Shown here one piece after another: positions 1-64,000 of a stretch of DNA of 64,000 nucleotides. The stretch is from positions 190,316 to 254,315 of the forward strand of contig JBMFJZ010000001.1 in assembly GCA_049973045.1 (NCBI GenBank), given 5' to 3'. Position 1 is the stretch's first letter. Every line of letters begins with the position of its first letter. The stretch comes from Bacteroidota bacterium. GTDB lineage: Bacteria > Bacteroidota > Ignavibacteria > 0-14-0-80-59-12. The notes beneath the pieces are model-generated. The model had not been told where the DNA came from, did not search any database, and saw only the letters and a list, made by a program, of their open reading frames with translations. The position numbers and the translations under genes were made by a program.

Positions 1-645
1 CATGACCGATCTCGAAATTTGATAGGCTTCCCGCCAATATTTTCGCATCGCCGTGTTAGCAGAATGCTTATGAAGTTTAATCGGATGCAAGAGCCCCCAA
101 AGATAAACATACTCGATCCGTTTGTTTTGAGCAGTATAGAACAAATTGATTATGGTCTCCACACCGTAACCGGAGTTCCTGATCTTTTCGGTTACTGGAA
201 GTATATCTTTCTTGAAGACAGCACGTTCTCCTGCGATTGATTTAAATGGATTCATTTTCTTGTCGAGAACATTTTCGGTCGGATGCCCGATCACCATATC
301 TGCTTTTCCATCCCACAGTGGACTTAACAAGAGTGGAACGTAACGCTCCTGAAAATTCAAGAGGTCAGCATCGACAAAGAGTAGAATTTCGCCTTGCGCT
401 TTCGTTATTCCTTCAGCCATAGCAAATCCTTTTCCTCTGTTATGAGGGAATTCGATAACTCGTACCCTGGGTTGATTTGTAAACTCTTTTAGGATTCCGC
501 TTGTACCATCTGTTGAACCATCATTGATGACGATAATTTCGTTCACTTCCTTTGCGGCGATCAATGCTTTCACAACTCCGGATAGCGTTTGTTCTTCATT
601 GAAAGCGCATACAATGGCGGATACTGAATAATTGCTGCTGGTCAC
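1..645 (-). CDS. Glycosyltransferase family 2 (partial; 3' end beyond window edge)
   Basis: Not in the ORF track because it runs off position 1. Manual minus-strand translation from GTG at 645 (RBS GGAG upstream) gives MTSSNYSVSAIVCAFNEEQTLSGVVKALIAAKEVNEIIVINDGSTDGTSGILKEF...VDADL, the classic GT2 signature; no stop before position 1. Confidence 0.8.
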   Translation of the reverse strand, partial: MTSSNYSVSAIVCAFNEEQTLSGVVKALIAAKEVNEIIVINDGSTDGTSGILKEFTNQPRVRVIEFPHNRGKGFAMAEGITKAQGEILLFVDADLLNFQERYVPLLLSPLWDGKADMVIGHPTENVLDKKMNPFKSIAGERAVFKKDILPVTEKIRNSGYGVETIINLFYTAQNKRIEYVYLWGLLHPIKLHKHSANTAMRKYWREAYQISRSVM

Positions 646-694
646 TCTTACTTCTCCTTCAATTTTGTGGAAGGTTCAGTTCATGCAAAGTTTA

Positions 695-2179
695 CTACTG
701 TCTTTCATCGGTCTGCCGATGTGTCCTGTGTTTTTCATCCTGGTGCTCCAGGTAGAGCTCCTCCCATATTGGATCAAGAAGTTCGGCAACCTTTTCATCA
801 TATTGAATCATTGCATTGTAGTATTCAGGATCGCGAAGGGCATCTTCAGCCGATGGGTATCCGGGTTTAGCGTTGGTTTTCAAGAATAGATCATGCGCCT
901 GTTCATGGTGGTCACGGATGAAGCAGGGTCGGATTTCGTTACCGCGACAATGCGGCTGCCGCATGTAGTTATATGATCGTTGCCAATTACGTATGCCGTT
1001 GAAAAGGTCGGAAAAGAGCGCATCGGTTAGCGTCTTGCCCTTAGCGTAGAGTTCATTGACATTATCTTTCCAGTAGGGGATAAACACACACGGATAGATA
1101 TTGCCATTCCAGTCGATGTAGAGATATCCGCCGGAGCGGCCGGCGGAAATGCAGCCGGAAGAAAAAGTCCCACCGTTCCAGAAATCGGCTACAAACCGGC
1201 GCTCTTTTCGAACCAGTTCCTGCTCCCGGTCCCACATTTGTCGCCGTGTAAGAGGAGGGACCTGCCACGAAACATCTACTCCACGACCAATCGGCATGTA
1301 CTGGAATATCCACTCATAGATTGCGCCCCGTTCGTCGAAATAGTACTTAACCATCTCTTCTGAGACCAGGAGCTCCGCATTTGCAGAAGTAGCGGTTACG
1401 GAGATACCAAAGGGCACACCTGCATTCTGCAGGTTTTCAAAAGCAGCTAAGATGCGCCTGAACGTACCCTTGCCGCGGCGCTCGTCAGTCTCTTTCTCAA
1501 AGCCTTCTACTGAGATGGCGGGCGTCATATTACCGACCTCGGCGAGTCGCTCCGCTGTCTTTTCATTAATGAATGTGCCATTGGTGTAAACAAGAAAATA
1601 TTGTTCTTGGTGGCGCTTTGCGATTTCGATGATGTCTATACCGTCATCACGCCACATAAACGGTTCTCCACCAGAAATGACGGTGAACCAGCTTCCCCAT
1701 TTTTCATATTTCTCTTGAAGTATCCGCTCAACCGTTGCCGTTGATAGATGGGGCAAGCCTTTTGGAAGGCTAGCAGCGTAACAGTCTTTACACTGTAAGT
1801 TGCATCTACCCTCAGGCGAAAGAGTCAAAAAACCAGGTGGCTCTATACCGTATTCGTCACGAAACCTACGGCGCGCTTCTTTCCCACTGCCAAATCCTAA
1901 GAACTCCCGCAGAAATAGATTGATCATTCTGTCTCGCACAGCGGGGGAGCCGCGGTCATATGCCTTTAGGGCGGCATGTATCACATTGGTTGCCATGTAA
2001 AACTTATCTTCCCGCTCGCGTCTTGGTCCGATCTCTATTGGGCTCCCTTGATCAACCATGAATTTGCATGCCACCTTCTCTATAGGTGGCAAAGCTATCT
2101 TTGAAATTGCGTGCAGACTAAGCAGACGCAAAGTCTGTTTAGTTATGAAGTAAATAGCGTCCTTTTCGTTCAGTTTCAT
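695..2179 (-). CDS. Radical SAM enzyme with ~110 aa N-terminal extension and Cys-rich (SPASM/twitch-like) C-terminal region
   Basis: 494 aa ORF; CxxxCxxC motif CNLQCKDC at residues 126-133 (nt ~1781-1804), followed by GGEP; further Cys at GCISAG..YPC and HCRGNEIRPC. ATG at 2179 preceded by GGAGGTG. Confidence 0.75.
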   Translation of the reverse strand: MKLNEKDAIYFITKQTLRLLSLHAISKIALPPIEKVACKFMVDQGSPIEIGPRREREDKFYMATNVIHAALKAYDRGSPAVRDRMINLFLREFLGFGSGKEARRRFRDEYGIEPPGFLTLSPEGRCNLQCKDCYAASLPKGLPHLSTATVERILQEKYEKWGSWFTVISGGEPFMWRDDGIDIIEIAKRHQEQYFLVYTNGTFINEKTAERLAEVGNMTPAISVEGFEKETDERRGKGTFRRILAAFENLQNAGVPFGISVTATSANAELLVSEEMVKYYFDERGAIYEWIFQYMPIGRGVDVSWQVPPLTRRQMWDREQELVRKERRFVADFWNGGTFSSGCISAGRSGGYLYIDWNGNIYPCVFIPYWKDNVNELYAKGKTLTDALFSDLFNGIRNWQRSYNYMRQPHCRGNEIRPCFIRDHHEQAHDLFLKTNAKPGYPSAEDALRDPEYYNAMIQYDEKVAELLDPIWEELYLEHQDEKHRTHRQTDERQ

Positions 2180-2284
2180 TTTACACCTCCGCGTTTTTCG
2201 AAATACGCCTTATGGCATCTTGGAATTCTTCAGTCTTCTTCTACATTTCGCGACGGTATCCAATGGATATTTTCTCAAAGATGC

Positions 2285-3043
2285 TCAATATTTCTCCAAA
2301 TTTCGTTCCGTGAAAAGATCATCAGAAAGATTGCTGTCAAATTTTATTTCGCTCAGGATCATCTTTGTGCTATGTTCGTCCTTGAGATCCTTCATCTCAG
2401 CTTCCTTTGACACCCAGTAGCTGCCGATTTTCTCAATGTTCTTTCTCTCCATGACCTTCCAGAGTTTTCCAGCCTTATCATAAAACTCGGTCTTCACGGG
2501 ATAGAAAATGTCCTTGCGCACCCAGATTTTTAGTTTGCCATAGTCCTTGCTTCTACCCTCTTTTGGCGTCAGCTCTAATACATAGTGCTCTGCAGTGGTT
2601 TGAACGAGCTTTGCGTTATAGTTATCTGAATACTTTAGTGTGCCTATATCGTCGTATGTAAAGTCCGTGCCTGCGAATTTTTGATTCTTCACATGTGAGG
2701 CAATCCGGCGTACTTTCTTGAACGCAGGCAAGTATATGTATTGCACATCGTTGGGCAGCCCAAGAAAACCGATACCTCGTTGGTCGGCTGGGGCAAGGAA
2801 ACGGACAAGTCTTTTATTGTCGCCTTTCTGCAGCATTCTGATACTTCTTTCCCTTTCGCTGCCTTTGCTATCAATAAGTATAAGCTTTGCCCTGAGATCC
2901 TGATCCTTTGGCGCATTGATTACCGATTCAAATTTTGTCAGGATTTCTTCAGCGCTTGGTTGCTGTGCAGTTAAAGGTTTAGAAATCAGTAAAGTTGCCG
3001 CAAACAAGGGGACAACAAACGTGAGGCCCTGATTGATTGTCAT
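2285..3043 (-). CDS. LolA-like outer-membrane lipoprotein-sorting family protein (secreted)
   Basis: 252 aa with N-terminal signal peptide; size and composition resemble LolA-like proteins that accompany MMPL/RND exporters. Family assignment from memory, not searched. Confidence 0.55.
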   Translation of the reverse strand: MTINQGLTFVVPLFAATLLISKPLTAQQPSAEEILTKFESVINAPKDQDLRAKLILIDSKGSERERSIRMLQKGDNKRLVRFLAPADQRGIGFLGLPNDVQYIYLPAFKKVRRIASHVKNQKFAGTDFTYDDIGTLKYSDNYNAKLVQTTAEHYVLELTPKEGRSKDYGKLKIWVRKDIFYPVKTEFYDKAGKLWKVMERKNIEKIGSYWVSKEAEMKDLKDEHSTKMILSEIKFDSNLSDDLFTERNLEKY

Positions 3044-3081
3044 ATCGATTCTCCTCGTATATTATGTTTGTGTGGGTTGAA

Positions 3082-3924
3082 TTATTGCTTAACATACTTG
3101 GGTGGATTCCATCCATTTCGATTCCACGATTTTAGTTCGATGTCAATTGTTCCAAGAATGACGTTCATTTTTGCTCGTATTGGAATTTGAGCAGTGTCGT
3201 TGCTGAACCAGCCTTTGAATGGGCCGGTCAAGCCAAAAATCCCCGTGAACTCTGCAGTTCCATCGAACTCGATTACGTCAATTGGGTATCTAACAGCAGC
3301 GATGTTGACGCTCGTGCGCTTATTGTAGAAGTTCAGATATGTGGTCCCCCGCGAGCCGTCAACCATGGTCGGTACGGCGATTAGCTTGCCACTTTTGACG
3401 TTAGCGCGTGCGAAATATAGAAGCGACAACCCGTCCTGCGTCTTACTTTGTATTCGAACAGTGTCAACTTGTTCGATTTGAGCATCGGTTTTAAAGGCGC
3501 TGTCGACGATCCCTTTCTTTATGAGCAAAATTCCTTCTTGTCTATCGAAGTCGTATTTAAGTATTCTCCAATGTTCTCCTTCCTTCTCCCACGCTATGAA
3601 CGACTGTGAAAAGCATTCTTTGTCCATTGTGGTTTCAAAAATGGAATGAAGGTTTACAAAGGGAATCCCTGAGTACGAGTCGATATATGCAATCGCAGTA
3701 TGCCGAGTGCTGTTCTCGATATTTTCTGAGCTAAGCATTTTAGTCCGGATTGTACCTATCTTGATGAACCACCAGCCGACTTCGTACGTGAGGTCTTCGC
3801 CTACCTGAAAGAAACCTGAGTCCTGGACCTTTATTGGTTTAATGAGCATCATGGAGATCAGCCCAAACACAATGCCGCAGAAATAGATGTATATCTGTGT
3901 AAGCTTTTGCTTTCTTTGTCTCAT
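3082..3924 (-). CDS. Hypothetical membrane-anchored protein
   Basis: 280 aa ORF with N-terminal hydrophobic helix (IYIYFCGIVFGLISMMLI); start overlaps the upstream MMPL stop by 4 nt, suggesting translational coupling. Confidence 0.5.
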   Translation of the reverse strand: MRQRKQKLTQIYIYFCGIVFGLISMMLIKPIKVQDSGFFQVGEDLTYEVGWWFIKIGTIRTKMLSSENIENSTRHTAIAYIDSYSGIPFVNLHSIFETTMDKECFSQSFIAWEKEGEHWRILKYDFDRQEGILLIKKGIVDSAFKTDAQIEQVDTVRIQSKTQDGLSLLYFARANVKSGKLIAVPTMVDGSRGTTYLNFYNKRTSVNIAAVRYPIDVIEFDGTAEFTGIFGLTGPFKGWFSNDTAQIPIRAKMNVILGTIDIELKSWNRNGWNPPKYVKQ

Positions 3925-6638
3925 TGCTTTGCTGTATCTGTTTTATTCTGACTCTTATTGGATGCAAAATTTCCTATGAACTTCGCTTTCGTGAATAGTA
4001 TCAAAGCTGGTAAGAAAGTAATAGCGCCAACACTGCTGGCGACCATTGTTATTGCGATAAGCATTCCGAATCGCTGCAGTGGGACAACTTCGGCAAGAAG
4101 AAGAGTAAGGAATCCCGCCATCACAGCAAGCGCATTGATGAGAATAGCTCTGCCAGTTGTCTCCAGGGTTTTCCTCAGCACGTGTGGAACTTTATTATCT
4201 TTTTCGCCGCCATCAGAGCCATATTGTGCAAATTCCTCTTTGAACCGGTTTGTAAAGTGAATCGAGTAGTCGATGCCGACACCAACAGCAATGCTTCCGA
4301 CCAGTGCTGTTGCAACGTCCAGGGGAATTCCTGCAAATCCCATAAGTCCGAAATTGATGATAAGAGTTAGCACGATGGGGGTAACGCTGATAAGCCCACC
4401 AACGACGGAACGAAGTTGGAATGAAAGGAAGATCAATACAAGCGCTATTGCGATAACAAGACTTTGAAATTGACTGCGCATGATGCTGCTGTCTAAGTGC
4501 TGATATATGAGCCCCATCCCTGTCTGGCGAAAAGAGAAGTGAAGACGTTCCGGATCGTCCGGATGCTCCTTACCAAGGGACAGTTGTTCGTAAACCCGGA
4601 CTGGTATAGCAACGTTTTGCTGCTGAAAATCAGCTATGGCATCTCGTACTCCGTTGAGGAAGGAGAGATCGTTCTGCAATTCACTTGGGAACAGAGGAAC
4701 AAGTTGAACAACGCTGTTCTCAATTTTTTCTGATGACTTGCTTCCCTCTTGCCCGTTGAATTCATACGCGGTTTGCATGAGAACATCCACCACTTCATTT
4801 TCATTGATAGCAGATTGTGGATATCTTTTCCTTGCTTCCCATTCTATGAGTCTTGCTGCTCTGTTCGCTTTATACTCCTGAAGAATTTTCCTATCGGCTT
4901 CTGATAATGAGTTGTTGGAACTGAGATTCATAACAATAAGGTCTGTATCCAGTGCGTTGATGTAGTTTTCAATTGCATCGATAACGAATCTGCCTCGTTT
5001 GGTATCCACTGTCCCTAAGGTCGCTTGAATAACTCCTTCAGTTTTGTCAACGTTTACAAGCTGGTTCATCATCTCTTCGCCTTCGAGAAAGAACCACAGG
5101 TTGGTCACCTTGTCTCTTGAATCAGGAATGGTCTTCTGATCGTTCATGACTTCATGCATTTCCGCAATGAGGCTGGATGCAGATTGAGCGTTATGAACGT
5201 CGCTTAACGACTCGAGAAATTTTCCCATACGCCACATCTCTTTCAGCACAAAAGGATTCTGCAAGTCGCCCTGAACAAAGATTGTAATTGGTATTGAACC
5301 TCCGAACTTCTTCTCCATAAACTCCTGGGCAGTCCGAATGCTGGCGCCTGGCTTAAAGTAATCCACCATGTTGACTCGTCTATCAATGCGCAGAATTCCA
5401 GGGGTGCTGATGATAATCAGAATAATCGTCCCGATAACAATAAGTCGTTCATACCTGAAAACGAACTTAGCAACTTGATCCATAAATTTTGCTACAAACG
5501 CTGCGTTCTCAATGAAGCCGGTTTGACGGTTCTTTTCATCATGTAGTAGTGACAGTACCGCAGGGACAAATGTTACAGAGATGATCAGGGCGAACAATAC
5601 TCCAAGTGCTGAAAAGAGCCCGAACTCGCGAATCATTGTGAGATATGAGCCAAAGATGAAAGATAAAAACCCCACCATTGTTGTTAGAGCAGCAAGCAAA
5701 ATAGGGATCGATACCTCACCCAATGATTTTGCAAGTTGGTCTGCATTACCATTGCCTGATCGCACATCCTCATCATATCTGCTGATCAAATGGATGGTAT
5801 ACGCACTTCCGACAGCAATGAGAATCACAGGAATAATATCCGAAATTACGGTTAATGGAATTCCCAAAATGCTCATGCTGCCGAGTACCCAAATCATGCT
5901 CATAAGCACGCTGAGTAGAGGCAGGGCTACACCGCGAAGGGTTCCAAAACTCAGGATAAGCGTGATGCCAACAAGAGCACTTACAATTGGAACCAGGGTC
6001 TTGAGATCTTTAAAAATAAGATCGGTGAGTTCGATCATTTGGAAAGGGATGCCACTGAAATACACTTTTTCCGATAACTTCGCCTGTTCCGTAATCTCCT
6101 TCAGTTCCCGGGCAACGGCTAACCTGTCCGCACTCTGTTTGATTCGACAAATAATCAGGGCCGCTTTCGCATCAGATGAAACGATTCGACCAACGTATAA
6201 GTCTTTTGAAAGGGCATATCTTCTTAGGTGATCCAGTTCTTCGGCAGTTTGCGGCAGATTGTTTTCATCTATCAGCTTACTAACTTCAAGTCCACCGTTG
6301 GTCTTCTTAATGTCAAGGATATTAGCTAGGCTTGTTACTTCTGTTACACCATCAACGAGTTTGAACTGTTCTGTAAGGCGATTGATGTCCTTTATAGTTT
6401 CACGAGTGAAAATATCGTCTGACTCAACGGCAATGAAAGCAAGTGAATTGCCTCCAAATTCTTCTCCGACTTTGTTGAATAATTGTACCACAGGATCATC
6501 CTTTGGCAGATAGCTCAGAATATCGCTGTTCACCTTCAGATTGGTCATTTGGTAGCCAAGCACCAATGACAAAAGGATGGTTACAACTACGATATGAATT
6601 CGGTTCGTAAGTACAGCAGCAAAGAATCTTTCGATCAT
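3921..6638 (-). CDS. MMPL/RND-superfamily exporter
   Basis: 905 aa with two blocks of multiple transmembrane helices separated by large soluble domains, typical MMPL (HpnN-like) architecture. Confidence 0.85.
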   Translation of the reverse strand: MIERFFAAVLTNRIHIVVVTILLSLVLGYQMTNLKVNSDILSYLPKDDPVVQLFNKVGEEFGGNSLAFIAVESDDIFTRETIKDINRLTEQFKLVDGVTEVTSLANILDIKKTNGGLEVSKLIDENNLPQTAEELDHLRRYALSKDLYVGRIVSSDAKAALIICRIKQSADRLAVARELKEITEQAKLSEKVYFSGIPFQMIELTDLIFKDLKTLVPIVSALVGITLILSFGTLRGVALPLLSVLMSMIWVLGSMSILGIPLTVISDIIPVILIAVGSAYTIHLISRYDEDVRSGNGNADQLAKSLGEVSIPILLAALTTMVGFLSFIFGSYLTMIREFGLFSALGVLFALIISVTFVPAVLSLLHDEKNRQTGFIENAAFVAKFMDQVAKFVFRYERLIVIGTIILIIISTPGILRIDRRVNMVDYFKPGASIRTAQEFMEKKFGGSIPITIFVQGDLQNPFVLKEMWRMGKFLESLSDVHNAQSASSLIAEMHEVMNDQKTIPDSRDKVTNLWFFLEGEEMMNQLVNVDKTEGVIQATLGTVDTKRGRFVIDAIENYINALDTDLIVMNLSSNNSLSEADRKILQEYKANRAARLIEWEARKRYPQSAINENEVVDVLMQTAYEFNGQEGSKSSEKIENSVVQLVPLFPSELQNDLSFLNGVRDAIADFQQQNVAIPVRVYEQLSLGKEHPDDPERLHFSFRQTGMGLIYQHLDSSIMRSQFQSLVIAIALVLIFLSFQLRSVVGGLISVTPIVLTLIINFGLMGFAGIPLDVATALVGSIAVGVGIDYSIHFTNRFKEEFAQYGSDGGEKDNKVPHVLRKTLETTGRAILINALAVMAGFLTLLLAEVVPLQRFGMLIAITMVASSVGAITFLPALILFTKAKFIGNFASNKSQNKTDTAKQ

Positions 6639-6691
6639 CTTAGGTTGCTTCGACTATATTAGTTTTTTGGTCGATTCTCCGAGAAAAAAAA

Positions 6692-7264
6692 TTACCTTGT
6701 CTCAATTCCTTTGAACAACACATCGATAAGTGAATTGACACTTTTTTCAATGTCAGATAAGGATGTTTCAACCGTCCACGGATATTCCAAGCCTTTCAAG
6801 GCTGTGACGATAGCAAATGCAGTCAGCCCAGCGTCTTCAACTGCAAAAACCTTTGATGCGATCCCTTCCTCTAAAATGCTTTTAACTAAGTTGAGTTCCT
6901 CCTGAAAGCTCTCTCGACGAGCCTTCTCAATGAACGGATAGTGTCTAAGATAATCATCTTTCAGCGCACTGTAATAATTCGCAAGCTCCTTTAGAAAGCG
7001 CATTCTCGTTAATACAAAGGCTCGAAATTTTTCTTGAGGCGTTTTCGCCTGCTGTATAGCTTCGTGAATCCTCTCTCGTAAGTATCGGGATTCTTTATCA
7101 ATTATCTCGGCAAAGATCTGTTCTTTGGTTTTGAAATAATGGTAAATCGTCCCCTTTCCAATATGCGCCAGCTTTGCAATCTCGTCTACGGTTGTCTTCT
7201 TTAGTCCAAACCGAGCGAAAAGATTTTGGGAGGTTTTAAGTATGAGTTCTTTAGTGTTTATCAT
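6692..7264 (-). CDS. TetR/AcrR family transcriptional regulator
   Basis: 190 aa; N-terminal HTH KKTTVDEIAKLAHIGKGTIYHYFKTKEQIF is the canonical TetR signature; sits at the head of the MMPL gene set. Confidence 0.85.
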   Translation of the reverse strand: MINTKELILKTSQNLFARFGLKKTTVDEIAKLAHIGKGTIYHYFKTKEQIFAEIIDKESRYLRERIHEAIQQAKTPQEKFRAFVLTRMRFLKELANYYSALKDDYLRHYPFIEKARRESFQEELNLVKSILEEGIASKVFAVEDAGLTAFAIVTALKGLEYPWTVETSLSDIEKSVNSLIDVLFKGIETR

Positions 7265-7745
7265 GACGCTTCTATATACGATGAATCGACTAAAATGGTT
7301 TCACGGTACAATGTAGCTAAAAGAGTTTAAATTGTCAAGAAAAAGTGTTGTGTCTACATTCAAAATCCATTTCCGAATTCATTTGTGGCAAGCGCAGTTA
7401 AATCTTCTGTGACTTGGCTTAAAGAGACGAAGCTTGGGGAGGCTCTTCGAGGTGTGAGATCATGTGTGGGCCGGCCTTGGCGCCGGAGGCGCCATGCTCT
7501 AAGCGGTTTTGCTAATTTGCTTCAAGTATCTGCTTATTCCGCGAGACCTTATCCGATTTTCCTTATTGCGTGCCTCCGATCTGGTAGGGAATTCTTCTAC
7601 GTGAACTAACACCCATGGTATCCCGCTACGAGTTGATTTATTCTCACCTGAGTTATGCTCACCCAGGCGATTCCATAAATCCTCAGTGCTCCCGACATAA
7701 TAGCTGCCTGTCCTGGAGCTTCTGATTATGTAGACATAGTGGATG

Positions 7746-7820
7746 TCGGGGCGGGCGGATTTGAACCGCCGACCTCACGGTCCCGAACCGTGCGCTCTAA
7801 CCAGACTGAGCCACGCCCCG
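7746..7820 (-). tRNA. tRNA-Pro (anticodon CGG)
   Basis: Minus-strand sequence CGGGGCGTGGCTCAGTCTGGTTAGAGCGCACGGTTCGGGACCGTGAGGTCGGCGGTTCAAATCCGCCCGCCCCGA folds as a cloverleaf: 7 bp acceptor, GGTTCAAAT T-loop, anticodon loop TTCGGGA. No encoded CCA. Confidence 0.85.
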
Positions 7821-7882
7821 AGTGTTGCTTTATAAGCAACGCTGAACGATATTTATTATACTCAAACTCGGAGAAAGAATCA

Positions 7883-8974
7883 ATGTTTCCGTTCTCGCTC
7901 CCGAGGCTGACGTTCCTCGCATTGCAATTTCTCATCCTCTATTGTTTCGTTGCCAACAATGTTCTTGCCCAAACCTTTCGCATTCTTCGACCCGTTCGTG
8001 ACAGGTGGGAGACAAATGGCAGTTACCTCTACGCTGAGCCGAATATCAGGGAGCCTAATCGCGGACATACAGGAATAGACGTTCTTGTTAAGTTTGATTC
8101 CGTATTCGCAGTCGATGATGGCATTATCAGAACGATCTCTTATGAAGAGGGGGGAGCAGGCTATTACATTTTCCAGGAATCTCGGTGGAACGGCCAGCCG
8201 GTCTGGTTCGGATACTTCCATCTCAGCAAGAACAATGTGAAACATGTCGGTGACTCGGTAAAAGCTGGGGAACTCATTGCAATCTCGGGAAACACCGGCT
8301 ATTCAACTGGACCCCATCTGCACTTTGAAATACGTATTGGAACACTGGACTATTCAGGTCCGGAAAATCGCCGCAATCCTGAATTATGGTTCGCAATGGA
8401 GGGGATGGGGGCAGTTTACGGGCATGTTCCGAATGCGGCAAATGCAACTCGCGTCGACATTTACCCTGACCCGAAGCCGCGACCTCCCTATACGACATAT
8501 TCCTATTCACTGACCTATACTTTTGATGGATTGATCGGAAGTGACGACATCTACAAGGAGAACTATGCTATTGGAGATGTCCAGCCGGGGACGTACATTA
8601 TCACAGCCCTGGGAGGATTGTATAGACGCCAAGTTCATGTAACTTCCCGCGCTGTGGTTGATGCTGATAGGACATCGAATGTCAAGGATGCTTCTCCTTT
8701 CAGCCCGAGCACTTTTTTCCTTGCACAGAACTACCCGAATCCGTTTAATAGTTCGACAAGAGTCGCATTCTATGTACCAAGAGAAGGTCTAATCGATCTC
8801 TTTGTTAATGACGTTCTTGGTAGGAGCATTCATCATTTGTGGAAGGGCGAAGCAGCAAAAGGATGGCATGAGGTTGAATTCGATGCCGTGGCTATGCCAA
8901 GTGGAGTTTATTTTATTGTTTTGTCGGTGCCGGGAGAATTTTTTCAGGTGCGAAAAGCTTTGCTGCTGAAGTAG
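7883..8974 (+). CDS. M23 family peptidase with T9SS C-terminal sorting domain
   Basis: LytM motifs HTGIDV and GNTGYSTGPHLHFEI; C-terminal LAQNYPNPFNSSTRVAF. Start moved to ATG 7883 (RBS GGAG) because the track ORF start at 7739 reads through the tRNA-Pro gene. Confidence 0.8.
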   Translation: MFPFSLPRLTFLALQFLILYCFVANNVLAQTFRILRPVRDRWETNGSYLYAEPNIREPNRGHTGIDVLVKFDSVFAVDDGIIRTISYEEGGAGYYIFQESRWNGQPVWFGYFHLSKNNVKHVGDSVKAGELIAISGNTGYSTGPHLHFEIRIGTLDYSGPENRRNPELWFAMEGMGAVYGHVPNAANATRVDIYPDPKPRPPYTTYSYSLTYTFDGLIGSDDIYKENYAIGDVQPGTYIITALGGLYRRQVHVTSRAVVDADRTSNVKDASPFSPSTFFLAQNYPNPFNSSTRVAFYVPREGLIDLFVNDVLGRSIHHLWKGEAAKGWHEVEFDAVAMPSGVYFIVLSVPGEFFQVRKALLLK

Positions 8975-9112
8975 TCCTTTTTCTTACTCTTGCTATCTTG
9001 TCTTTAGAAGAAGGTTATTCGAGCTGGAGGCTGGGGAGCTCTGATTGAGGCTTAGATTGAAACTCTCTAGTCTAATCGGTATCTTTTAATAGGGGAGAGT
9101 TGGCAGTGGGCT

Positions 9113-10474
9113 ATGAGCAAATTGAAAATGGCGCACCAAGCGACACGAATTCTTGTGGCAATTATTGGCCTGCCTAACGTTGGTAAGTCGACGCTTTTCA
9201 ACCGGATTGTTGGCGAGCGCGATGCTATTGTTCACAGTGTTCCTGGTGTGACACGTGACCGGCACTATGCGCAGGCAGAGTGGGCAGGGAAAACCTTTGC
9301 TCTTGTTGACACAGGTGGCTTTGTCCCTGATTCGGATGACTTAATTGAGCGTGCGGTGCGAGAACAGGCAGAGGCTGCCATACAGGAATCGGATGTTGTT
9401 CTCTTTGTTGTTGATGCTCAGCATGGACCTAATCCTGTGGAAAAGACGATCGCCAGGCTACTGCGAAAATCGGAAAAGCCTGTCATCCTGTGTGTCAACA
9501 AAGTAGACGCGGATACTCATGAAGTGAATATTCATCAATTCCATGAGCTTGGGCTTGGCGATCCGATAGGAATTTCAGCGCTTTCCGGCAGAAACATTGG
9601 GAATCTGCTCGATCTTTTGGTTTCAGCTTTTCCATCGAATGGTGAAGTTGCAAATGATGTAATCAAAGAAAAGCAACGCAACGACAGGCTCAGAATAGCG
9701 ATTGTCGGAAGGCCCAATGTTGGAAAATCCTCCCTGGCAAATGCCTTATTAGGGGAGGAGCGAATCATTGTTACTGAGATACCCGGGACAACCCGTGATG
9801 CCATTGATTCGGTCTTGCGATATTATGGTGAAGAGATTGTTCTCATCGATACGGCGGGGCTTCGAAAGCATGCCCGCATTGCCGAGAGCATTGAATTCTT
9901 TAGCGCACTGCGTACCCTTCGTAGCCTTGAACAGTGCCATGTTGCTATTATTGTCATTGACGCGACGGTGGGTTTACAATCGCAGGATCTGAAAATCATC
10001 GAGGAGGCGATTGAGCGGAAGCGAGGTATAATTCTCGCTGCAAACAAGTGGGACCTTGTGGAGAAAGATTCTACAACTGCTCAACTGCTTGAAGCTGAGC
10101 TTCGACGGAAATTGAGGCGCTATGATTTTATCCCAATTGTTTTCGTCTCTGCGAAAACAAAACAGCGTGTGTTCCGTTTGATCGACTTAGCAAAATCGAT
10201 AAAAGCTGAGTTGCAAAAGCGCATAGAGACATCGACCTTGAACAACGTTTTGTTATCAGTTGTCCGTGATCATCCGCCTCCACCTGTAGGTGTTCGAGAA
10301 GTGAAAATCTCCTTCATAACGCAGGCGAAAGGAGATTCGCCGGTGTTTATCTTCTTTACGAATCATCCTGACGGCGTTTCGGAATCGTATGCTCGATTTC
10401 TTGAAAATCAACTTCGTAAGCAATTTGGTTTTCTCGGAGTTCCCATTACGCTTCGTTTTCGAAAAAAGAGTTGA
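9113..10474 (+). CDS. der: Ribosome biogenesis GTPase Der (EngA)
   Basis: Two tandem GTPase domains with P-loops GLPNVGKS and GRPNVGKS, plus C-terminal KH-like region. Confidence 0.9.
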   Translation: MSKLKMAHQATRILVAIIGLPNVGKSTLFNRIVGERDAIVHSVPGVTRDRHYAQAEWAGKTFALVDTGGFVPDSDDLIERAVREQAEAAIQESDVVLFVVDAQHGPNPVEKTIARLLRKSEKPVILCVNKVDADTHEVNIHQFHELGLGDPIGISALSGRNIGNLLDLLVSAFPSNGEVANDVIKEKQRNDRLRIAIVGRPNVGKSSLANALLGEERIIVTEIPGTTRDAIDSVLRYYGEEIVLIDTAGLRKHARIAESIEFFSALRTLRSLEQCHVAIIVIDATVGLQSQDLKIIEEAIERKRGIILAANKWDLVEKDSTTAQLLEAELRRKLRRYDFIPIVFVSAKTKQRVFRLIDLAKSIKAELQKRIETSTLNNVLLSVVRDHPPPPVGVREVKISFITQAKGDSPVFIFFTNHPDGVSESYARFLENQLRKQFGFLGVPITLRFRKKS

Positions 10475-10501
10475 GCGCCCATTGTGGAGAAACTGTAATC
10501 T

Positions 10502-11131
10502 ATGAAGAATCTTATCCTTGTAGATCATCCTTTGATCAAGCGTGATTTGACCATTCTTCGTAGCCGAGAAACACCGCATGATCTGTTTCGGCTAACTCTG
10601 CGGAGGCTTTCTACGCTTCTTGCGTTTGCGGTAACCAGGGATTTAGCATTAAAAGAATCGAGTATCTACACACCTCTGGAGAAGACGCGCGGTTATCGGC
10701 TTAACGAGAGTGTTGTTCTTGTTCCGGTTCTCAGGGCTGGACTTGGCATGGTTGATGGGTTCGTTGATCTTCTTCCGGAAGCGAAAGTTGGGCATATTGG
10801 ATTATTTCGTGATGAGGAAACGCTCACGCCTGTGGACTACTACTTTAAGGTGCCCAAAGGGCTTGGCAGAAGTCTGGTGATCCTTCTGGACCCGATGTTG
10901 GCAACAGGAGGGAGCGCTGTAGCTGCAATTGATTACTTGAAAGGACGTGGTGCCAAGAAAATCCGTGCTGTTGGGATTGTTGCAGCTCCTGAGGGGGTCA
11001 AACTTCTCTGGAAGAAACATCCCGATGTTCCAATATTTGCTGCAGCTCTCGATCGTCAACTGAACGGGAAAGGATATATTCTCCCCGGTCTCGGGGACGC
11101 TGGCGACCGAATTTTTGGTACTAAGGAGTAA
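10502..11131 (+). CDS. upp: Uracil phosphoribosyltransferase
   Basis: 209 aa; N-terminus and PRPP-binding region (VILLDPMLATGGSA) typical of UPRTase. Confidence 0.9.
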   Translation: MKNLILVDHPLIKRDLTILRSRETPHDLFRLTLRRLSTLLAFAVTRDLALKESSIYTPLEKTRGYRLNESVVLVPVLRAGLGMVDGFVDLLPEAKVGHIGLFRDEETLTPVDYYFKVPKGLGRSLVILLDPMLATGGSAVAAIDYLKGRGAKKIRAVGIVAAPEGVKLLWKKHPDVPIFAAALDRQLNGKGYILPGLGDAGDRIFGTKE

Positions 11132-11193
11132 CATTTAGTGTCGAACTTCGATCACATTGCTGACGTTGTTATATTAAGGTGGGCTGAATAAGC

Positions 11194-13419
11194 GTGATGC
11201 TTCCATCGCTACATACAGGAGCAGGCACGTACGAGCGAAAGTTAGATGACTTGCTTCGTGCCTGCCACTTGAATCTGTCCAGTGTTGATGATGACCTGAT
11301 TCGTCGCGCCTATTGGTTTAGCTTCAATGCTCACAAAAACGATTTTCGGGCTTCTGGAGAGCTGTATTTTAACCATCCTTACAACGTTGCTCTTATTATT
11401 GCCCGCGAAGTTCCACTTGACGATATCTCGGTTGCTGCGGCATTGCTTCACGATGTTGTCGAAGATACAGAATTTGAATTGAAAGACGTCCGGGCGGAGT
11501 TTGGCGATACCATCGCTGAAATTGTTGATGGTGTTACAAAGATCACTGACATTTTTCGTGGGCATGAGATCACTCAGGCAGAAAATTACCGAAAGATGCT
11601 TCTTTCCATGGTTCATGATGTGAGGGTTATGCTCGTCAAGCTTGCTGATCGCCTCCACAACATGCGCACCTTGGATTATCTTCCATCAGAAAAACGTCTC
11701 AGACTTGCCAAAGAAACTCTTGAGCTATACGCTCCTTTTGCCCACCGATTCGGTTTAGCGAACATCAAATGGGAACTTGAAGATTTAGCTTTCAAGTATC
11801 TTTATCCGGAAAAATATGATGAGCTGAAGCAACAGATCAGTGCCAAGCGGCGGGAACGAGAACACTACATTCGTCGTTTCATCGCTCCTATAGAGGAGAG
11901 GCTGAAAGCTGAAGGGTATAAGTTTGAGATCAGCGGTCGGCCGAAGAATCTTTATAGCATTTATAACAAGATGGTGAGTCGAAATAAGCCGCTTGATGAA
12001 ATCTATGATTTGTTTGCTATTCGGATCATCCTTGACACGCAGAACAACACTGATTGCTTTGCTGTTTATGGAATTGTGTCCGAAATTTACATTCCGATAC
12101 CTGAGCGATTCAAGAATTACATTTCTGTTCCCAAGAAAAATGGCTATCAATCGATTCATACAACGGTCATTGGTCCTGAAGGGAAGATGGTTGAAGTTCA
12201 AATCCGGACCCGTGAGATGCATGAGGTAGCCGAGCGTGGCGTTGCTGCCCATTGGAAGTACAAAGAGAATATCCCGAAGGTGGATAAAGAACTTGAGGAA
12301 TGGACTGCATGGGTACGTGAGATTTTTGAGCCTCGCTCCAGCGACGAGGCGCAAGCAAAGCAGGTCCTTGAGAGCTTTAAGCTTCATCTGTATCAAGAGG
12401 AAATTTACGTGTTTACTCCCAAAGGAGACTTGAAGATTCTGCCTCGCGGTGCCACACCAGTTGATTTTGCCTTTGAGATTCACTCTGATATTGGTTATCA
12501 CTGTATCGGGGCGAAGGTTAACGGCCGTATTGTCCCGTTGAATGCAATTCTTCACAGTGGTGATCAGGTCGAGATAATCACGTCGAAGAACCAAACACCA
12601 AGCGCTGATTGGGAGAAGTTTGTCGTCACACATAAAGCTAAGGCACATCTCCGCCGATGGATGAAAGAGGAAGCGCGTCTGGCCACTGAGCGGGGAAAAG
12701 AAATCTGGGAGCGAAAACTAAAACGACACAAGGTCCACCTCACTGATGAGGATTATGCAAAGATCTTAAAGGAGCTGAAGTTAGAAAGTCGTCAGGCACT
12801 CTATACACGAATTGCCCATGAGCAAATAGATCCCGACGGGATATTACGATTCTTTGAGCGTTCGGCTGAGGAACGTGCTGCTGGAGAAAACCCACCTGGC
12901 GAGACTGGTAGCTCTGGCAATCTTTTCACACAGTTTGTCCGCACTGCGAGAGATTCTCTTGGCAGCATTCTTATTTATGGTCAGCCTGCCTCTGCAGAGA
13001 AGGTTATGCACACGTATGCAAAATGCTGCAATCCTGTCCCCGGAGACGAGATTGTTGGATTCGTCACCATCGGTGAGGGAATAAAGATCCACCGTAAAAC
13101 GTGTCAGAATCTTGAGCGCCTTCGGGCTACAGACCCTGACCGTGTTGTGGAGGTAAATTGGCCCCCTACAACAGGACAAGAGTTCTTAGCTGGTATTCGA
13201 GTGGCTGGGGAAGACAAGCCTGGTATGCTCAATGAAATTACTCATGCGATCTCTTCCTATAACAACACAAATATTCGCGCTGTGAATCTTGATACCCATG
13301 ATTCCTTGTTTGAAGGATCGATCTTGATCTTTGTGAAAGATATTGAACATCTTAATCATTTGCTTGATCGCATTAGAAGGATCAAAGGTGTGTTACGAGT
13401 TGAACGACTTGAAGAATAA
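11194..13419 (+). CDS. spoT: Bifunctional (p)ppGpp synthetase/hydrolase (RelA/SpoT family)
   Basis: 741 aa; HD hydrolase motif HDVVEDT, RelA/SpoT synthetase domain, TGS and C-terminal ACT-like domain. Confidence 0.9.
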   Translation: MMLPSLHTGAGTYERKLDDLLRACHLNLSSVDDDLIRRAYWFSFNAHKNDFRASGELYFNHPYNVALIIAREVPLDDISVAAALLHDVVEDTEFELKDVRAEFGDTIAEIVDGVTKITDIFRGHEITQAENYRKMLLSMVHDVRVMLVKLADRLHNMRTLDYLPSEKRLRLAKETLELYAPFAHRFGLANIKWELEDLAFKYLYPEKYDELKQQISAKRREREHYIRRFIAPIEERLKAEGYKFEISGRPKNLYSIYNKMVSRNKPLDEIYDLFAIRIILDTQNNTDCFAVYGIVSEIYIPIPERFKNYISVPKKNGYQSIHTTVIGPEGKMVEVQIRTREMHEVAERGVAAHWKYKENIPKVDKELEEWTAWVREIFEPRSSDEAQAKQVLESFKLHLYQEEIYVFTPKGDLKILPRGATPVDFAFEIHSDIGYHCIGAKVNGRIVPLNAILHSGDQVEIITSKNQTPSADWEKFVVTHKAKAHLRRWMKEEARLATERGKEIWERKLKRHKVHLTDEDYAKILKELKLESRQALYTRIAHEQIDPDGILRFFERSAEERAAGENPPGETGSSGNLFTQFVRTARDSLGSILIYGQPASAEKVMHTYAKCCNPVPGDEIVGFVTIGEGIKIHRKTCQNLERLRATDPDRVVEVNWPPTTGQEFLAGIRVAGEDKPGMLNEITHAISSYNNTNIRAVNLDTHDSLFEGSILIFVKDIEHLNHLLDRIRRIKGVLRVERLEE

Positions 13420-13435
13420 TTCAGGACAAAAACCG

Positions 13436-13894
13436 ATGGGAAGAATCTTAGGGGTTGATTATGGCTCGCATCGCGTGGGCATAGCCGTGAGTGATCCATC
13501 ACGAACAATTTCTCAGCCTCTCATGACCCTGATTAATGATGATCAACTTATGAAAAGATTACTTGAGATAATTGATTCTTACGAGGTAGAGGAACTTGTT
13601 GTTGGAGAACCGCGGACACTAAAAGGGGAACTTGGTCAGAGCGCTGAAGAAGTGCATGATTTCGTTTTCAAGATCAGAGAATCGTGTGGAATTCCAGTAA
13701 AGTTATGGGATGAGAGGCTCACCTCTGTTCAGGCGCGACTTTCGATGCTGCAGATGGGGTTGAAGAAAAAACAACGCGCACAAAAAGCCACTGTTGACAA
13801 GGTTGCAGCTGCTTTGCTGCTTCAGAATTATCTCGATGCGCTGCAAATGGCAGAAGACCCTTTTTCAAACGATAACAACACGAAGCACGAATGA
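13436..13894 (+). CDS. ruvX: Holliday-junction resolvase-like protein RuvX (YqgF)
   Basis: ILGVDYGSHRVGIAVSD motif; start set at internal ATG 13436 because the track ORF start overlaps the spoT 3' end. Confidence 0.85.
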   Translation: MGRILGVDYGSHRVGIAVSDPSRTISQPLMTLINDDQLMKRLLEIIDSYEVEELVVGEPRTLKGELGQSAEEVHDFVFKIRESCGIPVKLWDERLTSVQARLSMLQMGLKKKQRAQKATVDKVAAALLLQNYLDALQMAEDPFSNDNNTKHE

Positions 13895-13895
13895 G

Positions 13896-14621
13896 ATGAG
13901 AGAGTTAGTTTCCTGGCTGTTGCGCCACAAGATTGTAAGCGTCTGCCTACTCTTTTCTCTTTTCATGGCCGTCGAGCTCGGGACGCTGCCTTTCAAAGAA
14001 GTTGCAGCTCTTCGCACTATCAATCCTCGATGGACTGCTCTTATGGAGGAGCGTAGAGAGCAAGCTGCATCCGCATCAATCCATGGACGGAGAAAATCTT
14101 TTACAGTTCGGCAATATTGGGTTCCGCTCGATCGGATCTCACCAAATCTTGTGCACGCTGTGGTCACCGCAGAAGATGGTACTTTTTACCAGCACTGGGG
14201 TGTTGATTGGTTTGAGGTGAAAGAGTCGATCGAGCGAGATTTGCAAGAGGGGAGACCTGTCCGTGGAGCAAGCACGATAACTCAGCAGTTGGCGAAGAAC
14301 CTTTTTCTCTCAACGGCTAAAGATCCGATTCGCAAAATACGCGAGATTCTCATTGCTCTTATCATTGAATGGCAGCTCTCTAAACGTCGAATTCTTGAAC
14401 TCTATCTAAATGTTGTTGAATGGGGAGATGGGATTTACGGTGCAGAGGCGGCATCGCGAAGCTATTTCGGGGTTTCTGCCGCTTTGCTTTCTCGTGAGCA
14501 AGCTGCTCGACTCGCTGCTGTGCTGCCAAGTCCACTTCGACATAAACCGAATAAAGACCAGCATTACGTGGTGCGGCGCTCATCGCTTATTCTTAGGAGA
14601 ATGGAGGTGCGAGGATATTAA
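13896..14621 (+). CDS. mtgA: Monofunctional peptidoglycan glycosyltransferase (GT51)
   Basis: EDGTFYQHWGVDW and RGASTITQQLAKN transglycosylase motifs; N-terminal TM anchor; ATG 13896 lies 1 nt after the ruvX stop. Confidence 0.8.
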   Translation: MRELVSWLLRHKIVSVCLLFSLFMAVELGTLPFKEVAALRTINPRWTALMEERREQAASASIHGRRKSFTVRQYWVPLDRISPNLVHAVVTAEDGTFYQHWGVDWFEVKESIERDLQEGRPVRGASTITQQLAKNLFLSTAKDPIRKIREILIALIIEWQLSKRRILELYLNVVEWGDGIYGAEAASRSYFGVSAALLSREQAARLAAVLPSPLRHKPNKDQHYVVRRSSLILRRMEVRGY

Positions 14622-14653
14622 ATCCGTCTGATAAATGGTTGGAGAGAATTTAG

Positions 14654-15340
14654 ATGAACACTCAAGATGTTCTGGACTTGATTGAAGAAGGAGAAGGATT
14701 CCATGTGGAGTTCAAGAGAAAAGTTCCTTCACCTCAGAAGATAGCCAAATCATTGATTGCTTTTGCAAATACGAGAGGAGGTTGCATTCTATTTGGCGTT
14801 GACGACGACGGTTCAATCATCGGCGTCGAGAGTGAAAAGGAAGAGGTTGAACTAATCAGGACAGCTGGGAACATGTTTTGTGATCCACCTGTCCCGGTGC
14901 ATATTGATATAGTTGGCTACAACGGAAAAGATGTGATCGTTGCTACAGTTGAGGAGAGCCGTGAAAAACCACATTTCTTCCGTAATGATGGAGATGAAGC
15001 AGCTCCGCCGAAAGCCTATATTCGTGTTCATGACAAATCGGTGCTCGCAAGTCGTGAAGTAGTTCAAATACTTCATGATGAGGACCCTGATGCTCCACCA
15101 CTGCGAATCTCGATTGGGGAGAATGAGCGTTTTCTCTTTCGTTTCCTCGATACCCATGAACGGATTACACTCCGCGAGTTTGCCCATCTTGTTAACATCT
15201 CTGAGCGCCGCGCGTCACGAATTCTTGTGCGCTTGGTACGTGCTGGCGTTATACGCATCCACACGGAAGAAAAGGAAGACTTTTACACTCTGGCTCAGGA
15301 TTTGAAATCACCTCAAGCAAATGAACTCTTTTCACGGTGA
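14654..15340 (+). CDS. AlbA_2/Schlafen-like DNA-binding domain protein with C-terminal wHTH (putative regulator)
   Basis: N-terminal EGEGFHVEFKRK...AFANTRGGCILFGVDDDGSIIGV matches the AlbA_2 'divergent AAA' fold pattern; C-terminal HTH-like segment. Confidence 0.5.
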   Translation: MNTQDVLDLIEEGEGFHVEFKRKVPSPQKIAKSLIAFANTRGGCILFGVDDDGSIIGVESEKEEVELIRTAGNMFCDPPVPVHIDIVGYNGKDVIVATVEESREKPHFFRNDGDEAAPPKAYIRVHDKSVLASREVVQILHDEDPDAPPLRISIGENERFLFRFLDTHERITLREFAHLVNISERRASRILVRLVRAGVIRIHTEEKEDFYTLAQDLKSPQANELFSR

Positions 15341-15668
15341 GGCTCTCAGACTGTGATAGATTCGTACAAGTTCAAAGAGAGCAACGCCGTAAGCGACAGC
15401 CACGTTCAGCCTGCCTTTGGCGGGTTTGATTCCGTACATTGGAACTTCGATCGCAAGGTCAGAAAGATCAAGGAGAGGCTTGCTTACACCGGTGATTTCA
15501 TTTCCGATGATAAGGGCGAGAGGAAACGAGGAATGAGGGATGAGGGATGCGGGTGTAAAGACTACGAACATTGTCAAGGATAGTGATAACCGGAACACGG
15601 GGCGCGTTTTGAAGCTGCTCAAGCGTGAACCGTCGTTGACGGATTTCATCGTGAGTAAGTTTGCGCAT
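15332..15668 (-). pseudogene. SpoU/TrmH (SPOUT) RNA methyltransferase remnant, frameshifted and internally truncated
   Basis: Two overlapping minus-strand frames: one gives MRKLTHDEIRQRRFTLEQLQNAPRVPVITILDNVRSLY (N-terminal-like), the other gives ...LALIIGNEITGVS...IEVPMYG...LNVAVAYGVALFEL (SPOUT motifs 2 and 3). The SAM-binding motif 1 is absent in both. Confidence 0.4.
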
Positions 15669-15708
15669 AGAAACCTCAAAGATTTTTATTGAAAATGTAG
15701 GGAGTAAC

Positions 15709-16317
15709 ATGTTGCGACGCAGGTTAATTGTCATCATGGCTTTTGGAGTTGCACTCTCGGGATGTTCATCATTGAAAAGAGCCGTTGAACGTATCCAGGC
15801 AGTCGAGCACTTGCAGTTCAAATTGAATTCTATCTCGGATTTCTCCCTCTCGGGTGTCTCTTTTTCACAGAAGACGTCTGTGAGCGAGATCAGAGCGAGT
15901 GAAATGATCTCGATTGGAAGGGACTTCGCTGCTCATCGAATGCCTGCACGTTTCGTTCTCAATGTCGATGTTCGCAATCCTAATACTGAACAGTCAGGTT
16001 TTTCGTTAGTGCTAAGAGAGCTTCGGTGGCGACTTGTCATTGACACTACATTTGGTGTCAAAGGCACGATGAGCGGTCCAGTTCGTGTGCCGGAAGGAGG
16101 AGCGGCTGTGGTGCTCCCAGTGCCAATCGAGATTGATCTGTTTGAGATTTTCCGCGGTGAGAGCCTGCGAAGTCTGATAAATCTTGCACTTGCTCTTGGT
16201 GGGAAGCGCGGCTCGCCGGCACGCCTTCGGCTCTATGTTCAGCCAACAGTCGATGGGCCTTTTGGTCCAATTCAGTACCCGGAAGAGATCGAGGTTATTG
16301 ATCGTGAGTTTCGTTAA
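15709..16317 (+). CDS. Lipoprotein, LEA_2/WHy-like domain (hypothetical)
   Basis: Signal peptide with lipobox (AFGVALSGCSS); pattern around VDVRNPN resembles LEA-14-like proteins. Start at ATG 15709. Confidence 0.55.
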   Translation: MLRRRLIVIMAFGVALSGCSSLKRAVERIQAVEHLQFKLNSISDFSLSGVSFSQKTSVSEIRASEMISIGRDFAAHRMPARFVLNVDVRNPNTEQSGFSLVLRELRWRLVIDTTFGVKGTMSGPVRVPEGGAAVVLPVPIEIDLFEIFRGESLRSLINLALALGGKRGSPARLRLYVQPTVDGPFGPIQYPEEIEVIDREFR

Positions 16318-16390
16318 TTGGGAGCTAGATGACGCGGCGGTCTATTTGATTCGCGTGCGAAAAATTTGTATATTTATTTTTTAAGCGATT

Positions 16391-17155
16391 ATGAAAAGGA
16401 GGAAACGGGGCATTATTATTGCGATTGATGGCACTGCTGCTTCTGGCAAAAGCACCACGGCTCGCGCATTGGCTCACTTGCTGGGGTATGGCTATCTTGA
16501 TACAGGTGCAATGTACCGTGCCATGGCTTTGAAGATTCTCCGTGCTGGCATTCGACTTCCCCCCACGATATCTACTGGATCATCGTTAATTACTGAGGTT
16601 GCCCCTGAAACGCTGTCTCAGATTGATTCCCTTGCAGAGAATACCTCGATTTCAGTGAGAAACGAAAAAGGTTCGGTCTGTGTTTATCTTGACGGAGAAG
16701 ATGTCACGGATTTGATCCGGACGCAGGAAGTTTCATCAATGGCGAGCATAGTGAGTACCTTACCTCGAGTGCGCGAGGTTCTCGTGCGTGAGCAAAGACG
16801 AGCGGGGCAGGAGGGGGGAATTGTTGCAGAGGGGCGGGATATCGGTACGATAGTTTTTCCGGACGCTGAGTTAAAGATTTTCATGACAGCATCGTTAGAT
16901 GAGCGTGCGCGCCGTCGGAAAAGGGAATTGCTTGTCCAGGGTGCTGAAGTGTCGGATGAAGAGGTGAAGCGCGAACTGCGCGAGCGCGATGAGCGTGATT
17001 CGTCGCGTGCATATAGTCCGCTGCGAAAGGCTCCGGATGCAGTGGAACTTGATACAACCAAGCTTACAATTGATGAGCAAGTAAAAATTGTTATGAACCT
17101 TGCGCAGAAGCGGATATCCTCAGGCAAAACATGGATCTGTGGGTTATGGAAATAG
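16391..17155 (+). CDS. cmk: Cytidylate kinase
   Basis: IAIDGTAASGKSTTARALA P-loop and YLDTGAMYRA motif. Confidence 0.9.
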   Translation: MKRRKRGIIIAIDGTAASGKSTTARALAHLLGYGYLDTGAMYRAMALKILRAGIRLPPTISTGSSLITEVAPETLSQIDSLAENTSISVRNEKGSVCVYLDGEDVTDLIRTQEVSSMASIVSTLPRVREVLVREQRRAGQEGGIVAEGRDIGTIVFPDAELKIFMTASLDERARRRKRELLVQGAEVSDEEVKRELRERDERDSSRAYSPLRKAPDAVELDTTKLTIDEQVKIVMNLAQKRISSGKTWICGLWK

Positions 17156-17170
17156 AAATGGAAGAAGGCA

Positions 17171-18070
17171 ATGCAAATCGTCGTTGATAAGAATGCGGGA
17201 TTTTGTTGGGGAGTTATACGTGCAGTTGAGTTTGCAGAAAAGGCGTTGGCGCAATTTGGGGAACTATATTCGCTTGGTGATATTATTCACAATCCTGAAG
17301 AAATCAAGCGACTTAAAGAAAAGGGGTTGCAAACTATCAGCCATGCTGATCTAGCCAACTTAGCAGGCAAACATGTGTTGATCAGGGCTCATGGAGAGCC
17401 TCCGAGTACTTTCGCTTTCGCTGAACGCTATGGGATCCATCTCATCGATGCCACGTGCCCGGTGGTTGCGAAGGTTCAAGAGCGCATTCGGAAATTCTAT
17501 AACGAAGGATATCAAATCGTGATCTTCGGTAAGAAAGAGCACGCAGAAGTGATTGGGCTTGTCGGTCAAACCAATGGCGAAGCAATTGTAATCAAGTCGC
17601 TTGATGAGATTCACAAGATCGATCTTCGACGCAAAACAGTTCTTTTTTCCCAGACAACAATGGACAAGCCTACATTCTATCGGATAAAGGGTGAACTGGA
17701 GAAGCACGTTCAGGAACTTATCGTAGGTAGCATCGAGGAAGAAGCCGTCGAGCATTTTCGAGCAAAGGACACGATTTGTGGCCAGGTGTCCGGACGCGAT
17801 AAGAAGCTCCGCGCATTCGCACGCGAGCATGATGTTATTGTTTTCGTGGCTGGAAGGAAAAGCTCGAATGGCAAAGTCCTTTTTGAAATCTGCCGGGAAG
17901 AGAATCCCAAGACCTACTTTGTTGAAAATGAATTTGAGGTAAACCTTTCCTGGTTTGAAGGGGCGAAGAGCGTTGGCATAACTGGAGCTACATCAACGCC
18001 GCAGTGGCTCATGGAAAAAGTTCGAAACCACCTTGAGGAGGAGATTCGCGCAGTTCCAGTGCCAAATTAA
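17171..18070 (+). CDS. ispH: 4-hydroxy-3-methylbut-2-enyl diphosphate reductase
   Basis: N-terminus NAGFCWGVIRAV and conserved Cys-containing segments typical of IspH/LytB. Confidence 0.9.
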   Translation: MQIVVDKNAGFCWGVIRAVEFAEKALAQFGELYSLGDIIHNPEEIKRLKEKGLQTISHADLANLAGKHVLIRAHGEPPSTFAFAERYGIHLIDATCPVVAKVQERIRKFYNEGYQIVIFGKKEHAEVIGLVGQTNGEAIVIKSLDEIHKIDLRRKTVLFSQTTMDKPTFYRIKGELEKHVQELIVGSIEEEAVEHFRAKDTICGQVSGRDKKLRAFAREHDVIVFVAGRKSSNGKVLFEICREENPKTYFVENEFEVNLSWFEGAKSVGITGATSTPQWLMEKVRNHLEEEIRAVPVPN

Positions 18071-18257
18071 TAGAGTTTCAAAAGCCATCAGGTAATTAAC
18101 TCATGTTTAACACAAATCCGCCAAGGGCGGACTCTCTGTACGGTACGGTGTTCTTGGTGGCTTTCATCGGAAATACGGAGAGATAATGTAAGACGTCAAG
18201 GACATCGGCATGGCTAAAGCTGTTCGATGTTCATGTTCGCTACTTTTCGGAGGTTGA

Positions 18258-20243
18258 ATGACAGAGGAACAGAATCCACAAGTTGCAAGCAGCGTTTCCA
18301 TTTCAGAGCAAGAGCCGGCAAATGGGGCAGGGGTTACCGAAGGAACGAATCCTTCGAATCCCTATCGAGTACGTTCATTAGATACTCAAGAAAATGAGTA
18401 CACGGAGGAGGAGCGTCAGCGACTTCAGCAGCTTTACGATGAGTCAATGGGAAAATTCTCCGAGGGGGAAATTGTCCGTGGCACCATTATCGCAATTACT
18501 GAGACAGATGCCGTTGTGGACATAGGCTTCAAGTCGGAAGGGGCAATTCCTCTCTCTGAATTCACAAATCCAGAGGAGCTCAAGATCGGTGGGGAAATTG
18601 AGGTATTTTTAGAGAGCGTTGAAGATAAAGATGGTAAGCTCATTCTCTCGCGTAAGCGGGCAGACTTCATGCGTATATGGGAAAGGGTGATTCGCGCTTA
18701 TGAGACTGGTGAAATTCTTCAGGGTCGTATAACCCGCCGTATAAAAGGGGGCATGGTTGTGGATCTTATGGGTATAGATGCCTTTCTGCCAGGTTCGCAA
18801 ATAGATGTTCGTCCTGTTCGGGACTTCGATTCCCTTGTCGGTAAAACAATGGATTTCCGTGTAGTCAAAGTGAATCGACCGACGGAAAACGTCGTCGTCA
18901 GCCATCGCGCCATTGTGGAGGAATCACTCGCTGATCAGAGGAGAGCTATACTCGAGAAGTTAGAAAAAGGTCAGGTCTTAGAAGGAACGGTGAAAGCGAT
19001 AACAGACTTCGGAGCATTTATTGACCTTGGCGGTGTTGATGGGCTGATTCATATCACAGACCTCTCTTGGGGACGTATTAATCATCCTTCAGAAGTGGTG
19101 AAACTTGATCAAACTGTCAACGTTGTCGTTCTCGATTTCGATGAGGGGAAAAAGAGGATTTCTCTTGGCTACAAGCAACTTCAACCACATCCGTGGGAAA
19201 ACATCGAGCAGCGCTATCCAGTGGGGACTCGCGTTTCCGGGCGAGTTGTCTCTATGACGGATTACGGTGCATTCGTGGAGATAGAACATGGCATCGAAGG
19301 GTTGATACACATCTCCGAGATGAGCTGGACCCAACATATTAAGCACCCATCCCAGATGGTTTCCATGGGTCAAGTAGTTGATGCAGTAATTTTAAGTGTG
19401 GACAAAGAGAACAAACGGATCTCGCTTGGCATGAAGCAACTTGAACCAGATCCATGGGATACAATTATGGAGAAGTATCCGGTTGGTTCACGCCACGTAG
19501 GGACTGTCCGGAACTTGACAAATTTTGGAGTCTTCGTTGAATTAGAAGAAGGTATCGATGGCTTAGTTCACATCTCCGACCTCTCATGGACAAAGAAAAT
19601 CCGCCATCCCGGTGAGCTTGTAAAAAAGGGACAGCGGCTTGAGGTTGTCATCACCGGTATCGACAAAGAACAGCGGCGCATTTCACTTAGCCATAAACAG
19701 GTTACAGAAAATCCATGGGAAAAGTTCGCTGAGCTCTATAAAGTTGGAGCGGAGACGGAAGGGAAAATCGTCCGCATCATCGAGAAGGGAATCATTGTAG
19801 AACTCCCCCTCGGTGTGGATGCTTTTGTGCCTCTCTCTCATCTTTCTGCGACCCCCCTAAAGAACATTGGAGACGCTTTCAAAGTAGGGGATACTCTTCC
19901 TCTGAAAGTGATCGAGTTCGATAAAGACACAAAGAAAATTGTCCTTTCAGTCCTCGAATATCTCAAGGATAAAGAGCAGAAGCTTGTCGATGAGTACACT
20001 CGGAAGCACCGGCTGCCCTCAATGACGTTAAAGGATGTAGCCGCGTTGACCAAGAAACGTGCGGAGGACATAGAAATTCCTGAGCTTGAATTCCCAGAGG
20101 CTCCTTTGCCTGGGGAGACGAAACCGACCACGGAACAAAGACCCGAAGCAACAGCTGAAACAAAGCCTGAGGAGCCGACAAATCCCTCCGATGGCGGGCT
20201 ACAAACCAAAGCAGACTCCGGAGCTTTGCCCGAAGAAATATAG
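18258..20243 (+). CDS. rpsA: 30S ribosomal protein S1
   Basis: 661 aa with repeated S1 domains (recurring GxVxxITDFGAFV-type motifs) and acidic/Pro-rich C-terminal tail. Confidence 0.9.
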   Translation: MTEEQNPQVASSVSISEQEPANGAGVTEGTNPSNPYRVRSLDTQENEYTEEERQRLQQLYDESMGKFSEGEIVRGTIIAITETDAVVDIGFKSEGAIPLSEFTNPEELKIGGEIEVFLESVEDKDGKLILSRKRADFMRIWERVIRAYETGEILQGRITRRIKGGMVVDLMGIDAFLPGSQIDVRPVRDFDSLVGKTMDFRVVKVNRPTENVVVSHRAIVEESLADQRRAILEKLEKGQVLEGTVKAITDFGAFIDLGGVDGLIHITDLSWGRINHPSEVVKLDQTVNVVVLDFDEGKKRISLGYKQLQPHPWENIEQRYPVGTRVSGRVVSMTDYGAFVEIEHGIEGLIHISEMSWTQHIKHPSQMVSMGQVVDAVILSVDKENKRISLGMKQLEPDPWDTIMEKYPVGSRHVGTVRNLTNFGVFVELEEGIDGLVHISDLSWTKKIRHPGELVKKGQRLEVVITGIDKEQRRISLSHKQVTENPWEKFAELYKVGAETEGKIVRIIEKGIIVELPLGVDAFVPLSHLSATPLKNIGDAFKVGDTLPLKVIEFDKDTKKIVLSVLEYLKDKEQKLVDEYTRKHRLPSMTLKDVAALTKKRAEDIEIPELEFPEAPLPGETKPTTEQRPEATAETKPEEPTNPSDGGLQTKADSGALPEEI

Positions 20244-20276
20244 AGCCTCGGTTTTTCCTGTTTCCCTGGGGGGTTG

Positions 20277-21614
20277 ATGAAGCGTGTTGGGTTTTATACA
20301 CTGGGCTGCAAGGTAAATTATGCGGAAAGTGCGTGTATTGCTGCGATGTTTCAGCAGCATGGCTTCCAGCTTACAAGCGAGCCGGGTGAAGCCGATGTTT
20401 GGATTATCAATACTTGCAGTGTAACAGAAAATGCAGACCGAGAGTGCCGACAGCTCATCCGCAGGATACATCGGAAGGCACCAGAGGCATTTGTTATTGT
20501 TACCGGGTGTTACGCCCAACTCCAGCCAGAGCGGGTAGCCTCCCTTGAAGGTGTAGATGCTGTTCTCGGGTCTCGAGAGAAAAGCCAAATCTTCGAACTT
20601 ATCTCTGAGTTCAAACGCCGGGGCGTTCCACTGATCGCTGTCTCTCCGCACAATGAGCTTGATGATTTCTGGTTAGCGGATTCAAGCGGCTTTGGTGAAC
20701 GGACTCGAGCCTTCCTGAAAATTCAAGACGGATGCGACTATAACTGCTCCTTTTGTGTTATTCCGCAGGCAAGAGGGGCATCGAGGAGCGAGCCGATCGA
20801 TAGCCTCATCATTCGCGCACGGTCGCTTATCAAAAGGGGATATAAGGAAATTGTGCTCACCGGAGTGAATGTTGGAGACTATGGGAGAAAGATCGGTGGC
20901 AGTTTGTATGAGCTTCTTTGTAAGTTAGATGAACTTGAAGGGCTGCAGCGTCTTCGCATCAGTTCTATTGAGCCCAATTTACTAACAGATGAGATAATCA
21001 AGCTTGTTGCCCGTTCAGAGAAAATTTGCCCGCATTTTCATATACCGCTTCAGAGTGGAAGTGACGCTGTGCTTGCGAGAATGCGGCGCCGATACAAAAG
21101 TGTGCTTTATCGCGATCGTGTTGAAACAATCTTATCACACATTCCCCATGCGGGCATCGGTGTGGATGTGATCGTTGGGTTCCCGGGTGAAACGGAAAGA
21201 GAATTTGAGGAGACATATCGATTCCTTTCAGATCTACCTGTCTCTTACTTTCATGTTTTCAGTTACTCGGTGCGACAGAACACGCCTGCAGCATCGATGG
21301 GGGGAGTGATCTCCCCTCGGGAGCTCGAGCGTCGTAGCAGAACTCTTCGAACACTTGGTGTTATGAAGCATCGTCGCTGGATGGGAAACTATATCGGTGA
21401 GCAAGTTTCTGTGCTTCTGGAGGGGGACTACACAGATGATGGTGCATTTATGCATGGCTTCACCCCAAATTATATGCGGGTGCGTCTTCCTGCACAGCGA
21501 AATCTCGAGAACGAGATCGTTACAGCCCGTGTCGTTGGGCTGCTCGGTGATCTTGCGCAAGGTACTTTCTGTCCATCTGAAGATGAGATTGTGATCCCCC
21601 AAGCCAATCTATGA
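20277..21614 (+). CDS. mtaB: tRNA methylthiotransferase, MtaB-like (radical SAM, MiaB/RimO family)
   Basis: N-terminal MTTase domain (FYTLGCKVNYAES), radical SAM CDYNCSFC, C-terminal TRAM-like region. Confidence 0.75.
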   Translation: MKRVGFYTLGCKVNYAESACIAAMFQQHGFQLTSEPGEADVWIINTCSVTENADRECRQLIRRIHRKAPEAFVIVTGCYAQLQPERVASLEGVDAVLGSREKSQIFELISEFKRRGVPLIAVSPHNELDDFWLADSSGFGERTRAFLKIQDGCDYNCSFCVIPQARGASRSEPIDSLIIRARSLIKRGYKEIVLTGVNVGDYGRKIGGSLYELLCKLDELEGLQRLRISSIEPNLLTDEIIKLVARSEKICPHFHIPLQSGSDAVLARMRRRYKSVLYRDRVETILSHIPHAGIGVDVIVGFPGETEREFEETYRFLSDLPVSYFHVFSYSVRQNTPAASMGGVISPRELERRSRTLRTLGVMKHRRWMGNYIGEQVSVLLEGDYTDDGAFMHGFTPNYMRVRLPAQRNLENEIVTARVVGLLGDLAQGTFCPSEDEIVIPQANL

Positions 21615-21639
21615 GCCCCCTGCTATATCAAAGGAGTTC

Positions 21640-22941
21640 ATGGTGAGAATCAAAGAGGTCGCTGCGGGCAGTATCGCTGCCAGCCTGAAATTGAGATCAG
21701 GCGATGAACTTGTTGAGATCAATGGGCACCGCATCAGGGACGAAATTGACTTGAGATTTTATGAAGCTGACCAGCACATCGAATTAAAGTGCGCTCATGA
21801 CGGCAAGGTCACTCTTTATGAAATTGAAAAAGAGACTGATGAACCTCTCGGTATCGTACTCGATGATATGAAGGTTCTCCATTGTGGCAACAATTGCATT
21901 TTTTGTTTTGTTGACCAAAACCCCAGGGGATTACGTGATGCGCTTTACATACGTGATGGAGATTATCGACTTTCGTTCATGTATGGTAACTACACGACTT
22001 TGACAAATGCAGGTAATGCGATTCTTCAGCGCATTGTCGAGCAAAGACTCTCCCCACTTTACATCTCTGTACATTCAACTGTGCCGGACATCCGTCGTAG
22101 ACTGCTGGGATTGAGGAAAGATGATCATCTCTTAGAAAAAATGCGCTTTCTTGCTAATCATGGCATTGACATGCACACGCAAATTGTTCTTTGTCCCGGG
22201 ATCAATGATGGAGCCTCGTTGCAGCAAACGATGCAGGACATGTGGGAGCTTCGAGACCATGTCATCTCACTGGCAATTGTTCCAGTTGGCTTAACTGATC
22301 ACCGAGCAAGCCTTGTGCCGTTGCAGCGCGTTGATAAGCTGTATGCAATGGAGCTACTTCAGACCGTCTGTGAGTGGCAGGAGAGGTTTCGCGCCATCGC
22401 AGGCAGAAATTTTGCCTATCCTTCCGATGAATTTTTCCTTCTTGCTGAGGAGAAGATCCCTGATTCTGCATACTACGATGGTTTCCCACAAATTGAAAAC
22501 GGTGTTGGAATGGTGCGGTCGTTTCTTGATCAGTTTGCCTGTGCCTCACGCCAGTTTCCGCGTCGCATGCCTGAACCAAAAACTATAACTCTTGCAACAG
22601 GTGTTCTTGCTTCCCCGTTTATCCGAAATGTTGTCGCTGGACGTCTTTCGAAGATCACAGGTTTAGAGGTGCGTGTTGCGGTGGCTTCCAATCGTTTGTT
22701 CGGGAAAAGCGTGACGGTGGCTGGTCTCCTCTCTGGAAAATGCTTCTATGAGGCTCTCCATGACCAACCACGAAGCGATTTAGTGCTGCTACCACCAGAT
22801 GTTCTCAATGAAGATGAGCTTTTCCTTGACGACTGGACACTCGATGAACTTTCAATGAAGTTAGACCAGAACGTACTGGTGTTTGACGGAAATTGGAGGC
22901 ATGTTTTTCGAATCCTTCATAAAAAGGAGAATCTGCATTGA
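21640..22941 (+). CDS. DUF512 protein (PDZ domain plus radical-SAM-like core)
   Basis: N-terminal PDZ-like segment, then HCGNNCIFCFVDQ Cys cluster and conserved C-terminal region characteristic of the DUF512 family. Family assignment from memory. Confidence 0.7.
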   Translation: MVRIKEVAAGSIAASLKLRSGDELVEINGHRIRDEIDLRFYEADQHIELKCAHDGKVTLYEIEKETDEPLGIVLDDMKVLHCGNNCIFCFVDQNPRGLRDALYIRDGDYRLSFMYGNYTTLTNAGNAILQRIVEQRLSPLYISVHSTVPDIRRRLLGLRKDDHLLEKMRFLANHGIDMHTQIVLCPGINDGASLQQTMQDMWELRDHVISLAIVPVGLTDHRASLVPLQRVDKLYAMELLQTVCEWQERFRAIAGRNFAYPSDEFFLLAEEKIPDSAYYDGFPQIENGVGMVRSFLDQFACASRQFPRRMPEPKTITLATGVLASPFIRNVVAGRLSKITGLEVRVAVASNRLFGKSVTVAGLLSGKCFYEALHDQPRSDLVLLPPDVLNEDELFLDDWTLDELSMKLDQNVLVFDGNWRHVFRILHKKENLH

Positions 22942-23717
22942 ACTCACAAAGAGTGGTCATCGTTTTCATTGTCTTTGTTTTATTCAATCAATTTCTGTTC
23001 GGTCAGTCATCGTTCGGCGTGGGCGATTTCGGCTGCCCGGGCGAAGTAAACCAGCCTCGGCCTGCCGGTCATTGGCAGTCTTTAGATCATAATACATCGA
23101 ATTGGCTGAGCGGAAATGAAGATCGCAAATGGGTGCTTGGAGCAGCATTGCTCTCGCTGGCGGTTCCCGGAGCCGGGCAATGGTACGCCTCTGATAAGCA
23201 GTCCGCTTTGATTTTCCTCGGCACCGAAGCAACACTATGGTTGGGATACGCAGCAGTTGATGCATATGGAAGATGGACACAGACGGGCGCAAGGATGTTC
23301 GCTGTGCAGCATGCGGGCATCGATCCAGTAGGTAAGAGCGACCAATTTTTCGTTGATATCGGGAATTTCATGAGCGTATATGACTATAATGAAAAGAAGT
23401 TAAGGGATCGAGCGCTGTCGAAGGTGTATGACCCTTCGCAGGGCTATTTTTGGCAATGGGATAATGTGGGCTCTCGATCGAGCTACCGGTCGATGCGGGT
23501 TACGGCTGATGCGGCGTTCAATGCAACAAAGTTCATCATTGCTGGAATAATTGTTAATCATATTGTCAGTGCAATTCATGCAGGCAATCGCGCTGCGAAA
23601 TGGAATGCATCTATTGAGATTTCTTCTGTGACAGGAGCCGGTGGGCGTGGGCAAGCCTCCTCCATTGCTTTTTTGAACCATAGATTTGTAAGTCTTCAGC
23701 TCAGATTTGCATTCTGA
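22938..23717 (+). CDS. Hypothetical secreted protein (DUF5683-like)
   Basis: Signal peptide; PGAGQWYASDK motif; start overlaps upstream stop (ATGA). Confidence 0.45.
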   Translation: MNSQRVVIVFIVFVLFNQFLFGQSSFGVGDFGCPGEVNQPRPAGHWQSLDHNTSNWLSGNEDRKWVLGAALLSLAVPGAGQWYASDKQSALIFLGTEATLWLGYAAVDAYGRWTQTGARMFAVQHAGIDPVGKSDQFFVDIGNFMSVYDYNEKKLRDRALSKVYDPSQGYFWQWDNVGSRSSYRSMRVTADAAFNATKFIIAGIIVNHIVSAIHAGNRAAKWNASIEISSVTGAGGRGQASSIAFLNHRFVSLQLRFAF

Positions 23718-23739
23718 GACTGCAAATACCGCCAAAATT

Positions 23740-24468
23740 ATGAAGACCTTCAAGCTTGTCGTTGAGTATGATGGTACAGATTTTGTAGGCTGGCAAGTTC
23801 AACCAAATGGACGGAGTGTGCAAGGGGTTCTTCAGGCTGCATTAGCTCAACTTATTGGAGGTAATGTGTCGGTAATTGGGGCTGGACGCACTGATGCCGG
23901 AGTCCATGCGCGTGGGCAAGTTGCGCACATACGAGTTGAGACCGCCCTTGATGCCGAAGCGATTCTTCACGGATTGAATTCTCTCCTCCCTGGGGATATT
24001 GTCGTCCACGATGTGGTTCAGGTAGACAATACATTTCATGCCCGATACAGCGCACGTGAAAGAACATATCGCTACATTATTGTTCGACGCCGAACCGCGA
24101 TCGATCGCCGGATAGCATGGTATGTGAAGTACCGGCTGAACGTTGAGCTGATGCAAAAAGCTGCATCAATGATTCTCGGTGTGCATGATTTTCGATCCTT
24201 TGCAGTGGCGAAGACTGGAACAAAAAATTTTCATTGTACTGTGACCTATTCACGGTGGACAGAGGTTGAGGATAAGCTCATCTATGAGATTCGGTCAAAC
24301 CGGTTCCTCCACGGGATGGTTCGTGCCCTTGTGGGGACGATGGTTGATATTGGTAGAGGACATATCGCTCTTGAAGAGTTTCCCGGCATTCTTGAGGCAA
24401 GAAATCGAAGCTGTGCGGGAATGTCTGCACCCGCTCATGGACTTGTTCTTGAATCAGTTCGCTACTGA
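23740..24468 (+). CDS. truA: tRNA pseudouridine(38-40) synthase
   Basis: VEYDGTDFVGWQVQ and GAGRTDAGVHA catalytic-Asp motif. Confidence 0.9.
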   Translation: MKTFKLVVEYDGTDFVGWQVQPNGRSVQGVLQAALAQLIGGNVSVIGAGRTDAGVHARGQVAHIRVETALDAEAILHGLNSLLPGDIVVHDVVQVDNTFHARYSARERTYRYIIVRRRTAIDRRIAWYVKYRLNVELMQKAASMILGVHDFRSFAVAKTGTKNFHCTVTYSRWTEVEDKLIYEIRSNRFLHGMVRALVGTMVDIGRGHIALEEFPGILEARNRSCAGMSAPAHGLVLESVRY

Positions 24469-24621
24469 AAGCTCTCCAAACGAGGGTTTGCTTTGAGATA
24501 CCCTATCTTGTAAATTTTCCTTGTCCGAGAATTCCCAGCGGCTATTTGGTCATTCTAATCCGCCAAAAGCGGAGTGCAGACAGAGGGCTTCGTTTTCAGC
24601 AGAAAAAGTTAAACATAGCTT

Positions 24622-25794
24622 ATGATACTCATTTACGCCGCCATCGTAATTATTCTCTTAGCTGGGCATTTCTTGATCTCGGCGATTCAGGGAGCCGTGC
24701 AAAAGAAGGAAGAGAAGATAGGGGCACGTTGGAAGCTGTCGCCAATTAGTTTTGCCCATTCAATAATAGGTCTCTTTGCGGGCCTCTTGTTTTTCGCTTT
24801 TGTGAGTCAGATTGCTGGGCAGCTGAGTATTTCTGGCCTGTCGATTATTCTAATGCAGGCAACGGCAGTCATTGTCTTTGTGCTTGTGTGGATTGGGTTA
24901 CATTTTGCTGGCATGCGCATTGCGCAAAGAGATTCTGGCGTTGCTCACCGTTTGCCTTCACTACCCATATTTTCCCACGGAAACCTCCTTGAGCGACTTT
25001 TCAGCTTGAGTATGAACGATCGTGATGCCGCTCTAGAAGAAAAGGAAGCAGGCAGCCCCTTCGTCCGCAGTGAGCTGTACGAGCAGGAGCTTATACGTGG
25101 CGTGTTGGATATCAGGGAGTTGACAGTGCGTGATGTGATGGTTCCTCGTACAGAAGTTGTTGCTGTCGATATTCGTACACCGCGAGATAAACTTCTTGAA
25201 ATTGTCACCGAGGAGGGTTACTCAAGAATTCCGCTCTACGATGGTACGATTGACAACGTCCTCGGTGTAATTTATACAAAAGATCTCATTGCTCTGCTGC
25301 AGCATCGCAATGTGATTGTGCTGGAGGATGTCATTCGGCCAGCGTATTTCGTTCCGGAGACAAAGCGGCTTGGAGAACTACTGAAGGAGATGCAAACGCA
25401 GCATGTTCATCTTGCGGTTGTTATTGATGAGTTTGGAGGTGTAGAGGGGATTGTGACATTGGAAGACATTCTGGAGGAGATCGTTGGTGAGATCCGTGAT
25501 GAGTATGACGAAGAGCCGGAAGAGATTATTGCTGTACAAGATGGTGGATTCCTTGTCGATGCGAGAACACCGGTGCGGCGTTTGAATGAACGCTTTGGTG
25601 AAATCTTGCCGGAATCAGATGAGTATGATACAATAGGTGGATTTGTGGCGTCACACGAGGGTCGAATACCACGTCTTGGTGAGGCAATAAACGTCGGCTC
25701 GATCCAGGTCATCATCACGAAACGGTCAAAGACGGCTGTGAAACAGGTCAAGCTTATGTTTACTCTTGCAGGAGACTCGCGGTATGAACGATGA
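24622..25794 (+). CDS. HlyC/CorC (CNNM) family transporter: TM domain, CBS pair, CorC_HlyC
   Basis: N-terminal TM helices, tandem CBS region (VRDVMVPRTEVVAV...), C-terminal transporter-associated domain. Confidence 0.8.
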   Translation: MILIYAAIVIILLAGHFLISAIQGAVQKKEEKIGARWKLSPISFAHSIIGLFAGLLFFAFVSQIAGQLSISGLSIILMQATAVIVFVLVWIGLHFAGMRIAQRDSGVAHRLPSLPIFSHGNLLERLFSLSMNDRDAALEEKEAGSPFVRSELYEQELIRGVLDIRELTVRDVMVPRTEVVAVDIRTPRDKLLEIVTEEGYSRIPLYDGTIDNVLGVIYTKDLIALLQHRNVIVLEDVIRPAYFVPETKRLGELLKEMQTQHVHLAVVIDEFGGVEGIVTLEDILEEIVGEIRDEYDEEPEEIIAVQDGGFLVDARTPVRRLNERFGEILPESDEYDTIGGFVASHEGRIPRLGEAINVGSIQVIITKRSKTAVKQVKLMFTLAGDSRYER

Positions 25795-26743
25795 TAGATA
25801 CGTCATTTCTGCGAGTCGTCGGACTGACATCCCTGCGTTCTTCATACGCTGGTTCCTCGAGCAATTACGTGCCGGGTGGGTTGATGTTCCGGATCCGTTC
25901 TCAGGAAAGCTTCAGCGTATCTCTTTGCAGCGTGATGATGTTCGTGCGATTGTTTTTTGGTCGCGAGATTATGCTCCTCTTCTTCCGCACCTTGACGAGA
26001 TTGATGATCGCGGGTACCCTGTCCTTTTTCATTTTACCATAACGGGTTTGCCGAAGGTTCTCGAACCTCATGGGATCTCGGTCGCTCGTGCCGTCTATCT
26101 TGCAGAACGGCTCTCAATACGCTATTCCCCCGAGCATGTGTTATGGCGTTTTGATCCGATCATAATTTCCAATAACACTCCAGCGTCGTCGGTGATTAAA
26201 AAATTTGATGAGCTTGCTCAGATGTTAAAAGGAGTGGTGCGGCGTGTATACGTAAGCTTCATTGATTTTTACTCGAAGGTGAACAGAAATCTTAGTGCAC
26301 TTCAAAGTCAGGCAGGAATACAAGTTGTTGACCCACCAGTTTCCGAGAAGCGTCGGATAGGTGAGGAGCTTGGTTCGATTGCAACTCGCTACGGGATGGA
26401 AGTCTATTCATGTACTGAGCCGGCTCTCATTGGAGCTGGAGGTATAAAAAAGGGAAGTTGTATTGATGCTCAGCTTCTTGAATCTCTTTATCCGGGAGCT
26501 GGCCTTGGAGTTCCTAAGCATCCAACACGGGCCGGGTGTGGATGTTTCGAGAGCAAAGATATCGGGATATACAACACCTGTTTTTTCGGCTGTCGTTACT
26601 GTTATGCGACAAGCTCTCTTGAACAGGTGAAAAAGCGTGCGTCTTTCTACAGGATTAAAGAGAGAGTAGCTACATCCGTCGGTAATGAGAAATCTATTCA
26701 AAGGGTGGAGCAGCCTTCACCGCTCCTGGCGACACAACCATGA
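25784..26743 (+). CDS. DUF1848 domain protein
   Basis: SASRRTDIPAF N-terminal motif and C-terminal CGC...DIGIYNTCFFGCRYCYA cysteine cluster; ATG 25784 preceded by GGAG. Confidence 0.6.
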   Translation: MNDDRYVISASRRTDIPAFFIRWFLEQLRAGWVDVPDPFSGKLQRISLQRDDVRAIVFWSRDYAPLLPHLDEIDDRGYPVLFHFTITGLPKVLEPHGISVARAVYLAERLSIRYSPEHVLWRFDPIIISNNTPASSVIKKFDELAQMLKGVVRRVYVSFIDFYSKVNRNLSALQSQAGIQVVDPPVSEKRRIGEELGSIATRYGMEVYSCTEPALIGAGGIKKGSCIDAQLLESLYPGAGLGVPKHPTRAGCGCFESKDIGIYNTCFFGCRYCYATSSLEQVKKRASFYRIKERVATSVGNEKSIQRVEQPSPLLATQP

Positions 26744-27723
26744 TTGCGCTTCTTTCATTGATTGCTGCTGTGTTCCCAATGGTAGGGTTTGTCATTGTGG
26801 TGTGGTGGATGGACCGTTATGACCGTGAACCTATTTCACTCGTTGGGTTGAATTTTTTGTGGGGAGCCTTTGGGGCAGTAGCTTTAGCGATCATCGGAAA
26901 CCTCCTTTTGACAGCAGGGATTGCTAACCTTGTAAAAGGGAAAGAAGAGATCGAGTTTTTGAGCACCGTTGCCGTCGCTCCGGTTGTCGAGGAATCAACG
27001 AAGGGGCTTTTCCTGCTGTTGACTGCCATGTCGCGTCGCTTCGACAATGTAACTGATGGAGCTGTCTATGGAGCGTCAATTGGATTTGGCTTCGGGATGA
27101 CTGAGAATTTTCTCTATTTCTTATCATTCCCGTTGGCTGAAGGCTGGCTTATTCTTGTTATTATAAGAACATTTTTCTCGGCGGTAATGCATGCAATGGC
27201 GACTGGTGTTCTTGGAGCCTTTGTTGGATTTGCGAAGTTTCGCCCTCGGGGACAGCAATTGTTTCTATGGTGGTTCGGTTGGTTGATAGCAGTGGGATTC
27301 CATGTCGTATGGAATGCCTCAGTTTCATTCGAAGGAGGCTTCGGGTACGGAGTTCTGTTTATCATCGTTGGCGTATGTATTCTACTTGCTCTCTTCCAGA
27401 TTTCTCTTCTTTATGAACATCGTGTTCTTCGGGCAGAGCTTAGCGAAGAATCACTTCTCGGTGTAATTCCGGGAGACCATGTTGCCATACTGCCAAGTTT
27501 CCGTCGCCGGAAACGTCGTGAGTGGTGTCCACCTGGCGTGAATCGAAAAGCCTACATTCGCTTGGCAACTGAGCTTGCCTTTCGCAAACATCAAAGCCGA
27601 ATTTGCCAACCATCAAAACGAGAATTATACCTCGACGATGTTGCAAAACTTCGTAACAAAATCTTAATGCTTCTTAAAACACCTGTTTGGAATGCTGACA
27701 CTCGATCATTGGAAAGTGTATGA
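26740..27723 (+). CDS. PrsW-family intramembrane metalloprotease
   Basis: Polytopic membrane protein with EESTKG and FGFGMTENFLYF motifs typical of PrsW. Confidence 0.7.
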   Translation: MIALLSLIAAVFPMVGFVIVVWWMDRYDREPISLVGLNFLWGAFGAVALAIIGNLLLTAGIANLVKGKEEIEFLSTVAVAPVVEESTKGLFLLLTAMSRRFDNVTDGAVYGASIGFGFGMTENFLYFLSFPLAEGWLILVIIRTFFSAVMHAMATGVLGAFVGFAKFRPRGQQLFLWWFGWLIAVGFHVVWNASVSFEGGFGYGVLFIIVGVCILLALFQISLLYEHRVLRAELSEESLLGVIPGDHVAILPSFRRRKRREWCPPGVNRKAYIRLATELAFRKHQSRICQPSKRELYLDDVAKLRNKILMLLKTPVWNADTRSLESV

Positions 27724-29165
27724 CCACTGTAACGAGCCAGCGCGTTTTACGTAACGCAACGATACTGTTCATTTCACAAGTGCTGACAAAGCTCATTGCC
27801 TTTGCAAATTTTCTCATTCTCACCCGGCTGTTAGGAGATCGTGGATTTGGCGAGATGAGCTTTGGACTCTCATATGCAGTACTGTTTATCGTGATTTCAA
27901 ATTTAGGCGTGGACACGATTGTTATTCGGGATATCGCTCAGAAGCAGCAAGACCCCGAGCTTCTTGTCGGCAACTCAGCGGCGCTCAGATTTGTTTTGAC
28001 TCTCCTTACGTTGGCGATGGCAATTGGCAGTAGCTTCGTCTTTGGATATTCTGGGTATCTTAGGCTTGTTATTTTCCTCTATGCCTTGGTGGTTATGGAA
28101 GATGCATATGCGCGCCTTCTGCTTAACGTTTTCAGAGCATACCAGCGGATGGAATATGAGGCAATCGTATTGTTGGTCGAGAAGATTTTAATTTTTGGTG
28201 GGCTTGCTGTGGGCTTTCTGCTTCGCATCAATGTTTATCAGGTGGCACTGATCTATATCGGAGCCGGGGTCATCAAGCTTGTTCTCACTGTCCTTCTGAT
28301 GGAGAGGCGGTTTCTTCATCTTTCACTGCAATGGGACGTTAAGTTCTGGCGATCGATTCTGCATGAGTCCATCCCATTTGCGGGTATCATCATGTTGGGG
28401 ACAATTAGTTGGAAAATTGACACTGTGATGTTGCAAGCGATGAAAGGAGAGACCGTTGTTGGTTGGTATGCAGCACCATATCGAATCATTGAAACGCTGC
28501 TGTTTGTTCCTGACGCCGTTGGCTCTGCTTTGATGCCCGCTGTGGCATCGCTCTTTGTCAGTGCTCGGTGGAAGGTGGCGAGTGGCGTTCGACAGGGAAT
28601 TCGATTGCTCGCCTTCGTTGGCATTGGGCTTGCAATAGGTGGGACAACATTAAGTCGTGAATTGCTTGGCCTTGTTCTTGGCCCCCATTTTGCTCCATCG
28701 ATTCCGGCATTTCAAATCCTCGTGTGGGCGATGGCTTTTATTTTTATTGAGTATGTGACAAGTAACACGCTCACTGCGACACATCTTCAAATGAAAATGA
28801 TACTAATTTCAGCAATTGGGGTCGTTGTCAACGTCTCCCTTAATCTTTTTCTAATTCCTAAATATAGCCTCATTGGGGCAAGTATTGCTACGGTGGTTAC
28901 AGAAGCCTGTAATGCCACGTTAGGTCTGTACTTTATCTGGAGGTTGCTTAGAGAATCAATTCTTTCCGTCGACATTTTTAAGTATATCCTGGCAGGCATC
29001 ACAATGGGTTTGGTGATTATCGGACTTAAGTCATTTAGCTGGATAACTGCCGGGCTTGTAGGGTCCGTGATTTATGTGGTTGTGGCATTTCTTCTGAAAG
29101 GAATCCGACAAGTAGATGTGGCTCTTGTGAGAGAATTCATTGCTCGACGTGGAAGGGTTGAATGA
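27720..29165 (+). CDS. Polysaccharide biosynthesis protein / oligosaccharide flippase (Wzx-like, MOP superfamily)
   Basis: 481 aa, ~12-14 predicted TM helices, Wzx-like N-terminus. Confidence 0.8.
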   Translation: MTTVTSQRVLRNATILFISQVLTKLIAFANFLILTRLLGDRGFGEMSFGLSYAVLFIVISNLGVDTIVIRDIAQKQQDPELLVGNSAALRFVLTLLTLAMAIGSSFVFGYSGYLRLVIFLYALVVMEDAYARLLLNVFRAYQRMEYEAIVLLVEKILIFGGLAVGFLLRINVYQVALIYIGAGVIKLVLTVLLMERRFLHLSLQWDVKFWRSILHESIPFAGIIMLGTISWKIDTVMLQAMKGETVVGWYAAPYRIIETLLFVPDAVGSALMPAVASLFVSARWKVASGVRQGIRLLAFVGIGLAIGGTTLSRELLGLVLGPHFAPSIPAFQILVWAMAFIFIEYVTSNTLTATHLQMKMILISAIGVVVNVSLNLFLIPKYSLIGASIATVVTEACNATLGLYFIWRLLRESILSVDIFKYILAGITMGLVIIGLKSFSWITAGLVGSVIYVVVAFLLKGIRQVDVALVREFIARRGRVE

Positions 29166-29172
29166 AGAAACT

Positions 29173-30195
29173 ATGGATCCGTTAGCTAAGGTGCTCTTTT
29201 ACCAATATCCGTCGCACATCCTGCTGCCCGGCGGAGGCCAGGTTCAGCTCTCACAAACATTTCAAGCGCTGAGAGCGCTTGGAGTGAATGTTTCTCTTTT
29301 CAATGCATGGTCTACACCTGATGGTGTTGGTATCTTGCATGTATTTGGAAGCGAATACTTCAATTTCGAAATCGTCCGGGTTGCAAAAACGTTAGGGTGG
29401 AGTGTCGTCATCTCACCGATATTCTTTGCACGAAACGAGCATGTTAGCCGACTATGGGGAGCCATCGACCAATTTCTCCCTTTGAGAACGTCGTTCGGGC
29501 TCCGACGTGATTTGCTTCGCATGTGCGATGCAATCCTTCCAAATTCTTGTGCTGAATTGGAGCAACTTTGTAAGATCTTTGGCGTTGATCGAAGGAAATG
29601 CTTCGTTATTCCCAATGCCGCTGAAGCACGCTTTGCTGAGGTCTCCCCTGAATTATTTGCTGAGAAGTACGGCTTGAAGGGCTTTGTTCTCTCCGTTGGA
29701 CGAATTGAGCCCAGAAAAAACCAGTTGCGTCTTGTTCAGGCTCTTGGCGGGAGCAAGATTCCACTTGTTCTGATCGGAGAAAAAGTCGATCAACAGTACG
29801 CTGTCCGAGTTTTAAAAGAAGCAGAAAAATTTCCGAATATCTATTATCTTGGTGAGATAGACCATGAAGATGAGCTGTTAGCCTCTGCGTACGCAGCCGC
29901 GCGTGTGCATGTGCTGGCAAGTCTTGGGGAAACACCCGGAATTGCAAATCTCGAGGCAGCACTTGCCGGATGCTCCATTGTCTCACCAGACGTTGCGCCA
30001 GCACGAGAATACTTCGGTGCATATGCCCACTACTGTGATCCTCTGGATATTAAGTCAATAAGGCTTGCTGTGCAGTGTGCTTTCGATGCTGGTGGCAGTG
30101 ATGAGCTTCGGAAGCATGTTCTTGCCTATTTTACCTGGGAAAGAAGTGCAAAGCTTACTATTCAAGTCTATGAGGAGATATTGAAAGGTAGGTAA
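29173..30195 (+). CDS. Glycosyltransferase family 1 (GT4-type)
   Basis: C-terminal GT-B motif GETPGIANLEAALAGCSIV; start taken at ATG 29173. Confidence 0.8.
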   Translation: MDPLAKVLFYQYPSHILLPGGGQVQLSQTFQALRALGVNVSLFNAWSTPDGVGILHVFGSEYFNFEIVRVAKTLGWSVVISPIFFARNEHVSRLWGAIDQFLPLRTSFGLRRDLLRMCDAILPNSCAELEQLCKIFGVDRRKCFVIPNAAEARFAEVSPELFAEKYGLKGFVLSVGRIEPRKNQLRLVQALGGSKIPLVLIGEKVDQQYAVRVLKEAEKFPNIYYLGEIDHEDELLASAYAAARVHVLASLGETPGIANLEAALAGCSIVSPDVAPAREYFGAYAHYCDPLDIKSIRLAVQCAFDAGGSDELRKHVLAYFTWERSAKLTIQVYEEILKGR

Positions 30196-30196
30196 A

Positions 30197-31315
30197 ATGA
30201 GAATAGCTGTTAACGGAGCAATTATCGGGAAAAAGCTTACCGGCTTGGGTGTCTATGCAACCAACGTTGTCAAGGAGCTTGCTTCTTGGTGTCGTGAAGT
30301 GATCGTGTATACGTCGGTGCCAGTTGATGGGGTGCCTGTCGTGCGACGTATTCCGCCCTTAGTTCGGCCTGAGTTCAGGTTGAAGGGACATGCATGGCGG
30401 TTGCTCTGGACGCAAAGTGTGCTTCCATGGCACATTTTGATTGACCGCCCCGATGTCCTGTTCAATCCATTGCCAGAAGGTCCGCTGTTTGCCAAAATTC
30501 CAATGGTGACGGTCACACACGATCTTATCCCGTTGCGGTATCCCGATGATCATCCTCGACAGCAGTATTACTTTCGGCATCTCGTGCCCGCTGTTCTCCA
30601 TCGCTCTCGCAGGATCATTGCCGATTCGACAGCGACAAAAGAGGATATCCAGTCATTTTACGGAATTGATGGTGAGCGCATTGCAGTAGTGCCGGCTGGC
30701 TACGATAGCACGGTATTTATTCCCGAAGGTGATCGCTGGAGTTTGTCGGCAATCCCGACAAGCACGGAGGGGCGTTATCAACTGCGTGGATACATTCTCT
30801 ATGTGGGGAATTTATTCCCCCACAAAAATCTTGCCCGACTCATCAGAGCGTTTCGCAGCTTCTGGCATGAATTCCGTATTGCACTTGTCATTGCTGGTGA
30901 CCGTGATCCTCGATTTATCTCTTTCCTTGAGTCAGAAGTAGGATCGGCTCCAGTGTTCATCATGGGCTATGTGAGTGCTTCGATACTACCAGCCCTTTAT
31001 CGTGGAGCTGAGTTATTTGTGCTGCCGTCGCTTTACGAAGGTTTTGGACTTACGCCCTTAGAGGCGATGGCATGCGGAACACCGGTTGCGCTTTCGCGCA
31101 TTGCACCTCTTACTGAATTAGCTGGAGATGCTGCTATATACTTCGATCCAATGGATGAAGCGTCAATTGCAGAAGCGTTGCGAACGGTGCTCGCCGATAG
31201 TGCGTTGCGGGTGTCTCTTCGCGAGAAAGGGCTGCAGCGGGCTCAGCGTTTTTCCTGGGAGCGAACAGCGAGACTTGTTTTTAAAGAGCTACGCACAGTA
31301 CTGAATGTAGAATGA
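30197..31315 (+). CDS. Glycosyltransferase family 1 (GT4-type)
   Basis: LYVGNLFPHKN and LPSLYEGFGLTPLEAMACGTPV motifs. Confidence 0.85.
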   Translation: MRIAVNGAIIGKKLTGLGVYATNVVKELASWCREVIVYTSVPVDGVPVVRRIPPLVRPEFRLKGHAWRLLWTQSVLPWHILIDRPDVLFNPLPEGPLFAKIPMVTVTHDLIPLRYPDDHPRQQYYFRHLVPAVLHRSRRIIADSTATKEDIQSFYGIDGERIAVVPAGYDSTVFIPEGDRWSLSAIPTSTEGRYQLRGYILYVGNLFPHKNLARLIRAFRSFWHEFRIALVIAGDRDPRFISFLESEVGSAPVFIMGYVSASILPALYRGAELFVLPSLYEGFGLTPLEAMACGTPVALSRIAPLTELAGDAAIYFDPMDEASIAEALRTVLADSALRVSLREKGLQRAQRFSWERTARLVFKELRTVLNVE

Positions 31316-31372
31316 CTTGAAGATGAAATAGAATCTAACAAACGAAGCTTAACCTGAAGGAGTGCAGTTGAA

Positions 31373-31951
31373 ATGAGGCTTGGAATTTTTGGTGGTTCAT
31401 TTAACCCCCCGCACATTGGGCATTTGATTGTTGCAGAACGAGTGAGGGAATCTGTTTTGCTCGATAGAATTCTGTTTGTCCCAACGGCTGTTCCTCCTCA
31501 TAAAGGTATGGTTGATCTTGTTGATGCCCAGCACCGCTTAGCGATGGTGCAACTTGCGATAAAGGACAATCCATTCTTTGAACTCTGTGACTGCGAAGTG
31601 AAGCGAGGCGGTATCTCCTATACGATCGAAACAATCCGCGAACTCAAGGCTTATTACACCGGGAATGAATTCTACCTCATCATTGGTTTGGATAATTTCC
31701 TCGGCTTCCACCGGTGGCGAGACCCGGAGGCAATCCTCGCCGAGGTAGTGCTCATTGTAATGGATCGCCCTGGCTCCAACGAAAGCCCCAATAGTTCTCC
31801 CTACGTTGATCGAGCATTATTTGTTGAGGTTCCTCTGATAGAAATTTCAGCGTCGATGATACGAGAAAAAGTGAAGTCAGGAGAATCAATACGGTATATG
31901 GTTCCGAGAGATGTAGAAGAGTATATTTATTCTCAGAACCTATACCGGTGA
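31373..31951 (+). CDS. nadD: Nicotinate-nucleotide adenylyltransferase
   Basis: GIFGGSFNPPHIGH nucleotidyltransferase motif. Confidence 0.9.
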   Translation: MRLGIFGGSFNPPHIGHLIVAERVRESVLLDRILFVPTAVPPHKGMVDLVDAQHRLAMVQLAIKDNPFFELCDCEVKRGGISYTIETIRELKAYYTGNEFYLIIGLDNFLGFHRWRDPEAILAEVVLIVMDRPGSNESPNSSPYVDRALFVEVPLIEISASMIREKVKSGESIRYMVPRDVEEYIYSQNLYR

Positions 31952-31958
31952 AGCGAAG

Positions 31959-31991
31959 CAACAGGCAATTCACGCTACGCTTTGCCTGTTC
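31959..31991. terminator. Stem-loop between convergent genes (possible bidirectional terminator)
   Basis: Inverted repeat AACAGGCAA (31960-31968) / TTGCCTGTT (31982-31990) with 13 nt loop, between the nadD stop and the stop of the minus-strand gene at 32013. No clear U-tract. Confidence 0.4.
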
Positions 31992-32012
31992 TGGGAAGTC
32001 GAGACAAGACCA

Positions 32013-34547
32013 TCACCTGATAAGCATCATCTTCCTTGTTTCGGTGAAGTTGCCAGCGGTCAGCGTGTAGAAGTAAACCCCGCTTGGCACTAACTGTCCA
32101 AACTGATTTTTACCATTCCATTTTACTTGATGGATTCCTGGATCAACTTCTCTGTTGATGAGGGTGGTAACCTCTCTTCCCAAGACGTCAAAAATTCTTA
32201 CAACCACGTTCCTACGGACAGGTAATGCAAAAAGAATATCTGTGTATGCATTTCCGCCGTAAGCGGGTCCGCCTCTGGTGGAGAATGGGTTGGGATAATT
32301 CTGGTAGAGTTCAAATCCATGGGGTACTGCCTCCGGCTCTTTGAGAGAGGTGGTATGAAGTGGGTAGCTTACTCTCAAATTATCTACATAAATGACACCA
32401 CCGTATGTCTTGTTCAAACTGCGCCTGACTCCTCCGCCAAGCAGGACGCCAATTTGAGTGAGTGTTATCGGATAGTTGAAACTTGAGGAACTGCTTGATG
32501 CATACGCAGGTATCGGGACGAATTTAGTTGAGTCGCTTGCCAGCACTCTGGAATAAAACTGAAATTGCCCACCATCATCGTCAGTCACTGTAAAGAACAC
32601 CACGTGGGATAGCGAATCGGCTTGAACATCTATCCATAAAGAATCGGGCACGCCGTAGATAGGGATCTGTGTGTTCAGGTACACATAACTCGGGTTCAGA
32701 TCGTAAGTGAATTTGTAATTGATTTTCAACGACTTTTGCCCAATTGATGAGCGATTTTCCGCCAACGTAACAAACGTGTTTGCCGGATCCACATTCTTGA
32801 AAGTAAAAGACCAGCCTGCAGTGCCTTCAATGGAATCTAATAAGGCGAAACCTCTCCCAATTTGTACACTCACTTCAGCAGTGTCTGTAAGCCCAAAATA
32901 CGAGGCTGCTATGAAAGTGCTACCTGACTGTCTCCCATGAAACACACCATTGCTGTCGATGATGCCTACAGCGGCATTCGTGGAGGACCATACCACCTTT
33001 GACTTATCAACCGATCGTTGCATCCCATCGATGTCATAGGCTTGCACCGTAAATATTACAGGGCGAGTGGTATCTGTAACTACTTTTCGCGGAGCGATTA
33101 CGATATTTCGAAGACCTTTCACGACGACGAACGCTGAGTCGCGGAGGTTCTCATAACTTGCAATGACATATCCGCTGTCGACAGAGCTTCCCGCTTTGAA
33201 AAGTCCATCAGGTGATATAGTTCCAATCCGTGGGTCGGCAGTAAACTGCAGCTTGGAAGAATCAACTTGAAGTGGATTATAATACTTATCCAGTACTGAG
33301 ATGCTGAATCGAAAAGTCTCTTCTTTGAAGATCCTTAGACTCTTTGGCTTAATCTCAATGGAAGATGCCACAGTGTCTCGCCTTGCTGTTGAGACAACAA
33401 GCAAAGCATTTGCCACGCTCCGTTCAGTCGGATCAGAGGGCGAATTGACGACAGAACCGCGCACCACCATTGTTGTTGAGCCACCACCATCGAAGTTGAT
33501 TCCGTGGTAGACTCCAAGATGAATCATCAGCGCGGCAAGCTCTTTGAGAGTCATCCCAACGCTGAAACCAGCTTGACGACCATCCACTGTGATCAGGTAG
33601 AGTTTAGAGCTATCAGCCGAAATTCCAGCACCTGTTCGCGGATGTCGCTGGTATGTGTGGTCCGGTCCACCTTCCTCTGCATACCCCCGATCAACATAGT
33701 CAAGTCCGTTGAAGACTATCTTCGGGAATCCTCCAAGCATTTCTTTCAATTTAGCAAGACTCGGAGTTAGATGCAGCGCGATTTTGACCGTGTCTCCTTT
33801 ATGCAGTTTGCTTGATAGGAAGGTAGATGCGACTCCATGTCCGGAGAGAACTGCACCACCTTTCGGGATCGACATATTTCCAACATATCCCACTATGGTA
33901 TCCACAACGCAAGCGACCGTGTCGTTGACAAACCATTCACCAAGAGGATGGACCTTCACCTCAGTCCCCCATTGGTTTGTGCCTGTGGTGCTTCCCATAT
34001 AAGAGTTGTAAAGGATAAGTGCATTAGTGTATCTCCACTCGTTGACCCCATTGATATTGACCGCAGTGTCACTGGTAATGAGGGAACCGCTGAATGACAC
34101 AATGCTTAAGGAGGGACGCTTGTCCATATCGAAACCAAGAGTAGATGTTTGGATTGGTCGGCGAAGTATTTCACCATTTTTCACCTGAACGTTGATAGGA
34201 ATCCCTGTCCCAGTATCGTAAAAATCGCCATTAATTGCCCCGACAACAAAATGGCCATCGTAGGTATTTCTATTTGCCATAGAACTTGTTCTTTCGAACC
34301 CGGCAAGTCTGTCCTGAGCTTTTGCAGTCTCAATCCTTATGTATGGATTTTTTAGATCGACTTCGAGGACGTTTATGTTCCACGGTACAGAGGAAACATA
34401 AATTCTGGTATAAACAATCCCCGGTCCGACAGGCTTGCTTAAGAGTGTGTCATATTTGATCTGACTCACTGAGATTGATGGCGTCAGTGCAGCAAGCCAG
34501 AGTGATGCCCATACAAGCGACAACTTGCTCAATGTTCTATACTTCAT
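32013..34547 (-). CDS. Secreted phosphodiester-glycosidase (NAGPA/DUF2233-like) protein with Ig-like domains and T9SS CTD
   Basis: Signal peptide; INFDGGGSTTMV motif of the phosphodiester glycosidase fold; Big_2-like repeats; C-terminal LYQNYPNPFSTRGGPAYGG...; RBS GGGAGG. Confidence 0.7.
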   Translation of the reverse strand: MKYRTLSKLSLVWASLWLAALTPSISVSQIKYDTLLSKPVGPGIVYTRIYVSSVPWNINVLEVDLKNPYIRIETAKAQDRLAGFERTSSMANRNTYDGHFVVGAINGDFYDTGTGIPINVQVKNGEILRRPIQTSTLGFDMDKRPSLSIVSFSGSLITSDTAVNINGVNEWRYTNALILYNSYMGSTTGTNQWGTEVKVHPLGEWFVNDTVACVVDTIVGYVGNMSIPKGGAVLSGHGVASTFLSSKLHKGDTVKIALHLTPSLAKLKEMLGGFPKIVFNGLDYVDRGYAEEGGPDHTYQRHPRTGAGISADSSKLYLITVDGRQAGFSVGMTLKELAALMIHLGVYHGINFDGGGSTTMVVRGSVVNSPSDPTERSVANALLVVSTARRDTVASSIEIKPKSLRIFKEETFRFSISVLDKYYNPLQVDSSKLQFTADPRIGTISPDGLFKAGSSVDSGYVIASYENLRDSAFVVVKGLRNIVIAPRKVVTDTTRPVIFTVQAYDIDGMQRSVDKSKVVWSSTNAAVGIIDSNGVFHGRQSGSTFIAASYFGLTDTAEVSVQIGRGFALLDSIEGTAGWSFTFKNVDPANTFVTLAENRSSIGQKSLKINYKFTYDLNPSYVYLNTQIPIYGVPDSLWIDVQADSLSHVVFFTVTDDDGGQFQFYSRVLASDSTKFVPIPAYASSSSSSFNYPITLTQIGVLLGGGVRRSLNKTYGGVIYVDNLRVSYPLHTTSLKEPEAVPHGFELYQNYPNPFSTRGGPAYGGNAYTDILFALPVRRNVVVRIFDVLGREVTTLINREVDPGIHQVKWNGKNQFGQLVPSGVYFYTLTAGNFTETRKMMLIR

Positions 34548-34580
34548 CTCTTGTGCCTCCCTATGTTTGACTGTGACACG

Positions 34581-35780
34581 TTACTTGATGAGAAGCATTC
34601 TCCTCGATTCGGAATAATTTCCTGCAATTAGCCGTATTACGTAAACTCCGCTGGGTAAATTCGAACCATCGAACTGGCTCTTATAGAAACCGGGTGAGAG
34701 TTCTCTATCGACCAGGGTGGCGACTTCTTGGCCGAGCATATCGTATACACGGAGGGACACCTTTGCCTGCGATCTAATTGAGAACTCGATTGTGGTTGCT
34801 GGGCTTCCGCCGTAGGCGGATCCACCTCTAACAGAAAATGGATTCGGATAGTTTTGCAGTAAACTATAGCCAGGCGGGACAGAGTTCAACTCTTTTTCGA
34901 CGTAGCTCGGGGTCCAGCTCACAGTAGCGTATTCATTCCAGGTGGCTGATGTCATTATATGGTATGCCCACAAGCTCACGCCTTGATAGTGGTATCCTTG
35001 GGCTACATTGCAAAAGCTGCTTATATCACCCGGATAAACAGGGTTGCCATAACCGAAGTAGCCTCCCTGTCCAATTGGAACTATTGGTGTTGTAACACCC
35101 CATATGGGGTACCACCATCCAAACTCGCTTTGCATGCGGTCAACTTCTTGCTTGGGAGTAAGCTTCCTTGCTGCCCAGTACGTTTGGGGCATGTTTACAT
35201 CCACTTTTTTAAGAAATGCTACCCAAGGGAAAGTAGAATGTACGCTAACACGAGCCCACGAGGTAAGTCCTACAAAGCTTTGCAAATGATGCGCCCTTAT
35301 GCTATCCATGTAACTTGCCGCAATGACCGTACGGTTCTGCAATGTATCAAATTCTATTTCAGCATCAACAAGCAAGCCGTCCAAGTCCGGTACATCAAGT
35401 ATCATGTTAGCCACATCTGCCTCGGTTACACCAATCCCCCAGCGTGGAGTGCCATAAATATACTGAAATCCAAAGAGCTCTATTCCGTTCTGGTGGAATA
35501 TTTTTACAACATTTTCCATCCCGCCGTAATTAAGTGCCCAGGTATACAGGGATTTGCCTGGTCTATTATAGTAGCTGTCACTGTCACCCATCTTAATAAC
35601 TACCCAGGTTACTCCTGAATTCTTCAGACGATTGATTATAGCCGTCAGATCACCACTCTCTACACTCCAGATCATCCAGATCCACATTCCCTTTGCTGCA
35701 GTTGGGACGAGAGCCTGCGCAACTGCAGCCAAGAATCCCGTGAGTACAAGTACAAAAATGATTGCTATTTTGACTTTCAT
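34581..35780 (-). CDS. Secreted glycoside-hydrolase-like (TIM-barrel-like) protein with T9SS CTD
   Basis: Signal peptide; C-terminal LLQNYPNPFSVRGGSAYGGSP...; catalytic domain family uncertain. Confidence 0.55.
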   Translation of the reverse strand: MKVKIAIIFVLVLTGFLAAVAQALVPTAAKGMWIWMIWSVESGDLTAIINRLKNSGVTWVVIKMGDSDSYYNRPGKSLYTWALNYGGMENVVKIFHQNGIELFGFQYIYGTPRWGIGVTEADVANMILDVPDLDGLLVDAEIEFDTLQNRTVIAASYMDSIRAHHLQSFVGLTSWARVSVHSTFPWVAFLKKVDVNMPQTYWAARKLTPKQEVDRMQSEFGWWYPIWGVTTPIVPIGQGGYFGYGNPVYPGDISSFCNVAQGYHYQGVSLWAYHIMTSATWNEYATVSWTPSYVEKELNSVPPGYSLLQNYPNPFSVRGGSAYGGSPATTIEFSIRSQAKVSLRVYDMLGQEVATLVDRELSPGFYKSQFDGSNLPSGVYVIRLIAGNYSESRRMLLIK

Positions 35781-36439
35781 TCCAAGCCTCCAGGATTTTC
35801 TTTCTCACACTGAAGTAATGAAAATGAATAGAGTATTTGATTGAATTGCCTTATGGTTGAACTGGTTGCGTCTTGCATCATGTGCAAGAGAGAGGACTGA
35901 ATTTCTTCCTTGGTCAATTTCTTATCGTTGATCACCTCGCCCGGCTTGCCCGATTGAAGGTCTTGTACAAGTGATATGACGTAATAACGATCTTTCTGAA
36001 GTGTGTAGCAATTAACCACCGCCTCCCATGCGCCCATGCCTGCATAGACTGCCCAGTATTCTCTCCGGAATTTCAGTCCATTTACCGTAATGGAATCAAT
36101 TAATAATCGGTCAATTAACAGATCCGCCTGAGCATTTTGATTCAGAAAATACCGTCCGCCGTAAGAACCCGGTAAATACACAAATGGTTCATTGGACACA
36201 GATACATAAGCGTACGGCGTAGACCCGTTCAGTCCGGATAGAGCGGAGAACTTGATCGAATAAGTTGCACTGTCTTCTCTCACAACCTCACCTGCAGTCT
36301 TGAACGAAAAACCAAAAGACTTGTTCGTGACCGTCTTCACCGACGACGAGATCTGGTCTTTGGGTTGTTGAGCAAAAGCAAGGAGATTATAAGATATGAC
36401 CAATACTGACACTGCAAGAATTTTGCATTTAGTAATCAT
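35777..36439 (-). CDS. Hypothetical secreted protein
   Basis: 220 aa ORF with signal peptide (ILAVSVLVISYNLLAFAQQ); stop overlaps the downstream gene start by 4 nt. Confidence 0.5.
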   Translation of the reverse strand: MITKCKILAVSVLVISYNLLAFAQQPKDQISSSVKTVTNKSFGFSFKTAGEVVREDSATYSIKFSALSGLNGSTPYAYVSVSNEPFVYLPGSYGGRYFLNQNAQADLLIDRLLIDSITVNGLKFRREYWAVYAGMGAWEAVVNCYTLQKDRYYVISLVQDLQSGKPGEVINDKKLTKEEIQSSLLHMMQDATSSTIRQFNQILYSFSLLQCEKENPGGLE

Positions 36440-36516
36440 AGCGTAACCCCCTTTCTATCCATCTTATTATTTTGAGTCCTGCTGAAAAGCAATGTGTCAA
36501 GAATTTGCTGCTTTCT

Positions 36517-38898
36517 TCATTTTATTAGCAACATTTTCCTCGATTCGGAATAACTTCCTGCAATCAGCCGTACTATGTAAACTCCACTGGGTAGACTGGA
36601 GCCATTGAACTGGGTCGTGTAGAAGCCTGGTGTGAGTTCTCTATCTATCAGGACAGCCACTTCCTGCCCGAGCACATCATAAACACGGAGAGATACTTTT
36701 ACCGCCGATGGCGGCACAAGTGCCTGCGAACCTATTGAAAACTCGATCGTCGTAGTCGGGTTAAATGGGTTCGGATAGTTTTGATACAGATGATAACCTT
36801 CAGCAATAGGAGGAGTTTCCACGACGCCGGTGGTTGAGCGTGTCTTAAATCGCCAAACCTCTGACCATTTGCTCGAACCGTAGGCGTTTATTGCAGCAAC
36901 CCTCCATGCATAGACTGTGCTTACCTGAAGAGAATCTTTTGTGAACTTGTAAGTCGTATCAGCTACCAGCACTGTATCGAGGATTGGTGCGGCGAAATCG
37001 ATGCTCCTGGAAACCTGAAGCCTATAGTTTAATGCGGCTGCCGATGGATGCCATATAAATGTTGGCTTGATCGAGATTTCTGTAGACAGATTGTTTGGAG
37101 AAGCAAGGAGTGGGGTCCTCGGAAACGCCGTGGTGTAATTCCATGTGTCACTGAACTGACCCGATCCACCTGCATTATTAGCTGCGACTCTCCAATGATA
37201 TTTCTGCAGACCCTCCATTCCAGTTATAAGTTTCAAAGTGTCTCTATATGCAAGTTCATCCACCAGAAGGTTACTTGCAAAGCTTGAATCCTGCGAGACT
37301 TGAACTCGATACGAAGCGGTTAGATACGAGCTGAACCAGTGTAGCACAACAGTATCGCGCTCATTCTCAGAACCATTTGCAGGTCCAGCTAAAAGTGGCG
37401 GCTGTGGCGCAGAGATCGTTACAGTGTTGCTCGATGAGCTTTCGTTATAATTGCGGTCAACAGCCGTAACGATGTAAGAATATGGACCTTTCCCTGGCGG
37501 GGTAGGAGGGGGAGTGCTCCGAGTTCCCTCAACTGAGATGATGTTTCGAGCGTCTGCGAGTTCGTCCGGAGTGATGTTTGAATGATCAAATCGGTAGATG
37601 ACGTAACGTGTAGCTGTATCCCCATCAATTGCAGGAACTGGAAGATCCCACCTGAGAATTGGTGGAGCATTTCCAGCTTGTGCATATTGTAGATTTTGTG
37701 GAGGATTAGGTGCAATGGAATCTTTCCATGCCATTTGGGGAAGAAGGGAGGGATAGCGATAGTAAACGAGCTTCAGTGAATCAGCGAAATTTCCATCGTT
37801 ACCGGTTATGTTCAAAGCTCTGAAGAAAATGCTTCCACCTACCTTTGCATTTGCTCTATTCTGCCTGATCTGCTGTTCAATTTCTCCGGGTCCCCAATTC
37901 GGGATTCTATATGCAGCTTGTCCCACGTATAAGTGTCTCCCATTCAGTTGCTCCGCCCACCATGGCATCAATTTGCCATAATCCTGATTGCCTCCATTGG
38001 GCCAATAAAGCTGCGGTGCGATGTAATCGATCGTTTTTGCATTAAGCCAGGCAAGCGCGTCAGCATACAGGACATTGTAAGCATCAAGTCCAATAATTCC
38101 CGGCGGAATTCCGTTTTTCCATATCCCGAACGGGGAGATTCCAAATTTCACCCATGGCTTGATTGCATTTGTGCTATCGTGCACTTGTTTGATCAACAGG
38201 TTAATGTTATCGCGTCGCCAATCTCCTCGATCTGTGAATCCGCGATTATAATGAGCGAAAGTTGAATCGTCTTCATTTGTAATTTGATTGGGGGGGTAGG
38301 GATAAAAATAATCGTCAAAGTGCACACCATCCACATCGTATCTTCGAACGACATCCATGATTACTGACGTAACATAATCTCTAACCTGTGGAAGTCCTGG
38401 GTCAAGTATCTTGAGCGTACCGAAGGTCAATATCCAATCTGGATGCTTGACAGAAACGTGATTGGGGTCGAGCTGATAGCTTCCAACACTTCTAACAGCT
38501 CTATATGGATTAAACCATGCATGGAGCTCCATGCCGCGTTTATGCGTCTCCTCTATAGCAAACTGGAGCGGATCATAGTATGGAGAAGGAGGCTGTCCCT
38601 GCTTTCCCGTTAGCCAGTATGACCATGGCTCAAGTGTCGATTGATAGAATGCATCACATTCAGGGCGAATCTGAAAAATCACCGCATTTATGCCGGCGTT
38701 TTTGAGCTTGTCAAGTAGTGTTACCAGTTCATTTTTTTGTTGATATGCTGGGAGTCCTCGTTGAGAAGGCCAGTCGAGATTAGTGACTGTCGCAATCCAT
38801 GCTCCGCGAAATTCACGCTTGGGCGGAGCGGAGGTTTGAGAACTTATGTTAGATACAGCAAATATCAGAAGTAGTGACAAGGAGTTCCTAAGACGCAT
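36517..38898 (-). CDS. Glycoside hydrolase family-10-like (GHL10/YngK-type) protein with Fn3-like domains and T9SS CTD
   Basis: N-terminal EFRGAWIATVTNLDWPS is the GHL10 hallmark; central Fn3-like repeats; C-terminal HLYQNYPNPFNPTTTIEF. Confidence 0.75.
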   Translation of the reverse strand: MRLRNSLSLLLIFAVSNISSQTSAPPKREFRGAWIATVTNLDWPSQRGLPAYQQKNELVTLLDKLKNAGINAVIFQIRPECDAFYQSTLEPWSYWLTGKQGQPPSPYYDPLQFAIEETHKRGMELHAWFNPYRAVRSVGSYQLDPNHVSVKHPDWILTFGTLKILDPGLPQVRDYVTSVIMDVVRRYDVDGVHFDDYFYPYPPNQITNEDDSTFAHYNRGFTDRGDWRRDNINLLIKQVHDSTNAIKPWVKFGISPFGIWKNGIPPGIIGLDAYNVLYADALAWLNAKTIDYIAPQLYWPNGGNQDYGKLMPWWAEQLNGRHLYVGQAAYRIPNWGPGEIEQQIRQNRANAKVGGSIFFRALNITGNDGNFADSLKLVYYRYPSLLPQMAWKDSIAPNPPQNLQYAQAGNAPPILRWDLPVPAIDGDTATRYVIYRFDHSNITPDELADARNIISVEGTRSTPPPTPPGKGPYSYIVTAVDRNYNESSSSNTVTISAPQPPLLAGPANGSENERDTVVLHWFSSYLTASYRVQVSQDSSFASNLLVDELAYRDTLKLITGMEGLQKYHWRVAANNAGGSGQFSDTWNYTTAFPRTPLLASPNNLSTEISIKPTFIWHPSAAALNYRLQVSRSIDFAAPILDTVLVADTTYKFTKDSLQVSTVYAWRVAAINAYGSSKWSEVWRFKTRSTTGVVETPPIAEGYHLYQNYPNPFNPTTTIEFSIGSQALVPPSAVKVSLRVYDVLGQEVAVLIDRELTPGFYTTQFNGSSLPSGVYIVRLIAGSYSESRKMLLIK

Positions 38899-38939
38899 GA
38901 TCTCTCCTTTGCGATGTTTTTCGAATTATTAGCAGTCCG

Positions 38940-39140
38940 CTGAATCCGGCTTCGACAGGCTCACCATGACACGCTGGCTCTCACACGGGAGTGAGCGCAC
39001 GACAGGACGAGCAATCTGCGCCTGAGCCTGCCGAAGCATTGTCACCCTGAGCTTGTCGAAGGGTGACTATTGAGACCGTCTTTCCCTGTAGTTAGTATGT
39101 TCCGCCTGAGGCGGACCGCATTTGCAAAATGCAAAGTGTA
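38940..39140. repeat. Repeat-rich intergenic segment with hairpin-forming units
   Basis: cctgagcctgccgaag (39021-39036) and gtcaccctgagcttgtcgaagggtgac (39041-39067; 8 bp inverted repeat), tccgcctgaggcgga hairpin (39101-39115), palindromic tttgcaaa. Confidence 0.45.
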
Positions 39141-39181
39141 ACACGCCGCCTGACATTACAGTGCGCAAATATGCGACGAAC

Positions 39182-39221
39182 AAAAAGGGCGCTTGCAAGC
39201 TCAAAACTCACAAACGCCCTT
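39182..39221 (-). terminator. Putative Rho-independent terminator for the minus-strand gene ending at 39263
   Basis: On the minus strand, GC-rich stem AAGGGCG...CGCCCTT followed by TTTTTGTT (complement of the plus-strand A-run at 39182-39186). Confidence 0.45.
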
Positions 39222-39262
39222 CATAAATTTCCAGCATGACTACGTAACTAACCGAGATTCAA

Positions 39263-40549
39263 TCACTTCATCAGAATCATCTTCTTCGTCAAATGGGTCC
39301 CTTCAGGTGCATCCAGTGTGTAAATGTAAACGCCCGAAGGCAAATTGCCGGCATTGAATGTCACCGAATGATACCCAGCAGATTTGTAGCCGTCAACTAA
39401 CGTGGCAACTTCTCTGCCGAGCACATCGTAGACTCTCAATGTAACCTTACCGGAATTCTTCAGAGCGAAGTCGATCTTCGTCGAGGGGTTGAACGGATTC
39501 GGATAGTTCTGAGAGAGCTCATATGCGACCGGGACTTCACCTTGTTCCCTAACTCCTACAGAGGGTGTACGGACGAACATCTGGACCGGGGTAACAGTGC
39601 TAATATTAAACGCAGCAACGTAGACAGTATCCCCTGTGGGGCTGAAGGCTATTCCTCTCGGCCGTGGATCGAGTGAAAGGTCACCCTGCCACTTAATGCT
39701 GTCGACGATCGTTTTAGTGGCAAGGTCATATGCATACCAGGCATAGGGGCTGTATGGTGGATCGGGCAATCCGGAAGTTGTGTTTCCTGAGCCTACCCAC
39801 ATCCACCCTGTCTTTGGATCCCAAGCCATCGTCTCAACGACGAACTGAGTTAAGATAGAATCCTGCAAGACGTATGGACCGAGCGACCCGTTGTCGCTAT
39901 GGTAGACGTAGACCTTTCTCAGGCTATAGCGTGGCACATAAACGTCGTTTCCATTCTTGGATACAAGGATGTCGCGTCCGTAGCCATCCACAGAACTGGC
40001 GACGTTGCCGGCAGGAGAGAAGTCGGGGTTAAAAACTGCTACTGCACCGCCTGGGAGCACGGGTGCGAGGAAAACCTCCCCCAATGAATCATCAGCAACG
40101 CCGGCAATAGACTTTGTGTACCCTGAGATGGGGTTCATGACCCGGTTCATCCCCTGCCCGGTCTTGTAATTGATCCTCCAGAGTCGAGTGCTCCATTTGA
40201 CAGAAAGAATGTTCCCTTGGTAATCTGTTCTCATCCCGTAGCCAGCACCGTTTAGTGTATCGGTGATGCCGCCTGCGCTCAGCATTTTGATTGGTGAGAA
40301 TGGAGCCGGCGTCCCGTCTGGATAGAACACATAGATTGCACCGGTCTTCACTCCAGGAGCCAGACTGTCGTTGGATCCGCTGTATGATTGTATCCATACT
40401 TTCCCTTCCGGATCAACTGCGATACCGTTGTTAACCCCTGAAGGGAGTTTAAAACTGGTATCCGGGAAAGCTTTTACAAATTGCCACTGCGCAATGGCAA
40501 AAGGAGTGGCGACAATCAATAGAATCAAGATAAGAGCAAGTTTTTTCAT
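39263..40549 (-). CDS. Secreted beta-propeller-like protein with T9SS CTD
   Basis: Signal peptide MKKLALILILLIVATPFAIAQ; start at ATG 40549 preceded by GGAGGT; C-terminal LSQNYPNPFNPSTKIDF. Confidence 0.7.
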   Translation of the reverse strand: MKKLALILILLIVATPFAIAQWQFVKAFPDTSFKLPSGVNNGIAVDPEGKVWIQSYSGSNDSLAPGVKTGAIYVFYPDGTPAPFSPIKMLSAGGITDTLNGAGYGMRTDYQGNILSVKWSTRLWRINYKTGQGMNRVMNPISGYTKSIAGVADDSLGEVFLAPVLPGGAVAVFNPDFSPAGNVASSVDGYGRDILVSKNGNDVYVPRYSLRKVYVYHSDNGSLGPYVLQDSILTQFVVETMAWDPKTGWMWVGSGNTTSGLPDPPYSPYAWYAYDLATKTIVDSIKWQGDLSLDPRPRGIAFSPTGDTVYVAAFNISTVTPVQMFVRTPSVGVREQGEVPVAYELSQNYPNPFNPSTKIDFALKNSGKVTLRVYDVLGREVATLVDGYKSAGYHSVTFNAGNLPSGVYIYTLDAPEGTHLTKKMILMK

Positions 40550-40689
40550 TCCTGACCTCCGTTCGACTAAGTTTAATGGTTGAATAACGTGAGCAATTTT
40601 CTCGACGCTCAACTTGTGAAACTTCTAAGGGAGCCCCTTGCATCACCTCCTTCAATGGCGATTTCTCATATAACAATGACCTCTATTTG

Positions 40690-41907
40690 TTATTGTGTTC
40701 CGTAATAAGGAGCGCCGCTCTTCTTCGTGTCGATTCTCAGTAGTTTCCCAGCGCCGGTGCTGGCAAAGAGTGAACCCCCACTTCCCCAGGCAAAAATCTT
40801 GCACGAAGGGGAAAGGGTTGCAGTATACGCTGTATATGGTGTTTCATACGTTCCATTAGGATGAACGATCACGAGGAAGACACCTGTAGCATCGTTCCCA
40901 ATATAAAGATCCCCTTCTGAAGAGAAAGTAATTGCCAGTGCGGATGGTGTGGTTCCGTAGACACCGGAGAAATCGAAATAGACCTCTGGAGTTCCCAAGC
41001 TATCAGGAAGAATCCGAGCACGCCAAACTTTTTCAACTGAATCCTTCTGAGCTGCGAAGTAAAGATAATTGTTAAAAACTCGTAGGGAATGAATATTGGC
41101 TGCAAAAGGAAAAGTTTTGACCGATTTATCCGGCTTTATGAGGTAAATAAAATTATTGTTTCCACCAGCCCAAACATTTTTACTTTGGTCAAAGTCAAAG
41201 TCGTATATCTGGACTCCAACGGGGAAGGCAACCCATACTTGAGCAGGGCTTCCTCCACCCGGTGCAAACCGATACATTGCTCGGATATTTCTTGCTGCGT
41301 ACAGATAACCACCCGGGCCGAATTTAAGTGATGTCCATCCGACAGCACCAGAAGTTCTCGGTGCGTAGCTCGTTCTCAGGCCATCTGGAGTGAGCTTATC
41401 GATCCCATTGTCAGACCCGCTGGCAACAATTGAGGCATACAGAATGCCCGATGCATCCGTCGCAAGGCCAAGAACGGTCTCACTTGGCAGGAAACTCCCG
41501 AATGGGGCAACAGCTGCTTTTAGCTTGTAACGATACGGCTCACTGAAAAGCTCTGCGCCAATAACAGATACCCTGATCTGTACGCTATCCCCGATGACAA
41601 CCGGGGACTGGAGAACAAGCTGAGTTGAAGTCGCGCTGATAATCTTGGCAATCCCTGCATTAAAGAAGACAATGTCCTCCTGTGGATTCGGCGAAAAGTT
41701 TCGTCCGGTTATTATAATCGTATCCACAGCCGCAAGGGCACTATCAGGTGGGAAAACAGTGTCGATAACAGGTTGCGGCTTGCTTTGCCAATTCGGGTCA
41801 TACAGGCTGGGAGCGCTTTCATACTTGCAGCCGATCATTGCCGTCAGAGAGAAGATCGTGAGCAACGATGACACGAGAAGGAACTTAGTTTCAAGTGTGT
41901 TCTTCAT
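40690..41907 (-). CDS. Lipoprotein, IPT/TIG-like N-domain plus beta-propeller-like region (hypothetical)
   Basis: Signal peptide with lipobox (LTAMIGCKYE); no T9SS CTD. Confidence 0.55.
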   Translation of the reverse strand: MKNTLETKFLLVSSLLTIFSLTAMIGCKYESAPSLYDPNWQSKPQPVIDTVFPPDSALAAVDTIIITGRNFSPNPQEDIVFFNAGIAKIISATSTQLVLQSPVVIGDSVQIRVSVIGAELFSEPYRYKLKAAVAPFGSFLPSETVLGLATDASGILYASIVASGSDNGIDKLTPDGLRTSYAPRTSGAVGWTSLKFGPGGYLYAARNIRAMYRFAPGGGSPAQVWVAFPVGVQIYDFDFDQSKNVWAGGNNNFIYLIKPDKSVKTFPFAANIHSLRVFNNYLYFAAQKDSVEKVWRARILPDSLGTPEVYFDFSGVYGTTPSALAITFSSEGDLYIGNDATGVFLVIVHPNGTYETPYTAYTATLSPSCKIFAWGSGGSLFASTGAGKLLRIDTKKSGAPYYGTQ

Positions 41908-41956
41908 GGCACATTCCATATTTTAGAGTTCAAAGAGTATTATTCCATGTGCTATT

Positions 41957-42967
41957 TCAAAGCGAGAAATGAAATCCGAGTCGATGGACATTTGCAAACG
42001 TTTTAAACGGCGTAAAAGAATAGTCAAATCCTAAGGTAGTCCCTGCAATTTCTTTTTGCAAACCTATACCCGCGGTGAATCCATACTCATCGTTATTGAA
42101 CATATATCCAGCACGCAGCATAACAATCTGTGCAAATCGGTATTCTGCGCCAATGTTGACCTGCTCAGGATAATCGCGCGGATGAGTTGCATCGACGGAA
42201 AGAAGGAGTGAATGTATATATTTGTCGACGTCGGTAAGATCCAGTACGTCCATCGCAAACCCGATCCTGAAAATAAGTGGTAGCTGGAATGACTCCTGTC
42301 GGTATTTCAACTCGCGAGCGAAATTGCGCACGCTCATCCCAAAGGTAAGACTTTTGAATCCGGTTTTGTATATAATTCCGAAATCAAAAGAGGGGACATT
42401 CAACTTATTGTCAACTCTGATCAGATTTCCGGCAGAGTCCAATCCTACTGCGCTCATTCCGAGTGATTGGTAGACGAAGTTGACGTTTCCCCCGACTGCA
42501 AACCTGTCGCTCAATGCACGGGCATATCCTACACCTACAGCAAGTGCTGTCGGCTTAAAAGTACCGACGTCAAGGAATCCCTGCTCATTGTTTGCACGGA
42601 TTGTTTCCTGAAGCTCTCCATAATCTACAGAACGAAGTGTAATGCCGAAAACGCCGTAATCTCCATGAAACGGGCTGAACGCGATGCTGGCGAAGACGTG
42701 GTTGATGTCAGCAATCCAGTTTACGCGACCGAAAGATATGTCCGCAAAGCTACCCAATCTCGCCATCCCAGCAGGATTGTAGAACATCGCCGTTGATGTT
42801 CCCTCTATGGCAGTGACCGCTTCGCCAATGGCTGCTATTCGAGGGTCAGGACCGACGCTAATAAATTTCATGCCGGTTTGCGCAAGCTTCTGCTGTCCAC
42901 ATGCAAAACTTCTTGCGATTGTAAACAAAAGGAACATGCTTGATAAGAAAATAATAAACCTCTTCAT
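41957..42967 (-). CDS. PorV/PorQ-like outer-membrane beta-barrel protein (T9SS-associated family)
   Basis: Signal peptide MKRFIIFLSSMFLLFTIARSFA; FYNPAGMA motif and alternating amphipathic strands. Start chosen at ATG 42967 (RBS AAGGA). Family assignment from memory. Confidence 0.5.
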   Translation of the reverse strand: MKRFIIFLSSMFLLFTIARSFACGQQKLAQTGMKFISVGPDPRIAAIGEAVTAIEGTSTAMFYNPAGMARLGSFADISFGRVNWIADINHVFASIAFSPFHGDYGVFGITLRSVDYGELQETIRANNEQGFLDVGTFKPTALAVGVGYARALSDRFAVGGNVNFVYQSLGMSAVGLDSAGNLIRVDNKLNVPSFDFGIIYKTGFKSLTFGMSVRNFARELKYRQESFQLPLIFRIGFAMDVLDLTDVDKYIHSLLLSVDATHPRDYPEQVNIGAEYRFAQIVMLRAGYMFNNDEYGFTAGIGLQKEIAGTTLGFDYSFTPFKTFANVHRLGFHFSL

Positions 42968-42995
42968 GGTCATTGTCCTTGATCGTTTGAGACTT

Positions 42996-45053
42996 TCATC
43001 TGATGACGACAAACTTTCGTATGGCCCTTTCGCCAGTGGGCGTCTCAATAACAACGATGTACACCCCACTCACAATGATCTGATTATACGATGTCGTTAG
43101 ATCCCAGTATTCATCACCGCTGCCATTGGTATGTTCGATTGTCTTAATGAGTTCTCCGAGCTCAGTGTAAATTTTGATAGTGCATTCGCCAGGGATATTC
43201 AGAAAACCGATCTTATTAGGCTCATTTGGGTAGAGAAGACGATTGGGGTCAGCAGCAATGTTGTACGGGTTCGGAACAACCCGTATGGCGTAGAGTGAGC
43301 TTCCCGGTGGCCTCAGGAGATACGCTGGGTCATAGGACTGAGTATAATAACGACCGCTGACCAATCCTCCATCTCCAACAGAAACGATGTAGTAATAATG
43401 AGCAACTCCACGCACAACAGAGGTGTCCCTGTAACTGTTCTCGGTCGGCTGGGCTTCATAAATCAAACGGTAGGCGCTATCATAACGTGCCACAGCTCTG
43501 TAAATTCTAAAGCCCCTGAGCGTAGGGTCATTAGGGATATCCCAGGTGAGAGTAATGCGATCGCCGCCGGAGGTAACATTAAATGATGAGGGTGGCAACG
43601 GTGGCTGAGGGATGTTATAGCCAGAGTTGTAGTTTGCTATCGCACGTCTGAAAGTCTGGAACAGAGAATCTCGCCCCGTGTACACCCATTCGTTCTTTGT
43701 TTTCTGCACACCTTTGTAAGTAATGGGTGCCGTATTATTCCCTCCACTTGCCTTATACGCTCTGCCAATCTCAATGCAGGCTTCACGGTCAAGACCCGCT
43801 GCTGCCTCAGCCATCACAATGTGGATACTCTGACCCGGTCCAAGACGATAAGGTCCGTATCCATTAGCAATGGAGTAGCCACCTGTTGTTCCCAGAGACG
43901 GGTCGCCTCCAGGACCGACTTTGTCGGCGTGGCGTGGAGACATGTGCCCTGATGCCATCCACGCATATTCATTTTGCATTTTCGGGATGTTGTATTGATC
44001 GTTCTGGGAATTCAGTGGGTCATCGGAGCTAACGTACATCGTAGTGCTTGGCTGGTTAGGGTCATCTGTTGTGTCCGTCGGAGATCGGTCGGCGTGAATG
44101 GTCACAACGCCAACAAACTGCGCTGCGCCTAACCTGCCTGTAGTATCAAATTTGTCCACGTATCCATACGGGTCTGGTTCCCAGATAGGTCCTCCGATGT
44201 TATCGTACTTGGTAAAAGGTGGATATTTGCCATGCCACGAATATTGTGCGCGAATATCATTGTCTTTATTCCCGGGAAAGAATGTTGTAGAGGGATTCAA
44301 GCCGTCACCACGGGCGTCGTTCATTGTATTGATTCCCCATCCGGTAGCGTTGCCAAATACGTATCGGGTCTGTCTGTTTACCGCATAACGGTACTGAAAG
44401 AAAATGTAGAGGCTGTCGAGAGTTTGATTAGGCAGCTCGATCTCCGGGTCAGCATCTATGTTTCCGGTATTTGTGAACGTGTAATCGTAAATGATGTAGT
44501 TATCATTGTACTGCTGACTGAATGCAAGTATCTTCCTTGTCATCGTCAAGCCTATCGATGTGTTGACGACGTTGTAGATCATTCGGTCAGCTTTCAACGT
44601 TGGGTCGACCGCATCATTGTCATTTGGCTTGCTATAAGAGAGGTTTCCGTCTACAAAGACCCGAGGTGGATCGAAGCGACTGATCGTCTTGAATTCGATG
44701 GGGAAGAACTCACCAACGCCTGAAACCCTTGGTCCAACGTGCACCACTTTTGCAGGATAAAACCTCCCTTCTGCATCAGTGTAATTTTTTACGCCTATCC
44801 AGAGCCCTTTTGCCGCCTCCATATCCTGATACGGATAAATAGCTGGCCATTGCAAGCCGTCCTGTTGGACCTTCACTCTCCCTTCCTCGATTTCGCACCC
44901 CATATTTGAATACCAACTTTGCAGCGAACCAACCGCCATCCATTTTGTGGCAAACTGTGCTTGAGCCGAGGATGAGATTAAGAGGAGTAAAGTTATGAAG
45001 AGTAAAGCAAATCGGCTTACTGTTGTGTGTCGCTGATATGAACCCAGAATCAT
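42996..45053 (-). CDS. Large secreted protein with Fn3-like domain and variant C-terminal sorting-type domain
   Basis: Signal peptide; C-terminal VVPNPYNIAADP...GVYIVVIETPTGERAIRKFVVIR resembles a T9SS CTD but lacks the canonical NYPNPFN. Confidence 0.6.
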   Translation of the reverse strand: MILGSYQRHTTVSRFALLFITLLLLISSSAQAQFATKWMAVGSLQSWYSNMGCEIEEGRVKVQQDGLQWPAIYPYQDMEAAKGLWIGVKNYTDAEGRFYPAKVVHVGPRVSGVGEFFPIEFKTISRFDPPRVFVDGNLSYSKPNDNDAVDPTLKADRMIYNVVNTSIGLTMTRKILAFSQQYNDNYIIYDYTFTNTGNIDADPEIELPNQTLDSLYIFFQYRYAVNRQTRYVFGNATGWGINTMNDARGDGLNPSTTFFPGNKDNDIRAQYSWHGKYPPFTKYDNIGGPIWEPDPYGYVDKFDTTGRLGAAQFVGVVTIHADRSPTDTTDDPNQPSTTMYVSSDDPLNSQNDQYNIPKMQNEYAWMASGHMSPRHADKVGPGGDPSLGTTGGYSIANGYGPYRLGPGQSIHIVMAEAAAGLDREACIEIGRAYKASGGNNTAPITYKGVQKTKNEWVYTGRDSLFQTFRRAIANYNSGYNIPQPPLPPSSFNVTSGGDRITLTWDIPNDPTLRGFRIYRAVARYDSAYRLIYEAQPTENSYRDTSVVRGVAHYYYIVSVGDGGLVSGRYYTQSYDPAYLLRPPGSSLYAIRVVPNPYNIAADPNRLLYPNEPNKIGFLNIPGECTIKIYTELGELIKTIEHTNGSGDEYWDLTTSYNQIIVSGVYIVVIETPTGERAIRKFVVIR

Positions 45054-45090
45054 TTCTTCCTCGCCATGGTTAAGTAATGTAATGGACTTT

Positions 45091-48000
45091 CTATGGGATA
45101 TCGTACGAAACTCTGATGCCCCAGAATATATTTCGTGGATTTAGAAATGCGAGCTGGTAAAGGTTTGGCATATCGATGTACGGTTTCTCATCGCTCCTGT
45201 AGTCTCCGGGTTTATCATTACCGGGTGTGTTTGGATACCCCAGCTTTTGATTTTGTTGATCGCCGGCAATTTCAGCAGGAAGATGCAACGACATCATATA
45301 CGCCTGGAAGTCCTTGGAATCGTAAAAGCCGATGAACGGATACATATACTTGATGTTGAACACGTTGTATACATCTGCAAAGACTTCGAGGTTGGCGCCT
45401 GCAATCTTGAAAAGCTTGCTGATACGCAGGTCAAAATTTATGTAGTCCTTCCACTGAATATTATACTGAACTCCCGGGATGTAGGCACCTCCCGTCCATG
45501 TGAAGTATGTTCCTGCCTGCCAGGAGCCGAGGAGGTTTAGGTGCCAGCCGGAAAGCGGGCGTATCACACCGAGCGTTGGTCCGAAGTCATATGGTGTGAA
45601 GAAATCAAGATTAAGCCTTGCATATGGTCTTGGCACCGGCTTTGTTTGGTACAAATCGCTGTAATTAGTCCGCATATATTGTCGCATGTCAGCGGGGCTT
45701 TGATAGTATGTTTGATAGCCAAATCTGCCGTACGTTGAGACCATATACGTATAATTCACGAAACCTTGCAGCCAGTTTCCGCGCGTTTTTGAGAGTGTTA
45801 CTTCGAATCCTCTGATGTCCCTATATAAATTGCTTGTGCTCAGGGAGTAATTCACTTTGGTATCGCTGCTTATGTAGCGTGTGCTGGTACGTTCCTGTGA
45901 TACATCTTTGTAATATGCAGCAATATGAATCAGGAACTGATTGAACAGCGATTGCTCATAGCCAAGCTCATATGCCACGGTTTTGGGGAGCGGGGCATTT
46001 GGATCCGCCATCCAGGTAACAGCGTTATTGTCTGAAAATCGGCGGATAAGGTACAGGTCATCAGGGGTCGGCATCTGTCGGAAATGCCCATAGTTAAAGT
46101 ACAGCTTTGAATTTTCCGTTATTGGGAATGAGACCCCGAGGCGGGGGCTGAGTGTGATGATACGTTTCGTCGGTTCATGCTGCAGAAGGGTATCTAGTCC
46201 CAAGGAGTATTCCCCCGAGAGTGCGGGGTCATACGGCGTGAACTTGTACCAGTATCCGCCAGCGTAAGAGTAATCAAGTCGAAGTCCTACGTTCGCTATC
46301 ATTCCTTCGAATTCGAGTTTATCCTGCGCGTAGAGTGCGGCTCGTGTTGGATACGTATGCCAGTGAGACCAAGAACGGCCGCTCGGTAGATAGGCATCGA
46401 CTGATGCGTAACTGACATTATTATCGGTGTAAACAAACTCAAAACCAGCCTTAACCTGGTTATAGCGGTCGAGCTGGCTGGTGATATCAAACCTTGCCTC
46501 CCAGACGGTAACTTTACTGCTATCGCGGGAATTACTCATTCCTACGCTCATCCTCATCCCATCGATCGCATAAGATGGTTGAGGCCAGAATCCAAACGGT
46601 GCTTCATCGACGTAGTAGTAGTTTCCGAAGCGGTAAATTCTTGAAGTGTCCCGAAGTCTACCGGGATTTGTATTATACGCAGATCGAAACGCACGCAGCG
46701 AAGCCTCATAGAATGTCGATGAGCTCAGAACATGTGATAATTTTCCTCCCAGCATGTTGTAAGTGACAGTACTTGGTGCCCAGTAGTCGTACGTAAACAT
46801 ACGGGTGTCAATATAACTGACCTGGGAGAAAGCTTCTGCGATACTAACCGATGAATTGAATATCCCGGGCAATCCAGCATTGTTGTCGTTTGTCCCACTC
46901 TGTTGGCCTGTCAACCCTTCGAGCATTAATTTCATACCTTTGCCAACGTCGGATGTTAGTTTCAACTGGAAACTATAATCTTCGTAGCTATCTTTTGAAA
47001 GAGGAACAAAGTACATCGTCCTCGTTTGTCTGTACGAAGTAAAGAACCGGAGATCGCCTAACATTTTTCCTATCCCCGGAACTGGGCCACCAAAGCTTGC
47101 ATCAACATCGTAATCGGGTTTGGCGATCTCAAATTGTTTCCGATGTTGCCAGAGCCAGAGTCTCTGAGCCGCCGTGGGTGTCAGAAACTTTGTCGAGTCT
47201 CCACTTTGGAGAGACTTCTGTGCAATTGCGATCCATCCTTCGAATTCCGGGTATTGTTTTTGCGTGTATGCATCCCACGCACCATTCTTTGTCCCTGTCC
47301 AGCAAACAGCTGGATCGAGATAAGGACGCACCCAATAGAAATCAAGTGAGTTCAATGGGGATCCGAAATGTTTTGGTCCGGGAGGTCGGTAGCGTGCGAT
47401 CAAACCGACAGTATAACGGTCGGTGCTACCTTCCCTCGTCACAATGTTGATGACGCCCGAACGAATATTCCCATATTCGGCATTGAACCCGCCAGTCTGA
47501 ATTTGAATGTCTTTGACCGCGGTGTAACTGATGCTCGTAAACGGAGTATTGTTTCTTTCGTCACGTAGAGTAAGTCCATCAAGCATGAACGCGGTCTGGT
47601 CGCTTGTACCACCGCGTATTGTTAAGCCCTGGATGCCAGCTTGTAAGCCTATAGCAAATGTCACGCTAGTTGTGGGCAAAGGCTGGATCTGCTCAATGCT
47701 TAAATTGGTCGTGCTCGCTGAAACGTCCTTCTCGATAACGGGCCGTGTCGCCACAACTGTGACCTCCCCCGTAGTGATGGTAGCTTCACTCAGCGAGAAG
47801 TTCACTGTCGTTGTTTGATCGATGTTTACGCGAACGCCAGAAATTGTGGAAGGTGCATACCCTACTAAAGAAGCTTTTAGACGATAGGTACCGGGAGGCA
47901 CACTGAGAATAACGAAGTAACCGTCAACGTTTGTAGAGGCACCAAGCCTCGTTCCCTCAACTATCACGTTGACGCCAACTAACTTTTCACCTGTTTGAGC

Positions 48001-48099
48001 ATCTCTAACAGTTCCATCAATTTTCCCAGTTGTTCCTGCAAAAGCTAAAGTTGCTACAAATAAAAGCGTGACAACAAAAGAGACAGTAACCACTTTCAT
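45091..48099 (-). CDS. TonB-dependent receptor (SusC-like) with N-terminal carboxypeptidase-regulatory-like domain
   Basis: Signal peptide; CarbopepD_reg-like segment; plug-domain motifs (FNAEYGN, SGVINIVT); ~1000 aa. Start at ATG 48099 with RBS AGGAG. C-terminus ends ...SYDIP rather than the usual aromatic residue. Confidence 0.75.
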   Translation of the reverse strand: MKVVTVSFVVTLLFVATLAFAGTTGKIDGTVRDAQTGEKLVGVNVIVEGTRLGASTNVDGYFVILSVPPGTYRLKASLVGYAPSTISGVRVNIDQTTTVNFSLSEATITTGEVTVVATRPVIEKDVSASTTNLSIEQIQPLPTTSVTFAIGLQAGIQGLTIRGGTSDQTAFMLDGLTLRDERNNTPFTSISYTAVKDIQIQTGGFNAEYGNIRSGVINIVTREGSTDRYTVGLIARYRPPGPKHFGSPLNSLDFYWVRPYLDPAVCWTGTKNGAWDAYTQKQYPEFEGWIAIAQKSLQSGDSTKFLTPTAAQRLWLWQHRKQFEIAKPDYDVDASFGGPVPGIGKMLGDLRFFTSYRQTRTMYFVPLSKDSYEDYSFQLKLTSDVGKGMKLMLEGLTGQQSGTNDNNAGLPGIFNSSVSIAEAFSQVSYIDTRMFTYDYWAPSTVTYNMLGGKLSHVLSSSTFYEASLRAFRSAYNTNPGRLRDTSRIYRFGNYYYVDEAPFGFWPQPSYAIDGMRMSVGMSNSRDSSKVTVWEARFDITSQLDRYNQVKAGFEFVYTDNNVSYASVDAYLPSGRSWSHWHTYPTRAALYAQDKLEFEGMIANVGLRLDYSYAGGYWYKFTPYDPALSGEYSLGLDTLLQHEPTKRIITLSPRLGVSFPITENSKLYFNYGHFRQMPTPDDLYLIRRFSDNNAVTWMADPNAPLPKTVAYELGYEQSLFNQFLIHIAAYYKDVSQERTSTRYISSDTKVNYSLSTSNLYRDIRGFEVTLSKTRGNWLQGFVNYTYMVSTYGRFGYQTYYQSPADMRQYMRTNYSDLYQTKPVPRPYARLNLDFFTPYDFGPTLGVIRPLSGWHLNLLGSWQAGTYFTWTGGAYIPGVQYNIQWKDYINFDLRISKLFKIAGANLEVFADVYNVFNIKYMYPFIGFYDSKDFQAYMMSLHLPAEIAGDQQNQKLGYPNTPGNDKPGDYRSDEKPYIDMPNLYQLAFLNPRNIFWGIRVSYDIP

Positions 48100-48511
48100 G
48101 AGCTGCTTCTCCTCTTTTACAGAGTGAAACAAGAAAGAAATGATGATGTGCTATTAGCGGTTTGCTGAGACGCGCGATATCGCACCGTCGGTTGAGCATC
48201 AAAATCCTCCGATTAGGAATATACAAAAAATACGTAGTGATGTCAAGCTTTTGGGACGACTTTGCTGGCTCAACTTGAATAATCAAGCAGAATCCTCATC
48301 GACCCCAGACACCGCACCCCTGTTTTCAGTTATTGATTTTTTGGCGCTGTATCTACTTAGTTAGGGGCATGTAGCGCTCCAATCAACAGGATTTTGCACC
48401 CTTGAAACAAACCTTGCATCTCTTTCAAGAATTTTGCAGAATAATGGCGGCGCTCTGTATCGCCTCTCCTAAAGTTTGGCGAGTTTTCATTACATTTGAT
48501 GGGATAGTACT

Positions 48512-51121
48512 ATGAAGCTTTCTCAGAAGGTCGCTTCCTTATTTGCTTTTATTCTGGTGTTTATTTTTCCATGGATCAGCAATTCACAAGACGTTTCGCT
48601 TCTGCGCTCAGCTTTTGAATCTGCAAGTAAAGAATTCGATGTTCCAGTCGAACTTCTTAAAGGCATTGCATTTGTTGAATCGCGATGGACGCAGCTTCAG
48701 CCTCATGCAGATTCCTCCTCGGCAAACTGTACAGGGATGCCCCCAGCCTACGGGGTCATGGGTCTGCGGGATGATGAATACTTTGGACATTCACTTGTCG
48801 AAGCAGCGAAATTGATTCATCGTTCGCCTGAAGAACTGAAGCACAATCCTGCTGAGAATATTCGTGGGGCAGCCGCACTATTGAAGAAGCTTGCAGCTAC
48901 TCATTTGAAGAAAGCTGCCCCTCAGCTTGAGTCATGGAATGACGTTGTCGCTGCCTATAGTGGGATCCCTCAGCAGGCTATTGCACGACTTTATGCACAG
49001 GACGTGTATCGGGTTCTTGCCACGGGCTGGCATTCAGAACGGATTGATATTGAGCCTCACGTCATTCAGATGAATCTCAACTCGGATTCCCTCATACGAG
49101 CAATGGGAGGAGAACCACTTCCGCCATCGCTGTTGTCTGATGACTATCCACTGGCAGTGTGGGATCCAAGTCAGAATTTCAGCTCGCGTGGGGGGGAAGC
49201 AATTACCCGGGTCATTATCCATGACACAGAAGGATCGTTTGCCGGTGCTCTCTCATGGCTAAAAAATCCACAGGCTCAGGCAAGTGCTCATTACATCATC
49301 CGCAGCTCTGATGGATATATTGTTCAACTGGTGCGCGAGCGAGACAAGGCATGGCATGCAAGGTGCTGGAATCCATTTACGGTTGGAATCGAGCATGAAG
49401 GGTATGTAAATAATCCTTCATTTTTTACTGACGTCATGTATCGCTCATCGGCTGCACTCACACGCAGCATCACAAGGAAGTATGGTATTCCACAGGATTT
49501 GTATCACATCATTGGGCATGGCGTCTGGACGCAAAGGAGCATCTGGTCGGTAATTCGTCACGACCAGGATTTTGCACGATATGACCCCAATAGCACCGAC
49601 TATAGTTCATGCAATGATCATACAGACCCAGGCCAGTACTGGAACTGGCAATACTATCTGGCTCTTGTCAAAGCGGATAGTGCACCACCGCGCATCTTAG
49701 CTATGGCTCCCTCTCCCGGAACCATTGGATACAAGGCATACAAACCTCTCGTGATTACATTTGATAAGCCGATGATTCAACAGCGGACGGATTCAGCGCT
49801 TCACATAACTCCACCGATCCAGGGCTCGATCACCTGGTCAAACAATTATCAGACTATGACGTTCCGGCCTAATCAATTTTGGAATTTCTCGACTACGTAT
49901 ACCGTCATGGTTGATACAACGGCTCTGAGCATCGCAGGAATTTCAATCGATGGCAATGGAGATGGCACAGGGGGAGATCCCTTCATGGCACAGTTTACAA
50001 CCACTGCACCTGATATTACACCTCCACGTATAATCAGCGTATATCCATTGTGGGGGATGGATAATGTGTCAACATATACATCGATGCGAATTGTGTTTGA
50101 TGAGCCAGTGCAATGGTCTTCACTTGCTGGGCGCGTTTTGCTGTACGACGATAGCAGTCGTATAGTCGGTGTGACGGAGGCTCGAAGCGATACAGTGAAC
50201 GATTTCAATTACGTGACGTTCAGGCCTGCTGCTCCGCTTCGCTCCCACGCAGGGTATGCGATCAAACTTGGTGCTGGTATCAAGGACCTTTTCGGAAACG
50301 GAACGACAAATGATGAATGGATTTACTTTTTCACACAGAATGAATTTCTTCCTGGCGTGGTTGTTGATAGCTTTGAAACTCAAGCTGGTTGGCAACAGCC
50401 CATGGCGAGTCTCGCCACAGTGGGAGCTGATTCTGCCCGAACAAAATTTGCCATCTCAAATGAACGTGTCTATGCAGGACGTTATGCGGGTAAACTTTCA
50501 TACGCTTTTCTCTATGATAGCGGTGGGCTTGTGTGCGAACATAATGCTGCAGGGGTTCCTATCGAAGGAAGGTCAACGATTGGTGCATGGATTTATGGTG
50601 ACGCGAGTGGCAACACTCTGGAGTTATGGTTTTCACCCGGTGACACAAAGATTGTAATCGGTCCCTTAGTCTGGTTTGGCTGGCGGTACGTGAACGTTTT
50701 TGTAAGAGATGTGCCGGGAAACAGCCGCTCTTTAAGCAGCATCATCGTCCGGCAAGTGCCGGGAGCTTCGAAAGGCGGGGCTATTTTCATTGATGATCTT
50801 CAAGTCAATGGATTGATCTCGAAGGTGGAATCACAGCCGTTAGTTCCTGAACGAGCTTACCTCAATCAGAACTATCCAAACCCGTTCAATTCGTCCACGA
50901 TAATTTCATTTGGCTTACCGGAACCGGCAGCAGTAACGCTGAAAGTCTACGATGTTCTTGGGCGGGAGGTGGCGACACTGGTCAGCGGGAAAATAGCGGC
51001 TGGGACACATATGGTGACGTTCGATGCCTCCCATCTTCCGAGCGGTATTTATTTTTATCGCCTTGAGATGAACGGTGCAACTCACTTTGTTTCAATAAAG
51101 AAATTGGTTCTTTTAAGGTAA
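48512..51121 (+). CDS. Secreted N-acetylmuramoyl-L-alanine amidase (Amidase_2/PGRP-like) with Ig-like domains and T9SS CTD
   Basis: VIIHDTEGSFAGALSWL...AHYIIRSSDG...GIEHEGY amidase_2 motifs; SbsA/Big-like repeats; C-terminal LNQNYPNPFNSSTIISF. Confidence 0.75.
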   Translation: MKLSQKVASLFAFILVFIFPWISNSQDVSLLRSAFESASKEFDVPVELLKGIAFVESRWTQLQPHADSSSANCTGMPPAYGVMGLRDDEYFGHSLVEAAKLIHRSPEELKHNPAENIRGAAALLKKLAATHLKKAAPQLESWNDVVAAYSGIPQQAIARLYAQDVYRVLATGWHSERIDIEPHVIQMNLNSDSLIRAMGGEPLPPSLLSDDYPLAVWDPSQNFSSRGGEAITRVIIHDTEGSFAGALSWLKNPQAQASAHYIIRSSDGYIVQLVRERDKAWHARCWNPFTVGIEHEGYVNNPSFFTDVMYRSSAALTRSITRKYGIPQDLYHIIGHGVWTQRSIWSVIRHDQDFARYDPNSTDYSSCNDHTDPGQYWNWQYYLALVKADSAPPRILAMAPSPGTIGYKAYKPLVITFDKPMIQQRTDSALHITPPIQGSITWSNNYQTMTFRPNQFWNFSTTYTVMVDTTALSIAGISIDGNGDGTGGDPFMAQFTTTAPDITPPRIISVYPLWGMDNVSTYTSMRIVFDEPVQWSSLAGRVLLYDDSSRIVGVTEARSDTVNDFNYVTFRPAAPLRSHAGYAIKLGAGIKDLFGNGTTNDEWIYFFTQNEFLPGVVVDSFETQAGWQQPMASLATVGADSARTKFAISNERVYAGRYAGKLSYAFLYDSGGLVCEHNAAGVPIEGRSTIGAWIYGDASGNTLELWFSPGDTKIVIGPLVWFGWRYVNVFVRDVPGNSRSLSSIIVRQVPGASKGGAIFIDDLQVNGLISKVESQPLVPERAYLNQNYPNPFNSSTIISFGLPEPAAVTLKVYDVLGREVATLVSGKIAAGTHMVTFDASHLPSGIYFYRLEMNGATHFVSIKKLVLLR

Positions 51122-51263
51122 TACCACAATGAAAAACCGATTGTGGCTCTCTCTTGCTCTTCTCGTCTTCGCTTTTAGTGGCACCTGAGGCGCCATTTGG
51201 AGCCAACTTAAGCCAAAGCCTTATGAGCCTCTGGCTCAGAATGTACTGACACCATGTGTTACA

Positions 51264-51653
51264 GTGAAGATTTATTTTGAGAATGACTCCCTCGAGCAAC
51301 GTGATGCTGTAGAGATGGGGCAGCATGGGGAATTTGTTCGTGTGTATCCCATAAAGCGATGTATTTCTGCTCTGCAACTACCTACAGCAACACTTCGGGA
51401 ACTTCTGAAGGGACCTACCGAGGCAGAGCGAGAGCAGGGTTACGACACTAATCTTGAAGGACTCACTCTCAGACGTTTTTGGGTTCGTCGGGGTGTTGCA
51501 ACAGTTGATTTAGTAGGCGAGCTTCGCTTGCGCGGTGAGCTATCCGGCCTGCGTCTTCGACTGCAGGTTGAAAAAACACTTAAGCAATTTCGTACCATAC
51601 GTAAAGTCGTAATCCGTGTCAATGGCAGAACAGATTTTGATTCATTGAGGTGA
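51264..51653 (+). CDS. GerMN-domain protein; intact ORF lacks the signal peptide, which lies upstream beyond an in-frame TGA
   Basis: VKIYFEND...LRELLKGPTEAEREQGY...VATVDL...IRKVVIRVNG fits the GerMN pattern. Same-frame ATG at 51129 encodes MKNRLWLSLALLVFAFSGT and is followed by TGA at 51186-51188. Confidence 0.5.
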   Translation: MKIYFENDSLEQRDAVEMGQHGEFVRVYPIKRCISALQLPTATLRELLKGPTEAEREQGYDTNLEGLTLRRFWVRRGVATVDLVGELRLRGELSGLRLRLQVEKTLKQFRTIRKVVIRVNGRTDFDSLR

Positions 51654-52561
51654 CAATGGCAAACAAGAAAAAGGTTGGATTTATTGGCTTAGGAACAATG
51701 GGTAAGCCAATGGCAAGGAACCTTCTGAGAGCTGGCTACGATCTTGTGGTCTATAATCGGACACAGGAGAAAATCAGCCAGGGTGGACTTGTGGCAGCAG
51801 GGGCAAAAAGCGCAGCTTCCCCAAAAGAGGTTGGTGAAAGTGCAGAGATAATTTTCCTCATGCTAACTGATCCTGCTGCAGTTGATCAAATTCTATTTGG
51901 CAAAGATGGAGTTGTTGATGGTGCGAGAGCAGGTGCGTTAATTGTGGATTGCAGTACAGTTCCACCAACGTTTTCACGGTCACTCGCTGAAAGACTCCGT
52001 GAGAGAGAAATGATGTTTATAGACGCTCCTGTTACTGGCAGCAAGCAGGCAGCAGAAAATGCGGAGCTTGTTTTCCTTGTCGGCGGTGAGGCCGAAAACG
52101 TCGCTGTTGTGAAGCCCTTGCTGGAGAAAATGGGGAAGGCGGTCTTTCATCTTGGCGGAGTCGGTATGGGATCCTCAACAAAGCTGGCGGTGAATCTCAT
52201 GCTGGCAACTATGATGGTGGCGTTTGCGGAAGGACTGCTCTTTGCCGAAAGTTTGAGAGTTCCCCGTGAAAAACTTCTCGAAGTTGTCGGCATGAGCGCA
52301 ATACAGTCACCTCTTTTTCGACTGAAAGGAATGGTGATCCAGCAAGACGATTACACGCCAAGCTTTGCCCTTGACCTGATGCTGAAAGATTTGCGCCTTA
52401 TCGCTGATGAAGCAGCAAGGACAAATACACCGCTGCCGGTTACGGGGTTGGTAAAGGAGCTCTACACTTCAGCAGCGGTGAATGGATTTGGCGGTGAGGA
52501 TTTCGCTGCTGTCTTCAAGTTTTATAAATTTCTTACGGCTGGTTCGAAAAAGAAAGATTAA
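51650..52561 (+). CDS. NAD(P)-dependent oxidoreductase, 3-hydroxyisobutyrate dehydrogenase family
   Basis: Rossmann motif VGFIGLGTMGKPMARNL and conserved HIBADH-type catalytic region. Confidence 0.85.
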   Translation: MTMANKKKVGFIGLGTMGKPMARNLLRAGYDLVVYNRTQEKISQGGLVAAGAKSAASPKEVGESAEIIFLMLTDPAAVDQILFGKDGVVDGARAGALIVDCSTVPPTFSRSLAERLREREMMFIDAPVTGSKQAAENAELVFLVGGEAENVAVVKPLLEKMGKAVFHLGGVGMGSSTKLAVNLMLATMMVAFAEGLLFAESLRVPREKLLEVVGMSAIQSPLFRLKGMVIQQDDYTPSFALDLMLKDLRLIADEAARTNTPLPVTGLVKELYTSAAVNGFGGEDFAAVFKFYKFLTAGSKKKD

Positions 52562-52576
52562 CCCCGGAGTTCAAAA

Positions 52577-54067
52577 ATGGACTATGTTTCCCCTCAGAAG
52601 TTGGTTATCGGAGCTGCTGGAGAAAACTTTCCGGCGCTGCGTCACCTTGTAGATAGAGTGTTGACCTGGCATCAGATGTGGCGACAAGGGGCGTATCCAA
52701 ACGATCCCCCGTGGGAATGGATTCGGCTTTCCGGTGAGGAGGAGGAAAAACTTCGCTGCGCGCTGGATGAGTTCCTTAAGCGCTTCTCGGTGAATCTCCC
52801 GTTTTTCAGTCCACGCTACGCGGCGCAGATGCTCAAAGACCCTTCGCTTCCTGCGCTGCTTGGATACATAGCGGCACTTCTCTTGAACCCAAATAATCAT
52901 GCATACGAAGGTGGACCCGCAACGACAGAGATGGAGATGGAAGTTATCGGCGATCTCCTCCGATTCATAGGGTTTGGCAGTGGCTGGGGGCATCTTGCCA
53001 GCGGTGGCTCACTGGCGAACATGGAAGCACTCTGGGCTGTCCGTGACTTTCGAAAGCGAGGAATTGCTGTCTTTTCTCGTGGCTCGCATTATTCATGGAA
53101 GCGGATTGCATCAATTCTCCGAATCGATGGATACGAGGAAATTGATGTCGATGATCACTATCGAATTGACCTCAACCATCTGGAGGATGTGCTACGAAAG
53201 CGAAATGTGATCTTTGTCATGGCGAATCTCGGAACAACAGGTGTCGGTGCTATTGATCCAATCAAAGAGATCGTTGCACTCCGTGAGCATTACGGATTCC
53301 ACCTTCATGTAGATGCAGCGTATGGTGGATACGCTCGAAGCGTTGTTCTTGAAGAAGGCTATTCGGTGCTTCCTCAAAGTGCCGTACTTTGGTTAGAGAA
53401 ATATGTCTACGATCAGCTTGTCGCTCTGAAGCATGCTGATTCCGTGACAATTGATCCTCATAAGCATGGGTTAGCTCCGTATGGAGCTGGTGCGGTGCTT
53501 TACAAGGACGAGCGAATACGCGATGTTATCCTGAACACTGCTCCTTATACGTATCACAAATTGGATAAGCCCAACATCGGCATGTGGACGCTCGAAGGTT
53601 CGCGGCCCGGAGCGTCCGCGGCTGCAGTTTGGCTCACGCATAAGCTGATCCCCCTTGATCAGCGTGGCTTCGGGAAGATTTTAAAGGAAACGATGGAGAC
53701 AGCAAGGGAATTTTCCGCTAAATTGAAGGCTACCAGTCATCTTGTACCGTTAAGCAAACCTGATCTGGACATCTTATGCTTCTATGATGACGCACCAGAA
53801 ACAAAGCTTAGCGAGGTGAATGAGAGAACTGAGAAGCTCTATCAGAACTTTTCAGTGGAAAATCCGAAGGCGCCATTTGTATTCTCGAAATTTGTTATTG
53901 CGGGGCAGCCTCTCAAGCGCCTTTTCCCACGCCATTTGCATGATGCGGAAAGTGTGACGGTGATGCGTGGAGTCCTCATGAAGCCGTACTTAAGAGACTA
54001 TGCAGGGAAATCGTATTTGGCAGAGTTGCTCTCGTTGCTGGAAGGAGATGGAGGTTTAGGGAGATGA
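52577..54067 (+). CDS. PLP-dependent group II decarboxylase family protein
   Basis: 496 aa; fold-type I pattern with HKHG segment (DPHKHGLAPYGAG) as candidate PLP-binding lysine. Confidence 0.7.
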   Translation: MDYVSPQKLVIGAAGENFPALRHLVDRVLTWHQMWRQGAYPNDPPWEWIRLSGEEEEKLRCALDEFLKRFSVNLPFFSPRYAAQMLKDPSLPALLGYIAALLLNPNNHAYEGGPATTEMEMEVIGDLLRFIGFGSGWGHLASGGSLANMEALWAVRDFRKRGIAVFSRGSHYSWKRIASILRIDGYEEIDVDDHYRIDLNHLEDVLRKRNVIFVMANLGTTGVGAIDPIKEIVALREHYGFHLHVDAAYGGYARSVVLEEGYSVLPQSAVLWLEKYVYDQLVALKHADSVTIDPHKHGLAPYGAGAVLYKDERIRDVILNTAPYTYHKLDKPNIGMWTLEGSRPGASAAAVWLTHKLIPLDQRGFGKILKETMETAREFSAKLKATSHLVPLSKPDLDILCFYDDAPETKLSEVNERTEKLYQNFSVENPKAPFVFSKFVIAGQPLKRLFPRHLHDAESVTVMRGVLMKPYLRDYAGKSYLAELLSLLEGDGGLGR

Positions 54068-54302
54068 CAGAAAGCTCAAGTGTTGCCGGTATGTGGACAT
54101 CATCGTGCTTCAGCACTCACAAGTTCGAAACAGGGAGAGCCGGAACTGTAGCTTCACACAAGCCAGGCACAATTTGCCAAAAGAAGTCAAAACTGTTATA
54201 TTAAATCTTTGCAAGGCTTGCCTTCCCTGCTTACGGGCGGCAAGTGGTGCTGTGAGCTAGGCGCTAAGAACGCCAGGCTTTGAGCACCGACCTTTCGGTA
54301 TT

Positions 54303-54375
54303 GCGCCCATGGCTCAATTGGTAGAGCAACTGACTCTTAATCAGTGGGTTCCAGGTTCGAGTCCTGGTGGGCGCA
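54303..54375 (+). tRNA. tRNA-Lys (anticodon CTT)
   Basis: GCGCCCATGGCTCAATTGGTAGAGCAACTGACTCTTAATCAGTGGGTTCCAGGTTCGAGTCCTGGTGGGCGCA; 7 bp acceptor, GGTTCGAGT T-loop, anticodon loop CTCTTAA. Confidence 0.85.
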
Positions 54376-54458
54376 CAAGGTCGTCTTTTTCCAGAGTGAC
54401 CTTGGATGCTAGGGAACCGTAGTCCTTCAGCACTCATGTGGATAACACATTTCTCACC

Positions 54459-54494
54459 CCGCCTTTGGCGGACTTACAGCCCGCCTTTGGCGGG
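54459..54494 (+). terminator. Tandem short hairpins downstream of tRNA-Lys (terminator-like)
   Basis: Two copies of CCGCC-TTT-GGCGG (54459-54471 and 54481-54493), about 85 nt after the tRNA 3' end. Confidence 0.35.
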
Positions 54495-54579
54495 TTCTTG
54501 ATTTCCATGGCGCTCTTGGAGCCACATTGTTCTTCGCTAAGGGACACTCCTTGGGGATTTGAAACACGGAGCTTTTTGG

Positions 54580-55878
54580 ATGAAATTTCTTTGTGGTCTC
54601 GCACGGAAAAGATTCGATGCTTTTACTCTCTTCTTCATTTTGGTGAACGGAGTTCTTGCGGGCGGCTGCGGCACATCGCTGCCAACAGGCGAACGACAGA
54701 TGGGACGTGACCAACTTGTTTCTCCGTTAGCGCATTATCATTTTTTAAGCTATCTGAATGAAGCTGGCGAGAAGATTTTTCGATTCTTTGCCCGGATCGC
54801 CTATGACGACGTCGTCTTTGTGCTGGATACCACAGGGCGATATAGTGCAAGCTACGCTATCTCTGTAGATTTCTTCAATGATGAGGGCATTCAAGATTAT
54901 GTGACTGGCAGAACAATTGAACGTTCCGTGACAACCGCATCGTATGCAGAAACAAATTCGCTCACAAAGTTTGACACAACTGATGTCCCTCTATCAATTG
55001 TTCCCGGTACATATTATGTCGTCATCCGACTTGTTGATCACAATAGTGGCCGGGAATCGTTTCAGCAGTCGAAAGTACGGGTGAAAGATTTCTCAAGTGG
55101 TGGCATCGTCCTCAGTAGTGTATTTCTCCTTTCCTCATCTGCAGATCTACCGCAGCAAACGGGCAAGTATGAATCGCTGGATGAGATTGCTGATCTCTCG
55201 AAGAACTTTGTTGCTGCGGTCGAAATGAAGGCGAATCGCGCTGGGAGTGCTCGTGTTCAGTTCTCAGTGATTTCAGGGAGCGGGGGCAGGGCGCTTGATA
55301 GCACGGTCGTTACCTCTGTGGACTCAGGTCAGATTCTCTGGGAGTCAATGGAAATTCCATCTGATAAGCTGACCTCCGGGTACTATACTGTCCTTGTTCG
55401 AGCAATTCTCGATACAGCCTCTGACACGAGCGAAGGGAGGTTTTCTGTTACGCAAACTCTTGTCCCGACAGGGAAGCTGCAACTTGAGGAGGCTATTGAC
55501 GAACTATCGATTATCGCAACATCAGGTGAACTTAAGAAGCTCAAAGAAGGGTCCTTTGCTGAGCGGCAAGAGAACTTTAAGAAATATTGGCTAACGATGG
55601 CAAATGGGGACGAGGCCCTTGCGGAAGCTCTCATGCGTGAGTATTATAGTCGTGTAGCAAGAGCAAATGAACGCTTTTCCTTTGGGAAAGTTTCAGGATG
55701 GCGAACTGATCGAGGGAGAGTTTATGTGAAGTACGGTATTCCCAGTAGTGTTGAACGCTCCCAACCAAGTTTTTCAGGACCGATCTTCGAGATCTGGAGT
55801 TACTACAACCTTAAGAAGCGTTTCATATTTATCGATCAATTTCAAACTGGTGATTTCCGTTTGTACAGAGAAGAGTAG
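54580..55878 (+). CDS. GWxTD domain protein (secreted/lipoprotein-like)
   Basis: C-terminal GWRTDRGRVYVKYGIPS matches the GWxTD motif; N-terminal signal-like region with Cys; ATG 54580 preceded by GGAG. Confidence 0.7.
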   Translation: MKFLCGLARKRFDAFTLFFILVNGVLAGGCGTSLPTGERQMGRDQLVSPLAHYHFLSYLNEAGEKIFRFFARIAYDDVVFVLDTTGRYSASYAISVDFFNDEGIQDYVTGRTIERSVTTASYAETNSLTKFDTTDVPLSIVPGTYYVVIRLVDHNSGRESFQQSKVRVKDFSSGGIVLSSVFLLSSSADLPQQTGKYESLDEIADLSKNFVAAVEMKANRAGSARVQFSVISGSGGRALDSTVVTSVDSGQILWESMEIPSDKLTSGYYTVLVRAILDTASDTSEGRFSVTQTLVPTGKLQLEEAIDELSIIATSGELKKLKEGSFAERQENFKKYWLTMANGDEALAEALMREYYSRVARANERFSFGKVSGWRTDRGRVYVKYGIPSSVERSQPSFSGPIFEIWSYYNLKKRFIFIDQFQTGDFRLYREE

Positions 55879-55883
55879 CTTTT

Positions 55884-56426
55884 ATGGAGAGTGTTATTAC
55901 TGTGAGGCCGTTTCGTACGAAGAGTGAAACGTATAAAGAACTCTTGTCTCAGATAGAGTCATTGATTTCCGGTGAACCTGACCTCATTGGAGATCTGGCA
56001 AATGTTGTATCGGCTCTGAAGTTTTCTTTTCCATATTACTCATGGGTCGGTTTTTATTTCAGCTTAGGGAGCATTTTATTACTCGGACCGTTTCGGGGGA
56101 AACCTGCTTGCGCGAGGCTCGAAGTGGGGAAAGGCGTTTGCGGCACGGCGGCAGCTGAGAATCGAACCGTGATTGTTCCCAATGTTTATGAATTCCCCGG
56201 ACATATCTTTTGCGACGAGAATTCAAGATCTGAGATAGTTGTTCCTTTAAGTAAAGACGGTAAAGTCCTTGGCGTGCTTGATATTGATAGCTATGACTTT
56301 AATCAGTTTGACGCAGTTGATGCGCTGTGGTTGGAGAAAATTGCACAACGGCTGAGCTATAGCTTAGCGGATTCTCTGATCTCATACTGTTTATGGGTTT
56401 CAGGTCGTTTTCATGGGGCAAAGTAG
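55884..56426 (+). CDS. GAF domain protein (free methionine-R-sulfoxide reductase-like)
   Basis: 180 aa; WVGFYF...GKGVCGTAAAENRTVIVPNV...VLGVLDIDS pattern typical of single-domain GAF/fRMsr proteins. Confidence 0.7.
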   Translation: MESVITVRPFRTKSETYKELLSQIESLISGEPDLIGDLANVVSALKFSFPYYSWVGFYFSLGSILLLGPFRGKPACARLEVGKGVCGTAAAENRTVIVPNVYEFPGHIFCDENSRSEIVVPLSKDGKVLGVLDIDSYDFNQFDAVDALWLEKIAQRLSYSLADSLISYCLWVSGRFHGAK

Positions 56427-57174
56427 TTCAACCCGTCCGGTGGCACTTGTTACAGGCGCAGGTCGCAGGCTTGGAAGATACATTGCGCAAGGGTTAATTG
56501 AAAAAGGATATGACCTTCTGGTCCATTTTCACGCCTCCGAAGAGGGTGCCTTATCATTGGTGGAGCGTGCCAAACAGACTGGTGGAAATGCTGCGATAGT
56601 TAAGGCTGACCTATCAACGGTTACGGGAGTTACCTTACTTGTCGACAAGGCTTTCGAGCAGTTCAAACGTATTGATCTTCTTGTGAACAATGCAGGGGTT
56701 TTTCTTAGTGGAAGTGCGTTAAACGCTTCCGAAGAAGTGTGGGATATGACGATCAATGTGAATCTTCGTGCGATCTTTTTTCTGTGCCAGAAAATTGGGC
56801 GCCAGATGCTTTCAAACGGTGGAGGGAGAATTATAAATATCGCGTCCCTGGGCGGCTTTCAACCATGGGTTGAACATGCCCCATACAGTATCTCGAAAGC
56901 AGGGGTCATAATGTTAACCAGAATTTTTGCAAAGGCACTTGCTCCAGATGTTCTCGTCAATGCGATTGCTCCGGGAGTTATTCTTATGCAGGACGAAATC
57001 ACTAAGGCGCAACATATCCCCGAAGAGAGGATCCCTCTCAAGCGTTATGGCACGTACAAAGATATCGTTGAGGCTGTGCTATTTTTTGCTACGCAAGCAA
57101 GCTATACTACTGGACAAGTTTTAATGGTCGACGGAGGACGTTTTTTATCCGCCTATGGTGGAGATGTGGGATGA
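56413..57174 (+). CDS. SDR family NAD(P)-dependent oxidoreductase
   Basis: ALVTGAGRRLG glycine-rich motif, NNAG, and YSISKAG catalytic Tyr/Lys motif. Confidence 0.85.
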   Translation: MGQSSSTRPVALVTGAGRRLGRYIAQGLIEKGYDLLVHFHASEEGALSLVERAKQTGGNAAIVKADLSTVTGVTLLVDKAFEQFKRIDLLVNNAGVFLSGSALNASEEVWDMTINVNLRAIFFLCQKIGRQMLSNGGGRIINIASLGGFQPWVEHAPYSISKAGVIMLTRIFAKALAPDVLVNAIAPGVILMQDEITKAQHIPEERIPLKRYGTYKDIVEAVLFFATQASYTTGQVLMVDGGRFLSAYGGDVG

Positions 57175-58031
57175 GAAAGAAACTTAACACAAATAAGCCT
57201 GTTAAGGCTTATAAGAACGTTGATTTCCTTATCAGTCCTGATGCACGAACAATCCGAATACTCTCTGAGTTTCTTGAGCCTATGAGAAGATTCAGGATGA
57301 ACGGCATCAAAGACACCATCGTCTTTTTTGGTTCAGCTCGTGTTCGACCTCGCCGGGAAGTGCTTCAGGTTCTCCGATCATTGAAACACAAAGCAAGAAG
57401 GGAAGGACTGAGTCGTTCCTTGAAAAGGAAGCTTGATGAAGCTGCAATCGACTACGAGATGTCAAGATATTACGAAGATGCTGTTGTTTTATCCCGGCTG
57501 TTGACCAAGTGGTCTCTCAGCTTGGTTGACGGCCACCGGTTTGTGATTTGCAGCGGCGGGGGTCCGGGAATCATGGAGGCGGCTAACAAAGGGGCATTTC
57601 TTGCTGGAGGAAAATCGATTGGACTCAACATCAGTTTGCCGTCAGAGCAATATTCAAATCATTACATCACACCGGAACTCAACGAAGAATTTCATTATTT
57701 CTTCATGCGTAAATTCTGGTTTGCCTACCTTGCAAAAGCGCTTGTGATTTTCCCGGGCGGCTACGGGACACTTGATGAACTTTTTGAGATGTTGACACTT
57801 TTGCAAACTAAGAAGATCAGAAAGAAAATGTCCATCGTCATTTACGGTACTGAATATTGGAATAAAGTATTGAATTTTGAAGAGATGGTTCGTCACCACG
57901 CGATTTCCCGACGTGATTTGCGGCTGTTGAAATTTTGTGATGATCCACAGGAAGCATTCGAGTATCTGAAAACTGAGCTTACGAAAAATTACCTCAGTGG
58001 AGATGTCTATCCTGACAATGTTGAATCTTGA
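57171..58031 (+). CDS. LOG family protein (TIGR00730-type Rossmann fold, long form)
   Basis: GGGPGIMEAANKGA and PGGYGTLDEL motifs. Confidence 0.8.
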   Translation: MRKKLNTNKPVKAYKNVDFLISPDARTIRILSEFLEPMRRFRMNGIKDTIVFFGSARVRPRREVLQVLRSLKHKARREGLSRSLKRKLDEAAIDYEMSRYYEDAVVLSRLLTKWSLSLVDGHRFVICSGGGPGIMEAANKGAFLAGGKSIGLNISLPSEQYSNHYITPELNEEFHYFFMRKFWFAYLAKALVIFPGGYGTLDELFEMLTLLQTKKIRKKMSIVIYGTEYWNKVLNFEEMVRHHAISRRDLRLLKFCDDPQEAFEYLKTELTKNYLSGDVYPDNVES

Positions 58032-58914
58032 ACCAGAGATTCAATCGATTCTGAAGCTTCTTGATGATTCGGATGAGATCTACGCTTCGGTGGCAAAGGA
58101 GCTTATCCGGCGAGGCAGCACCGTAGTTCCGACATTGCGCTTTATCATAGCCAACGGAAATAAACTTGAAGCCGAGCGAGCACAGGAAGTCCTCGAGGCA
58201 ATTGCCTTTGAACTTTCAGAGCGAAGGCTCCGTGAAGTTTTCGAGGAAAAGGACAATAAGCCTGATCTCGAAAAAGCTGCTCTCGCTATTGCATTGGCTG
58301 CATATCCGGAGCTTGATCCTCGCCCGTACTCTGAGTTGCTTGACTTGTTAGCGTTTGAATTAGATTCACATATTGATTCTACAACAGCGCTATCGGAGAT
58401 TCCTCTAATATTTGGGAAATACATCGCAGTGGAAAAGCAGTTCAAGGTTAACCGTGAGTCGTTCTACGATCCTGATAACAACTATCTGAACAAAGTCCTT
58501 GAACGGCGGAAAGGGTCTCCAGTTTCAATAGCCTGTCTTTATCTTTTGGTCGGTGATAGGCTGAATCTCCCAGTCGAAGGGATTGCGCTGCCATCGCATT
58601 TTCTTGTTCGCTTAAAGCTCGACGGGAAGGAGCTTTATCTTGATCCGTACGAAGAAGGTGGGCGGGCGCTTTCACGTAAGGAATGTTATGAAAGGTTTCC
58701 CCGCTTTGGGGGACAAGCTGCCAATTTTGGCGCTAAGAGCCATGTCTCCGATTTCTTTGTGCCTGTTGGAAGGGAAGAGATACTTATACGAATGCTGAAC
58801 AATCTCATCTCCGCATACAGCTATAGTGGGGAATCCCGCCGGTGGCGAAATTATGTAAAGCATTTTCAACGTCTGCGAGCCGTCGTTGAGCTGGCGTTGG
58901 GTCGCCACAAATGA
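57997..58914 (+). CDS. Transglutaminase-like / SirB1-type domain protein
   Basis: GSPVSIACLYLLVGDRLNLPVEGIALPSHFLVRL resembles the Transglut_core2 family. Confidence 0.65.
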   Translation: MEMSILTMLNLEPEIQSILKLLDDSDEIYASVAKELIRRGSTVVPTLRFIIANGNKLEAERAQEVLEAIAFELSERRLREVFEEKDNKPDLEKAALAIALAAYPELDPRPYSELLDLLAFELDSHIDSTTALSEIPLIFGKYIAVEKQFKVNRESFYDPDNNYLNKVLERRKGSPVSIACLYLLVGDRLNLPVEGIALPSHFLVRLKLDGKELYLDPYEEGGRALSRKECYERFPRFGGQAANFGAKSHVSDFFVPVGREEILIRMLNNLISAYSYSGESRRWRNYVKHFQRLRAVVELALGRHK

Positions 58915-59003
58915 AGGTATCGGGTGGAACTTTTAGTACCGCCTGCTAAGCGCGAAAGATTTCCTTGCAATTGACGTGAGAGCTTTGTATCATTCTAATA
59001 GTT

Positions 59004-59431
59004 GGGGGTGACCAGGTTTCGACGGGATGAGGATGGTCAGAACTGCGTACCGTGCTTTCCGTGTGCACGTTAAACAAGCGGAGAAACCAATAAGTGCGAA
59101 CTACGATTACGCACTGGCAGCTTAAGCCCGGCTTGGGCAGGTTGCCCGTCCTTTTTTGTCAGTCCGCCTACGGCGGATTGATCCGTGGCGTTTAGAGTGC
59201 TACGGAGCTTCTCCTACCGAGCCACTAAAGGGCGTCGATCACGGGTAGGATAGTTAGTGCTTTTTCCCGGTGAGCACTAACGAAGGGCGCTAAAGGCGCC
59301 GTGAGCCGGGATAGCCTTCCGCCGGTCGCGCCGTCCGATAGGCAGAAGGCAAAAAGAAAAAAGGCAGGCTGCGTACGGAGACGTTCTGATGGTCTTCTTC
59401 TCGGACGCGGGTTCGATTCCCGCCACCTCCA
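59004..59431 (+). ncRNA. ssrA: tmRNA (transfer-messenger RNA)
   Basis: 5' GGGGGTGACCAGGTTTCGACGGG and 3' GGACGCGGGTTCGATTCCCGCCACCTCCA tRNA-like ends whose termini pair as an acceptor stem; internal tag reading frame ending ...GCGAACTACGATTACGCACTGGCAGCTTAA (ANYDYALAA*). Confidence 0.85.
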
Positions 59432-59547
59432 CTCTGCTTGCTTTCAGCGATAACTGTAAATCGAAAATAGCAAATTTTAAATTTCATCTGCTCTCATTCC
59501 CATGGCAAATCTTCTGACAATCACTACTGTCCCGCCAAACGCGAGAT

Positions 59548-60558
59548 TTATCGCGTCCCCAAGTACCTTCCTGGCACAAGGTAATTTTTCACATAATCTG
59601 CCACTGCTTCTTCAAACGGAGTGAATGCACTGGTAAACCCAGTTTTGCGAAGCTTTCCTAACTCAGCTTTTGTGAAATACTGGTACTGAGCCCGTATCGA
59701 TTCCGGCATTGGGAAGTACTCGATTTGAGGTTCTTTACCCAGCGATAGAAACATTGCCTGAGCGAGTTCATTAAACGAATGCGCCTGTCCAGTTCCAACA
59801 TTGAAAATTCCATTTGACTCCGGGTGATCGATAAAATATTGCACCACTTGTATCACGTCTTTGATATAGATAAAATCCCGCTTTTGCTCACCATGAGCAT
59901 AATCTGAGCGATGGGACTCGAAAAGTCGAATCTTGCCCTCTTCGTACATCAAGGGGAAAGACCGATAAATAACACTTGCCATTGTTCCCTTATGATATTC
60001 GTTTGGACCGAATACATTGAAGAAGCGTAAGCCAACGACCTTATCTGCCAAACCATGTTCCAGCACCCACATGTCAAATAGCCACTTTGAAAAGCCATAG
60101 GCATTAAGTGGTCGCAGATAAGGTGTGAGGGCATCCTCATCTGAGAAACCGAGTGAGCCATCACCGTAGACTGCGGCAGAGGATGCGTAGATGAATCGTG
60201 CCCCACGATCGATTGCCCACTCACAAAGCTTCCTTGAATATTCGGTATTGATCTGAAATAAAAAATCAGCATCGGTCTCCGTGGTATCGGTGCGAGCTCC
60301 GATATGCAGCACGATGTCAATGTGCTGTGCCCAGCGTTCGGTATGAAGCTTTTCGAAAAGTTTTTCTCGATCGATGAGCTCAAGAAAGCGACATCCGAGT
60401 AGGTTTTTCCATTTGGCGCTGGAGCGCCATGACGCCTTAGCACTCATTTCATTGGTGCCAAATCGATCGCAGAGGATCAGGTCATTCCGGCCCCGAGTGT
60501 TCAGTGACCATGTTAGTGCACTTCCAATGAAGCCGGCTGCTCCAGTAATTAGTATCAT
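59548..60558 (-). CDS. hldD: ADP-L-glycero-D-manno-heptose 6-epimerase
   Basis: Close motif-by-motif resemblance to E. coli HldD: ILITGAAGFIGS, FIYASSAAVYG, NAYGFSKWLFDMWV, GLRFFNVFGPNEYHKGTMASV, KRDFIYIKDV, QIEYFPMP. Confidence 0.85.
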   Translation of the reverse strand: MILITGAAGFIGSALTWSLNTRGRNDLILCDRFGTNEMSAKASWRSSAKWKNLLGCRFLELIDREKLFEKLHTERWAQHIDIVLHIGARTDTTETDADFLFQINTEYSRKLCEWAIDRGARFIYASSAAVYGDGSLGFSDEDALTPYLRPLNAYGFSKWLFDMWVLEHGLADKVVGLRFFNVFGPNEYHKGTMASVIYRSFPLMYEEGKIRLFESHRSDYAHGEQKRDFIYIKDVIQVVQYFIDHPESNGIFNVGTGQAHSFNELAQAMFLSLGKEPQIEYFPMPESIRAQYQYFTKAELGKLRKTGFTSAFTPFEEAVADYVKNYLVPGRYLGTR

Positions 60559-60583
60559 GATTATTCTTCCTCATTATAGTTCT

Positions 60584-61642
60584 TCAAAACCAACGTTTCA
60601 GTAACCGCAAGGCTCCCTGATTCCACGCAACGCGATGGGTGACACCTGCCTCGATCGGGATAGTTTCTTTGTTGTCGATGTACCATTGATAGGACCGAAT
60701 CAAAGCTTGCGCATTGCTGAATCTTGGTTTCCATCCGAGTGCAGCTTGAATTTTCTCAGTGGAGACAAATGAGTCCTTGTCAGCTGTGCCATAGACCCAT
60801 TTGTACAAAGGGGAGATGCCGAATGCCTCCAGCAGGGCAAGTGCGCCTTTCGCAAAGCGGGCCGGAATAGCCATCACACGGGCTCCTGTGTTCGCATACT
60901 CGCAGAGCGCCATTAAATCTTCATAGACCGTTCCAAATTCTGTTGCACCAATGTTGAACGTATCATTGACCTTCTCGGGTGGGGAAAATGATGTTAACCA
61001 AATTGCCTCGACAAGGTCTTCAACTTCCAGGAGCTGATAACGATTTTTCCCTGAGCCAATCATTGGGATACGTTTCCCGCTCTCCACCCAATCGTAAAGA
61101 ATCTGAAACACACCGAGGCGCCCAGTCCCGATGAATGTTTTTGGACGGAGTACTGATACAATGGATCCCTGGCTCCGATATTCGCGGCATATTTGCTCCG
61201 CTTTGATCTTGCTTTCTCCATATGCGCCAACCCCGTTGAGCTTGTCTGATTCTTCGATTGGATGTTTCTTTGGTATGCCATAAACCGCTGTTGAGGAAAT
61301 ATAGATCACGCGCTCAACATTGTTTGCTTTGGCAGCTTTCAGCACGTTAGATGTTCCATTTATATTCACGTCAAAAATTTCTCTTTTCTCCCACAACGGG
61401 AGAGCGGCTGCTGCGTGAATAACCAAGTCGTATGGTTTTGCAGAGAGCAAACGATTCAGCCCATCTAAATCGCGGACATCCATTTGAAGAAGCTCAACAT
61501 TCCTTGGATAGTCCTCCGGATCGTACTTGGCGATGTCAATGAGTGTCAGTTCAGCTCCACGCCTTGCAAATACGTTTGCAACATGGTAACCCAGGAATCC
61601 AGCTCCTCCTGTAACGAGGATTCTTTTATTGCTCAGCATCAT
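60584..61642 (-). CDS. NAD-dependent epimerase/dehydratase family protein
   Basis: ILVTGGAGFLG Rossmann motif; YGESK catalytic motif. Confidence 0.8.
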   Translation of the reverse strand: MMLSNKRILVTGGAGFLGYHVANVFARRGAELTLIDIAKYDPEDYPRNVELLQMDVRDLDGLNRLLSAKPYDLVIHAAAALPLWEKREIFDVNINGTSNVLKAAKANNVERVIYISSTAVYGIPKKHPIEESDKLNGVGAYGESKIKAEQICREYRSQGSIVSVLRPKTFIGTGRLGVFQILYDWVESGKRIPMIGSGKNRYQLLEVEDLVEAIWLTSFSPPEKVNDTFNIGATEFGTVYEDLMALCEYANTGARVMAIPARFAKGALALLEAFGISPLYKWVYGTADKDSFVSTEKIQAALGWKPRFSNAQALIRSYQWYIDNKETIPIEAGVTHRVAWNQGALRLLKRWF

Positions 61643-61716
61643 ATTGCTTCCTTCCCTGTTTTTATAATGGCCAAATATTTAAACCGATGTTATTCCAGAA
61701 ACAATAAATACATCGT

Positions 61717-62970
61717 TTAAAAGTCTTTTCCGTTATTGGACTGGCCGGTTAATGAGTCGTCACGTGTAAGAGTAAAGAGCGTGATTTCAGGAGGACAGTT
61801 TACTCTCATTGGTAATCCTACAGTGCCAATACCCCGTGATACGTACAGTTGAGTGCCGTTGTTACGGTAGAAGCCTGCAACGTAGTAGGAAAACAAAGAG
61901 GCAAATGCAATCGGGATCTTGCCCAACCGGGCAAAGACAATTTGTCCACCGTGTGTATGACCGGCAACGGTAAAATCAACTCTCTTTTGCGCGACCTCCG
62001 GAAAGTTATATGGCTTGTGGCTCATAAGAATTCGAACTACGCCAACAGGCACCCCATTAACAGCTGCCTCCAAATTGTCACCATGACCAAGATCATCAAT
62101 GCCGAGGAGAGCGATTGCCTCGTCGTTGCGGTGAAGCATCACATGTTCATTGCGTAAGACTTTGATCCCAATTTCTTCAACGCGGCGAGTGATTTCATCA
62201 GCGCCGGCATAAAAATCATGATTCCCGAGAACCCCATATATACCGAGAGGAGCGCGGACGTCTTGAAATGCTTCAGCGAATGGATGAACTTCGTCCTTGC
62301 GGAACGTTACAAAATCTCCGGGCATAAGTATAAGGTCGGCATTCAGCGACTGGAGAAGTTTAGCATACATCACCATTTCAGATTTCGGCATGAACATTCC
62401 AGAATGGATATCGCTTATCAGCGCTACTGTTGTCCCTTCAAATGATGAGGGAAGATTCTTAAGCTTTATGGTTCGATGGGTGATTTCGCACTTCGTTTGC
62501 AGCATAATTCCATCGAGCGCTCCAATAAATGAATAAGTAGCAGCTCCAGCGAAAGCTGTTTTCAGAAAAAGGCGCCGGGAACGACTGTAAGCTAATTCTT
62601 TCGCCGAATTATTTCCTGCTTTCATCTCGGTTTTTCCTCGAAGGAATATGTGGTCAATAATGGAAAATAGTCCTCTCGCTAATTGAATAACGATAAGATA
62701 GACCACTAACAACAGTGAAGCTCCTTGCCAGACATAGAACATTTTAAGCCACAGAGGCATTGGGGAATTCTGTGTTGCGATGGCCGCTGGGAGAAGAATG
62801 AAGAGAAGTGTAGGGACATTCATCACAGTGAAGGTTACAGCTATTACAACACGTTGCCAGGTCTGAGATTTTGAAAGGATATGGTTTCTCAGAAAAAGGA
62901 ACAGAAACCATTGTTCCGCAGAGATGAACAGCAGAACCAGAAAACGAAAAATGATATATCGCACGACCAT
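61717..62970 (-). CDS. Membrane-anchored metallophosphoesterase
   Basis: N-terminal TM helices; calcineurin-like motifs GDFV, GNHDFY, GHTHGGQ. Confidence 0.8.
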   Translation of the reverse strand: MVVRYIIFRFLVLLFISAEQWFLFLFLRNHILSKSQTWQRVVIAVTFTVMNVPTLLFILLPAAIATQNSPMPLWLKMFYVWQGASLLLVVYLIVIQLARGLFSIIDHIFLRGKTEMKAGNNSAKELAYSRSRRLFLKTAFAGAATYSFIGALDGIMLQTKCEITHRTIKLKNLPSSFEGTTVALISDIHSGMFMPKSEMVMYAKLLQSLNADLILMPGDFVTFRKDEVHPFAEAFQDVRAPLGIYGVLGNHDFYAGADEITRRVEEIGIKVLRNEHVMLHRNDEAIALLGIDDLGHGDNLEAAVNGVPVGVVRILMSHKPYNFPEVAQKRVDFTVAGHTHGGQIVFARLGKIPIAFASLFSYYVAGFYRNNGTQLYVSRGIGTVGLPMRVNCPPEITLFTLTRDDSLTGQSNNGKDF

Positions 62971-63067
62971 CTGTCTATACGAGTTTTGGGTCCTCAGAGA
63001 TTGAATTATACATCATGCTTTGATATATTTCAACTTACCAATGGTAAGCCGAAGTGTATCACTGCCG

Positions 63068-63814
63068 ATGAAACGATTGATCAAGAAAGCGGTAATAGTC
63101 CTTGCCCTTCTATTTCTTGTCGTTTTACTTTTAGATACTGTTTTGATGCCTTGGTACGTTAACGAAGGGGGCACAGTACAAGTTCCAGAGGTCACGGGCA
63201 GGAGCGAAAAAGATGCGGCTGAGATACTTCAGATGGCTGGATTGTCACCGAAAAATGGTGGAGTGCGTCCTGATTCTAAATATCCCTCTGGATTTGTCAT
63301 TCAGCAGAACCCTGAAGCAGGTGCGGTGGTCAAGAGGGGGAGAAGGGTTTATCTCGTGTTCAGTGGTGGAGAGCCGAAGTCAACAGTCCCGAGCCTGCGT
63401 GGGAAGACGCTCCGTGATGCGCGATTTGCCTTAGAACGAAATGGGTTTGCTCTTGGGACAATTGAGTATCAAGCTTCGGACGAATTTCCCGAGAACACAA
63501 TCATCGACCAGTCCATCCCCGCTGGCTCGCAGGTTCGCCGTGGTAGCGCAGTATCAGTTGTTGTAAGTTCTGGGCATGCTGGCAATCTCACAGCTGTTCC
63601 AAACGTTTTAGGGCGCTCACTTGGGGAAGCGGAACAGCTGCTCCGAAAGGAGGGCTTTCAGCTTGGCAAAGTGACATTCCAAACTTCAAGCCAATACTTG
63701 CCAAATACAGTGCTGGATCAATACCCACGTGCCGGGATACTTGCAGCTCCCGGAAGTAGTGTTGATCTGTTTGTCGCCCAAGCAACATCCGGCTATCCAC
63801 CCACAGAAAATTAA
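63068..63814 (+). CDS. PASTA domain protein (three PASTA repeats, no kinase or transpeptidase domain)
   Basis: N-terminal TM anchor then three repeats of the PASTA pattern ([16 protein letters not shown]..., [16 protein letters not shown]..., [16 protein letters not shown]...). Confidence 0.7.
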
Positions 63815-63822
63815 GCTGTTTT

Positions 63823-64000
63823 ATGAAACTCCTTGCAGCATCAATTCTCTCAGCTGATTTCTTGCACCTTCGACAAGAAATAAGTATTCTTGTCCGTGGT
63901 GGAGCAGATTGGATCCATATCGATGTGATGGATGGTCAGTTTGTGCCGAATATTACTTTTGGCCCATTCATGGTTGCGGCCGTTCGAAAAGCAATTCCAA
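63823..64000 (+). CDS. rpe: Ribulose-phosphate 3-epimerase (partial; 3' end beyond window edge)
   Basis: Manual translation [51 protein letters not shown] matches the Rpe N-terminus; not in the ORF track because it is truncated. Confidence 0.8.

What the first reader, a model, noticed from the sequence alone, without database searches (positions are those of the whole stretch)
51129..51653. GerMN-domain gene whose signal peptide is separated from the domain by an in-frame TGA
ATG 51129 encodes a convincing signal peptide (MKNRLWLSLALLVFAFSGT), then TGA at 51186-51188, then the same frame continues without further stops into a well-formed GerMN-like domain (to 51653). This may be a recent nonsense mutation (pseudogene), a sequencing or assembly error, or stop-codon read-through; without the upstream part the domain would lack its export signal.
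Basis: seen in the sequence. Interest (0 to 1): 0.45.

Follow-up and report, generated by a model that had tools for sequence, protein, structure and literature searches.

The report
Nonsense-interrupted secreted GerMN gene
A small exported cell-envelope protein gene in an uncultured Ignavibacteria-like bacterium carries a real single-base nonsense mutation (CGA to TGA) just after its signal peptide; this is an ordinary, probably recent gene inactivation, not an error or recoding.

Summary
ATG 51129 opens a 19-codon signal peptide, TGA sits at 51186-51188, and the same frame runs open to 51653 through a genuine GerMN domain (Pfam 45 bits; AlphaFold pLDDT 92; best fold matches are B. subtilis GerM).

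The TGA is not an assembly error. It occurs in four distinct haplotypes from five assemblies. A sister lineage (88% identical protein, same synteny, same 174-codon length) has CGA (Arg) at that codon, one C-to-T transition away.

All 13 closest small family members carry an N-terminal hydrophobic leader or lipobox, so the upstream part belongs to the gene.

Selenocysteine and code reassignment are rejected:
- there is no SECIS-like fold;
- the orthologous residue is Arg, not Cys;
- TGA is the commonest ordinary stop here (27 of 49 ORFs).

The annotated downstream GTG start has no ribosome-binding signal.

The domain shows no decay (dN/dS 0.10, like its neighbours). The mutation is therefore either recent (at most about a quarter of the time since the two lineages split) or still tolerated through leaky read-through.

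Best reading: a young, lineage-fixed nonsense allele that cuts the export signal from the domain. It is ordinary and of low interest.

The parts
51129..51185 (+). Codons 1-19, the signal peptide MKNRLWLSLALLVFAFSGT. In this lineage it is left as a stand-alone 19-codon ORF.
   Evidence: Sequence and translation. The orthologue has the same start and a hydrophobic leader. There is a moderate Shine-Dalgarno-like AAGG upstream at -3.9 kcal/mol, against a gene median of -4.6. All close family members have a leader.
51186..51188 (+). In-frame TGA at codon 20. The sister lineage has CGA (Arg) here. The codon sits at position +1 after the predicted signal-peptidase site (S-G-T|).
   Evidence: Alignment A1 of 10 loci. 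The TGA is present in window=L006, L008, L007 and L009, which differ by 0, 1, 4 and 7 SNPs. The cleavage-site placement is my inference from the -3/-1 rule.
51189..51263 (+). Codons 21-45, a linker between leader and domain (GAIWSQLKPKPYEPLAQNVLTPCVT). It is specific to this lineage and its sister.
   Evidence: The frame is open. dN/dS is 0.35 against the sister. The linker is absent from 12 other small family members. Residues 1-20 of the model have lower pLDDT, and the first strand starts at full-length residue 43.
51264..51653 (+). The GerMN domain. This is the 129-aa ORF that gene callers and NCBI annotate from GTG 51264, ending at TGA 51651-51653.
   Evidence: Pfam PF10646. NCBI names it 'GerMN domain-containing protein', e.g. 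MGB9773142.1. AF2 pLDDT is 92.3. Foldseek best hits are GerM 6GZB/6GZ8 at probability 1.0. dN/dS is 0.10. The GTG has no SD-like signal: +0.7 kcal/mol, worse than 98% of gene starts.
48512..51121 (+). Upstream gene, 7 nt away: a T9SS-sorted peptidoglycan hydrolase (SLT + Amidase_2 + 2x Big_5 + Por_Secre_tail). It is the conserved neighbour and the likely functional partner.
   Evidence: Pfam and NCBIfam. The same gene order is seen in the sister lineage and in the Ignavibacteriaceae MAG L010.
51656..52561 (+). Downstream gene, 2 nt after the GerMN stop: a beta-hydroxyacid dehydrogenase (NAD_binding_2/11) with its own GAGGTG ribosome-binding site. It is probably co-transcribed.
   Evidence: Pfam and NCBIfam. 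SD energy is -6.9 kcal/mol. No terminator-like site lies between the genes.

Best explanation
This is one gene for a small exported GerMN-domain protein: signal peptide, short linker, single GerMN domain, 174 codons. It sits in an operon-like row directly behind a secreted peptidoglycan amidase/lytic transglycosylase. In the lineage the window comes from, a single C-to-T transition turned codon 20 (CGA, Arg) into TGA. This organism reads TGA as an ordinary stop. Ribosomes starting at ATG 51129 therefore release a 19-residue signal peptide, and the GerMN domain is no longer made with an export signal. The allele is fixed in all sampled strains of the lineage. It is evolutionarily young, because the domain has not accumulated any excess of amino-acid changes. 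The gene is most likely a recent pseudogene or severe hypomorph. Shown: the TGA is real, the orthologous sense codon is known, the leader belongs to the gene, TGA is a normal stop, and SECIS and SD signals are absent. Inferred: loss of the exported protein, its peptidoglycan-related role, and the signal-peptidase site.
For: The sequence is as described.

Intact orthologues: P0001 and P0004-P0007 are 174 aa and 88% identical, and read ...VSGA-R-GEIWSQ... where the window has ...FSGT-*-GAIWSQ.... The DNA alignment shows CGA against TGA. Synteny and gene lengths match in the sister lineage: 869/867, 301/301 and 496/496 aa.

The TGA is real: it occurs in five assemblies forming four haplotypes with nested SNPs. 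No intact version of this lineage's allele exists in its 90% cluster of the 15-billion-protein collection.

TGA is a normal stop: it ends 27 of 49 long ORFs, including this gene itself.

The leader belongs to the gene: all 13 nearest small GerMN proteins, including the syntenic L010 gene, have a hydrophobic leader or lipobox. So do 55 of 67 small representatives. Rigden and Galperin 2008 report that GERMN proteins are largely predicted lipoproteins, are fused to an amidase in one species, and are proposed to bind peptidoglycan (PMC2732212).

No alternative start: GTG 51264 lacks any SD-like signal, although this organism uses them.

The mutation is young: domain dN/dS is 0.10 against 0.10-0.20 for the neighbours. 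Eleven non-synonymous differences are observed, against about 60 expected had the TGA branch been neutral since the split (P about 1e-15). The upper bound on neutral time is about 0-23% of that branch.
Against: The domain shows no decay at all. All family-invariant residues are kept. The amino-acid changes split evenly between the two lineages when polarised with 12 outgroups. This fits a recent mutation, but it fits continued selection on a still-expressed product equally well. Within-lineage diversity is about 0.2% or less, so too little time is sampled to expect secondary lesions either way. No expression, proteomic or read-level data could be examined.
Confidence: 0.7

Rival explanations
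1. Leaky allele. The gene still works at a reduced level, because UGA is occasionally read by a near-cognate tRNA (for example tRNA-Trp), giving a small amount of full-length exported protein. That would keep the domain under purifying selection.
For: Domain dN/dS is 0.10 with all invariant residues kept. The signal peptide is still well formed. The TGA is fixed in every sampled strain. From my own knowledge, not tested here, UGA is the leakiest bacterial stop codon.
Against: No read-through-promoting structure or motif was found. The data are equally explained by a young mutation. Spontaneous read-through is normally well below a few per cent (established knowledge).
Confidence: 0.15
2. Leaderless protein. 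The 129-aa product from GTG 51264, as annotated by NCBI, is made and acts in the cytoplasm, either by independent initiation or by re-initiation after the 19-codon upstream ORF.
For: The GTG ORF contains the whole Pfam domain. A few small GerMN representatives in the library lack a leader, for example P0045 at 129 aa. The domain is conserved.
Against: GTG 51264 has no SD-like signal: +0.7 kcal/mol, worse than 98% of gene starts in the window. It lies 75 nt beyond the TGA, which is far for re-initiation. The equivalent codon is an internal Val in the sister lineage and Ile in L010. The family is overwhelmingly extracytoplasmic. The product would lose the first three residues of strand 1.
Confidence: 0.07
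3. Recoding. The TGA encodes selenocysteine, or the organism uses a code in which TGA is a sense codon.
For: Only that the frame stays open after the TGA.
Against: The orthologous codon is CGA (Arg), not Cys or Sec. The 75 nt after the UGA fold no better than shuffles (z = -0.7), and there is no hairpin at the SECIS position. The small GAGCC/GGCTC hairpin 37 nt downstream is also present in the CGA lineage. Rfam finds nothing. TGA terminates 27 of 49 ORFs. No sel genes or tRNA-Sec are in the window.
Confidence: 0.01
4. Sequencing or assembly error. The true base at 51186 is C.
For: None beyond the a priori possibility in a metagenome-assembled genome.
Against: The same T is seen in GCA_049700715.1, GCA_049969995.1, GCA_964569485.1 and ERZ3623746. 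These are distinguishable haplotypes differing by 0, 1, 4 and 7 SNPs with a nested pattern. The site is not in a homopolymer or repeat. Neighbouring genes are full length.
Confidence: 0.02
5. The upstream ATG-to-TGA ORF is fortuitous, and the gene always started at the downstream GTG.
For: Gene callers chose the GTG ORF.
Against: The sister lineage has an uninterrupted 174-codon ORF from the same ATG. The linker has dN/dS 0.35. All close relatives carry leaders. The SD signal supports the ATG and not the GTG.
Confidence: 0.01

Closest known systems
GerMN (Germane, PF10646) domain proteins: B. subtilis GerM (PDB 6GZB/6GZ8), the C. perfringens putative lipoprotein 5J7R, and actinobacterial LpqB
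   Same: The Pfam match is above threshold. The predicted alpha/beta fold matches GerM best. The ancestral architecture has an N-terminal export signal. There is a genomic association with a peptidoglycan amidase, echoing the amidase fusion and the proposed peptidoglycan binding reported by Rigden and Galperin 2008.
   Different: It has a single domain of about 130 residues in a non-sporulating FCB-group bacterium. Identity to GerM is only about 20%, and no PDB hit is detectable by sequence. The leader is a signal-peptidase-I type rather than a lipobox in this lineage. In the window the leader is cut off by a stop codon.
Small single-GerMN exported proteins of uncultured bacteria (P0008-P0015, P0021-P0023; the L010 Ignavibacteriaceae gene)
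   Same: They are 149-166 aa and 35-48% identical. They share the C-terminal motif RLRxQVE(K/R)TLKQF...INGxxDFDSL(K/R) and all have N-terminal leaders. L010 has the same amidase-then-GerMN gene order.
   Different: The window gene and its sister carry an extra linker of about 19-25 residues after the leader. Only the window lineage has the premature stop.
Ordinary bacterial pseudogenes made by a single nonsense mutation
   Same: An intact orthologue has a sense codon one transition away (CGA to TGA). The allele is fixed in the lineage. There is no recoding signal.
   Different: There are no secondary lesions yet, and dN/dS is still low. It is therefore at the very start of decay, or leaky. By chance the stop falls exactly at the predicted signal-peptide cleavage site.
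Bacterial selenoprotein genes (UGA plus a downstream SECIS)
   Same: There is an in-frame UGA followed by an open frame.
   Different: There is no SECIS. The orthologue has Arg rather than Cys. The position is the first residue of the mature protein, not a catalytic site.

Membership tests
GerMN / Germane domain family (PF10646) | The sequence matches the family HMM above the curated cut-off. | tested here: met
   E = 1.8e-11, 45.1 bits against a cut-off of 23, residues 48-168, profile positions 2-115 of 117.
GerMN / Germane domain family (PF10646) | The fold is the GerM-type alpha/beta fold. | tested here: met
   The AF2 model has pLDDT 92.3 and pTM 0.82. Foldseek top hits are 6GZB, 6GZ8 (GerM) and 5J7R, with probability 1.0 and TM 0.55-0.62.
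GerMN / Germane domain family (PF10646) | The protein is extracytoplasmic: an N-terminal signal peptide or lipobox is contiguous with the domain. | tested here: not met
   In the window, TGA 51186-51188 separates leader and domain. The feature is met in the sister lineage and in all 13 closest relatives. It is typical of the family but not an absolute defining feature.
GerMN / Germane domain family (PF10646) | The protein binds peptidoglycan or carbohydrate, or acts in envelope remodelling. | not testable with these tools
   There is only the conserved adjacency to an SLT+Amidase_2 gene and the literature proposal.
Nonsense-mutation pseudogene | An intact orthologue has a sense codon one substitution away at the stop position. 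| tested here: met
   CGA (Arg) in five sister-lineage loci against TGA in five loci of this lineage.
Nonsense-mutation pseudogene | The stop is real, meaning reproducible in independent data. | tested here: met
   Four haplotypes from five assemblies. Raw reads were not available.
Nonsense-mutation pseudogene | There is relaxed selection or secondary lesions downstream of the stop. | tested here: not met
   Domain dN/dS is 0.10, there are no further stops or frameshifts, and changes split evenly between the lineages. This is compatible with a very young pseudogene, so it lowers but does not remove the claim.
Nonsense-mutation pseudogene | The full-length product is absent. | not testable with these tools
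   This needs proteomics or ribosome profiling.
Bacterial selenoprotein gene | A SECIS stem-loop lies immediately 3' of the UGA. | tested here: not met
   The fold of 51186-51260 has z = -0.7 against shuffles. There are only weak inverted repeats, which are shared with the CGA lineage. Rfam finds nothing.
Bacterial selenoprotein gene | Homologues have Cys or Sec at the aligned position. | tested here: not met
   The sister lineage has Arg. More distant relatives lack the position altogether.
Bacterial selenoprotein gene | selA/selB/selD and tRNA-Sec are present in the genome. | not testable with these tools
   None are in the 64-kb window.
TGA-reassigned genetic code (tables 4 / 25) | TGA is not used as a terminator and is frequent inside genes. 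| tested here: not met
   TGA ends 27 of 49 long ORFs, and gene lengths match orthologues under table 11.

The most novel reading that the evidence does not exclude
The UGA is maintained rather than merely tolerated. Low-efficiency read-through, or re-initiation after a 19-codon 'signal-peptide-only' upstream ORF, would set a very low level of the GerMN protein, or a leaderless form of it, next to its amidase partner. That would make this a natural example of stop-codon-based dosage tuning of a secreted envelope protein in an FCB-group bacterium.
Probability: 0.05. Interest if true: 0.5.

Novelty: new member of a known kind. Interest (0 to 1): 0.12.

Why it matters
It matters little beyond annotation. 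The 129-aa "GerMN domain-containing protein" in the public MAG records (for example MGB9773142.1) is almost certainly the tail of a disrupted 174-codon gene, and would be better flagged as a pseudogene or "internal stop". It is a clean example of a very young nonsense allele that is fixed in a natural population of an uncultured bacterium, still has an intact orthologue one transition away, and shows no decay yet. The conserved pairing of a small exported GerMN protein with a T9SS-sorted amidase/transglycosylase in Ignavibacteria-like genomes gives mild support to the old proposal that GerMN domains act on peptidoglycan. If the allele turned out to be leaky by design, it would be of moderate interest.

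Tried and rejected
- **Closer outgroup.** I looked for a closer outgroup to date the mutation. The word-indexed protein search found only the sister cluster and one 34% hit. The GTDB genome scan found one 43-57% relative plus three Acidobacteriota hits near 30%. The JGI metagenome scan found only the sister lineage, the same 57% relative and one 32% hit. No branch-specific dN/dS was therefore possible.
- **Polarising amino-acid changes.** Polarisation with 12 distant family members has low power and showed no asymmetry.
- **Signal-peptide decay.** The signal-peptide dN/dS of about 0.96 looked like decay. The intact amidase's signal peptide diverges just as fast, with an indel, between the lineages, so it is not evidence.
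- **Clustered substitutions.** Seven of 15 nt differ around the TGA, but this is not significant (permutation P = 0.11).
- **SECIS or other RNA signals.** I used folding, inverted-repeat search, and Rfam at gathering and at E ≤ 5. Nothing was found.
- **PDB sequence search** with the domain gave no hit at E ≤ 1. The fold search was needed instead.
- **Antisense ORF 50982-51377.** It has no family match and overlaps two supported genes, so I treat it as a shadow ORF.
- **Recoding machinery.** Pfam annotation of the rest of the window found none.

Full report
**1. The observation**

- ATG 51129 opens MKNRLWLSLALLVFAFSGT.
- Codon 20 is TGA (51186-51188).
- The same frame continues for 154 codons to TGA 51651-51653.

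Replacing the stop by any residue gives a 174-residue protein. Its residues 48-168 match Pfam Germane/GerMN (PF10646) at E = 1.8e-11, 45.1 bits against a cut-off of 23.

An AlphaFold2 model of residues 21-174, built on 40 homologues, is confident (mean pLDDT 92.3, pTM 0.82). Its best PDB matches are the GerMN domains of B. subtilis GerM (6GZB, 6GZ8) and a C. perfringens putative lipoprotein (5J7R), all at probability 1.0. The "well-formed GerMN-like domain" is therefore real.

The N-terminal 19 residues have the layout of a signal peptide. There are two basic residues, a 12-residue hydrophobic core (mean Kyte-Doolittle score 2.5 over 11 residues), and then S-G-T. By the -3/-1 rule (my inference), cleavage would fall right after Thr19. 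The stop therefore occupies position +1 of the mature protein.

**2. Context**

The window is an ordinary, densely coded chromosomal stretch. It holds RelA/SpoT, Der, S1, IspH, Cmk, TruA, glycosyltransferases and a tmRNA. Several proteins carry T9SS C-terminal sorting domains.

NCBI names the source "Bacteroidota bacterium". The nearest GTDB genome with the same local gene order is an Ignavibacteriaceae MAG.

The GerMN gene starts 7 nt after a secreted peptidoglycan hydrolase gene at 48512-51121 (SLT + Amidase_2 + two Big_5 + T9SS tail). It ends 2 nt before a beta-hydroxyacid dehydrogenase gene. No terminator-like site lies between these genes.

**3. Is the TGA real?**

Yes. An exact-sequence look-up shows that the 129-aa product called from GTG 51264 occurs in three NCBI MAG records and an ENA assembly.

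Aligning the DNA shows the same TGA in all of them. The loci are distinguishable haplotypes. They differ from the window by 0, 1, 4 and 7 SNPs in a nested pattern, and one SNP lies inside the signal peptide.

A shared sequencing or assembly artefact is therefore very unlikely. The site is not in a homopolymer or repeat.

**4. What do orthologues have there?**

A sister lineage has an uninterrupted 174-codon gene. It comprises P0001 and P0004-P0007, seen on contigs of up to 750 kb from several metagenomes. It is 88% identical, with the same start, the same length and the same neighbours.

At the TGA position it has CGA (Arg)...VSGA-R-GEIWSQ.... One C-to-T transition therefore separates the two states.

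The 90%-identity cluster in a collection of about 15 billion proteins contains no intact version of the window lineage's own allele.

**5. Does the upstream part belong to the gene?**

Yes. An exhaustive phmmer search of 1.84 billion representatives found 1107 relatives.
- The closest are small single-domain proteins of 149-166 aa, 35-48% identical.
- Every one of them begins with a hydrophobic leader, and several have a lipobox.
- The syntenic gene of the Ignavibacteriaceae MAG also has one.
- Of 67 small representatives with a Met start, 55 have such a leader. Most of the rest look like fragments.

Rigden and Galperin (2008, PMC2732212) reported that GERMN proteins are largely predicted lipoproteins, are fused to an amidase in one species, and probably bind peptidoglycan.

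**6. Alternatives to plain termination**

*Selenocysteine.*
- The orthologous residue is Arg, not Cys.
- The 75 nt after the UGA fold no better than shuffled sequence (z = -0.7).
- The only small hairpin lies 37 nt downstream and is also present in the CGA lineage.
- Rfam finds nothing.

*Genetic-code change.* TGA is the commonest terminator in the window (27 of 49 long ORFs). Neighbouring genes have the same lengths as their orthologues under table 11.

*Independent start at GTG 51264.*
- This organism does use Shine-Dalgarno-like sequences. The median gene start is -4.6 kcal/mol, against a background of -2.6.
- ATG 51129 has a moderate one (-3.9).
- ATG 51656 of the next gene has a good one (-6.9).
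- GTG 51264 has none (+0.7, worse than 98% of gene starts).
- That codon is an internal Val in the sister lineage and Ile in the distant orthologue.

**7. How old is the mutation, and is the gene decaying?**

Nei-Gojobori dN/dS values between the window and the sister lineage:

| Region | dN/dS |
|---|---|
| Whole GerMN gene | 0.18 |
| Neighbouring genes | 0.17, 0.20, 0.10 |
| GerMN domain | 0.10 (11 non-synonymous differences, dS 0.39) |
| Linker | 0.35 |
| Signal peptide | about 0.96 |

The signal-peptide value is not evidence of decay. The intact amidase's signal peptide diverges at least as fast between the lineages.

Had the TGA lineage evolved neutrally since the split, about 60 non-synonymous differences would be expected in the domain (P about 1e-15 for seeing 11 or fewer). 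The 95% upper bound on neutral time is 0-23% of that branch, depending on the assumed background constraint.

All family-invariant residues are kept. Changes polarised with 12 outgroups split evenly between the two lineages.

Diversity among the TGA-bearing strains is about 0.2% or less. No secondary lesions would be expected yet in any case.

The mutation is therefore either young, or the domain is still under selection. These data cannot separate the two.

**8. Most likely mechanism**

*Shown:*
- The gene was ancestrally a leader-linker-GerMN protein.
- Codon 20 is now a genuine UGA in a standard-code organism, with no recoding signal.
- No credible alternative start exists.

*Inferred:*
- Translation from ATG 51129 ends after 19 residues, so the GerMN domain is no longer exported.
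- The gene is a very recent pseudogene or a strong hypomorph.
- The protein's normal role is in the cell envelope, probably with the adjacent amidase/transglycosylase on peptidoglycan.
- The long untranslated stretch might also reduce expression of the downstream genes.

I put about 0.7 on this reading, about 0.15 on a leaky but still useful allele, about 0.07 on a leaderless product from the GTG, and about 0.01-0.02 each on selenocysteine, an error, or a fortuitous upstream ORF.

**9. Comparison with what is known, and novelty**

The protein is a bona fide member of the GerMN family by sequence and fold. It belongs to an undescribed but unremarkable subfamily of small exported single-domain proteins.

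The in-frame stop is an ordinary nonsense mutation. The only curiosities are that it falls exactly at the predicted cleavage site, and that it is fixed while the rest of the gene is pristine.

The practical consequence is for annotation. The public 129-aa "GerMN domain-containing protein" entries are most likely the tail of a disrupted gene.

Interest is low.

Noticed in passing
window 59004-59434 (+): A tmRNA gene (Rfam 158.6 bits) with tag peptide ANYDYALAA. tRNA-Lys(CTT) is at 54303-54376 and tRNA-Pro(CGG) at 7745-7820.
   Followed up: no
window 34581-35780 (-), 36517-38898 (-), 39263-40612 (-), 48512-51121 (+): Four proteins carry T9SS C-terminal sorting domains. One combines SLT, Amidase_2 and two Big_5 domains, an unusual double peptidoglycan hydrolase. 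This points to an FCB-group (Ignavibacteria-like) organism.
   Followed up: partly
window 51070 (start of L007 and L009): Two independent assemblies both break their contig at the same base, inside the T9SS-tail coding region of the amidase gene. This is presumably an assembly break at a domain repeated across the genome.
   Followed up: no
window 51189-51263: The window lineage and its sister have a linker of about 19-25 residues (GAIWSQLKPKPYEPLAQNVLTPC) between leader and GerMN domain. Twelve other small family members lack it. It evolves at dN/dS 0.35, so it was probably functional.
   Followed up: partly
window 51180-51196: Seven of 15 nt differ from the sister lineage right around the TGA. 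This is the densest cluster in the gene, but it is not significant by permutation (P = 0.11).
   Followed up: yes
window 50982-51377 (-): A 131-aa antisense ORF spans the end of the amidase gene and the start of the GerMN gene. It has no Pfam match and is partly open in the sister lineage too. It is most likely a shadow ORF.
   Followed up: partly
window 14654-15340 (+): A Schlafen/AlbA_2-domain protein sits among housekeeping genes (a monofunctional transglycosylase upstream, cytidylate kinase downstream).
   Followed up: no
window 41957-45053 (-), 35777-36439 (-), 22938-23717 (+), 15661-16317 (+): Five sizeable ORFs (685, 370, 220, 259 and 218 aa) have no Pfam match at E ≤ 1e-5 or 1e-6. The two largest lie between a TonB-dependent-receptor-like gene and a TIG-domain gene.
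   Followed up: no
P0045 (129 aa), P0082, P0109, P0120, P0141 (library representatives): A minority of small GerMN representatives lack any N-terminal hydrophobic leader. They could be fragments, mis-called starts, similar truncations, or genuinely cytoplasmic forms.
   Followed up: no
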